Shown: positions 1-28,811 of the stretch, in pieces
Position numbering within the stretch: the first letter of the stretch is position 1
Layout: every line of letters begins with the position of its first letter
Virus record (IMG/VR): IMGVR_UViG_3300037467_000973
Coordinates: 1 to 28,811 of that record
From: a virus
Lineage: Duplodnaviria; Caudoviricetes
Length of the DNA stretch: 28,811 bases
Strand: one strand, 5' to 3'
Notes under the pieces: generated by a model
What the model saw: the letters and a program-made list of their open reading frames with translations, nothing else
Database searches by the model: none
Told to the model about the DNA's origin: nothing
Program-made: the position numbers and the translations under genes

Positions 1-53
1 CCAAGGTCGAAGCCGCCAATGCCGGCAAAAAGCGAGAGAACGTGCAGGGTCAT
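1..53 (-). CDS. DNA (cytosine-5) methyltransferase, N-terminus only (runs off window)
   Basis: Hand translation MTLHVLSLFAGIGGFDLG = C5-MTase motif I (FxGxGG); ATG overlaps upstream stop (ATGA). Confidence 0.88.
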   Translation of the reverse strand, partial: MTLHVLSLFAGIGGFDL

Positions 54-292
54 GCCGCCGCCGCCCTCAGTTGCATCTGCATCGTGCTTCGCAGCTCGCG
101 TTCGACTGTTGCGGTTAGGTGTTCATCCGGAAGCGGCTGCGCCTGACGCTCGCGAATCTCTTGCTCGACACGCTGTTCCCACGGTTCATCATGACAGCGG
201 CAGCGGCTGCTCAGCGTCATACCCGTGCGCTTGAGCGTGCCTTCGATGATGTAGCCCCAGCAAACCGGGCATTCTGCGAAGGGGAGGCTCAC
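50..292 (-). CDS. Hypothetical protein with CxxC...CxC putative Zn site
   Basis: GTG at 292 overlaps stop of upstream gene (GTGA); CPVC and CRCH motifs. Confidence 0.7.
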   Translation of the reverse strand: MSLPFAECPVCWGYIIEGTLKRTGMTLSSRCRCHDEPWEQRVEQEIRERQAQPLPDEHLTATVERELRSTMQMQLRAAAA

Positions 293-591
293 TGGTCGCG
301 CTCCACAAGCTCGATTGCTCTGTCGAAAGCGGCTAGGACTTCGGCTTGGGTGCGCTCGGGAGCGTCGTTCCAATTTGCAAGCAGGATTTCGCCAGTCGCG
401 AGCTGCAATGGCTTCAGAGCCTCATTGGGCGCATCGACCGCGTTGAATGCGCCATACACACACCAGCAAACGGCCTTTGGGTCATGCGGGTCACAATCGC
501 GGCCAAGCGCATCACGGGCTTGATCGATTTGGCACCACCCGCGCTCAATCAGCGCCCGCGCTTCACACAGCTTGTCGGCAATCGCGCTCAC
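289..591 (-). CDS. Conserved phage hypothetical (DUF6197-like)
   Basis: GTGA-coupled start at 591; ARALIERGWCQ...CVYGA...WNDAPERTQAEVLAAFDRAI pattern. Confidence 0.75.
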   Translation of the reverse strand: MSAIADKLCEARALIERGWCQIDQARDALGRDCDPHDPKAVCWCVYGAFNAVDAPNEALKPLQLATGEILLANWNDAPERTQAEVLAAFDRAIELVERDQ

Positions 592-890
592 AGCGCCGCC
601 CCCCACAGGAACGCTGCCAGCACCGTCACGAGACAGCCGACCATGAACGAGCCCCATGCCACAATCAGCATTTCATCGCCGGTCCACAGCTTCGGCTCGC
701 GAACGGGGCGGATACCGGTGACTAGCGGCCGCAGCGCTTGTTGCATCCCAGCATCGCGGGTTGCCCTCGCAGCGCGCTCAAGATCGATCGGCGGGCAGGA
801 TGTAGGGGCGGGAAGGAAGGGGGCGCCCTCCCGCTCCTGATCGACCGAGCGCGGGCCGATGGGGAAGAGATCGTGGATTGAGGCGGTCAT
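588..890 (-). CDS. Hypothetical protein with C-terminal TM helix
   Basis: Coupled to both neighbours; hydrophobic C-terminus. Confidence 0.7.
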   Translation of the reverse strand: MTASIHDLFPIGPRSVDQEREGAPFLPAPTSCPPIDLERAARATRDAGMQQALRPLVTGIRPVREPKLWTGDEMLIVAWGSFMVGCLVTVLAAFLWGAAL

Positions 891-1594
891 GCGACCCTCC
901 CGTAATCAGCAGGGAGCGGCGGAATTGCTTCCGGCCCAGCAAACCCGAACAGTGGCAGGAAGAAGAACGACTGACCCTTCTCGCGCATGATGCGAGCGCC
1001 CTGGATTTCGCCGCAGGCATAAGCTGCTGCATATGTGGCGGCCCTCGCGGCGGCCCACGCGGCGGCCCACGCGGCATCCCCCGCGGCGGCCCACGCGGCG
1101 GCCCACGCGGCGGCCCACGCGGCGTCCCTCGCGGCGTCCCTCGCGGCGGCCCACGCGGCGTCCCTCGCGGCGTCCCTCGCGGCGTCCCTCGCGGCGGCCC
1201 ACTGTTCGTCGGTCATGCTGTCGAGGTAAAACCAGAATGCGAGAATGGTTTGTGCTTGATCACCAAGCACCTTTTCGGGGTTGGTCAGGACGATCGACGG
1301 AGCGCCATCAGCCTTGTCATTGATGGTGCGTAGCAGGATGGAATGTGCTACCGAGATATTGAGGCGCTTGGCCGTCTCCCGATCAGCGTCATCCTGATCG
1401 GTGTTGCGCAGCTTCTCCGGCGACCAACCGGCGAGCAGGTGAAGCACCTGACCCTGCGCACACATGCAACCGATGTTGGAGTTGTCGGCCTCGTAAGCCG
1501 ACCAGTCGATGAGCGACCCCTTGTATGGCTTGCCTTCGCCAGAGTCCCACCGCGCAATCAGGTCTGCAATATCTGTCGCCACCATAAGCTCCAT
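887..1594 (-). CDS. Phage protein with AAWA/AARD tetrapeptide repeats; first gene of leftward operon
   Basis: 235-aa ORF directly downstream of the pL-like promoter; about 13 tetrapeptide repeats. Confidence 0.85.
   Translation of the reverse strand: MELMVATDIADLIARWDSGEGKPYKGSLIDWSAYEADNSNIGCMCAQGQVLHLLAGWSPEKLRNTDQDDADRETAKRLNISVAHSILLRTINDKADGAPSIVLTNPEKVLGDQAQTILAFWFYLDSMTDEQWAAARDAARDAARDAAWAAARDAARDAAWAAAWAAAWAAAGDAAWAAAWAAARAATYAAAYACGEIQGARIMREKGQSFFFLPLFGFAGPEAIPPLPADYGRVA
1040..1201. repeat. 12-bp tandem repeat, about 13 units (GCGGCCCACGCG / GCGTCCCTCGCG variants)
   Basis: Directly visible; coding strand reads GCC GCG TGG GCC or GCC GCG AGG GAC. Confidence 0.95.
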
Positions 1595-1611
1595 CGGTTG
1601 TCCGTTGGAGC

Positions 1612-1654
1612 CATAAACACCGAACTGGTGTCACTGTCAACACCAAAATGTATC
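1612..1654 (-). promoter_or_regulatory. pL-like promoter with operators
   Basis: Minus-strand TTGACA (1640-1635), 17 nt, TTTATG; palindrome ACACC-N5-GGTGT at 1617-1631; half-site ACACC at 1640-1644. Confidence 0.75.
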
Positions 1655-1697
1655 GGGTGAAAAATTAAATGTCTGACACTTTCCTACAACCAGTGCG

Positions 1698-1726
1698 TTG
1701 CTGTAAAAGAACAAAATGCGAACACT
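1698..1726 (+). promoter_or_regulatory. Candidate SOS promoter with alphaproteobacterial LexA box
   Basis: GAAC-AAAATGC-GAAC at 1709-1723 (GAAC-N7-GAAC) lying within TTGCTG-17-AACACT. Confidence 0.75.
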
Positions 1727-1838
1727 TGGCCGCGTCGTTACGCTCAACGACATTCAGCTTGCAGCAAACCTAGTTACGGTTAACGTGCTCAGTTGGTCGC
1801 CTGGGGAGGGGCCGTGTAGCGTTGGGGAGGGTAGTAAG

Positions 1839-2132
1839 GTGCCGCAAGAAATGGCCGCTTTGGAAAGCTACGCGGAGGACTGCGGAGTTTCCACCTTCCT
1901 GAGCTTGGCAGCCACGCGAATCGCTATCCGCGTCGGTGAGCTAGAATCTCAACTACGGGTCGCGCCACTTCAGGATCGCGTCGGGCTTGAGGATGCCTTG
2001 CGAACGTCTCGCTCAACGCTAGTAATACTGTGGCGAGATCTGCAACGATCGAGGGGGATGGATCACCGCCTCCGAGCGCTATCCGCGCCAGAGTTAGTGC
2101 AACCTCATTTGCGACTGGTTCACTCAGAGTAA
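1839..2132 (+). CDS. Putative LexA-controlled protein (candidate antirepressor), antisense-overlapping the repressor
   Basis: SD GGGGAGGG 1824-1831 then GTG 1839; 97 aa, helical-looking, ends PHLRLVHSE. Confidence 0.5.
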   Translation: MPQEMAALESYAEDCGVSTFLSLAATRIAIRVGELESQLRVAPLQDRVGLEDALRTSRSTLVILWRDLQRSRGMDHRLRALSAPELVQPHLRLVHSE

Positions 2133-2352
2133 ACTGCTCGCCTTGGCTGGCAATGAGCTCAGCCGGATCGACGCTGAGCGCTTTGGCCACCCGCTCGATC
2201 CAATCGACGGTGAGCCGGCGGTCGCCCTTTTCCAGCTTCTCGATCTGTTGACCGGACGTAGGCGGAGTCAGACGCGCCCCAAGTTGCGGGCGTGACCAAC
2301 CACGTTCTTCGCGCAGACGGCGAAGGTTCCCAGAGATTCGGGATGCGAGCAC
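1924..2352 (-). CDS. CI-like XRE HTH repressor, no S24 peptidase domain
   Basis: LRRLREERGWSRPQLG...QQIEKLEKGDRRLTVDWIERVAKALSVDPAELI; divergent from cro; GTG 2352 preferred over ORF-track start 2424, which lies in the operator region. Confidence 0.88.
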   Translation of the reverse strand: MLASRISGNLRRLREERGWSRPQLGARLTPPTSGQQIEKLEKGDRRLTVDWIERVAKALSVDPAELIASQGEQFTLSEPVANEVALTLARIALGGGDPSPSIVADLATVLLALSETFARHPQARRDPEVARPVVEILAHRRG

Positions 2353-2372
2353 GACGCCCTTTTGGCTGCTAA

Positions 2373-2440
2373 CAACCGGCGCGGCTATACTGCATAATGG
2401 TGTTGACATTTGCCTCAATCGCAACCAGAGTGGTGTTGCG
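2373..2440 (+). promoter_or_regulatory. pR-like promoter/operator region
   Basis: TTGACA 2403-2408, 17 nt, CAGAGT; CAACC-N5-GGTGT 2422-2436; half-site GGTGT 2399-2403; shares TGGTGTTGACA with pL. Confidence 0.75.
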
Positions 2441-2635
2441 ATGAAGCTAAGCGACTATCTCACAGCCAAGAGCATAACGCGATTTGACTTCGCGCAAATG
2501 ATCGACCGCAGCCCCGAAGCTGTCCGTCGATACATGAAGGGTGAGCGTAAACCAGAACCAGAGACGATGCTGAGGATCGCCGAGATCACAGAGGGTGAAG
2601 TCACTGCCAATGACTTCTTCGGGATCGCGGCGTGA
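2441..2635 (+). CDS. cro: Cro-like HTH protein
   Basis: 64-aa HTH, MKLSDYL...GERKPEPETMLRIAEITEGEVTANDFF, divergent from repressor. Confidence 0.9.
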   Translation: MKLSDYLTAKSITRFDFAQMIDRSPEAVRRYMKGERKPEPETMLRIAEITEGEVTANDFFGIAA

Positions 2636-2973
2636 TTTACTTCGTGAAGCCAATCGGTCTTGCCGGACCCATCAAAATTGGCCACGCGAAGTATTGGGAC
2701 GTGCGAGGCCCCAACCTTCAAACATGGTCGCCACTCCCGCTCGAATGCATCGCTCTTATCGACGGCGATGTTGCGCTGGAACGGCGCTTCCATGCATTGT
2801 TTCAGGAATGCCGGTCGCACGGGGAGTGGTTTCATCCCGTCCCCCGTCTGCTGACCGTGATCGAACAGATTGCTCACGGCGACTTCGACTTTGGGAGTCT
2901 GCCGGAGCCCATCACATTGCCGCGCTGCTCGTCACCGCGCTTCCGCGTGATTTCGCGGGAGATGGCGCAATGA
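2632..2973 (+). CDS. T5orf172/MUG113-like (GIY-YIG family) protein
   Basis: IYFV...IKIG...LERRFHALF...GEWF motifs. Confidence 0.85.
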   Translation: MIYFVKPIGLAGPIKIGHAKYWDVRGPNLQTWSPLPLECIALIDGDVALERRFHALFQECRSHGEWFHPVPRLLTVIEQIAHGDFDFGSLPEPITLPRCSSPRFRVISREMAQ

Positions 2974-2998
2974 TCCACGTTCTCGGCGAGCCCTGACC

Positions 2999-3217
2999 AT
3001 GCCGGGGGACCAGATCATCGCTGTCGCAATCGCCCTCGGGACGATCGCCTTCCTCATTCACCGCGTCCTTACGCGCACCATTCTCCCGGAGCTCCGCGAT
3101 GATGCGGGCGGCGACTACGCCAACGGGGACTGCTTTCCGGAGCCGGTTCTTCGGGGTGATTTCAAAGTCTTTCATTCCACCCCTGTAACCGATGGAGGGC
3201 AACGGAATCATGGCTGA
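2999..3217 (+). CDS. Hypothetical protein
   Basis: Fills an operon gap; N-terminal hydrophobic stretch; no motif. Confidence 0.35.
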   Translation: MPGDQIIAVAIALGTIAFLIHRVLTRTILPELRDDAGGDYANGDCFPEPVLRGDFKVFHSTPVTDGGQRNHG

Positions 3218-3620
3218 TGAATCCGCGAACGCGAACCTGATCGTCCAGCAAAAGGCGCTGTTCAGGCTCGCCGCCGCCAAGGGCTTCACGCAAGAGCTGA
3301 TCCACCAGGAAACGAGGATCAGCACGACCTCGCTGAGCGAATACGCGACCGGCAAGACTAAGCTTAGCCTCGTAGCAATGCGCCGGCTCGCCGAGGTTCC
3401 GGACTTCCCGCTCGAACTGCTGTCCCTGCTGTTTCCGCAAGGGATGGCGATCGTCCGCGTCCCGTCAGGCATCAACCACGACGAAATCGCCGAGGCGATG
3501 CACGACTTCCTGCAAACCAAGGAGCGAGCTCACCATCCGGAAAGTGAGGCTGGTCGGGAGATCGGGCCGAACGAGGACAATGTTTTGCGCGGCAAGTTCG
3601 CGCGGGTGAGGGCGGCATGA
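3210..3620 (+). CDS. CII-position HTH regulator
   Basis: SD GGAGGG upstream of ATG 3210; HTH-like TQELIHQETRISTTSLSEYATG; lambdoid CII position. Confidence 0.7.
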   Translation: MADESANANLIVQQKALFRLAAAKGFTQELIHQETRISTTSLSEYATGKTKLSLVAMRRLAEVPDFPLELLSLLFPQGMAIVRVPSGINHDEIAEAMHDFLQTKERAHHPESEAGREIGPNEDNVLRGKFARVRAA

Positions 3621-3766
3621 AGTTCTGGGTAGGGCTGGACTTCTTCAACGTCGCCATTGTCGCGTTGGGACAGGTTTTAGTGGGAGACCCCCTCGCAGCG
3701 TTCGCCATTGCGCTATCTGCCATCGGGCTCGCTGGCGCGGCATATGAAACGGGGAGGGCGGCATGA
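3617..3766 (+). CDS. Small membrane protein (49 aa)
   Basis: Hand translation MKFWVGLDFFNVAIVALGQVLVGDPLAAFAIALSAIGLAGAAYETGRAA; ATGA-coupled at both ends. Confidence 0.65.
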   Translation: MKFWVGLDFFNVAIVALGQVLVGDPLAAFAIALSAIGLAGAAYETGRAA

Positions 3767-3882
3767 ACCTTCTCGGCGCTCTTGCCATAGCCATTCTTTG
3801 GCCGGTTCTGGCGGTCATCTGCCTGGCTGCCTTTGTCTGCTCCTGCGTATCGGATGGAGTGACCAAATGGGCAACGCGATAG
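3763..3882 (+). CDS. Small membrane protein (39 aa)
   Basis: MNLLGALAIAILWPVLAVICLAAFVCSCVSDGVTKWATR; SD GGAGGG and ATGA coupling. Confidence 0.6.
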   Translation: MNLLGALAIAILWPVLAVICLAAFVCSCVSDGVTKWATR

Positions 3883-4019
3883 TCGGCTTCGCCCGCTGGT
3901 ATTGGCGCCAGATCAAGCGCTCTCCCCGCGACATCGCCTTCTACATTCTCGGCGGAATCGTCGTCTCGGTGTTCATCACCCTACCCAGGGTTCTGAACGC
4001 TGTTGTCGGGTTGCTCTGA
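3867..4019 (+). CDS. Small membrane protein (50 aa)
   Basis: SD GGAG upstream of ATG 3867; basic patch then TM segment IAFYILGGIVVSVFITL. Confidence 0.6.
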   Translation: MGNAIVGFARWYWRQIKRSPRDIAFYILGGIVVSVFITLPRVLNAVVGLL

Positions 4020-4021
4020 CG

Positions 4022-4366
4022 ATGGCGGGGGGATTTATCGAGCTTCCGTTTCCGCCGGCTACGCTGAGCGGTCATAACACGGGTCACTGGCGGGCAAAGT
4101 CGCCGCTGGTGAAGAAGCATCGCGAATGGGCGCGGCTCGCCACCCTGGCGGCACAACCGAACGTGCCCACGGAAGGTGACATTCGGGTGAGTGTCATTTT
4201 CTATCCGCCCAACAAACGCGGCGATCGTGTGAACTTCCCAAACCGCTGCAAGCCATACTTCGATGGCATCGCGGACGCGTTGAAAGTCAACGATAGCCGG
4301 TTCATTCCCGCATACCATTTTGCCGAGCCAGTAGCGAACGCTCGGGTCGTGGTGGTGATAGGGTGA
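4022..4366 (+). CDS. rusA: RusA-like Holliday junction resolvase
   Basis: IELPFPP...FYPPNKRGDRVN...KPYFDGIADALKVNDSRF. Confidence 0.82.
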   Translation: MAGGFIELPFPPATLSGHNTGHWRAKSPLVKKHREWARLATLAAQPNVPTEGDIRVSVIFYPPNKRGDRVNFPNRCKPYFDGIADALKVNDSRFIPAYHFAEPVANARVVVVIG

Positions 4367-4593
4367 CTCGCGCCACTCATCCATCGGCGGCCCCACGCCC
4401 AGCGTTCATCTCGCTTGCCCCGGCTGCCCTGGCCGCTGTGAGGCACGGCAACACCCTTTCCAACATCAATGTGGTGAGGTGGGCTGAAACCTATTCCCCG
4501 GCGACCGTCGAAGATGTCCGCGAGGCCTTCGAGCGAGCTCATACCGAGCTCAGCCGGCAACCGCAGAACTCATACGAGGTTGAGGGGAAATGA
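4363..4593 (+). CDS. Hypothetical protein
   Basis: 4-nt overlaps with both neighbours. Confidence 0.7.
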   Translation: MTRATHPSAAPRPAFISLAPAALAAVRHGNTLSNINVVRWAETYSPATVEDVREAFERAHTELSRQPQNSYEVEGK

Positions 4594-4886
4594 AGCCGAC
4601 GATCCGCCACGTTCAGGAAACTGTGGCCGAGCATTTCGCCATCGATCCATCAGCGATGGTCTGCGCTAGACTAGACCCGTGCAACGCGCTTCATCTGCCG
4701 CGGCAAACGGCCATGTTCTTTGCCCGCCAAGTGACGGGGCACAGCCGTTCGGTCATCGCTTATTGGTTCAACCGTAGAAATCACACGACGGTCCTCCACG
4801 CTGAGCGCAAGGTAGAAAGACTGTCCGCAGAAAATGACCGGTTCGCGGCGGATCTTCAAACCATTCGCGAGGCGATCGGCTCGTGA
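4590..4886 (+). CDS. DnaA C-terminal-like HTH protein
   Basis: PRQTAMFFARQVTGHS...FNRRNHTTVLHAERKV matches the DnaA domain IV signature (RDHTTVxHA). Confidence 0.88.
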   Translation: MKPTIRHVQETVAEHFAIDPSAMVCARLDPCNALHLPRQTAMFFARQVTGHSRSVIAYWFNRRNHTTVLHAERKVERLSAENDRFAADLQTIREAIGS

Positions 4887-5071
4887 CCGCCTTAGCACAA
4901 ACGATCCGCGCCTCACAGGACGAGGTGCAGCTCGCATGGTCGATTTACAGAACGCTTCTGATCGCCGAGGCTGATGACCCGCACCTTCAGGATAGCCCCG
5001 ATCATCAGCGGAGCATCGCCGTTGCGAGGTTCCGGTTTCAGACGATGTATGACGATTGGGCCGCCCAATGA
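4883..5071 (+). CDS. Hypothetical protein
   Basis: Coupled GTGA/ATGA junctions. Confidence 0.7.
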   Translation: MTALAQTIRASQDEVQLAWSIYRTLLIAEADDPHLQDSPDHQRSIAVARFRFQTMYDDWAAQ

Positions 5072-5730
5072 GCCGGTGGTTCCGTCTTTATGACGAGCTG
5101 CTGGATGATCCCAAGGTCCAGCGGCTGCCCGCCGGAGACTTCAGGGCGTGGATCAATCTGCTTTGCTTGGCGTCGAAGAACAATGGCCGGCTGCCATCGA
5201 TCACGGACATTTCCTTTGCGCTCCGTGAAACGGAGAACGCCGTTTCAACGCTCCTCGAACGGTTGTCGAACGGTGGGCTTATCGAACGCCGGAACGGTGG
5301 TGCAAGCGGTAGCCACTACGCCCCATACAAATGGGACGAAAGGCAATATAAATCAGACACTTCAACCGACCGAGTGAAACGTTTCAGGCAACGTTCCAAA
5401 ACCGTTACTGAAACGGCCCCAGATACAGAAACAGAAACAGAGAAAGAAGAAAGAAAGGGTGGCGACAAGTCGCCCACCAGCTACGCCTTTTTTGGACAGA
5501 CCATCCGGCTCACTCCGCAAGGGTTGCAGCGCTGGCAGAAAACCTATCACGGCATCAATGACATCGACGCCGAGCTGAACACGATCGACGCATGGTGGCA
5601 GTCGCAGCCCGAGGAAGAGCGCAAGAACTGGTTCCACCGAACCGCCGGGATGCTCAATCGCAAGCACCAGGAAACCTTGGCAAACAGAAAGAGGGACGAT
5701 GGGTATGACCCCAACGTCATTACCGTATGA
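5068..5730 (+). CDS. Phage replication initiator / replisome organiser
   Basis: MSRWFRLYDELLDDPKV N-terminus, RVKRFRQR, low-complexity ETETE linker; directly upstream of primase-helicase. Confidence 0.8.
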   Translation: MSRWFRLYDELLDDPKVQRLPAGDFRAWINLLCLASKNNGRLPSITDISFALRETENAVSTLLERLSNGGLIERRNGGASGSHYAPYKWDERQYKSDTSTDRVKRFRQRSKTVTETAPDTETETEKEERKGGDKSPTSYAFFGQTIRLTPQGLQRWQKTYHGINDIDAELNTIDAWWQSQPEEERKNWFHRTAGMLNRKHQETLANRKRDDGYDPNVITV

Positions 5731-5872
5731 GCTACGGCGAGCCGGAAAACACCGCTGCCCGCAATGCTCCGACCAACGGCGCAACAAGCGAGATCGCAGC
5801 CTCAGCGTCAGCGCGGCCGAGGGAGGATTCCTCTTCTGCTGCCACCATTGCGGGTGGTCGGGCGCTACACCC
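5705..5872 (+). CDS. Primase zinc-binding domain (frame stays open to 6268; probably joined to next ORF by +1 shift)
   Basis: SD AGAGGG then ATG 5705; CPQCS...SLSV...FCCHHCGWSG zinc ribbon of T7 gp4/Twinkle-type primases. Confidence 0.8.
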
Positions 5873-7265
5873 GAAGCACGCGGAATGGATCGAGCTGAGG
5901 GGCATCGACCCGAGCCTCGCGCAAAAACTCGGGATCACAACGAAGCGCGAAGGCAGCGCCAACTGGATCGCGGTCCCGTATGTGGAGCTGGGCCAGGTCA
6001 TCAACCACAAGTATCGTCTGTCGTCAGACAAGCGACATCGGATGGACGAGGGAGCGCCCCTCACCCTGTGGAACCACGACGCGCTGCTGGCGGACCAAGC
6101 GAAGCCGCTGATAATCACCGAGGGCGAATGGGACGCCTTGGCGGTCATCCAGTCGGGGTTCAGCCGGTGCGTCTCCGTCCCCAACGGGGCGCCCCAACAA
6201 AAGACCGATCTCCAGGCGAAACGATACGAGTTTCTGTGGCGATCGAAGGATTTGCTCGACCAGGTTAAGCGCGTCATCATCGCAACAGACAACGACGGTC
6301 CTGGGCGCATCCTTGCGGCAGACTTGGCGACGTGGCTCGGCCCGGAGCGTTGTTGGTTTGTTGAATATCCCGATGGCGCGAAAGACATCAACGATGTTCT
6401 GCTGAGCTACGGGACCGAAGGCGTTACGTCGGTTATCGACGGCGCCAAGCCTTATCCGGTTAAGGGCCTCTACCGCCTTTCTGATTTCCCAGAGCCACCA
6501 CCGACAACTTCGCTAGGCGTCGGAATTGCTGGGCTGGATGATTATTTCCAGCTTACGCTCGGCACGTTCTCGGTGATTTCCGGTTGGGCCGGGCACGGCA
6601 AAACATCGCTCCTCATGCGGATGCTCGCAAACCTGATGCAGAAGGGTGTGAACATCGCCCTCGGTTCGTTCGAGACGATGCCGCGGCCAATCCTCGAACG
6701 GCGGATGCGGGCGTGCATCTACGGTTGTGGTGAGGTGGGGCCCAAGGCCAATGCTTCGGGGCCGGCCGATGAGGTTCTTGAGCGTCATCTCAGTGTCATC
6801 GCCCATACAGCGCGAGACGCGGATACCGAACTCGACCTGGACTATATCATCGAACTTGCGAAGACCGCCGTTCTTCGGGATGGTGTTCGCTTGTTGGTTC
6901 TCGACCCGTGGAACGAGATCGAGCACAAGCGCAATTCGGACGAGACTGAAACCGAATACACCTCCCGTGCAATTCGCTCGCTCAAACGGTTCGCGCTGAA
7001 TTACGAGTGCGCCGTGTGGCTGGTCGCTCATCCGCGGAAGCCGCACACTGACGGTAATCCGAAGCCGCCTAGCCTCTATGACCTCGCCGGCTCGGCACAC
7101 TTCGCGAACAAGGCGGATTACGGGCTGATTATCCATCGCCACGACCTCGGCGGAACTGAGGTTGAGGCGCGCGTCGTCAAGGTTCGCATGGGGCTTCCCG
7201 GCAAGCCAGGGCGCGTCGTTCTGAATTGGGAAGCATCGCTGAGCGATTACCGGAGCGCCGCATGA
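5727..7265 (+). CDS. T7 gp4/Twinkle-like primase-helicase (TOPRIM + SF4 helicase); homology starts near 5865
   Basis: ITEGEWDAL, SVPNGA, ATDNDGPG, KDINDVL; Walker A GWAGHGKT; LVLDPWN; VAHPRK; AGSAHFANKADYG. Confidence 0.93.
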   Translation: MSYGEPENTAARNAPTNGATSEIAASASARPREDSSSAATIAGGRALHPKHAEWIELRGIDPSLAQKLGITTKREGSANWIAVPYVELGQVINHKYRLSSDKRHRMDEGAPLTLWNHDALLADQAKPLIITEGEWDALAVIQSGFSRCVSVPNGAPQQKTDLQAKRYEFLWRSKDLLDQVKRVIIATDNDGPGRILAADLATWLGPERCWFVEYPDGAKDINDVLLSYGTEGVTSVIDGAKPYPVKGLYRLSDFPEPPPTTSLGVGIAGLDDYFQLTLGTFSVISGWAGHGKTSLLMRMLANLMQKGVNIALGSFETMPRPILERRMRACIYGCGEVGPKANASGPADEVLERHLSVIAHTARDADTELDLDYIIELAKTAVLRDGVRLLVLDPWNEIEHKRNSDETETEYTSRAIRSLKRFALNYECAVWLVAHPRKPHTDGNPKPPSLYDLAGSAHFANKADYGLIIHRHDLGGTEVEARVVKVRMGLPGKPGRVVLNWEASLSDYRSAA

Positions 7266-7420
7266 CCCCCTACGACGAACAGCGGGAAGCCGAGAAGCTG
7301 CGGGAATATCGCCGGGGAATGCGCGACGTTTACCGCGAGCAAGAGCTTTCGGCCCGAGCCCAGCGCGAGTTTTACGACGAGCTTCTAGGTATCACCCCGA
7401 AACCAGAGGGCAAGGAGTAG
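7262..7420 (+). CDS. Hypothetical protein
   Basis: ATGA-coupled to helicase stop; MTPYDEQREAEK... Confidence 0.6.
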   Translation: MTPYDEQREAEKLREYRRGMRDVYREQELSARAQREFYDELLGITPKPEGKE

Positions 7421-7424
7421 CGTC

Positions 7425-7895
7425 ATGGGAAAGCGTCCTGACCGGATTGAGCTAACTGATCGCTTCTGGAGCAAGATCGTTAAGGTTCCGGGTGGGTGTT
7501 GGAATTGGGTCGGACGCCGCAACCAAGCTGGCTATGGTGTTTTCGACCAAAAAGTCGGCGGAACGTGCTTCACGTATCGGGCACACAGGCTTACCTATGA
7601 TGCGCTGGTTCGACCTCTTGGCGACCTCCACATCGACCACCTCTGCCGCAATCGAGCCTGCTGCAATCCAGCACACCTAGAGGCGGTAACGAACGCCGAA
7701 AACACGAGGCGCGGCCTAGCCGGTTGGCATAACAAGGTGAAGGCACTGGCGATCACAGAATGTGCTAGCGGCCACCCCTACACGCAGGAAAATACATACA
7801 TCCATCCCGCTCGCGGAACGCGGGACTGTCTCACCTGTAGGCGAGCCGCTGCGGCCCGTTACCGTGCGAAGAAGATGGAGGCGCTTTGTGGCTAA
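7425..7895 (+). CDS. HNH endonuclease with C-terminal Zn module
   Basis: RFWSKI...CWNW...AHR...IDHLCRNRACCNPAHLEAVTNAEN; CASGH...RDCLTC. Confidence 0.92.
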   Translation: MGKRPDRIELTDRFWSKIVKVPGGCWNWVGRRNQAGYGVFDQKVGGTCFTYRAHRLTYDALVRPLGDLHIDHLCRNRACCNPAHLEAVTNAENTRRGLAGWHNKVKALAITECASGHPYTQENTYIHPARGTRDCLTCRRAAAARYRAKKMEALCG

Positions 7896-8541
7896 ACGCG
7901 GCAGGCCGAGAAAATCAGGCGCGCGGGATGCGAACGACCGCCTATTGCGGAACGTCGAACCGTGTGAACGGGTCCAGCAACGGAGAGAGCTCTATGCGTG
8001 GCTTGTCCCGACAAAAGGCCCGGAAGGCCGCGGCGGATCGATCGACCAGGACGTGTGTGACGGCATTGGTCAACTTCATGCGCTTGGATTGCTGGATGGA
8101 CATGGATTCGAGGCTCAGGACTTGCGCGACAAGGGACGCGAATGGCGCGACCATTATTGCAAGCTCCTGAGGGGACACGGGTTTAAAACTGGCTCCTATG
8201 AGCGGATGGACAAATCGCGCGGTGAAGCGACTTACACCACGCGGGACGAACGGTTCGACCGCGTTGACGCGGAATTGCGTGGGTTGGAGCGCAGCGCCCT
8301 GCTGAGCCTCTTGGTAGATCCCGTGGTTGGGAGTCGTCCAGATGGTCGCGATGATGCACCGTGGGTCAATTCTCACATCGCCTACGCCTTGCTCGAGAAG
8401 AAGAAGCTGATTCCAGCTTACATGCAGCCGGTGAGATTTCCCGACGCCAACGATCACGATCTGCTTAAGGCGGCGGTGCGCGGGCTCTGCATCCTCGTGG
8501 ACGGATCTTTGCCAGTTCGTTTTGAGCGAAGAGCCGCATAG
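7888..8541 (+). CDS. Putative late-gene regulator (Q position), N-terminal AT-hook-like KRGRPRK
   Basis: SD GGAGG then GTG 7888; last intact gene before late promoter and terminator; function inferred from position. Confidence 0.6.
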   Translation: MAKRGRPRKSGARDANDRLLRNVEPCERVQQRRELYAWLVPTKGPEGRGGSIDQDVCDGIGQLHALGLLDGHGFEAQDLRDKGREWRDHYCKLLRGHGFKTGSYERMDKSRGEATYTTRDERFDRVDAELRGLERSALLSLLVDPVVGSRPDGRDDAPWVNSHIAYALLEKKKLIPAYMQPVRFPDANDHDLLKAAVRGLCILVDGSLPVRFERRAA

Positions 8542-8861
8542 GTTTTTCTTGCTTTTCTGCCACTTTTTAGTAGAACAAAGCATGACCATGACCCTTGAGC
8601 CAGATGTGGTTGATCGCTTCTGGGCAAAAGTCGATAAGCGCGGGCCAGAAGATTGCTGGGAATGGCAAGCCTGCACCGATCAGTTCGGATACGGACAGTT
8701 CCGTATCAGCCGCCCACGGCGCGCCATGGTGCGCTCGCACCGCATGACCTGGCATGTGGCGAACAACGCCGAAATACCTGACGGCTGCGCAAGAAAAGGC
8801 TGGAACAATCAGCGCCAGTCAAGAGTTCCGCATCCGTTCACGATGCGAACTAAAAAAGTTC

Positions 8862-8890
8862 TTGACTTTCGACGCCGTTCCCGCTACCAT
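8862..8890 (+). promoter_or_regulatory. Late promoter (pR'-like)
   Basis: TTGACT-17-TACCAT with upstream A tract. Confidence 0.75.
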
Positions 8891-8945
8891 AATGGAAAGC
8901 TCAGAACTGCGTCTGAAGCGGACAACTCGACAGTAGGACGCTCCC

Positions 8946-8979
8946 GGCGGGTTGAGGCTCAGGCTTCCCCGCCCTTTTT
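8946..8979 (+). terminator. Intrinsic leader terminator (tR'-like)
   Basis: GGCGGG.GAGGC-TCAG-GCTTC.CCCGCC hairpin followed by CTTTTT, about 50-80 nt after the promoter. Confidence 0.7.
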
Positions 8980-9110
8980 GTATCATCTCAGCGCTGGAAA
9001 CCGAGACACCTAGGCGCTGCCCGCCGGCCACCACCCAAACACCTATCGGAAGCGCAGTGTCGCACAGTGAGGCGATGGTGCGCCGGCGGATTTCATCCCA
9101 GGAGGACATC

Positions 9111-9407
9111 ATGCCTCCACGTTCACGAGCTCGCAAAGCCGCAATCATCGGGAGTAAGCCGGTGTCTGAAATCGCGTCCGAGATCGCAAGTGCGCTTCAG
9201 GACGTAGCGGCAGCGCTTTGCTACGAAGCCGCCACTCGATATGTCGGGACCGCTGGCGAACAGAGACAGATCGCAGCGACCATGTTCCACACCGCGCAGA
9301 AGCGGTTCGGCGGCGTCAAGTATGACGGCCAGCGGATAGAGGAAATGGATATCCGGCAGCTCGACCAATTGTGGAACAAGCTGATCCAGGGTCGCGGCAA
9401 GAGGTGA
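9111..9407 (+). CDS. Hypothetical protein, first late gene
   Basis: SD AGGAGG then ATG 9111. Confidence 0.75.
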   Translation: MPPRSRARKAAIIGSKPVSEIASEIASALQDVAAALCYEAATRYVGTAGEQRQIAATMFHTAQKRFGGVKYDGQRIEEMDIRQLDQLWNKLIQGRGKR

Positions 9408-9571
9408 TCTGGTTCTCACCGCCCGTCAAATACCGGGCATGGTGGGACACCGAGCTAAGTCGCAAGTGGAACGTAACCGAGACGATCGGCCGACTGTGGG
9501 CGAGGCACTTACCACCTCTGCCGCATCCGATGCACGCCAATGACGAAACCCGTGACCACTGCCGCTGGTAG
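9404..9571 (+). CDS. Hypothetical protein
   Basis: SD GAGG and GTGA coupling; MIWFSPPVKYRAWW... Confidence 0.5.
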   Translation: MIWFSPPVKYRAWWDTELSRKWNVTETIGRLWARHLPPLPHPMHANDETRDHCRW

Positions 9572-9680
9572 GATAGCCATCAAGGCTGCCGAGCTCGTTG
9601 CTGCATCGATGCTCGTATCTGCCGGCGTGGTTGCATTCGAGTGCATCTCGATCTGGCTGGCTACTCGTGACCGAAACTGA
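9552..9680 (+). CDS. Small putative membrane protein (42 aa)
   Basis: Hand translation MTTAAGRIAIKAAELVAASMLVSAGVVAFECISIWLATRDRN. Confidence 0.35.
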   Translation: MTTAAGRIAIKAAELVAASMLVSAGVVAFECISIWLATRDRN

Positions 9681-9728
9681 GCTGGCAACAGCATGTGAGC
9701 GTATCGCGAAACTCATCTGCGAGGTATC

Positions 9729-10091
9729 ATGGCACGCAAGGCTAAAGCGGCTGTTCTCGGCTCCGATCTTCTGGGCACGGACGCCAACGACACGTTCATC
9801 CTCCACGGCGACGGTTTCAGGACCATCTCCGGTTTCGACCCCGCGCACGATCGGGTGATGTTCGACGTGAACCACAGTTATTCGGACATTCTCTATCTCG
9901 GCCAGCTGAGCGATGGCCTGGAGTTCGACACGTTCTCCGGCGCCCATCTGTCGGTTCATGCCGGCGACTACAACGGCGACGGGATCATGGACACGCAAGT
10001 GAGTCTGTCGGGGATCGACGGGACCGCGACTGCGATCCTGCTGAGCGTTGATCCGGACAGCCTGTATGGCTGGAATCTCGCGGGCGGTTAA
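9729..10091 (+). CDS. Acidic beta-rich protein resembling RTX/serralysin C-terminal domain
   Basis: SD GAGGT; GTDANDTFIL...TISGFDPAHDRV; DYNGDG Ca-binding-like loop. Confidence 0.65.
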   Translation: MARKAKAAVLGSDLLGTDANDTFILHGDGFRTISGFDPAHDRVMFDVNHSYSDILYLGQLSDGLEFDTFSGAHLSVHAGDYNGDGIMDTQVSLSGIDGTATAILLSVDPDSLYGWNLAGG

Positions 10092-10453
10092 TGCTTGGCT
10101 TCTCGCCGATCGCGGCACAGCCGATCAGCGGAAGCCCTTTCAGCCTAATCCGTATCACTGCGTCGCTTTCCGCGAGTATCCCGCTGGGTTTCAGCCTCAG
10201 TGGGCGAATGGGCGCGTTCACCCCAGTCAGTGCGGGCATTGGAGTATCATTTAGTCTTGGCCCGACGCTGTGGGTTAACCAGGCACTTCAGGCGCAAGTG
10301 CCGTTTGCGTTCACGCTGTCACCGCTGCTCAGGAACGCGGGCAAGCCGATTGTCCTGCGCGCAGTCCCGCAAGCCTATTACGCACGCTCGCCGCTTGAGC
10401 GGTTCACCGCCAAAGCCCTGCCATCACGATACACGACGCGAGGAGCGAAATGA
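10091..10453 (+). CDS. Putative virion accessory protein
   Basis: MLGFSPIAAQPIS N-terminus recalls phage tail-associated proteins; TAATG coupling. Confidence 0.6.
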   Translation: MLGFSPIAAQPISGSPFSLIRITASLSASIPLGFSLSGRMGAFTPVSAGIGVSFSLGPTLWVNQALQAQVPFAFTLSPLLRNAGKPIVLRAVPQAYYARSPLERFTAKALPSRYTTRGAK

Positions 10454-10884
10454 GCGTTACGACCTCCTTTGCGAACCAGTTGCTGGCCCTCATCCTCGAA
10501 GGGACGACGATCCCCAGCATCGCGGACAACGCGGCATCCTCGCCGGCGACCAATCTCTACATCAGCCTGCATACGGCAGATCCCGGAGCGTCGGGCAACC
10601 AGGCGACCAGCGAAACGGCCTATACGGGCTACGCAAGGGTGGCGGTGTCACGCAGCTCAAGCGGATGGACTGCGGCTTCGGGCGACAGCGACAACGACGC
10701 GGACATCACGTTCGGCCAATGCACGGCCAGCCCAGGCTCGGACCTCACGCATGTCGGTATTGGCCTGTCATCGACCGGCAACGGGACTTTGCTGTTCTAC
10801 GGGCCGCTGACTTCCTCGATCACGATGCAGAACGGCACCACGCCGATCTTCTCGGCCGACAACCTCGACGTGATATGCAGCTAA
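10450..10884 (+). CDS. Virion structural / minor tail-fibre-type protein
   Basis: LYISLHTADPG...ETAYTGYARVAV...ITFGQCT...THVGIG...GTLLFYG pattern. Confidence 0.78.
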   Translation: MSVTTSFANQLLALILEGTTIPSIADNAASSPATNLYISLHTADPGASGNQATSETAYTGYARVAVSRSSSGWTAASGDSDNDADITFGQCTASPGSDLTHVGIGLSSTGNGTLLFYGPLTSSITMQNGTTPIFSADNLDVICS

Positions 10885-11177
10885 AGCCCGACGAGCTTCC
10901 CGACATGGTGGAAGATGAGATCCGCAGGGTTACCCTCAATCTCGCGGGCGCCGTTGGGGTGAACACGATCGACGATTGCGAAGTGACCTGTGACACGCTG
11001 ACCATCGGAACGCCGTCGATCAGCGGAACCTCGATCAGCTTCAACGTCACCGCGACAAACCCAGGAACGCATTACATCCTCGCCTCAGCCGACCTGAGCT
11101 CGCAGGAAACCGTCAAGGGATACATTCGGGCAAAGGTTGCCGGACAGCCTTGCACACAGACACGCGACTATGAATGA
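10875..11177 (+). CDS. Putative fibre-adaptor-like beta-sandwich virion protein
   Basis: ATG 10875 (3' part of ORF-track 10200..11177); beta-rich, 100 aa. Confidence 0.6.
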   Translation: MQLKPDELPDMVEDEIRRVTLNLAGAVGVNTIDDCEVTCDTLTIGTPSISGTSISFNVTATNPGTHYILASADLSSQETVKGYIRAKVAGQPCTQTRDYE

Positions 11178-11566
11178 TGGGCAGGCCCTCGCTTTACGAC
11201 CCCTCATATTGTGAGAGGGTCATCGAACTCGGCAAACAGGGAATGTCCGTTGTCGAGATGGCGTGCGAAATCGGGGTTAGCCGAAACACGCTAGAGACCA
11301 ATTGGCCTGCTGAGCATCCAGAGTTTCTGGAAGCCTTCGTGCGCGCGAAGGATGAATCGCAGGCGTGGTGGGAAAAGGCCGGTCGTGTCGGAATGGCCGG
11401 CAAGAACATCGACGCCGCGATCTGGTCGAGATCAATGGCGGCTCGGTTCCCGAACGACTGGCGCGAGACGAAGCGCAACGAGCACAGCGGCCCTGACGGC
11501 TCGCCGATCGCCACAACGCAGAGGATCGAGCGTGTCATCATCGACCCTGCAAATCCAGACGGCTAG
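11174..11566 (+). CDS. terS: Terminase small subunit
   Basis: MGRPSLYDPSYCERVIELG HTH, HPEFLEA, EHSGPDGSPI; directly upstream of TerL. Confidence 0.9.
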   Translation: MMGRPSLYDPSYCERVIELGKQGMSVVEMACEIGVSRNTLETNWPAEHPEFLEAFVRAKDESQAWWEKAGRVGMAGKNIDAAIWSRSMAARFPNDWRETKRNEHSGPDGSPIATTQRIERVIIDPANPDG

Positions 11567-12794
11567 GGCGTTCTTACCGCTATTAAGGCCGGCTCGATAC
11601 AAGGGCGCTCATGGCGGCCGCGGCTCGGGCAAGTCGCATTTCTTCGCCGAGATGCTGGTCGAGCGAGCACTGATGCAGCCTGGATTGCGGGCAGCGTGCC
11701 TTCGTGAGATCCAGAAGAGCCTGAAGAACTCGGTCAAGCTGCTGGTCGAGGACAAGATCAAGTCGCTCGGAGTCGGCGGCTTCGAGATACTGGAAAGCGA
11801 AATCAAGACGCCCGGTGGCGGCGTCATCATCTTTCAGGGGATGCAGAACCACACGGCCGACTCGATCAAGTCGCTGGAAGGGTTTGACATTGCCTGGGTG
11901 GAAGAAGCGCAGTCGCTAAGCCAGCGTTCGCTGGACTTGCTCAGGCCGACCATTCGCAAGGCCGGTTCGGAGCTGTGGTTCAGCTGGAACCCGAACAAGC
12001 CGACCGATCCCGTGGATTCGCTGTTGAGGGGGGAATCGCCACCGGCTGACGCTGTAGTGGTCGAGGTGAACTGGTCTGACAATCCGTGGTTGCCCGACGA
12101 ACTGAGGGCGGACCTGGAAGACGACCGGAAACGTGATCCGGACAAGTTCCTTCACGTCTGGGGCGGGCATTACAGCCTCAACAGCGAAGCGCGGGTATTT
12201 CGCAACTGGAGGGTCGCAGAGTTTGAGTCACCTGATGACGCGGTCCACAGATTTGGCGCCGACTGGGGTTTTGCGATCGACCCCACGGTTCTCGTTCGAT
12301 GCCACATCGACGGGCGCAACCTATACGTTGATCAGGAAAGCTGGGCGGTTGGATGCGACATTGATCGCCTACCCGACCTATTTGACCGAATACCGGGCTG
12401 CCGCAAATGGCTTATACGCGCTGACAGCGCCCGCCCTGAAACAGTAAGCTACATGCGTCGGCAGGGCTTCCGCATCACTGCGGCCCTGAAGGGCAAAGGC
12501 TCATTGGAAGACGGCGTCGAGTTCTTGCGCGCCTTCGATATCGTGGTTCATCCCCGGTGCAAGAAGGTGATCGAGGAACTGACGCTCTACGCTTACAAGA
12601 TCGACGAGCACACCGGTGAAATCCTGCCGCTGCTCGAAGACAAAAACAACCACACGATCGACGCGCTACGCTACGCTTTGGAAGAGCTGAGGCGCACTGG
12701 ATACAAGCCCGCGCCGGTTCCCGTGAAGGTGCGCCGCGACGGCTACTGGCCCAAGGAACTGATGGAGGACGGTGAATCGTGGAAGACCGCGTGA
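11532..12794 (+). CDS. terL: Terminase large subunit, PBSX family
   Basis: GGRGSGKS Walker A, AWVEEAQ Walker B, SWNP, GADWGF, ADSARPE, NHTIDALRYA; GTG 11532 with GAGG SD. Confidence 0.96.
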   Translation: MSSSTLQIQTARAFLPLLRPARYKGAHGGRGSGKSHFFAEMLVERALMQPGLRAACLREIQKSLKNSVKLLVEDKIKSLGVGGFEILESEIKTPGGGVIIFQGMQNHTADSIKSLEGFDIAWVEEAQSLSQRSLDLLRPTIRKAGSELWFSWNPNKPTDPVDSLLRGESPPADAVVVEVNWSDNPWLPDELRADLEDDRKRDPDKFLHVWGGHYSLNSEARVFRNWRVAEFESPDDAVHRFGADWGFAIDPTVLVRCHIDGRNLYVDQESWAVGCDIDRLPDLFDRIPGCRKWLIRADSARPETVSYMRRQGFRITAALKGKGSLEDGVEFLRAFDIVVHPRCKKVIEELTLYAYKIDEHTGEILPLLEDKNNHTIDALRYALEELRRTGYKPAPVPVKVRRDGYWPKELMEDGESWKTA

Positions 12795-14704
12795 CTTCGT
12801 CCCTCACCATGCTCGTCCAGTGGTTCGAGAGCGCCGAAGAGGCGTCGCAGAACGGGCGTAAGGAGTCGGAGCAGGCGCGCGATTATTACGACGGCAAGCA
12901 ACTGACGGCGGAAGAGCGCAAGATCCTGCGCAAGCGTCGGCAGCCGGAAGTCGTCATCAACCGCATCAAGCGCAAGATCGACTTCCTGCGCGGGCTGGAA
13001 CGTCAATCGCGCACCGATCCGATCGCTTATCCGAGGACCGCGGTTCACGAGGAGGAGTCCGAAGCCGCCACCGATGCCTTGCGGTTCGTCGCGCAGGACC
13101 AGCTGTTCGACATGAAGCGCTCGGCGGTATGGGACAACATGCTCGTCGAGGGCATGGGCGGCGTTGAGGTCGGTGTCACCCAGGGGCGCGACGGCATCGA
13201 CGTGAAGATCACGCGCCTGCCGTGGGACCGCTGCTTTGCCGACCCGCATTCGTCCGAGCCGGACTTCTCCGATGCGCGCTACCTTGGTTACGTGACCTGG
13301 ATGGACGTATCCGAGGCCAAGGCGATGTGGCCGGACAAGGTGCAGCTCATCGAAAGCACGATGAACCACCCGGTCTCATCGAATGCCGACACTTACGACG
13401 ACAAGCCGCGCTGGGCGCTGTGGGGCGACGACAAGCGCAAGCGCATCCGTATCGTGACCATGTGTTACCGGGTTGCCGGCGTGTGGCAGGGCTGCGTGAT
13501 GACGCTCTCCGGCTTTCTTGAGGAGCCGCAGCCGAGCCCGTTCCTTGACGAAGACGGCAAGCCTGAGTGCCCGATCGTGTTCCAGTCGGCTTATGTCGAT
13601 CGGGACAACGACCGCTATGGCGTCGTGCGCGACATGATCAGCCCGCAGGACGAAGTGAACAAGCGCCGCTCCAAGGCGCTGCATCTGCTGACCATGCGGC
13701 AGTCTCGCGTGTCGGCCGCCGCAACGAGCGATCCGGAGAAGATCAGGGCGGAGCTCGCCAAGCCTGATGGTGTAATCATCGGCGAGGACGGCGAGTTCGA
13801 GATTCTGCCCAACAACGACCAGGTAGCCGGACACTTCCAGCTAATGCAGGAAGCCAAGTCCGAGATCGACATGCTCGGCCCCAATGCGACGCTCCAGGGC
13901 AAGTCAGGACAGGATCAGTCGGGCCGGGCGATCATGGCCCTGCAACAGGGCGGCATGGTCGAGCTCGCGCCGCTTTTGGACCAGCTCCACCAGTTCAACA
14001 TCCGCGTATTCCGTCAGGTATGGAACCGCATCCGCCAATATTGGACGACCGAGCGCTGGGTGCGCGTCACAGATGACGAAAAGGGCGTTACCTTTGTTGG
14101 CCTGAACACCACGCAGGGCGCTCTCGCGGCGCGCAAGGTGGATGCGGCACTGGCGGAAGGAAAGATCGACCGCGCCACAGCCCAGCAATACAAGATGCAG
14201 ATCCAGATGGACCCGGCGATGATGCAGCCGGCCAACAGCGTTGCCGAGCTCGACGTTGACATCGAGATCGAGGAGACGACCGAAACCCCGACCGTCCAGA
14301 TGGAGCAGTTCGAGCAGCTGACCAAGCTTGCCGCCACGGGGTTGGTGCCGATCCCGCCCGAGATCATCCTTCAGGCATCGTCACTCAGGGACAAGAACAA
14401 GCTCCTCGACATGCTCAAGCAGTCGCAGGACTCGCAAGGGCAGATGGGCCAGATGGCGCAGCAGATTCAGCTGGAAGGCGCGCAAGCCAACATCGCCAAG
14501 GTAAAGTCGGAAGCGATCAAGAACATCGCGCAGGCACAGGCTGCTGCGGTCCCCAAGGACGTTCCCGCCGAAGATCCGCACGTGAAGGCCGCGCAGGAAG
14601 CGGTGCGCCTGATGCTCGAAGCCAGAGCGCAGAACACCGACGAATTCAGGGCTGAGACGGAGCGCATGACGGCTACGCAGCCGATGCAGCAACCGCCGGC
14701 CTAA
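12791..14704 (+). CDS. Portal protein (P22-like)
   Basis: DYYDGKQ, VINRIKRKIDFLRG, YGVVRDMISPQDEVNKRRSK; Q-rich C-terminal helix; follows TerL. Confidence 0.93.
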   Translation: MTSSLTMLVQWFESAEEASQNGRKESEQARDYYDGKQLTAEERKILRKRRQPEVVINRIKRKIDFLRGLERQSRTDPIAYPRTAVHEEESEAATDALRFVAQDQLFDMKRSAVWDNMLVEGMGGVEVGVTQGRDGIDVKITRLPWDRCFADPHSSEPDFSDARYLGYVTWMDVSEAKAMWPDKVQLIESTMNHPVSSNADTYDDKPRWALWGDDKRKRIRIVTMCYRVAGVWQGCVMTLSGFLEEPQPSPFLDEDGKPECPIVFQSAYVDRDNDRYGVVRDMISPQDEVNKRRSKALHLLTMRQSRVSAAATSDPEKIRAELAKPDGVIIGEDGEFEILPNNDQVAGHFQLMQEAKSEIDMLGPNATLQGKSGQDQSGRAIMALQQGGMVELAPLLDQLHQFNIRVFRQVWNRIRQYWTTERWVRVTDDEKGVTFVGLNTTQGALAARKVDAALAEGKIDRATAQQYKMQIQMDPAMMQPANSVAELDVDIEIEETTETPTVQMEQFEQLTKLAATGLVPIPPEIILQASSLRDKNKLLDMLKQSQDSQGQMGQMAQQIQLEGAQANIAKVKSEAIKNIAQAQAAAVPKDVPAEDPHVKAAQEAVRLMLEARAQNTDEFRAETERMTATQPMQQPPA

Positions 14705-14724
14705 CAAGGGAAGAACAGAACAAC

Positions 14725-14810
14725 CGGGCGTCCTCGCAAAGGGATGCTCGCCATGCCCGTCGCCGGGGCTTTTCGGGCGTCAACTGGTCGCCGCAGTTCA
14801 ACGGGCGATG
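14725..14810 (+). ncRNA. Candidate cis-regulatory RNA: hairpin plus two tandem pseudoknot-like units
   Basis: Two hairpins with identical loop GTCGCCG, each followed by CGGGCG. Confidence 0.6.
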
Positions 14811-14826
14811 ACGAGGACGACCTAGC

Positions 14827-15654
14827 ATGAGTGGAGACCTGGATAGCGTTCTGAATGGTGAACAGACCCCGGTGCCGGAGATTGAAACTCCAGCAGCGCC
14901 GGAAACCCAACCCGAACCCGTTGCGCAAGCACCGGAGCCGGAGGCGGAGGAGCCGAAAGGCCCTGTCCGCGACGAAAAGGGGCGGTTTGCACCGAAGGGC
15001 GAGAAAGACGAAGGCGCGTCGCCAGCGCCGCAGAGCGAGCCTCCATTAGACCACGCAGCAATCCTCGGGGAGCGACGCCGCAGGCAAGAAGCCGAAGCCC
15101 GCATTCGGGAACTGGAAGCGCAGATTGCGCGACCGGCGCCTCAAGTCACGCAGTCCCAACCTCCGGTTCAGGCTGCACCGTTCGAGTTCAATGAAGACCT
15201 TTACTGGTCCAATCCGCAGCAGTTCCTCGCCACCTTCTCGCAGCACATCCGTCAGGAAGTCATGCGCGAAGTGCCCAATATCGTCACCGCGACGACCCTT
15301 GACCGGGCGGAAGCGGCGGCGAGGGCGCGTTACGAGGATTACGATGGGGCGCGTGATGCGTTCTATCAGGCGGCAGTGGTCAATCCTCAGCTCGCGCAAA
15401 AGGCATTGATCCAGCCCGACCCTGCGGAGTTCGCTTATCAGGAAGGCAAGCGCCTTCTCGAAATGGCGAATTACGGCTCGACGAACGACTATATCGAGGC
15501 GGAAGTAGCCCGACGGCTGGCTGACGCACAGAAGGCCCCAACAGCAGCTCCCGTCATCCCCACGTCCCTCGCGGACGCTCCGGCATCTGGCCCCACAGGC
15601 GAGGCTCCGGCGCGTCCAATGGCGCTCGACGAGATTATCGCTCGCAAGCGCTGA
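14827..15654 (+). CDS. Scaffolding protein
   Basis: Acidic/Pro-rich N-terminus, RDEKGRFA, ERRRRQEAE coiled coil; between portal and capsid. Confidence 0.85.
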   Translation: MSGDLDSVLNGEQTPVPEIETPAAPETQPEPVAQAPEPEAEEPKGPVRDEKGRFAPKGEKDEGASPAPQSEPPLDHAAILGERRRRQEAEARIRELEAQIARPAPQVTQSQPPVQAAPFEFNEDLYWSNPQQFLATFSQHIRQEVMREVPNIVTATTLDRAEAAARARYEDYDGARDAFYQAAVVNPQLAQKALIQPDPAEFAYQEGKRLLEMANYGSTNDYIEAEVARRLADAQKAPTAAPVIPTSLADAPASGPTGEAPARPMALDEIIARKR

Positions 15655-15737
15655 ACCAACCCTGATTCCACGCCGTGAGGCGTCGAGTCCCGCTCTGTTG
15701 AGCAGCCCTCTTCGGAGGGTCGAAGGAAACCTAACCA

Positions 15738-16787
15738 ATGAGTCTGACGACCGTTACGACCAACCTGGTCGAACAGCAGTGGGATAACGACTTCTTCGCT
15801 GCTTACGTCCGCGCCAATCGCTTCAAGCGCTACATGGGCACGGCCACCAACTCGATCATCCAGCTCAAGGAGCAACTTGGCTCCAAGCCGGGCGATCGTA
15901 TCCACATTCCGCTGATCTCCGAGCTGACCGGTGCCGGCCAGACCGGCGATGGCCTGCTGGAAGGCAATGAAGAGGCGCTGGGCCAGTATGAGGATGCGGT
16001 CACCGTGTCCACGCTGCGTCACGCTGTCGCTGTCACCGACAACCAGCAGCAGTTCACGGGCATCGACCTTCGCATCGCGGCGAAGGAACAGCTCCAGAAC
16101 TGGGCAATGAAGAAGCTGCGCACGAGCATCATCAACGCGCTCGGCTCGACCGATGGCACGACGGCGTATGCGTCGGCCTCGGAAGCCAACAAGGACGCGT
16201 TCCTGGTGGCGAATGCCGATCGCGTTGTGTTCGGCGACGGCACCACCGCGGCGGCTTACACCGACCACTCGGCGGACCTCGCCCTCGTCACGTCAGCAAT
16301 GACGATGTCGAAGGAGATCGTCTCGCTGATGAAGGCGAAGGCGGAGAACGCTTCCCCGATCATCCGTCCGGTGACGGTTGGCGAGGACAGCGAAAACTAC
16401 GTCCTTTTCGTCGGTTCGGGCGCGTTCCGTGACCTCAAGGCGGATCTGGCGCAGACGCTCCAGAACGCCCAGGAGCGCGGCGACGGCAACCCGCTCTTCA
16501 ATGACGGCGACCTCATGTATGACGGCGTCGTTATCCGCAAGATCCAGGAAATCCCGGCAACGGGCACGGTCGGCGCTTCGTCGGCCCGCCTTGAGCCGAT
16601 TTACCTGTGCGGCGCCCAGGCTCTCGCGGTTGCGTGGGCTCAGCGCACGAAGAGCACCACCGACACGCGCGACTACGGCTTCGTAAAGGGCGTCGGCATC
16701 CACGAGATGCGCGGCGTCAAGAAGATGTTCTTCAACTCGAAGCAGCACGGCGTCGTCACCGGCTACGTCGCGGCTCTCGCCGTCTAA
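15738..16787 (+). CDS. Major capsid protein (DUF4043 / N4-gp56-like)
   Basis: KPGDRIHIPL...LEGNEEAL...LRHAV...NPLF...LCGAQAL. Confidence 0.92.
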   Translation: MSLTTVTTNLVEQQWDNDFFAAYVRANRFKRYMGTATNSIIQLKEQLGSKPGDRIHIPLISELTGAGQTGDGLLEGNEEALGQYEDAVTVSTLRHAVAVTDNQQQFTGIDLRIAAKEQLQNWAMKKLRTSIINALGSTDGTTAYASASEANKDAFLVANADRVVFGDGTTAAAYTDHSADLALVTSAMTMSKEIVSLMKAKAENASPIIRPVTVGEDSENYVLFVGSGAFRDLKADLAQTLQNAQERGDGNPLFNDGDLMYDGVVIRKIQEIPATGTVGASSARLEPIYLCGAQALAVAWAQRTKSTTDTRDYGFVKGVGIHEMRGVKKMFFNSKQHGVVTGYVAALAV

Positions 16788-16793
16788 CGAACT

Positions 16794-16824
16794 GAGGGGG
16801 CGGGGCAACTCGTCCCCTCTTTTT
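16794..16824 (+). terminator. Intrinsic terminator after capsid
   Basis: GAGGGGGCGGG-GCAA-CTCGTCCCCTC followed by TTTTT. Confidence 0.85.
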
Positions 16825-16837
16825 CAGGAGCCGAAAC

Positions 16838-17041
16838 ATGGCAACGCTCAAACGCTCGATCACCGGGTCGAATGTCGATCAGACGGACTTGGTCCGCCTC
16901 CTCGGCAATATGAAGGACGCGATCAACGCGCTGATTTCCGACCACAACACGCTTCGCGCCAAGCTCAATGCGGACGCCGGCGTGACCGATACCAACTACG
17001 CGGCTTCGACCGCATCCACGGTCAAGCTGACCAAGGGCTAA
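16838..17041 (+). CDS. Small virion protein (head decoration/fibre-like)
   Basis: SD AGGAG; coiled-coil INALISDHNTLRAKL; flanked by terminators. Confidence 0.7.
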   Translation: MATLKRSITGSNVDQTDLVRLLGNMKDAINALISDHNTLRAKLNADAGVTDTNYAASTASTVKLTKG

Positions 17042-17044
17042 CTC

Positions 17045-17072
17045 GGGCGGGGGCTTCGGCCTCCGTCCTTTT
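17045..17072 (+). terminator. Intrinsic terminator
   Basis: GGGCGGGGGC-TTCG-GCCTCCGTCC followed by TTTT. Confidence 0.85.
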
Positions 17073-17088
17073 CTAGCGGGAGCGGCCC

Positions 17089-17412
17089 ATGACGAAGGCT
17101 GAATTGAGAGATCATGCCCTTCGCCAGATGGGCGTCATCGGTGCTGCTGAGGAGGCCTCGGCCGAAGACGCGGCGTTGATGGAAACGATCATCGACAACT
17201 GCCAGGACGAGCTTGAGCAGATGGAGGTGGCCCTGTGGCCCGTGGACGACGTTCCGGGCTACGCGATCGAGAGCTTCACGCACTACGTGAAGGCGTCCTG
17301 CACGGCGTGGGGGCAGGATTACGACCCTCGCCTGAAGGGCCTCGCACTGGCACAGCTTCGCACGGTCACGGCAGACCGCCGCTCAGGCGTGGGCAGGGCT
17401 GAATATTTCTAA
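17089..17412 (+). CDS. Head-tail adaptor (P22 gp4-like)
   Basis: MTKAELRDHALRQMGVIGAAEEASAED; ends AEYF; position. Confidence 0.8.
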   Translation: MTKAELRDHALRQMGVIGAAEEASAEDAALMETIIDNCQDELEQMEVALWPVDDVPGYAIESFTHYVKASCTAWGQDYDPRLKGLALAQLRTVTADRRSGVGRAEYF

Positions 17413-18809
17413 TGGGCAACCTTACGCTGGTCGGCCCGTCCAATGCCGTTCTAACGAAAGTCGATAGCCAGCGGTCGATCAACTGGTTTCCCGTCAAGCC
17501 GGAGGCGGAGAACGCCCGTCCCTACCTTCGCGGGCGTCCGGGGCTGGATTTGCTCTGCACATTGCCGAAGGGGCCATGCCGCGGGCGACTGGAGATGAAC
17601 GGGCGGCTGTTCGTGGTCGCCGGCTCGTCAATCTATGAGCTATATTCGGACGGCACCTATCGCGAGTGGGGGCGGATTGCCTCGGTCGAGGGCAAGGTCT
17701 CGATGGCCTTCCTCCTGCAAGTCATCGTGATCGGCGACGGCTCGGGCTATTATGCGCTGGATCTGACTGCCGGCACGGTGGATGCGATCACCGATGCGCC
17801 ACGCGGGCGGTTCTGCGTCTTTCGCAACCAGCGCATTCTATACCAGGGCGAGAACGGGCAGGTCTTCTACTCCGAGCTCAACGACCCGACCAACATCCCC
17901 GGCCTCAACTTCTTCACCGCCGAAAGCCTGCCTGACGAGATCGTGGCGATCACCACGTCCGAGGATTTGGTGTTCCTCCACGGCTCGGATTCGACCGAAG
18001 CCTGGTATGACTCGGGCGACAGCGACAACCCGTTCCAGCGAGTGCAGGGCGGCGTCATGTATTCCGGCTGCGGGTTTGCCGACACGGCCCTGCGGCTCGA
18101 CAATTCCTCATGGTGGGTTGAGACCGACAAGGACGGGACTGGGATTGTTCGGAGGACGCAGGGCGCGACCCCGATGCGGGTATCGACCTCCCCGGTTGAA
18201 TCCGCGCTGAAAGGCGCTTCGGAAGTCTCGGCTTATTCCTACCAAGAGGACGGCCACGCCTTCTTGGTCATCAACATCGACCGCATTCCGTCGTGGGCTT
18301 ACGACCTCAAGGAACAGGAGTGGCACGAGCGGGCGTGGCTCAACGAGGATGCGGGAGAGCAAGAGCGCCCACGCCCTGAGCTGTGCGCCTTCGCGTTCGG
18401 CTCACACATCGTCACCGACTACGAGAACGGTAACGTCTATCGGCAGAGCCTCGATTACCTGTCGGATGACGGCAACGAAATCCGCCGCACGCGCGTAAGC
18501 CCGCATTCCGGGACTGACGGCAAGCAGATCATCATCGACGAGCTTTATCTGGACTTCGCTACCGGCGTCGGTCTGGATGGAACGGGCCAAGGCACTGATC
18601 CCGAAGTCATGCTCCAGGTGTCCAAGGACGGGGCAAGCTACGGCATCGAGCGCACCGCCAAGCTCGGCAAGATCGGCCAGTATCGCAACCGGGTGAGGTT
18701 TCATCGACTCGGGCTAGGCACGGATTGGCTGCTCAAGATCAGTGTGTCCGATCCCGTGGTTACTGCGCTGATGGGCGGCGACGTGGTTGCGCGAGTGGGC
18801 CGCAGATAA
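17412..18809 (+). CDS. Tail hub / DNA stabilisation protein (P22 gp10-like)
   Basis: 465 aa; AESLPDEIV, YQEDGHAF, WAYDL...WHER, VMLQVSKDG, SVSDPV. Confidence 0.9.
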   Translation: MGNLTLVGPSNAVLTKVDSQRSINWFPVKPEAENARPYLRGRPGLDLLCTLPKGPCRGRLEMNGRLFVVAGSSIYELYSDGTYREWGRIASVEGKVSMAFLLQVIVIGDGSGYYALDLTAGTVDAITDAPRGRFCVFRNQRILYQGENGQVFYSELNDPTNIPGLNFFTAESLPDEIVAITTSEDLVFLHGSDSTEAWYDSGDSDNPFQRVQGGVMYSGCGFADTALRLDNSSWWVETDKDGTGIVRRTQGATPMRVSTSPVESALKGASEVSAYSYQEDGHAFLVINIDRIPSWAYDLKEQEWHERAWLNEDAGEQERPRPELCAFAFGSHIVTDYENGNVYRQSLDYLSDDGNEIRRTRVSPHSGTDGKQIIIDELYLDFATGVGLDGTGQGTDPEVMLQVSKDGASYGIERTAKLGKIGQYRNRVRFHRLGLGTDWLLKISVSDPVVTALMGGDVVARVGRR

Positions 18810-19258
18810 TGGCCGGACGCGACTTCCCGATCCGCCTCGACCTGGTGAAATTGGGGCTGCCGGAGCGCACGATCCAAGTGCTTGAGAAGGCGGCGTTGAT
18901 CGTTTCGACGATCGAGCGGGTAACGGGAACGGAAACCAGCCTCGACACGGTGAGCGGGCAGATCGACACGCTCAATGACGCAGTCGAAGATGCAAACCTG
19001 TCGCTGACGAGCCTCGACACGCGGCTGGACGCGATCGAGACGCTGCAACCGTTCGTCAGGCAGGACCAGACTTCCGCGTGGTCAGCCGCCACAGGGACTG
19101 AAGCGCGGACGGCTTACGCAGCTTACGCGGGGCAGACGGTCAGCAACCCGCCGACGCAGGCCGAAGTCCAGACGATCGACGATGCGGTGAAGGCGCTAGG
19201 GCAGCATCTCGCGGCGCTGATTAACGATCTTCGCTCGAACGGGACGATCCACGAGTGA
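18809..19258 (+). CDS. Tail needle-like coiled-coil protein (gp26 position)
   Basis: ATG 18809 (TAATG); heptads LDTVSGQIDTLNDAVEDANLSLTSLDTRLDAIE. Confidence 0.72.
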   Translation: MAGRDFPIRLDLVKLGLPERTIQVLEKAALIVSTIERVTGTETSLDTVSGQIDTLNDAVEDANLSLTSLDTRLDAIETLQPFVRQDQTSAWSAATGTEARTAYAAYAGQTVSNPPTQAEVQTIDDAVKALGQHLAALINDLRSNGTIHE

Positions 19259-19677
19259 TTTACCGGGCGACCGACGCCGCCATTCACAATGCCATTGCCA
19301 ACCACCCCAAAGTCAAGCCGACCATCAGCTACACCGAGGAATACGCGGACTTCACCCCGCTGCTCGATCATCCCGATCAATACGTCCTGCTGCACGACGA
19401 AAACGGGGCAGCGTCCATCTTCGAGTGGTCAGCTCCGGATGTGTGGCAGGGCCACAGCATGTTCCTCCCGCAAGCGCGCGGACGGGCCGGAATCGAGTCC
19501 GGCAAGGCCATGATTGCGTGGATGTTCGACCACGGCGCGCGGATGATCTGGGGGCAGACCCCGCTCGATAACCGGGCAGCACGAATGTTCAATCGCCTGA
19601 TCGGCGCAAAGCCAAACGGAACCGGCGTTCATCACGTCGCCGGGCCGGTTCAATACTTCATTTTCGAGAGGGAATAG
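19255..19677 (+). CDS. GNAT-fold virion assembly protein (P22 gp14/DUF2824-like)
   Basis: HSMFLPQARGR...NRAARMFNRLIG; position between needle and ejection genes. Confidence 0.78.
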   Translation: MIYRATDAAIHNAIANHPKVKPTISYTEEYADFTPLLDHPDQYVLLHDENGAASIFEWSAPDVWQGHSMFLPQARGRAGIESGKAMIAWMFDHGARMIWGQTPLDNRAARMFNRLIGAKPNGTGVHHVAGPVQYFIFERE

Positions 19678-19679
19678 GA

Positions 19680-20288
19680 ATGCCAGCAGGTGCAATTGGC
19701 GGCGCGCTCTTGGGCGGCGGCTCAATCCTTGGCGGTATCCTCGGCGGCAAGGGCGCGAAGAAGGCGGCCAAGGCCCAAGTTCAGCTTGGTCGCGAAGCCC
19801 TCGATCTGCAAAGGCAGATGTTCGAGGAGGGGCGCACCGATCTTGCGCCGTGGCGCGAAGCTGGCGGTCAGGCAATCGGACAGGGCCTCGCCATGCTCCA
19901 GCCCGGCTACGATTACACCGCCTCGCCTGGATATCAGTTTCGCTTCAACGAGGGTCAGCGGGCGGTAGATTCCTCCGCTGCTGCCAAGGGCATGTTGATG
20001 AGCGGCGGGACACTTAAAGATTTAACCCGTTTCGGACAGGGCGTGGCAGCGGCGGACTTCAACGACCAGTTCAATCGCGTGATGTCGGTTGCTGGCGGGG
20101 GACAGCAAGCGGCCACATCAACCGCCGGCCTCGGTCAGAACTATGCCAACTCTGCTTCTGGCATCCTCAACAACATCGGGCAGGCCAAGGCATCGGGTTA
20201 TGCTGGTCAGAACCAAGCCGTCCAGGGCACGCTCGGCAACCTCGCGGGACTCTATGGCATGGGCGCATTCAAAGGGTTGGGCTTCTAA
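19680..20288 (+). CDS. DNA ejection protein (gp7-like)
   Basis: Gly/Ala-rich; PGYQFRFNEG...SAAAKGMLMSGGTLKDLTRFGQG. Confidence 0.85.
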   Translation: MPAGAIGGALLGGGSILGGILGGKGAKKAAKAQVQLGREALDLQRQMFEEGRTDLAPWREAGGQAIGQGLAMLQPGYDYTASPGYQFRFNEGQRAVDSSAAAKGMLMSGGTLKDLTRFGQGVAAADFNDQFNRVMSVAGGGQQAATSTAGLGQNYANSASGILNNIGQAKASGYAGQNQAVQGTLGNLAGLYGMGAFKGLGF

Positions 20289-21026
20289 ATGGCGTTCGAT
20301 CCACAAGCTTTCGCCCCTGCCGACATCGTTGGGGCCTACGGCAAGGGCCTGCAAGTCCGCCAGATGCAGCAGGAGCAGGATAACAAGGCCCGCTTGGCCG
20401 ATCTGCTCCCGCAGGCGGTTCACGGCAATCAGCAGGCGATCGACCAGATTGCGCAGATCGACCCGCAGCTGTTCATGCATCTCGACGATCGGCAGAAGCA
20501 GCAGGCGCAGGCCGAGCTTCATGACGTTTCGAGCGCCGTCCGTTGGGCGCTAAGCGATCCGAACCAGAAGGCGCAGCGCTGGAATCAGGTTGTCGATTAC
20601 TACAGCCAGCACGTTCCACAGGTGGCGCAGTATCGCGATCACCCGGAGATGGCTGAAACCGCCCTGTTGCAGCTCGGGCAGATCGGCGAATACCTCAAAG
20701 GTGCCCAAGGCGGCGAACCGACCACATTCCAGCGGGACTACCAGTTCCTCCAGAGCAAAGACCCCAAGCTTGCCGATCAATATCTGCATCAGCACGCGGA
20801 AGGTGCTCCGCTCGTCGCGAACAACGGCGACGGCACGTTCACCATCATCCCCCGCGGCTATTCGGGCGGCGCTCAACCCTCGGCCAATATCCCGCAGGGC
20901 GCGATCGACTTTCTGAAGTCCAATCCCGCCCTCAAGAGCCAGTTCGACGAGAAGTATGGCCCAGGAGCAGCCGACAAAGTGCTAGGAGGTCAGATGGGCG
21001 CCGGCCCGTCTGGCGGCTTTCTCTAG
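20289..21026 (+). CDS. DNA ejection protein (gp20 position)
   Basis: Q/A-rich helical protein; C-terminal IPQGAIDFLKSNP...FDEKYGPGAA motif. Confidence 0.75.
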   Translation: MAFDPQAFAPADIVGAYGKGLQVRQMQQEQDNKARLADLLPQAVHGNQQAIDQIAQIDPQLFMHLDDRQKQQAQAELHDVSSAVRWALSDPNQKAQRWNQVVDYYSQHVPQVAQYRDHPEMAETALLQLGQIGEYLKGAQGGEPTTFQRDYQFLQSKDPKLADQYLHQHAEGAPLVANNGDGTFTIIPRGYSGGAQPSANIPQGAIDFLKSNPALKSQFDEKYGPGAADKVLGGQMGAGPSGGFL

Positions 21027-21366
21027 GGCATTTGACGCGATTATTCAGCAGGAGTCCGGCGGCAACGGGACGGCTGTGAGCAGCAAGGGCGCGCTCGGCT
21101 CGACGCAGATGCTCCCCGGAACCGCTCGGCTGATGGCTGACAAGCTCGGGCTTCCCTTTCGGCCCGATCTGCTGCGGTCCAACCAGCCAGAAGCGCTTCA
21201 ATATCAGCGGCGCCTTGGCGAGGCTTACTTCCAGCAGGGCTTGGACGAGACCGGCAATCTCGTGGACGCCTTGCATTATTACCACGGCGGCCCGGATCGT
21301 CGCCAGTGGGGACCGAAAACACGCGCTTACGCTCGGGCTATCATGGCTCGCATCGGGGGATATTAA
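21019..21366 (+). CDS. Lytic transglycosylase (SLT) domain lacking its own canonical start
   Basis: FSRAFDAIIQQESGGNGTAVSSKGALGSTQMLPGTA...ALHYYHGGP...TRAY; catalytic ES (21052-21057) lies upstream of first GTG (21076). Confidence 0.85.
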   Translation, partial: FSRAFDAIIQQESGGNGTAVSSKGALGSTQMLPGTARLMADKLGLPFRPDLLRSNQPEALQYQRRLGEAYFQQGLDETGNLVDALHYYHGGPDRRQWGPKTRAYARAIMARIGGY

Positions 21367-24104
21367 TGCCCAATCCGTTCGATCAGTTCGACCAGCCTTC
21401 GCAGGCTCCCGCGATGTCGGGGCCGGTGACGGTTGGCACTCCGCGTCCGGACAAGCCCGAACTCCGCCAGGTTGGCAACTCGCTTGGCCTCGTGGACAAG
21501 AATACCGGCCACTTCACTCCGACCTATACTCCGCCCAAAGACGAGACCGCGAAAGATCCCAACGGCACGCAAGGCATGGCGGCTGGCTTCTATGGTCGCG
21601 CGCTCTTCGCGAACAAGAAATATGGCGACGGCCTTCCGCCCCGCGATGCACTGTCGCAGGGCATCCTCGACGCCCTCCCGACGAGCATTTCAAACTCGCT
21701 CAGCGGGCATGACCGCCAGCTCGCCAATACATACGCCCGCGACTTCGTTGCCGCCACGCTCCGCAAGGAATCTGGCGCGGCGATCAGCGAGCAGGAGTAT
21801 CAAAACCAATACGTCCGCTACTTCCCGCAGCCCGGCGACTCGCCCGATACAATCAAGGCCAAGGCGCAGCTTCGCGAGACGGCCATTCAGTCTCTCCGCG
21901 ATCAGGCTGGGCCGGCGGCATCCTCGGCTGATGAAAACGTCCAGAAGATGCTTCAGGGCGACGCCAGCGGCTCGGATCGTGAGTTCGGAAACCACGACAG
22001 CCACGGTGAGCTGACGCCGGAACAGCAGGCCCGCGACCAACAGTTTATCGCGTCAAACCCGACGCCCGAGCAATATGCTGCATTTCTCGAAGGAATGCTC
22101 GGCAAGAAGGTCGATCACGCACTCGCGGCTGAACGCTTGAAGCTCACGCTGGCGGGCGGGGCGTACAATCCCGGTGTCGTCGATCCTCGTGTTCAGCAGC
22201 GCGTCGATCAGATGCAGCAGGAAGGTGGCGGTGGCGGCGCAGCATTCGTCGCTGGCGCGGCCGATGCTGCCGGCCTTGGGTTGTCGGATGAGTTCGGTGC
22301 CGGAGTCAGCGCTCTTGGGCAGTCGCTATCCGGTCAGGGATCGTTTGGCGATAATTACAACGTCGATCTCCAGGCCAATCGCCAGTATCAGCGCGGCCTT
22401 CAGAACGATAACCCGCTACCGTATCTCGGCGGGCAATTCGTTGGCGGCGCAGCCCTGCCTGTGGGTCGAGCGACGAGCCTTGCGGATCTGGCGAAAGCCG
22501 GTGTGGCCTACGGCGGAGCTTATGGCGTAGGCTCTGGCGAAGGCCTCAGTGGACGCCTGACGGGCGGTGTTACCGGCGCCGCTGCGGGCGGAGCGATCGG
22601 CGCTGCCACGGGCGGCCTCAGCCAGCTTTTGCGCGGCAAGCAAGCCGCCGCTGTCCCCGACTTGGTCGATCCGGTCAGCGGAAGACTGAATGAGCCGCTT
22701 GAGGCCATGAGTCCCGGCGGGCGCGTCGCTTCGGCCAACGATCTTGGAATCAACCTCCCAATGGGTGCTGCGACGGATCGTGGCGGGGCGATCATCGAAA
22801 AGGGGCTGGACAACCTCCCAGGCTCGGCCGGCGTGATGAATGACGCCCGCCGCACTGTCGAAGGTCAGGTTTCGGACGCGGCAGAGAATGTCGCAAGCAA
22901 GTTCGGTTCATCGCGCACGCTCAACGAGGCCGGTTCGGAGCTCCAGCGCGGAGCGATCGAGCGCAACGACCGTGCCGATGCGTTGATCACCAAGGCTTAC
23001 AACCGCATCCCGATCGCGGACACCGCCCCCGCTTCAAACTCCAACACTGTCGGCACGCTCCAGCAGCTCACTGGCCGCTTCGAGTCCAATCCTGAACTCG
23101 CCGGGATGGTCAAGGACCCGCGCCTCGAAGGCTACATGAACGCCATCCAGAAGGGTGGGCTTAGCTGGAAGGACATGAAGGACTTCCGCACGCTGATCGG
23201 CGAGAAGATCGGCGAGCTCAGGGTTGGCGAAGACAGCCGCACAAGCGACCTACGTTCGCTTTACGGCGCATTGTCCGAAGATATGCGGGCGACGGCCAGC
23301 GCTCAGGGCAACGGCGCACTGAAAGCCTTCGAGCGTGCGAACAGCCTCAACCGCGAGAACGAACAACTGGTCCAGGGCGCACTGACCCGCATCCTGGGCA
23401 AGGACGGCAATCTCGCGCCGGAAAAGGCGGCTGCGGCAGTCCAGGCGATGACCAAGGGCGGCAAGGCGACCGGGGACATCAGGACGCTTGCCCAGATCAA
23501 GGGCGCGACAGTCAAGAGCGGGGCCTGGGATGAAGTCGCGGGAACGCTGATCCGGCTCGGCGGACAGCCTGCTAACAGCCCCGGACGTTCGTTCGATCCG
23601 GGCACGTTCGTTCGCTGGTATGCCGACATGAGCGAGCCGGCGCGCAGGCTGCTGTTCAAGCCGGAGCTGCGCCAGACCCTCAACCAGTTCGTGGCGGTCA
23701 ACCAGCGCCTCGCTGGCTCGAACGCGCTTCGCAATACCTCGAACACGGTTCCGGGCTTCATCGGCACCGGATTCGCCGGGGGCGCGGGTATGGCGGCAGC
23801 GTCGGGCAATTTGAAGATGCTGCTGGCGATCGGCGCAGAGGCCGCGGCCAACTACGGCATGGCTAAGGTGTGGACCAATCCCGGTTTCGTCAAATGGGCC
23901 ACTGGATTTGCCAAGGCCAATTCGCAGGGCGCGGCGAGGGCGCAGATCGGACGGCTTGCGAAGCTCGCGACGACCAACCCGGAGTTGCGCGAGGGGCTGA
24001 TGGCGATCCAGCGCAAGCTGCTGGAATCGGCCAACGACAATTTCACACCGCGCGCTGTGGCCTCAGCTCCCGACCAGGGACAGCAGGACGAAAACCGCCC
24101 CTAG
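21366..24104 (+). CDS. Large DNA ejection protein (gp16 position)
   Basis: ATG 21366 MPNPFDQFD; LRKESGAAISEQEY...YFPQPGD; Gly/Ala-rich hydrophobic segments; 912 aa. Confidence 0.85.
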   Translation: MPNPFDQFDQPSQAPAMSGPVTVGTPRPDKPELRQVGNSLGLVDKNTGHFTPTYTPPKDETAKDPNGTQGMAAGFYGRALFANKKYGDGLPPRDALSQGILDALPTSISNSLSGHDRQLANTYARDFVAATLRKESGAAISEQEYQNQYVRYFPQPGDSPDTIKAKAQLRETAIQSLRDQAGPAASSADENVQKMLQGDASGSDREFGNHDSHGELTPEQQARDQQFIASNPTPEQYAAFLEGMLGKKVDHALAAERLKLTLAGGAYNPGVVDPRVQQRVDQMQQEGGGGGAAFVAGAADAAGLGLSDEFGAGVSALGQSLSGQGSFGDNYNVDLQANRQYQRGLQNDNPLPYLGGQFVGGAALPVGRATSLADLAKAGVAYGGAYGVGSGEGLSGRLTGGVTGAAAGGAIGAATGGLSQLLRGKQAAAVPDLVDPVSGRLNEPLEAMSPGGRVASANDLGINLPMGAATDRGGAIIEKGLDNLPGSAGVMNDARRTVEGQVSDAAENVASKFGSSRTLNEAGSELQRGAIERNDRADALITKAYNRIPIADTAPASNSNTVGTLQQLTGRFESNPELAGMVKDPRLEGYMNAIQKGGLSWKDMKDFRTLIGEKIGELRVGEDSRTSDLRSLYGALSEDMRATASAQGNGALKAFERANSLNRENEQLVQGALTRILGKDGNLAPEKAAAAVQAMTKGGKATGDIRTLAQIKGATVKSGAWDEVAGTLIRLGGQPANSPGRSFDPGTFVRWYADMSEPARRLLFKPELRQTLNQFVAVNQRLAGSNALRNTSNTVPGFIGTGFAGGAGMAAASGNLKMLLAIGAEAAANYGMAKVWTNPGFVKWATGFAKANSQGAARAQIGRLAKLATTNPELREGLMAIQRKLLESANDNFTPRAVASAPDQGQQDENRP

Positions 24105-24179
24105 CGACCACGCGCGCCACCGCCGCGGCGTCAGAAGCCCGACGACCAACAGCAACAGCCCGACTTGCCAGAGCTTCAC
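24063..24179 (-). CDS. 38-aa membrane protein, candidate superinfection exclusion factor
   Basis: Hand translation MKLWQVGLLLLVVGLLTPRRWRAWSLGAVFVLLSLVGS; candidate promoter TTGGTC-17-TAGTCA ending 6 nt before GTG. Confidence 0.6.
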   Translation of the reverse strand: MKLWQVGLLLLVVGLLTPRRWRAWSLGAVFVLLSLVGS

Positions 24180-24206
24180 CAGCCCTGACTAGCAAAGGAA
24201 TGCCTA

Positions 24207-24845
24207 GTGACCAAGGTTCTTTGGTCCTCGTTTCAGCAGCTCTTCGATGAATACGGAGACGTGCTGAACGGGGGCAAAATCCAGACCGACGCCGGCGGCA
24301 CGACCACCCCCAAGGCGACCTATACCGACTCCACCGGGAATGTCGCCAACGCGAACCCGATCGTCCTTTCGGCATCGGGCCGCAAGACTGGCGGCATCTG
24401 GGTCAACAAGGGCGAGGCTTACAAGTTCACGCTGCTTGCCAGCGACGACACGGAACTCGACGTGATCGACAATGCGGTGGTCGGGGAAGTTGCGACCACG
24501 GATACCCAGCGGCTTCTCATTTCGATGACCTATTGCGGCACTCCCGGCGCGCAGGGCTTCATGGGCGGCGCTGAAATCCTCAACACCGCGACCATTGCCG
24601 TGGACTTCGATGGGGCATCGGGCAGTGTCCAGACCAACCCGGCAGCCGATTACGTCATCTCAATCAAGAAGAACGGGTCCGAAGTCGGCACGGTTACAAT
24701 CGACGCGTCCGGCGTGTTCACATTCGCGACCTCGGGCGGGGCAACCGTCCCCCTGGCCTTCGGCGATACGCTTGCGTTCATCGGCCCCGATTCCATCGGA
24801 ACGGCGGCCGACTTCACCATCACTCTCGCGGCAGACCTCGCATGA
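24207..24845 (+). CDS. Tail fibre/spike attachment protein
   Basis: GDVLNGGKI...AGGTTTPKATYTD...ANANPIVLSASGR N-terminus typical of podophage fibre anchors. Confidence 0.78.
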   Translation: MTKVLWSSFQQLFDEYGDVLNGGKIQTDAGGTTTPKATYTDSTGNVANANPIVLSASGRKTGGIWVNKGEAYKFTLLASDDTELDVIDNAVVGEVATTDTQRLLISMTYCGTPGAQGFMGGAEILNTATIAVDFDGASGSVQTNPAADYVISIKKNGSEVGTVTIDASGVFTFATSGGATVPLAFGDTLAFIGPDSIGTAADFTITLAADLA

Positions 24846-25834
24846 CGATCCTGACCGCCGGAGGCGAAATGGGATCGTTCACCCCATCCGATAACACCGT
24901 CTATGAAAGCACGAACGGCGGGGGGTTCAACAGCGCGTTCGCCCGTTGCGCGATCTACTGCAATAATAACGGCTCCTACGCGGAGTCCGAGGTCTTCACC
25001 GCTACGGCTGATTTCTGGCTGCACATCGAGATTACGAATACCTCGGCCTTCAACACCGATGGCACGTATCAAAAGCTCATCGAGTTTCTGGATAGCGGCG
25101 GAACCGCCCGCGTCAGACTGCTGGCGAACTCTCCTGCCGACTCCAGCGGCAACTGGAAGATGGAGTATTGGAACGGCAGCGCGTGGACGATCGCCGGTTC
25201 GGCCTACGCGGCAACAGTCAACACGCTCCAGACCTTCGACATTCACATTGTCTCAAACACCGCTAGCGGAACGGTGGCGTCCTACATCTCGGGAACGCAG
25301 AAAAGCTTGGCGACGGTCGATCTTTCGGCCTTCAGCGGCATCGCCCAGTTCCGCGTGTGGGGCAAGACGGTCGGCATCGCTGTTCCGGTTTATTACAGTC
25401 AGGCCATCGCAGCCAACGAGTCCACCATCGGTTGGCGCCTGACCACGGTTCCGCCCACGTCCGGAGGGGCAACAACCGACTGGACGGGCACTTATGCCGA
25501 GATTGACGAGATCACCTATTCGGACGCGGATTTCATCAACTCGGCAACGGTGAATCAGGTCGAGCTCGTCGCGCATTCGACCACGATCCCATCGGGCTAT
25601 CTGGTTCGCGGCGTCGCCGTGACTGCGCGTGGCCGGCGGTCGTCGGGATCTGGACCGCAACACCTCCAGCTGGCCGTTAGGTCGGGCGGAACGGTTTATG
25701 TCTCCGGCTCAAAGTCGCTGGGGCTAGGCTATCAGCCGTTCACCAACGTCTGGGAAGATGACCCGGCCACCAGCGCGGACTTCACCACCAGCGCGATTAC
25801 GTCCCTGCAATATGGCGTGAAGAGCATTACCTGA
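24842..25834 (+). CDS. Tail-associated beta-rich protein
   Basis: S/T/G/aromatic-rich 330 aa in fibre cluster. Confidence 0.7.
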   Translation: MTILTAGGEMGSFTPSDNTVYESTNGGGFNSAFARCAIYCNNNGSYAESEVFTATADFWLHIEITNTSAFNTDGTYQKLIEFLDSGGTARVRLLANSPADSSGNWKMEYWNGSAWTIAGSAYAATVNTLQTFDIHIVSNTASGTVASYISGTQKSLATVDLSAFSGIAQFRVWGKTVGIAVPVYYSQAIAANESTIGWRLTTVPPTSGGATTDWTGTYAEIDEITYSDADFINSATVNQVELVAHSTTIPSGYLVRGVAVTARGRRSSGSGPQHLQLAVRSGGTVYVSGSKSLGLGYQPFTNVWEDDPATSADFTTSAITSLQYGVKSIT

Positions 25835-26007
25835 TGGCTGACCAGGCAGAAGTTACTAAAGCCGTCGCTCATGTGGCTACAGGCCAGGTGAGCGACAGCG
25901 CAGCCGTCTCGAAGGTGGTTGCCTACCTGATCCTCGTTCCTGGCGATTCCGGTCCTGACACGTCGAACAGACAGGGCCACGTCCACACCCAGATAATCCG
26001 GAGATAG
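25834..26007 (+). CDS. Small tail-associated protein (57 aa)
   Basis: Hand translation MADQAEVTKAVAHVATGQVSDSAAVSKVVAYLILVPGDS...; TGATG coupling; exactly fills the gap. Confidence 0.7.
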   Translation: MADQAEVTKAVAHVATGQVSDSAAVSKVVAYLILVPGDSGPDTSNRQGHVHTQIIRR

Positions 26008-26008
26008 C

Positions 26009-26806
26009 ATGGCGCTCATCGTCGCTGATCGCGTGGCCGAGACCTCGACCACGACCGGGACAGGTGCGCTTACCCTTGCCGCTGCGATCACGGGATTTCG
26101 GCGGTTCTCGGCCGTCTGCTCGACCAATGACACAGCCTACTACGCCATCATCGCCGTGGACGGAAACGGCAATCCGTCAGGCGACTGGGAATGCGGACTG
26201 GGAACATACTCGTCGGCCAACACCCTTACTCGCACAACGCCGCAAGCCTCGACCAATTCTAACGCGGCGGTGAATTTCGGTGCCGGCACGAAATACGTTT
26301 ATCTATCATCGACAGCAGCGCATCTGGCAACCTTGCTCCCACCTAGCGCCGCAGTTGCTTCGGATCTCAATACCGGGACGAACACCACCAAATTTGTAAC
26401 CCCTGACGCTTTGGCCGGAGCCAACCTCGGCACTCCCACCATCACCCTTCTTGTCAGTGACCCTAACGGATCAGCGATCACGACTGGCGACGGCAAGGCT
26501 TACTGGCGGGTGCCTTCGACGCTGAACGGAATGAACCTGGTCGGCGTAGCGGCGCACGTCACAACGGTCTCATCGTCGGGGATTCCGACCATCCAGATCG
26601 CGAACGTAACCGACAGTGTGGACATGCTTTCGACCAAGCTGACGATCGATGCCAGTGAGAAGGACAGCAGCACCGCCGCGACGGCGGCGGTGATCGACAC
26701 CGCCCACGATGATGTTGCGACCGGCGACGAACTCCGGATCGACATTGACGTTGCCGGGACCGGAGCCAAGGGCCTCATGGTCGAGATGCAGTTCCAGCTT
26801 CCATGA
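26009..26806 (+). CDS. Tail fibre protein
   Basis: MALIVADRVAETSTTTGTG...WECGLGTY...LTRT...VNFGAGTKYV; TTKFVTP knuckle motif. Confidence 0.8.
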   Translation: MALIVADRVAETSTTTGTGALTLAAAITGFRRFSAVCSTNDTAYYAIIAVDGNGNPSGDWECGLGTYSSANTLTRTTPQASTNSNAAVNFGAGTKYVYLSSTAAHLATLLPPSAAVASDLNTGTNTTKFVTPDALAGANLGTPTITLLVSDPNGSAITTGDGKAYWRVPSTLNGMNLVGVAAHVTTVSSSGIPTIQIANVTDSVDMLSTKLTIDASEKDSSTAATAAVIDTAHDDVATGDELRIDIDVAGTGAKGLMVEMQFQLP

Positions 26807-27468
26807 TAATCCAGGCGGTCAAGTGCTTCTCAGGCAGTGGTAGTGCGGCGCCTGACGCCAACACCCTCTGGCTATTCCGCTACAATGTTTCACCGCCAAC
26901 CGATGAAATCACTAGCTTTGCCCTGACGTTGGCCGGCAACGCTACGGTGGACACGACCAACCACTGGATGACGTGCGACGGGGCGGGCGACTGGGCATCA
27001 ACCACCAACACGACCGGATTCAATATTCCCTCTGGCGACTTCACGCTGGAAATGCACATGCAAGTTCCGTCGGGCCAAGTCGGCGGATCGGTCTCGCGAC
27101 GGCCTGGGATCAACTCCGGTTCTTGGGCATGGTTTCACAATGGCAACGGAACGATAGATTGCTATTTCGACAATATCTCCGGATCTCCCCTGATCAATTT
27201 CGGAGCAGGTGCCGCGGACAATACGATGAAGCACTATGCTCTCGTGCGTTCGGGCAACACTTGGACGACATACATCAATGGAACTCAGAAGGGGACAGTG
27301 ACAAACTCCGGAACGATCGGCACTGCGCTCTCCACGTTCGGCATCGGGACCGATTTCTTCAATGCCGGAGCCCGCGATATTTCAGGCAACTTCGGGCGGT
27401 TGAAATGCTCCAATATCGCCCGCTGGACCTCTGGGGGCTTCACCCCGCCCGCGATCACCGACGTTTAA
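26803..27468 (+). CDS. LamG/concanavalin A-like receptor-binding protein
   Basis: GDFTLEM...HYALVRSGNTWTTYING...SNIARWTSGGFTPP. Confidence 0.85.
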   Translation: MIIQAVKCFSGSGSAAPDANTLWLFRYNVSPPTDEITSFALTLAGNATVDTTNHWMTCDGAGDWASTTNTTGFNIPSGDFTLEMHMQVPSGQVGGSVSRRPGINSGSWAWFHNGNGTIDCYFDNISGSPLINFGAGAADNTMKHYALVRSGNTWTTYINGTQKGTVTNSGTIGTALSTFGIGTDFFNAGARDISGNFGRLKCSNIARWTSGGFTPPAITDV

Positions 27469-28215
27469 CCGCCACGGCGCGACGATCCATTCCTTGAGGC
27501 CAGTCGGCTGCGGCATCCCCCCGACCCCGACCTCAGGCCACTCGTCTGATTGGGGCATGTAGAGCGTTCCGAAAAGCCAGTCCCATAGCGGGCTGAACGC
27601 TCCGAAGTTCTTGTTGAAGTGCTCCGGGTTCAGCGAATGATGGATGCGGTGATAGCGATTATCGACCCAAACGTAGCGCAGCGGGCCGAAGTGCGGTCGC
27701 GATGACGAGTGGATGTAGAATTGCTGATAGCGGAACAGCAGGACCAAGAGCCCTAGCGTGGGGGCAATCTTCACGTCGAAGAACATCAGCGGAATTGCAA
27801 CGGTGAGGCTCATGAAGGCCTCGGTCCAATGGTGGTAGCTGTTCGCTGCCGACAGGTCGCGGATCGAGTGGTGGACTGCGTGAAACCGCCAAAAGAAGCG
27901 ATGCTCGATCCGGTGGGCAATATAGAATTGAAGGTCGAGCCAAAGGGCCAGGACGACCGCACCGACCACTGGCGAGAAGACGCCCAAGTGGATCGGGATT
28001 GGCTTTATGCTCATGGCCTTCGAGATGTCACCCATAATCACCGCGACGCCGGCTCCTAGCGGCGCTGCGGCCAGCAGGAAGATGAAGCCGCCGGCCCTTC
28101 GCGGAAAAGGAATGCGTTCCTTTGGGAACGCCAGCTCGAACGGCAGGAAAATAGCCACGCCCGCGCACTGGTAGGCGAGCACGACCAGCAGGTTGGTAAG
28201 AAAATCCTCGACCAC
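27382..28215 (-). CDS. Fatty acid hydroxylase / sterol desaturase family membrane enzyme (moron)
   Basis: His boxes HRIEH, HAVHH, YIH, HRIHH; KNFG...WDWLFGT; start GTG 28215 (SD GGGAGG) or ATG 28227. Confidence 0.92.
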   Translation of the reverse strand: MVEDFLTNLLVVLAYQCAGVAIFLPFELAFPKERIPFPRRAGGFIFLLAAAPLGAGVAVIMGDISKAMSIKPIPIHLGVFSPVVGAVVLALWLDLQFYIAHRIEHRFFWRFHAVHHSIRDLSAANSYHHWTEAFMSLTVAIPLMFFDVKIAPTLGLLVLLFRYQQFYIHSSSRPHFGPLRYVWVDNRYHRIHHSLNPEHFNKNFGAFSPLWDWLFGTLYMPQSDEWPEVGVGGMPQPTGLKEWIVAPWRLNVGDRGRGEAPRGPAGDIGAFQPPEVA

Positions 28216-28311
28216 ACACCCTCCCATCCGAGCGCGATCATCTTAACCCGAATTAAACACCCAAGCCAAGCGGCTTCCCAGTCGGAGTGTATCAAAAATG
28301 GACCAGCCGAA

Positions 28312-28494
28312 GTGACGCACGATTACTACCGGGTGCTCGATTGGAGCACAGTGCTTTGCGCCGGTCTGGCCGCTTTCAGCTTTTGGCAGGGGATCGCCCT
28401 CGCGGTCACGATCCTCGCCGGCCTCATGTCGCTGACACTCGGCGCGATCCGCATCCATGACCGCCTGAGATACGGACCAGCGAGGGGCAAATGA
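28312..28494 (+). CDS. Holin-like small membrane protein
   Basis: 60 aa, hydrophobic core, basic C-terminus; downstream of fibres. Confidence 0.55.
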   Translation: MTHDYYRVLDWSTVLCAGLAAFSFWQGIALAVTILAGLMSLTLGAIRIHDRLRYGPARGK

Positions 28495-28640
28495 TCGAAG
28501 ATGACGGGTGGATCACCCTTTATCCCAAGCTGCCGAAGCTCGCCGACAAGGTGAGCGACCAGCTTCACCGGGCATATGACGACACCCTCAACGAGGAGAT
28601 CCCCGAACACCTGAAGAAACTGCTGGACGACCTGGACTAA
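28491..28640 (+). CDS. nepR: NepR-family anti-sigma-factor-like protein (49 aa)
   Basis: Hand translation MIEDDGWITLYPKLPKLADKVSDQLHRAYDDTLNEEIPEHLKKLLDDLD; SD GAGGGG; ATGA coupling. Confidence 0.75.
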   Translation: MIEDDGWITLYPKLPKLADKVSDQLHRAYDDTLNEEIPEHLKKLLDDLD

Positions 28641-28657
28641 CGGCTGGGGGACCGCAT

Positions 28658-28811
28658 GTGGCAGCCAATGACAACCCGCGCATCCTTTTCCTCGACATCG
28701 AAACCCGCCCCGCCACCGCTTACGTGTGGGGGCTTTTCGACATCAACATCGCGCTTAATCAACTGGTCGATGCTGGCGGCACGCTGTGCTTCTCAGCCAA
28801 GTTCCAGGGCG
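28658..28811 (+). CDS. RNase H-like (DnaQ/YprB-type) exonuclease, N-terminus only
   Basis: MAANDNPRILFLDIETRPATAYVWGLFDINIALNQLV...LCFSAKF; LDIET exo I motif. Confidence 0.85.
   Translation, partial: MAANDNPRILFLDIETRPATAYVWGLFDINIALNQLVDAGGTLCFSAKFQG

Follow-up and report, generated by a model that had tools for sequence, protein, structure and literature searches.

Lambda-type S24 repressors undergo RecA-stimulated self-cleavage. In the Gifsy prophages and in phages 186 and N15, repressors that stay uncleaved are instead inactivated by antirepressors under LexA control (PMC3121763). Tum of 186 and AntC of N15 are such LexA-controlled antirepressors and Tum, in the available text of that paper, binds the repressor and blocks its binding to the operator. 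The TF-smORF modules of Vibrio and Aeromonas phages (PMC10432266) likewise encode small, homologue-less proteins that inactivate their own repressor without proteolysis and with strict pair specificity; these are SOS-independent and switched on by a divergent transcription factor, and the available text does not mention overlap. Long antisense overlapping genes with both frames under purifying selection are described for instance from Pseudomonas aeruginosa (PMC8850804).

Our subject is a complete virus record of 28.8 kb (28,811 nt; this whole stretch is called the window below), in which a small gene behind a predicted LexA box is encoded antisense over the tail of a repressor. We think it probable that this gene is an SOS-induced antirepressor, which would bind the repressor tail and release the lytic genes in place of S24 autocleavage. 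The module would work like the LexA-controlled antirepressor systems, a class to which it would belong. The logic is known from Gifsy, 186 and N15, and what appears to be new is an antirepressor-type gene lying antisense over the repressor tail.

The likeness to GfoA, GftA and GfhA of Gifsy (PMC3121763) lies in an uncleaved repressor, a small protein under direct LexA control (predicted here at sequence level) and, as the available text has it, reversible induction. The Gifsy, 186 and N15 antirepressor genes are placed there outside the immunity region, whereas ours lies inside, flanked by OL and the repressor, whose tail it overlaps on the opposite strand, and has no family-level sequence match to the Gifsy genes. 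Tum, described as a protein of 146 aa with a DinI-like half, is encoded in a separate SOS operon and not in an overlap (PMC3121763), and the protein here has no DinI match; a point of likeness to 186 is that a copy of our module uncoupled from the overlap (genome G294) sits in a P2-like prophage. Lambda-type S24 repressors share the XRE HTH group and the OL-repressor-OR-cro layout with our locus, but here a doubly coding helical tail of 70 aa replaces S24 and the SOS signal would pass via LexA and transcription. Compared with the P. aeruginosa overlaps, as far as these are set out in the available text (PMC8850804), both frames are under purifying selection here as well, but here one product is the predicted inhibitor of the other within a single switch, and many phages carry the pair. 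A literature search over titles and the starts of abstracts, mostly of freely available papers, returned no antirepressor encoded opposite its repressor. An SOS response has been demonstrated in Sphingopyxis, and the available part of that paper does not mention the module (PMC6472365).

The immunity region of the window

Pfam and PHROG matches identify P22-like portal, terminase, capsid and ejection genes in the window. Its left end is organized as a lambdoid immunity region with leftward early genes, a minus-strand XRE repressor and cro at 2441, and the divergent repressor and cro together with operator-like sites form a layout that would suit a temperate phage. No integrase was found in the window, which ends 1.9 kb left of the repressor. 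We infer a sphingomonad host because, among named genomes, it is mostly Sphingomonas and Croceibacterium that contain the closest HTH relatives; the capsid had no relative among the genomes searched. The features used below are as follows.

1618 to 1630, no strand assigned: left operator-like palindrome CACC-N5-GGTG in the PL region, a putative repressor site
1635 to 1640, minus strand: TTGACA, by sequence the likely -35 element of the leftward early promoter PL
1681 to 1709, plus strand: likely SOS promoter by conservation, TTCCTA (1681-1686), 17 nt, TAAAAG (1704-1709), predicted +1 at the A of ATG 1716
1709 to 1723, plus strand: conserved LexA box of the alphaproteobacterial type, GAAC-N7-GAAC, lying over the predicted start site, with LexA binding predicted from sequence
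1716 to 2132, plus strand: antisense gene in its long form (138 aa, probably leaderless), with a poorly predicted N-terminal 41 aa and a helical hairpin (from the conserved in-frame start, homologue lengths and the model)
1759 to 1786, plus strand: promoter-like motif TTGCAG-16-TAACGT inside the long form, with an invariant third-position T; its function is a guess
1824 to 1830, plus strand: Shine-Dalgarno (SD) sequence of the internal start, its pairing conserved
1839 to 2132, plus strand: short form, 97 aa, the helical hairpin alone (conserved GTG start and SD)
1924 to 2132, both strands: doubly coding stretch of 209 nt, hairpin on plus and repressor tail on minus, first codon positions coinciding and second and third swapped
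1924 to 2352, minus strand: repressor, about 142 aa if it begins at GTG 2352 (uncertain; ATG 2409 is an alternative), an XRE HTH with a three-helix tail (Pfam and model)
2403 to 2435, plus strand: probable PR/OR region by lambdoid layout, TTGACA (2403-2408) and operator-like AACC-N5-GGTG (2423-2435)
2441 to 2635, plus strand: cro-like gene (HTH_3 match), first of the rightward early operon and on the strand of the SOS promoter

CACC-N5-GGTG stands to the left of the cassette in all ten loci with sequence there, a similar palindrome precedes cro in 9 of 12, and the alignment of loci keeps a TGTCAA/CGTCAA column at the PL -35. No terminator-like site was found between 1500 and 2700 of the window. 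The first leftward early gene (887-1594, minus strand) encodes 235 aa with a tract of AAWAAARD-type repeats and matches two PHROGs of unknown function. At the other end of the record, after the tail genes and on the opposite strand, a fatty-acid hydroxylase family gene (27382-28227, minus strand) could be a moron or host flank.

The initial annotation described the repressor as having an HTH and lacking S24, and this agrees with its HTH_3/HTH_31 matches in Pfam and with the absence of an S24 match, both in the repressor itself and among the precomputed domains of its homologues, 46 of which are near full-length. Its HTH is up to 64% identical to those of S24-type repressors of the same XRE group. 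The structural model (pLDDT 90.5) consists of the HTH and a helical three-helix tail; its fold matches span only residues 1-75, the HTH, and no fold match is listed for the tail in searches that the HTH dominated. Among annotated phages, repressor matches were HTH-only and the antisense protein had no match. The helical tail is probably the oligomerisation domain of the repressor.

Both frames of the overlap are selected

The close comparison set, subfamily I, comprises the window and 11 distinct full-length relatives (12 close loci), ten of whose repressors are 54-69% identical and one, L088, more distant. L001 (99% identical to the window), L020 (cut by a contig end) and duplicate records were left out before counting. 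The proposed 209-nt overlap of the plus-strand frame with the minus-strand repressor is correct, and the expectation that homologues would keep both frames open and retain the box was borne out at every one of the 12. The overlap measures 194-218 nt in 11 of these and, in L088, about 250 nt. A search of 401 Sphingomonadaceae genomes returned no member of the window's subfamily, and neither did a tail pattern run against genome contigs.

No stop interrupts the antisense frame over the repressor tail in any of the 12 loci, where synonymous recoding of each tail leads one to expect 17.3-21.0. The repressor sequence leaves the frame open by chance with a probability of 3-33% at any single locus, the HTH halves contain 1-4 stops, as expected, and of the 68-codon stretches in window genes just 4.8% have this phase open. 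Some dipeptides make an antisense stop unavoidable or nearly so. The tails of 46 repressor proteins contain one of them, compared with 22.1 in shuffles, and the HTH half is depleted too (24 against 41.8). Identity at four-fold sites is 0.60 in the overlap and 0.40 in the HTH half (82 columns, p=0.0003), so the antisense gene lowers synonymous variation of the repressor over the overlap. Outside the overlap, codons 46-69 of the antisense frame have identities of 0.62, 0.54 and 0.37 at positions 1, 2 and 3. Judged by these substitution patterns, the antisense gene is under selection as a protein, and both frames of the overlap are conserved under purifying selection.

Long-tailed relatives of the same HTH group served as controls. 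Of these 32, 31 have S24, one is open in this phase and one has a perfect convergent box, which is found in 7 of the 12 close loci (Fisher p=1.5e-4; since the loci are kin, this and the preceding p-value overstate independence). Box and overlap go with the absence of S24 in this comparison, and no repressor with the module has S24. The SOS switch proposed initially therefore holds up in these two respects, a gene selected as a protein and an association with missing S24, while the promoter and gene start it assumed have to be replaced, as described below. Two S24-type repressors (L026 and L060) have a perfect box less than 150 nt from their stop, probably belonging to a neighbouring gene. Another locus, L075, is labelled a betaproteobacterium and has a repressor resembling the sphingomonad ones; it is likely a mislabelled bin and was used only as a control.

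The LexA box and the candidate promoter

The perfect GAAC-N7-GAAC reported at 1709-1723 is present, and a box is found in all 12 close loci, 187-224 nt beyond the repressor stop. It is perfect in seven, and its second half is CAAC in two and GATT, which amounts to two mismatches, in three. The window contains four such perfect motifs where 1.09 are expected, and 4 of 100 shuffles reach four, so the box alone is barely above chance and derives its significance from its conservation. The other three are at 5257-5271, 8825-8839 and 16086-16100, at least two of them inside genes. The same motif stands in perfect form upstream of recA and of lexA in five of five sphingomonad genomes each, and the CAAC second half also occurs at lexA; GTTC-N7-GTTC is named as the LexA motif for Alphaproteobacteria in the available text of PMC8565304.

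The letters of the promoter suggested earlier, TTGCTG-17-AACACT, are in place, but its TTG is kept in only 2 of 12 loci and its "-10" is the second half of the box. The element that is conserved is TT-N4, 17 nt and TA-N3-G, the last base of the -10 being also the first of the box. A -35 starting with TT occurs at the exact spacing in 8 of the 11 loci with sequence there and the -10 pattern TA-N3-G in 6 of 12, while L019 and L039 fit with a shift of 1 nt. A strict sigma-70 scan called neither TTGCTG-17-AACACT nor TTCCTA-17-TAAAAG.

Upstream of the box, at a distance of about 35-90 nt, many loci of both subfamilies carry the palindrome TAGGA-N4-TCCT(A) or just the half TTCCTA (L127-L147, L171 and L172, with a half site in the window at 1681-1686). 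This is possibly the site of a second host regulator.

Starts and structure of the antisense protein

The gene as first drawn, an SD followed by a 97-aa frame, is accurate in its SD at 1824, its GTG at 1839 and its stop at 2132 and yet incomplete, for the frame is open from ATG 1716 (138 aa) and the additional N-terminal part is conserved. An in-frame start lies within or just behind the box in all 12 loci. Four loci have it at box offset 7. In four others, whose downstream sequence is shorter by one base, it is at offset 9, and the start thus shifts along with the frame. The SD of L015 and L038 lies inside the box, with ATG following behind; L018 has its own SD, and in L088 the ATG is further on. 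The database homologues of the antisense protein, 12 of 12, have 121-155 aa and carry the N-terminal part. The position equivalent to 1839 has an in-frame start preceded by SD pairing of -7 to -13 kcal/mol in all 12 loci, the strongest SD of the gene in 11. Going by this conservation, the gene likely starts inside the box at ATG 1716, as a leaderless message for 138 aa, and GTG 1839 is a conserved second start; because both starts are conserved, two forms of 138 and 97 aa are likely. A short duplication around the SD in the window (1801-1833) adds five codons and keeps the frame.

The N-terminal extension is also constrained at the DNA level, with fixed third positions. The third-position T of two Val/Ile codons is invariant, in 12 of 12 loci at column 12 and in 11 of 12 at column 22, and GTT makes up 71 of the 295 Val codons of the window. 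The motif TTGCAG-16-TAACGT is a possible second promoter, for the short form. A wider pattern in the extension (1759-1800) reads TTMA-N7-GAMA ... GTTAA ... TGCTCG, its last element being read in two frames among the loci. When the internal motif was compared by eye with the CtrA, EcfG and sigma-54 consensus sequences, two loci (L012 and L013, with GGAAC-N16-CGTT) fit EcfG and the rest did not.

That both products of the overlap are helical, as was claimed from the sequence, is also what the models predict. The antisense protein is predicted to form a long helical hairpin (helices 42-82 and 85-111, plus 113-123) with a core pLDDT above 90, while residues 1-40, at about 50, are unreliable. The best Foldseek hit had an E-value of 0.36, among generic hairpins. 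The protein of the window had no Pfam or PHROG match at E 0.01, and among 30 and 21 members scanned there were only scattered weak matches. No known antirepressor family was matched, and the Atlas gave no usable match. A single 97-aa query recovered no homologue, whereas an alignment-based search did; its matches to repeat proteins, such as P0069 and P0074, were judged spurious.

A four-cysteine subfamily and an uncoupled pair

One of the controls, L052, turned out to combine a short repressor with a perfect box and a same-phase antisense gene, and it led to a copy in Croceibacterium xixiisoli. Strain S36 of that species has two copies, the contig 5 one resembling a remnant. Profiles of this subfamily II matched first 20 and then 27 of 401 Sphingomonadaceae genomes; G004 and G395 have two different copies each. 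Beyond that set, no convincing match appeared among 380 other genomes drawn from the class. The class-wide search matched 2 of 381 genomes, the centre genome and one weak match, which has a stop and lacks the cysteines and was rejected. We also rejected L148 as a member, which has no box, no repressor and a long unrelated frame.

The subfamily II protein is characterized by P-x-C-x3-C-x2-C-x3-C followed by a predicted hairpin. The four invariant cysteines are encoded by a mixture of TGC and TGT, and the coding pattern extends outside the overlap. At 27 of 30 loci an opposite frame in the same phase runs past the antisense stop, giving overlaps of 140-260 nt and one of 395. The box is perfect in 24 of the 30 and is not perfect in 4 of the 27 overlapped loci, and the whole arrangement is repeated in five of eight loci that were kept out of the profile. 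The partners are short regulators; of 26 scanned, 22 have an HTH-type match at E 0.05, many of them weak, and none has S24. These HTH domains differ widely. In an HTH tree of poor resolution, which does not fix how often the module was swapped, that of L052 falls together with subfamily I and the S24 repressors. Among nine contexts, for which 117 of 228 picked ORFs were scanned, five have terminase and portal (four of them with integrase), one terminase only, one is remnant-like and in two no structural gene was seen.

Homology of subfamilies I and II is weakly indicated. The antisense proteins align in hhalign at a probability of 29% and E 6e-4. Their score is 26.7, and the highest among 60 column shuffles, in which helical periodicity is lost as well, is 13.0. 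The tails align at E 0.03-0.25. Common descent would be supported by agreement in phase, by an end point that in both lies where the tail starts, and by the TTCCTA element they share. Three divergent members of subfamily I with several cysteines before the hairpin (L088, P0070 and P0071) may form a bridge to the four-cysteine subfamily.

The overlap is absent from three subfamily II loci (G294:C10, L176 and L177). In G294:C10, a P2-like prophage, the boxed gene follows a tail gene and faces, at 0.6 kb, a repressor with a subfamily II tail (E 3e-7), with a 199-codon frame between them. Three stops break the antisense frame over the 3' half of this repressor, and neither profile matches the reverse strand of the other gene. 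GC3 is 0.74 and 0.87 in this pair, compared with 0.53 and 0.55 in overlapped pairs. Each gene has lost the frame of the other, so both proteins are kept without the overlap, which favours two proteins over an antisense RNA. L176 and L177 are shortened copies without overlap and their genomes have no tail match, so that they either tell against strict pairing or mark decay. At L177 (L202:9072-9785) the shortened four-cysteine gene, in a P2-like prophage, is head-on to a gene with matches to anti-repressor families of the Ant type.

Proposed mechanism and alternatives

In a lysogen, host LexA would occupy the box. DNA damage would remove LexA and make the promoter active, from which the leaderless 138-aa form would be produced, and the 97-aa form from the internal start. 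The helical hairpin would then bind the helical tail and the repressor would leave its CACC-N5-GGTG operators. Convergent transcription and read-through towards cro could help, in a secondary way. Since a single DNA stretch encodes both tail and antirepressor, the two would be transferred together, as a module, to different HTH domains, with S24 replaced. Several points speak against an antirepressor. The strongest argument for it, the uncoupled pair, is drawn from subfamily II, which, being only weakly linked by homology to subfamily I, might be no more than analogous to the group of the window. Boxes have a two-mismatch second half in 3 of the 12 close loci, two of the nine contexts showed no phage structural gene, and a family match is absent. 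If there is an internal promoter, its position downstream of the box would put it beyond the reach of LexA, an awkward situation for a lysogen.

The protein might have some other target, such as RecA/LexA signalling in the manner of DinI, cell division or RNA polymerase, the overlap being mere packing and the repressor being inactivated by a host protease or a distant antirepressor. No family match indicates a target, the SOS operons of Gifsy and 186 also carry DinI-like functions in the available text of PMC3121763, one shortened copy adjoins the Ant-type match and some copies lie in contexts without structural genes; yet the gene accompanies one tail in P22-like, HK97-like and P2-like prophages alike and with HTH domains that are unrelated, is missing next to 31 of the 32 long-tailed controls from its HTH group, and has the tail nearby even when uncoupled, which makes this rather unlikely. 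We also consider it unlikely, to a slightly greater degree, that the SOS promoter acts mainly through RNA or polymerase traffic (by collision, by pairing to the repressor mRNA or by read-through across OR into cro), with a minor protein whose translation only sustains transcription. All overlapped loci are head-on, the promoter and cro point the same way, and the window and 8 of 12 loci have no terminator-like site from the antisense stop to cro. In 4 of the 12, however, such a site does intervene, and residue-level conservation outside the overlap, the invariant cysteines, the conserved SD and an uncoupled copy that retains box and protein speak against this reading. Existing repressor would moreover have to dilute away, which should be slow. 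Phage antisense RNA has a precedent in OOP of lambda, but OOP plays little or no part in CII removal after SOS induction according to the available text of PMC2327240.

Binding could also stabilise or redirect the repressor, as a co-repressor or induction brake, or the long and short forms could be opposed. With two in-frame starts conserved, and possibly a second promoter, there may be two products or inputs, and gp7 of GIL01 is a small phage protein that strengthens a repressor (PMC4551915, available text), but such repressors would then be left with no visible induction route and de-repression upon loss of LexA would fit an inducer more simply; we regard this as quite improbable. That the plus frame is only a shadow of the amino-acid pattern of the repressor and the box a chance occurrence has the single-locus probabilities and the four boxes of the window in its favour. 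It is largely refuted, and hardly credible, in view of the joint lack of stops, the synonymous constraint, the rarity of same-phase openness in window genes, the coding signal outside the overlap, the conserved SD and box and the free-standing homologue.

Beyond the antirepressor itself, we put forward more tentatively, and with somewhat less than even confidence, that the arrangement could be a portable SOS module of about 400 bases. It would consist of a LexA-boxed promoter and a two-strand antirepressor/receptor stretch, would fit behind any HTH in place of S24, and would be inseparable by recombination and changed in both partners by a single-step mutation. Each sphingomonad prophage would have a private induction key. 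The origin would be by overprinting, and the uncoupled P2-like copy would represent the state before or after.

Implications

If this is true, it would explain the induction of many alphaproteobacterial prophages whose repressors have no S24, by way of a gene whose position opposite the repressor tends to make annotation omit it. A stretch of about 200 bases would pass on lock and key together. It would be a natural case of interacting proteins on complementary strands, available in dozens of diverged pairs and one uncoupled pair, which would allow overlap-constrained co-evolution, gene birth by overprinting and the cross-induction of co-resident prophages to be tested. The pairs could also serve as orthogonal repressor/antirepressor switches.

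Five subfamily II loci (L142, L144, L147, L171 and L172, in G302, G165, G395:C11, G352 and G242) form a clade of closely similar modules. The one context of this clade that was checked, G242, has housekeeping genes around the module and no phage structural gene was seen there; this clade may be a domesticated SOS switch.

Follow-up and report, generated by a model that had tools for sequence, protein, structure and literature searches.

A gene in the ejection module of a virus record (IMG/VR IMGVR_UViG_3300037467_000973) ends at a stop codon next to a lytic transglycosylase (SLT) domain that has no start codon of its own and lies in the +1 reading frame. How is this domain translated? A preliminary description of the same DNA had proposed that a +1 recoding cassette fuses it to the upstream protein. 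The window is the whole stretch of DNA that was analysed, 28,811 nucleotides long, and all positions refer to it unless a locus is named. From comparison of the window with related loci we conclude that a programmed +1 ribosomal frameshift very probably gives two forms of a predicted ejection protein, a short form of 245 aa and a predicted long form of 358 aa. We put the probability of this reading at about 0.88.

Results

The 28.8-kb virus record contains a P22-type morphogenesis module and comes from a P22-like podophage. Profile matches give the order terminase, P22-like portal, coat, gp10-like head closure, needle and gp7-like ejection gene. The gp7-like gene (Table 1) also matches Pfam P22_gp7 with an E of 8e-4, which is under the family cut-off. 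The product of the next gene is predicted, from gene order alone, to be a gp20-like ejection protein: the gene is placed between the gp7-like and gp16-like genes of a P22-type module, the gp16 label itself being positional. This product has no match in Pfam, PHROG or PDB, and a single-protein search with it returned one relative only. The 912-aa third gene starts with an ATG that shares bases with the stop of the SLT frame (TAATG). It is matched by none of five hydrolase profiles, and across 19680–24200 the sole wall-hydrolase match of the five is the SLT +1 frame. Four tail-region genes follow the ejection module at 24207–27468, one of them with a concanavalin-A-like domain (PF13385).

Table 1. 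Features at the predicted recoding locus, in positions of the window
Feature	Position	Strand	Basis
gp7-like first ejection protein gene	19680..20288	+	phrog_598 'DNA ejection', E 1.3e-44
Predicted second ejection-protein gene (gp20 position), 245 aa, frame 0 of the cassette	20289..21026	+	ORF; gene order
Internal Shine-Dalgarno-like AGGAGGT	20984..20990	+	includes AGGAG 20984-20988
11-bp RNA hairpin, interval between SD and shift site	20989..21014	+	folding; covariation in relatives
Predicted E-site codon GGC	21015..21017	+	base before UUU never U in 154 +1 junctions
Predicted +1 shift site UUU-C (tRNA-Phe, UUU to UUC)	21018..21021	+	TTT followed by C in 144 and by T in 10, n=154
Lytic transglycosylase domain (SLT) without start codon, +1 frame	21019..21366	+	PF01464; PDB Slt structures
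Frame-0 stop TAG, two codons past UUU, closing the 245-aa short form	21024..21026	+	stop within 4 codons in 135/154 relatives
Predicted third ejection-protein gene (gp16 position), 912 aa	21366..24104	+	gene order alone; no match to a named profile

The +1 ORF matches the Pfam SLT profile (PF01464) with 35.7 bits against a cut-off of 21.3, and Slt structures are matched in the PDB. Its catalytic-type Glu-Ser pair at 21052–21057 is invariant in the SLT alignment (A1), and the domain is predicted to act as a lytic transglycosylase on peptidoglycan. The motif IIQQESGG stands at 21040–21063, the earliest ATG, GTG or TTG in the SLT frame is the GTG at 21076, and upstream the frame is closed by TAG 20983–20985. 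Of eleven strain differences within the SLT frame, ten are synonymous, two of them 5' of GTG 21076, and one is non-synonymous. Because the synonymous bias includes these two changes, the part 5' of this GTG is selected as +1-frame protein as well. An indel or sequencing error, for which the preliminary description had advised checking raw reads, was not borne out. A contig from run X2 spans 20700–21338 with 0 differences and 0 gaps, and gap-free contigs across the junction were also obtained from runs X4 (20885–21044) and X5 (20930–21044), while run X3 gave no long contig over it.

The signal itself comprises 37 bases at the gene end, from GGAGG over the 11-bp hairpin to UUU-C. The gene closes with GGC UUU CUC UAG, and the +1-frame SLT domain comes after it. 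All coordinates of the preliminary description were re-checked and proved correct. The conserved core of the Shine-Dalgarno (SD) sequence, GGAGG at 20985–20989, is read in frame as Gly-Gly codons, and its last G doubles as base 1 of the stem. TTT 21018–21020 is codon 244 of the ORF 20289–21026; the overlapping TTC is at 21019–21021, with CTC TAG next. The hairpin that had been proposed is the stem of both the MFE and the centroid structures, and folding 43 nt gives a centroid of −21.8 kcal/mol. With 61 nt its z is −3.85 and 0/200 shuffles are as stable; for 121 nt around the hairpin z is only −1.22 (27/200 shuffles). Four weak Rfam 15 matches (E 1.4–6.6) in 20700–21600 of the window do not cover the cassette, and four related loci have no Rfam 15 match. 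An ATG absent from the preliminary description, at 20994–20996, lies in frame 0 within the stem, 4 nt past GGAGG; relatives mostly have ACG or unrelated bases at this place. If this ATG were used, the same shift could yield free SLT.

Related junctions were recovered in several ways. Among 14 SLT relatives, eight have the same layout with differing ends of the upstream protein, three are in-frame fusions without the cassette and three are distant. A pattern of SD and stem that does not require TTT gave 120 matches (99 distinct) in viral sequences. The loop is 7 nt long in 90 of the 120, and in 70 of the 99 distinct matches TTTY follows exactly 4 nt past the stem. All 96 SD-stem-TTTY matches in the examined loci are in phase with GGA. 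As a control, prokaryote genomes were searched with a looser pattern; the phases of the matches were mixed (52/27/45), and one of 121 loci was a true case. The other prokaryote matches are mostly chance or terminator-like hairpins; the true cassette belongs to Qipengyuania L222 (L222 / L263), an isolate in which a chromosomal copy precedes an M15-type +1 ORF, and this is the only chromosomal copy found. When the GAYG/CGTC-stem pattern was searched in 401 genomes of the order of Qipengyuania, one carrier was obtained, the starting genome itself.

The domains found in the +1 frame behind the cassette are SLT, peptidase M15 and the NNPG family. Some freshwater M15-like domains have no Pfam match and were assigned by motif. 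The predicted fold of the NNPG family resembles the catalytic domain of the Enc34 endolysin (Foldseek E 8e-4, TM 0.69), and the NNPG motif sometimes comes immediately after Phe. SLT, peptidase-M15 and the predicted Enc34-like muramidase domains, which represent three unrelated wall-hydrolase folds, are, as judged from sequence, interchangeable behind the cassette.

A motif-blind set was anchored on four hydrolase alignments and held 281 loci, or 258 distinct junctions after removal of 23 duplicates. The domain is internal or N-terminal in 79 of the 258, one of which has a chance cassette match. The 179 C-terminal domains divide into 159 +1-split, 11 long in-frame fusions, three −1 splits (one a partial match) and six edge cases; these proportions are enriched, the query profiles having been built from cassette-bearing loci, and the loci are related, so that the counts are not independent events. 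Removal of the weak match L403 reduced the +1-split set from 159 to 158. The 154 +1 junctions with an exact GGAGG include 133 distinct cassettes and 117 peptides, and their upstream proteins form 86 clusters at 50% identity and nine at 30%. By a fixed rule, all examined loci together contain 208 distinct +1 junctions with 171 cassette sequences.

A second set was anchored on gp7: 80 loci, less 16 duplicates and 18 incomplete ones, left 46 that are distinct and complete. A +1 hydrolase is present in 16/16 of these loci with a cassette, as compared to 0/30 without one; five of the 30 cassette-less loci have a hydrolase in frame inside the gene. Among cassette-less gp20-like genes (L264–L343), several end like the motif preceding the cassette of the window (L303, L305). 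As these genes end in similar short motifs, the comparison suggests that cassette and hydrolase were added at the natural C-terminus of gp20-like genes.

In L463 (about 1440–1510) the hairpin and TTTC are kept, the SD is GGGGG and the SLT frame is open for 244 codons upstream; this locus is either a fixed fusion or an assembly error. At L002:3340–3630 a domain of about 95 aa without a Pfam match comes after SLT, and a similar-looking stretch starts the post-gp20 gene in L305. The in-frame linkers preceding SLT in L459 and L499 resemble the end of this domain.

Conservation of the signal is strong. An exact GGAGG (Gly-Gly) occurs in 154 of the 158 +1-split junctions, 27, 30 or 33 nt (21/121/12) before the in-frame TTT; in the other four the SD is a variant (GGGGG, CGAGG or GGAGA), and stem and TTTY are retained. 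By comparison, 65 of 648 Gly-Gly pairs elsewhere begin with GGA. The phase of GGAGG matches the upstream gene in 154/159 occurrences, and the cassette peptide is conserved only as GG...F (117 variants). A pyrimidine follows TTT in 154/154 junctions as compared to 92/307 control TTT codons, TTT accounting for 307 of the 1067 Phe codons elsewhere. The base before TTT is never T in the 154 (elsewhere 45/307), and 153 of them have C or G there. Of the 154, 10 have UUU-U, and in each of these the fourth U opens a stop codon (UUU-stop). A sense codon occupies the A site in the other 144; Pro (CCN) is found in 76 and Arg (CGN) in 47, the window has CUC, and there is no conserved rare A-site codon among the 154.

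The stem is supported by covariation. In register 1 (71 sequences) 95.0% of positions are paired with 103 double changes, and in register 2 (31 sequences) 100% with 62 double changes; sequences were first assigned to registers by best pairing, which favours the paired percentage and not the double changes. None of 500 shuffles reaches either register, and slid stems are 17–67% paired. The hairpin has a median z of −3.4 in the +1 junctions as compared to 0.03 for the 40 nt downstream, and no 3' stimulator was found in the +1 loci. With the hairpin folded, the gap from SD to UUU is 4–6 unpaired nt in 139/154. The preliminary description had predicted that homologues would show a conserved SD-hairpin-TTTC-stop with stem covariation. 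We find SD-hairpin-UUU-Y conserved with covarying stems, in a fixed phase and free of indels. The SD-hairpin-UUU part of that proposal holds; the signal is not tied to SLT, other domains being found as well, and the adjacent stop is not required.

Two kinds of variant loci were found. Eight inverted loci (L451, L348, L350, L427, L433, L434, L572, L585) keep SD, stem and UUU-Y, with the hydrolase encoded in frame 0. A stop closes their +1 frame within 1–4 codons in 8/8, as compared to 8/154 for the comparable frame of ordinary loci. The +1 stop looks newly selected, because a stop inherited from the ordinary layout would sit in the −1 frame. Two of the inverted loci, from related phages, share one arrangement on separate contigs, and this speaks against an error of assembly. 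Homologues that are simple in-frame fusions had been named in the preliminary description as evidence against recoding; such fusions are a minority, and eight of them, the inverted loci, retain the cassette with the +1 frame soon closed.

Seven distinct −1 loci (L470 (=L623), L477, L626, L631, L633, L635, L636) have an SLT or M15 domain in the −1 frame. They have a C_CCU_UUY heptamer where +1 loci have a non-U base before UUU, and their hairpins are weaker, −3 to −7 kcal/mol as compared to the +1 median of −13.3. The first two served to build a pattern that recovered the other five, whose short GGC/GCC stem is thus present by construction; the scan with this pattern gave 17 matches, of which 11 were unrelated. 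No 3' stimulator is seen at the −1 loci (z −1.3 to +1.7). Both variants, as read from their sequences, argue for real slippage.

One carrier is a cultured phage. In cyanophage Pam1 (ON014753, L615:11173–11515) the cassette ends gp14 (record position 11173 onward), and the end motif of gp14 resembles that of the window's gene, with the same cassette next. The Pam1 +1 ORF (record positions 11204–11515) is 51% identical over 91 residues to an M15-type domain of the hydrolase set. The site is UUU-U without a stop, an exception to the rule that UUU-U is UUU-stop. Annotated gp15 (49 aa, with a late Met) is the tail of a 103-codon +1 ORF, and the annotation misses its N-terminal half. According to the accessible part of the published work (PMC9382816), gp14 is annotated as P22 translocase-like (probability 0.88) and is present in virions; in its Table S2 gp14 is marked as found by MS, gp15 is unmarked and no protein of less than 140 aa is marked. 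We infer that the database of that MS search probably lacked the full +1 ORF. The unmarked gp15 points to low abundance and to absence in Pam1 virions equally well.

Further searches for carriers were negative within their scope. In 17 annotated phage regions (including 12 of 44 gp10 relatives) a coding-strand cassette was present in Pam1 only. In Pam5, three opposite-strand matches were rejected as chance. Blastn with four cassettes against GenBank phages gave no convincing carrier (in one search, among 20 of 261 records listed), nor did tblastn with two M15-type domains yield a carrier.

Discussion

Our results support the proposed +1 recoding: the signal is conserved in 154/158 junctions, its phase is fixed, the stems covary and the variants fit slippage. 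In the model that we prefer, UUU would occupy the P site and GGC the E site when the hairpin, just unwound, refolds at the mRNA exit. Refolding would loop out about 25 nt and bring GGAGG to within a few unpaired bases of the shift site, where prfB has its SD. The SD:anti-SD duplex and the hairpin would then jointly push peptidyl-tRNA-Phe from UUU to UUC/UUU in the +1 frame. This amounts to prfB-like slippage of a single tRNA-Phe in the P site, with a distant SD carried to the E site by the hairpin.

We chose this mechanism because folding leaves 4–6 nt between SD and UUU and because of published effects of spacing and of hairpins. In the accessible text of PMC5009743, a stimulatory SD is 3 nt from the site for +1 shifts and 9–14 nt for −1 shifts. 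According to the available part of PMC6321510, a stable hairpin adjacent to the E site enhances +1 shifting by 70S ribosomes in vitro and reduces −1 shifting; its effect is about 60% of the +1 stimulation by an SD and is seen only without RF2. Whether the hairpin bridges the SD or the two act one after the other is a finer question, on which we lean towards bridging. The direction seen at the −1 loci fits a longer effective SD spacing.

Some observations speak against the frameshift model. The A-site codon is a sense codon in 144/154, whereas the in vitro effect of a hairpin required the absence of RF2. Pam1 gp15 is unmarked in the proteomics. Finally, an ATG (63) or GTG/TTG (27) precedes the catalytic motif in many of the 153 relatives. 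The remaining 63 have no ATG, GTG or TTG there, which favours the frameshift.

The start codons of these relatives bear on separate initiation, in which looping out of the hairpin brings the SD to a start. A free hydrolase would then begin at UUC, at a near-cognate codon or at an ATG further downstream, or else ribosomes would re-initiate past the frame-0 stop. A hairpin brings an SD near the start codon in T4 genes 25 and 38. Such initiation calls for a strong SD and for a hairpin that reduces the spacing; both are present, as is an ATG before the catalytic motif in those 63 relatives. The preliminary description had likewise taken an ordinary ATG before the ES motif as evidence against recoding. 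However, these ATGs are scattered 3–21 codons from Phe and 0/63 have an SD core 4–16 nt upstream; UUC/UUU is the one +1 codon that is conserved, and the Met of relatives aligns with the Phe of the window in the SLT alignment. Initiation also gives no reason for SD and UUU to stay in phase with the upstream gene (154/159 for GGAGG). At the inverted loci a +1 start would yield 1–4 residues, and the −1 loci are left unexplained too. The inverted loci favour a shift over initiation, because an initiation signal would be useless there, whereas a shift gives the same pair of short and long products with the default reversed. We consider separate initiation improbable.

Transcriptional slippage stimulated by the hairpin, with RNA polymerase omitting one base at a short T run past a terminator-like hairpin, would give the same fusion, and a hairpin followed by Ts does look like a weak terminator. 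Stem-loop-mediated slippage of this kind is said to have been recorded by Penno in 2015. It uses a long homopolymeric site, and codon phase is irrelevant to it. The T run here is just 3–4 long, and neither an SD nor a codon phase would be required, yet both are kept and the next base is always a pyrimidine, which makes this explanation very improbable. There is an equally slim chance that other recoding leads to the same fusion, either by a short translational bypass, in which ribosomes hop across the hairpin from one Gly codon to another, or by a −2 slip. Gly codons are found on both sides of the stem, and T4 gene 60 bypassing also involves a hairpin and an SD (PMC5009743, in its accessible part). 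But there is no stop after GGA and no conserved matched landing codon in the +1 frame; for a −2 slip, the C or G before UUU in 153/154 blocks re-pairing; and UUU-Y would be unnecessary for both. In-frame SLT domains inside ejection proteins do exist (L009–L011; Caulobacter phages), but a sequencing error or a decayed in-frame fusion is hardly credible given three other runs without an indel, 208 distinct +1 junctions and the synonymous bias in the SLT frame.

Having weighed these explanations, we return to the programmed +1 frameshift and compare it with known systems. Like prfB, the cassette has a 5' internal SD, would use re-pairing of a single P-site tRNA on the overlapping +1 codon and has no 3' structure; its 10 UUU-stop cases share the prfB layout. 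The differences are several. In the cassette the SD is 27–33 nt before the P codon with a covarying hairpin between, in prfB it is at 3 nt; tRNA-Phe would slip on UUU-Y instead of Leu on CUU-U. The A-site codon is sense in 144/154 and stop in 10/154, so release factor would not exert general control, and the predicted role is a product ratio, whereas prfB serves autoregulation. As far as can be read from sequence, the cassette would work like prfB, yet it is not a member of that class, since it departs from it in linear SD spacing and in the A-site stop.

The shift site of influenza PA-X reportedly reads UCC_UUU_CGU. The same tRNA-Phe slip at UUU-C is proposed here, the cassette having UUU-C in 144/154 and UUU-U in 10. 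The UUU-C sites of PA-X and amalgavirus are, in the accessible text of PMC5009743, eukaryotic, without an evident stimulator and of very low efficiency. The cassette differs in having a conserved SD and hairpin, in using bacterial ribosomes and in having a CGN A-site codon in only 47/144. Engineered upstream-hairpin stimulators (Huang, Cho, Chang 2018, PMC6321510, as far as its text was available) are similar in that a hairpin on the E-site side favours +1 and disfavours −1 shifting, and the strong hairpin of +1 loci as compared to the weak one of −1 loci fits this effect on direction. In those reporters the hairpin takes the place of the SD and depends on a hungry stop codon, whereas the natural cassette keeps SD and hairpin in series.

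Lambda G/GT, the T7/T3 capsid protein 10B and Listeria phage PSA also make two forms of a virion protein per gene, with swappable C-terminal domains and a direction of shift that varies among relatives (PMC5009743, accessible part). The cassette differs from them in that it targets an ejection gene, adds an enzyme and has SD plus hairpin as stimulator. The accessible part of that account of frameshifts in phage structural genes contains no description of such a cassette. Muralytic domains are described as moving between ejection proteins, from T7 gp16 to homologues of gp15, and P22-like phages are said to have no virion muralytic domain (PMC8954989, in the part available). T7 gp16-type domains are constitutive and in frame, whereas here the hydrolase would sit on a fraction of the subunits. 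Caulobacter phages have in-frame SLT domains within ejection proteins. In the literature on recoding and on P22 ejection proteins, covered mostly outside subscription journals, we did not find a description of the element. The recoding cassette is real and widespread, and probably undescribed so far.

P22 gp20 is described as the channel segment that spans peptidoglycan (bioRxiv 10.64898/2026.09.03.749273, in the part available), and about 30 copies are injected according to the accessible text of PMC8402733. The predicted lytic transglycosylase of the long form would open the host cell wall during DNA injection, and the ratio of short to long form may set the number of enzyme-bearing subunits in the ejection channel.

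Conclusions

Few bacterial +1 frameshifts have a defined stimulator, with prfB as the model, and the cassette would be a widespread second class. Tentatively, and with somewhat more doubt than belief, we propose a portable bidirectional recoding device in which a co-translationally refolding hairpin sets the effective distance from SD to P site. With a strong stem, shifting would be +1 and need neither a stop nor a rare codon; with a frayed stem and C_CCU_UUY it would be −1. Phages could in this way plug any of three wall-hydrolase folds, in either polarity, onto a defined share of the subunits of the ejection channel.

About 170 natural sequence variants, together with natural controls (+1, inverted, −1), make the role of 5' duplexes in the direction of slippage testable, and the cassette offers a part of 34–37 bases for protein fusions of fixed ratio in bacteria. 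For podophages the finding means that a wall-lytic domain may be hidden behind a truncating annotation, as in Pam1 gp15. It suggests that the stoichiometry of enzyme-bearing ejection-channel subunits is under selection.

Follow-up and report, generated by a model that had tools for sequence, protein, structure and literature searches.

A NepR-family gene in the lysis cassette of a P22-like phage and its likely function in the host stress switch

The window analyzed here is a whole viral contig of 28.8 kb, about 68% complete, which carries replication genes and a late module of the P22-like podophage type. The gene under study lies near its end, behind a holin-like gene. The features of this region are listed below.

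11352..27468, plus strand: P22-like podophage late module with terminase, portal, capsid, head closure, needle, ejection, and tail genes (Pfam and PHROG matches; colinear with a prophage in genome G598)
27382..28227, minus strand: gene of the sterol desaturase/fatty-acid hydroxylase family, an antisense insert before the lysis cassette (PF04116)
28228..28311, no strand: intergenic DNA ahead of the holin-like gene (its 23 nt at 28251-28273 recur unchanged in contig G002)
28312..28494, plus strand: holin-like membrane protein of 60 residues, its stop overlapping the start of the NepR-like gene (hydropathy up to 2.3; same slot before endolysins in relatives)
28482..28487, plus strand: Shine-Dalgarno-like GAGGGG within the end of the holin-like gene (from the sequence)
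28491..28640, plus strand: small NepR-family gene encoding the 49-residue protein P0001 (ORF call, Pfam, codon signal, homologues)
28491..28547, plus strand: N-terminal 19 residues, with the subfamily motif IExDGWITxxP; helix 1 begins at residue 15 (family alignment, AlphaFold2)
28548..28637, plus strand: NepR core, residues 20-49, with the end of helix 1, the linker EEIP (35-38), and helix 2 (39-48) (Pfam, PDB profile alignment, AlphaFold2)
28658..28811, plus strand: exonuclease gene (phrog_403), truncated where the contig ends (PHROG; an endolysin follows in relatives)

Positions 28491-28640 hold a real phage gene of the NepR family, which is conserved, accessory, and found in a new setting. 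In alphaproteobacteria, NepR is what holds the general stress response off. Its product begins with MIEDD and ends with LLDDLD. A sequence-only reading of this DNA had described an ORF with its own Shine-Dalgarno sequence, coupled to the holin-like gene, and both elements are in place: the ATG overlaps the TGA of the holin-like ORF (ATGA), with the GAGGGG just upstream. The frame has a third-position GC of 0.82 and a codon score of +0.315; the exact antisense frame scores +0.141, and the remaining four frames are negative. We compared codons in 15 pairs drawn from six phage genes of the family and found different codons at 105 of 196 identical residues, so it is the protein that is conserved. 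An overlapping gene in another frame was rejected as the cause of the conservation, the other frames being broken or unconserved and the antisense frame carrying a stop in one case of six.

The C-terminal NepR pattern claimed from the letters alone holds residue for residue (L25, A28, Y29, T32, E35, I37, P38, L41, L44, L45, and L48). On residues 20-49, the Pfam NepR model (PF18557) scores 33.5 bits (E 3.2e-8), above its cut-off of 25.7, so the fit is more than chance. When a profile of 14 family members was searched against the PDB, four NepR chains were the top four of 11 matches (best 2lfw_B, E 3.9e-5). The AlphaFold2 model has a helix at residues 15-34, a linker at 35-38, and a second helix at 39-48 (mean pLDDT 82.7); a helix-linker-helix layout is described for Caulobacter NepR in the available part of PMC4551977. 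In S. melonis NepR, L32 and Y36 are required in vivo (excerpts of PMC6599016). Their equivalents in P0001, by alignment to 2lfw_B, are L25 and Y29, and the linker residues E35 and P38 are also kept. The key leucine is present in 34 of 35 family rows, the aromatic residue in 35/35, the linker glutamate in 35/35, and the proline in 34/35, counts that are partly circular as the rows were gathered with a related profile. S. melonis R33 is replaced by histidine in P0001, and the R33A exchange was without consequence in vivo for S. melonis NepR (excerpts of PMC6599016).

Several searches gave no such match. The full-length NCBIfam model NF051865 did not match P0001 and matched only one of the 35 family rows, which counts against a role as stress damper. 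Foldseek returned no match for the P0001 model, which is very small; the single-sequence PDB search gave no NepR match and three weak unrelated ones; and PHROGs has no family for P0001. The N-terminus had been called unrelated to NepR. Residues 15-23 are part of a helix 1 extension that is conserved, and a subfamily has the IExDGWITxxP start in common, so the description holds only in part. In length, 24 residues precede the key leucine in P0001, compared with 7 in the inactive short form of Caulobacter NepR, 24 in its start-codon-3 form, and 37 in the full-length protein; the flank sequence itself is unrelated. In two-hybrid tests the start-codon-3 form retained binding to PhyR and sigma-T, according to the available part of PMC4551977. 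The same source, as far as available, reports that Caulobacter NepR cut to Q31-E62 bound sigma-T, gave no in vivo repression, and did not bind PhyR~P. That failure of a core-only NepR in vivo is the main doubt over a damper role, and a further point against it is that in 25 of 35 family rows the key leucine is preceded by no more than 13 residues.

A protein search with P0001 gave a homologue that is 67% identical. A profile search gave 27 matches, of which two (P0007 and P0013) were spurious and about ten host-like, and a further search gave 33 matches among 867 candidates; genomic context was readable for a minority of the homologue proteins. The family has two subtypes, one of 46-51 residues starting IExDGWITxxP, which includes P0001, and one of 37-38 residues starting MTKDG. 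In a 33-column tree, a single branch (90/88, rough) splits 34 phage-type rows from 36 host rows, and the phage-type rows are closest to the host NepRs of the likely host family. Three context-blind pattern scans of viral contigs gave 32 loci. Twenty were dropped as false (1/4, 17/21, and 2/7 by scan), and the 12 true ones cover eight distinct contigs (G002, G003, G004, G005, L007, L233, L234, and L236), whose NepR-family genes all exceed the Pfam cut-off (8/8).

Other searches added no carriers. P0001 against viral contigs gave 63 pattern matches with none confirmed, and the N-terminal motif gave none in viral contigs. GenBank phages gave 76 weak matches, the 40 listed all being phiKZ-like structural genes at E 0.4. 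The single locus of the metagenome scan was a lysyl-tRNA ligase-like gene, and among the matches listed by the genome-wide pattern scan none of 120 loci was true. In the likely host family, no prophage-type copy was found among the best 30 of 259 matching genomes (401 in total); all 30 matches were host loci next to ecfG or phyR. Two further proteins were noted: the 100-residue P0008 has a 55-residue unknown N-terminal part followed by the IExDGWITxxP motif and a diverged NepR-like core, and at L207:6095-6949 (G209) a host EcfG has a NepR-like segment fused N-terminally.

The genomic slot is constant among the carriers. In 8/8 other phage contigs, the NepR-family gene directly follows a short holin-like ORF, overlapping its stop in seven and lying 2 nt away in one, so the survey proposed earlier, for orphan nepR near phage lysis genes, gave a positive result. 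In the eight carriers, an endolysin gene lies downstream, directly or past an exonuclease or HNH gene. The preceding holin-like genes differ in type among the carriers, and the carrier capsid modules belong to at least three families. In the window, the 60-residue ORF has no Pfam or PHROG match; we call it holin-like on the basis of its size, hydrophobicity, and position. In L001, which lacks the NepR-like gene, the slot between holin-like gene and lysozyme holds an unrelated 40-residue ORF without Pfam match (L001:9560-9682).

The DNA just upstream is also of note. The stretch 28228-28311 contains TTAA-N6-TTAA and the 23-nt block as in G002, and soil contigs retain it while the flanking genes vary; it may serve the cassette or the cargo gene as a promoter. 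One soil assembly contig keeps this stretch and the NepR-like ORF, but where the holin-like gene would lie it has 175 different letters. An antisense membrane-enzyme cargo gene lies between tail genes and lysis cassette in the window (27382-28227, minus strand), at L150:3351-4232, and at L226:2309-3292 (minus strand). In the window the cargo belongs to the sterol desaturase family; G002 has one that looks similar, and the G598 prophage has a membrane protein of another kind.

In a set of 151 genomes from a single genus, G598 contains an integrated colinear relative of the window phage (terminase 75%, portal 48%, and capsid 45%), which ends near tRNA-Thr. In 401 genomes drawn from the class, the best portal match reached only 34%. 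The G598 genome has a phyR-nepR-ecfG locus. PhyR from G221, a genome in the same genus, has a sigma-like domain whose score is 187 bits on 2lfw_A against 103 on 3t0y_A, structures which we take to be from Sphingomonas and Caulobacter, respectively. Because of this higher score on 2lfw_A, the host family of G598 is likely Sphingomonadaceae. The 3T0Y structure is named in the available part of PMC4551977. Since the colinear prophage sits in the G598 genome, the comparison points to a temperate window phage in a host with the PhyR-NepR-EcfG switch. Integrases are present in three near-complete carriers (G002, G003, and G004). The lytic growth during which the gene was said to act thus stands as a phase, but as the lytic phase of a temperate phage.

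The NepR-like gene is absent from the close relatives (the G598 prophage, L001, and Pan3), and it is therefore accessory and dispensable for this phage type. A prophage in G159, compared through its exonuclease, was of an unrelated type and uninformative. Pseudanabaena phage Pan3 (L149, ON968454.1; 61% GC) is the best named relative by portal (47%), and its gene order resembles this alphaproteobacterial phage type, which is odd beside its recorded cyanobacterial host. A stand-alone gene for a DnaA C-terminal helix-turn-helix precedes the replication genes at 4590-4886 and is also found in G002, G004, and the G598 prophage. A 2-kb stretch of the window was found in DNA runs of 11 soil or rhizosphere studies, all from one year and one of them possibly the source; among the runs listed for this stretch, none was RNA sequencing.

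The phages appear to lack stress-switch genes of their own. No EcfG or PhyR homologue was found in the window, a 68% complete fragment, or in G002-G005, L001, and L007. The orphan status proposed for the gene in a phage late operon is thus supported. An EcfG promoter motif lies upstream of 0/6 phage NepR-family genes vs 12/12 host loci, and no sigma-70-like site was found upstream of the P0001 gene nearer than 26781-26810.

A function of P0001 in the stress switch is likely, judged from these sequence comparisons. We consider it rather probable, with clear reservations, that P0001 is a late-made damper of host EcfG which holds down the general stress response late in infection. Since the gene overlaps the holin-like gene, the protein would be made late in the lytic cycle together with the holin-like product. 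Its two helices would wrap around EcfG, the sigma factor of the host; the conserved face suggests binding to the sigma fold of EcfG and to that of PhyR. The general stress response would then stay off during particle maturation and the onset of lysis, presumably to the benefit of the phage. Titration of phosphorylated PhyR may act as a helper route, with the same fold and the same direction of effect. The conserved residues and the host paralogues are consistent with both EcfG sequestration and PhyR~P titration, the two modes first proposed for this gene, and either lowers EcfG activity according to the available part of a review (PMC8103513). However, a stress damper might be expected early rather than among the lysis genes, which counts against late damping.

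An EcfG-type motif was found in relatives at a place where EcfG damping may matter. In five of six carriers with a gap before the endolysin, the opposite strand has GGAAC-N16/17-CGTT no more than 10 nt from the endolysin start (four exact, one with one mismatch; L234 lacks it). It is absent from the two carriers whose NepR-like gene abuts the endolysin (0/2) and from three related phages without a NepR-like gene (0/3). Among 679 SD-preceded ATGs in these genomes, which include the endolysin starts of G002 and G003, it occurs at 4. Two of three new cases, L233 and L236, which were found by protein pattern after the motif had been defined, repeat it. Half of the motif overlaps the endolysin Shine-Dalgarno sequence in most cases, though not in L233, and it carries less weight for that reason. 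The window ends at 28811, before the endolysin start, and the motif is known from relatives alone; a one-mismatch copy near 28805 is at chance level and was discarded. A promoter pattern scan, with 2/9 matches at endolysin starts, was discarded as circular, both having shaped the pattern.

Downstream of the motif, no shared antisense RNA structure was found at six loci (folding z-scores -2.3 to +1.3). Antisense to about 3770-4000 of L153 (G003), a 77-residue ORF with a good Shine-Dalgarno sequence lies downstream of the motif and runs toward the NepR-like gene. L233 and L236 have in common, just past the NepR-like stop, a word of 11 nt and, after it, a hairpin on the antisense strand. In relatives, damping EcfG would also silence this EcfG-type promoter, which points back into the lysis genes. 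A double-negative loop, in which an EcfG-fired antisense promoter restrains the holin-nepR cassette until the phage NepR shuts EcfG off and frees lysis, is a tentative and rather doubtful extension. If true, temperate phages would wire lysis to the host stress switch.

P0001 might instead be a sponge for phosphorylated PhyR alone, never binding EcfG and freeing host NepR to hold it. Host orphan paralogues act so in the available parts of PMC4814048 and PMC6599016, where those of M. extorquens and S. melonis bound PhyR and gave no EcfG binding. The residues flanking helix 1, to which Luebke 2018 (quoted in excerpts of PMC9303464) attributes PhyR specificity, are also kept in the phage family, K20 in 31 of 35 rows. 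However, the core-only Caulobacter protein kept sigma-T binding and lost PhyR~P binding (PMC4551977, available part), and S. granuli NepR2 binds both EcfG and PhyR (PMC9303464, excerpts), so we judge binding to PhyR alone unlikely. We give little credence to the idea that P0001 is merely what is left of a captured nepR, weak or close to neutral in its effect. Its accessory distribution and the inactivity of truncated NepR in Caulobacter (PMC4551977, available part) would fit, but the protein is kept while codons diverged, the N-terminal motif is conserved and family-specific, and the gene has spread over at least three capsid types.

The other two alternatives turn on the position of the gene. 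The strict coupling to holin-like genes, and the unrelated ORF that fills the slot in L001, could mean that a NepR-derived peptide was co-opted for lysis timing through the holin or endolysin, leaving the stress switch unaffected. This is very unlikely, as the gene persists while the holin-like gene type changes, the residues it conserves are the ones that act on sigma folds, and P0001 has no membrane segment. The position beside the holin-like gene could also be a mere cargo hot spot, the gene tuning stress tolerance of the lysogen. The carriers are temperate and cargo genes lie just upstream on the other strand (in the window, G002, and G598), but the gene overlaps the holin-like stop in the window and 7/8 relatives, has neither an EcfG promoter nor a nearby sigma-70-like site, and a lysogen expressing it would make the holin too; we regard such a cargo role as improbable.

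If P0001 is a late damper of EcfG, a phage switches off the bacterial general stress response with a trimmed copy of the host's inhibitor. It would suggest that phage growth or lysis is limited by the stress response of alphaproteobacteria, a link for which we found no paper in the literature searched. That literature, with subscription journals mostly outside its scope, gave no paper on a phage-encoded NepR either. The natural variants of 37-49 residues test the minimal N-terminal flank length of NepR, and they could serve as small EcfG inhibitors in studies of soil- and plant-associated alphaproteobacteria.

Compared with the NepR of the PhyR-NepR-EcfG switch (PF18557; 2lfw_B, 3t0y_B, 5uxx_B, and 4qic_B), P0001 likewise has two helices and a 4-residue linker, the key leucine and aromatic residue in helix 1, and glutamate and proline in the linker. 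It ends one residue past the last leucine, as do several host NepRs of the likely host family. In contrast to canonical NepR, it is phage-borne and coupled to a holin-like gene, and its N-terminus is shorter, conserved, and predicted helical, whereas that of host NepR is variable and disordered. P0001 is not a canonical NepR, because it misses NF051865, no ecfG or phyR lies in the phage records, and no EcfG promoter stands upstream.

Stand-alone host nepR paralogues that damp the stress response are already known (available parts of PMC4814048 and PMC6599016), so the new part is carriage by a phage. Examples are META2p0735 of M. extorquens, NepR2 of S. melonis, and NepR2 of S. granuli, additional NepR copies with a damping effect (available parts of PMC4814048, PMC6599016, and PMC9303464); of three M. 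extorquens paralogues, two were without effect on overexpression (PMC4814048, available part). All of these belong to cells, and META2p0735 and S. granuli NepR2 are induced via EcfG-type promoters, whereas the phage gene lacks such a promoter and rides a lysis cassette. T7 Gp5.7 (bioRxiv 10.1101/262279, available part) is a functional analogue only: it is also a small phage protein, one that blocks the host stress and stationary-phase factor sigma-S, but it is an unrelated protein that acts on the sigma-S holoenzyme and is not copied from a host anti-sigma factor.
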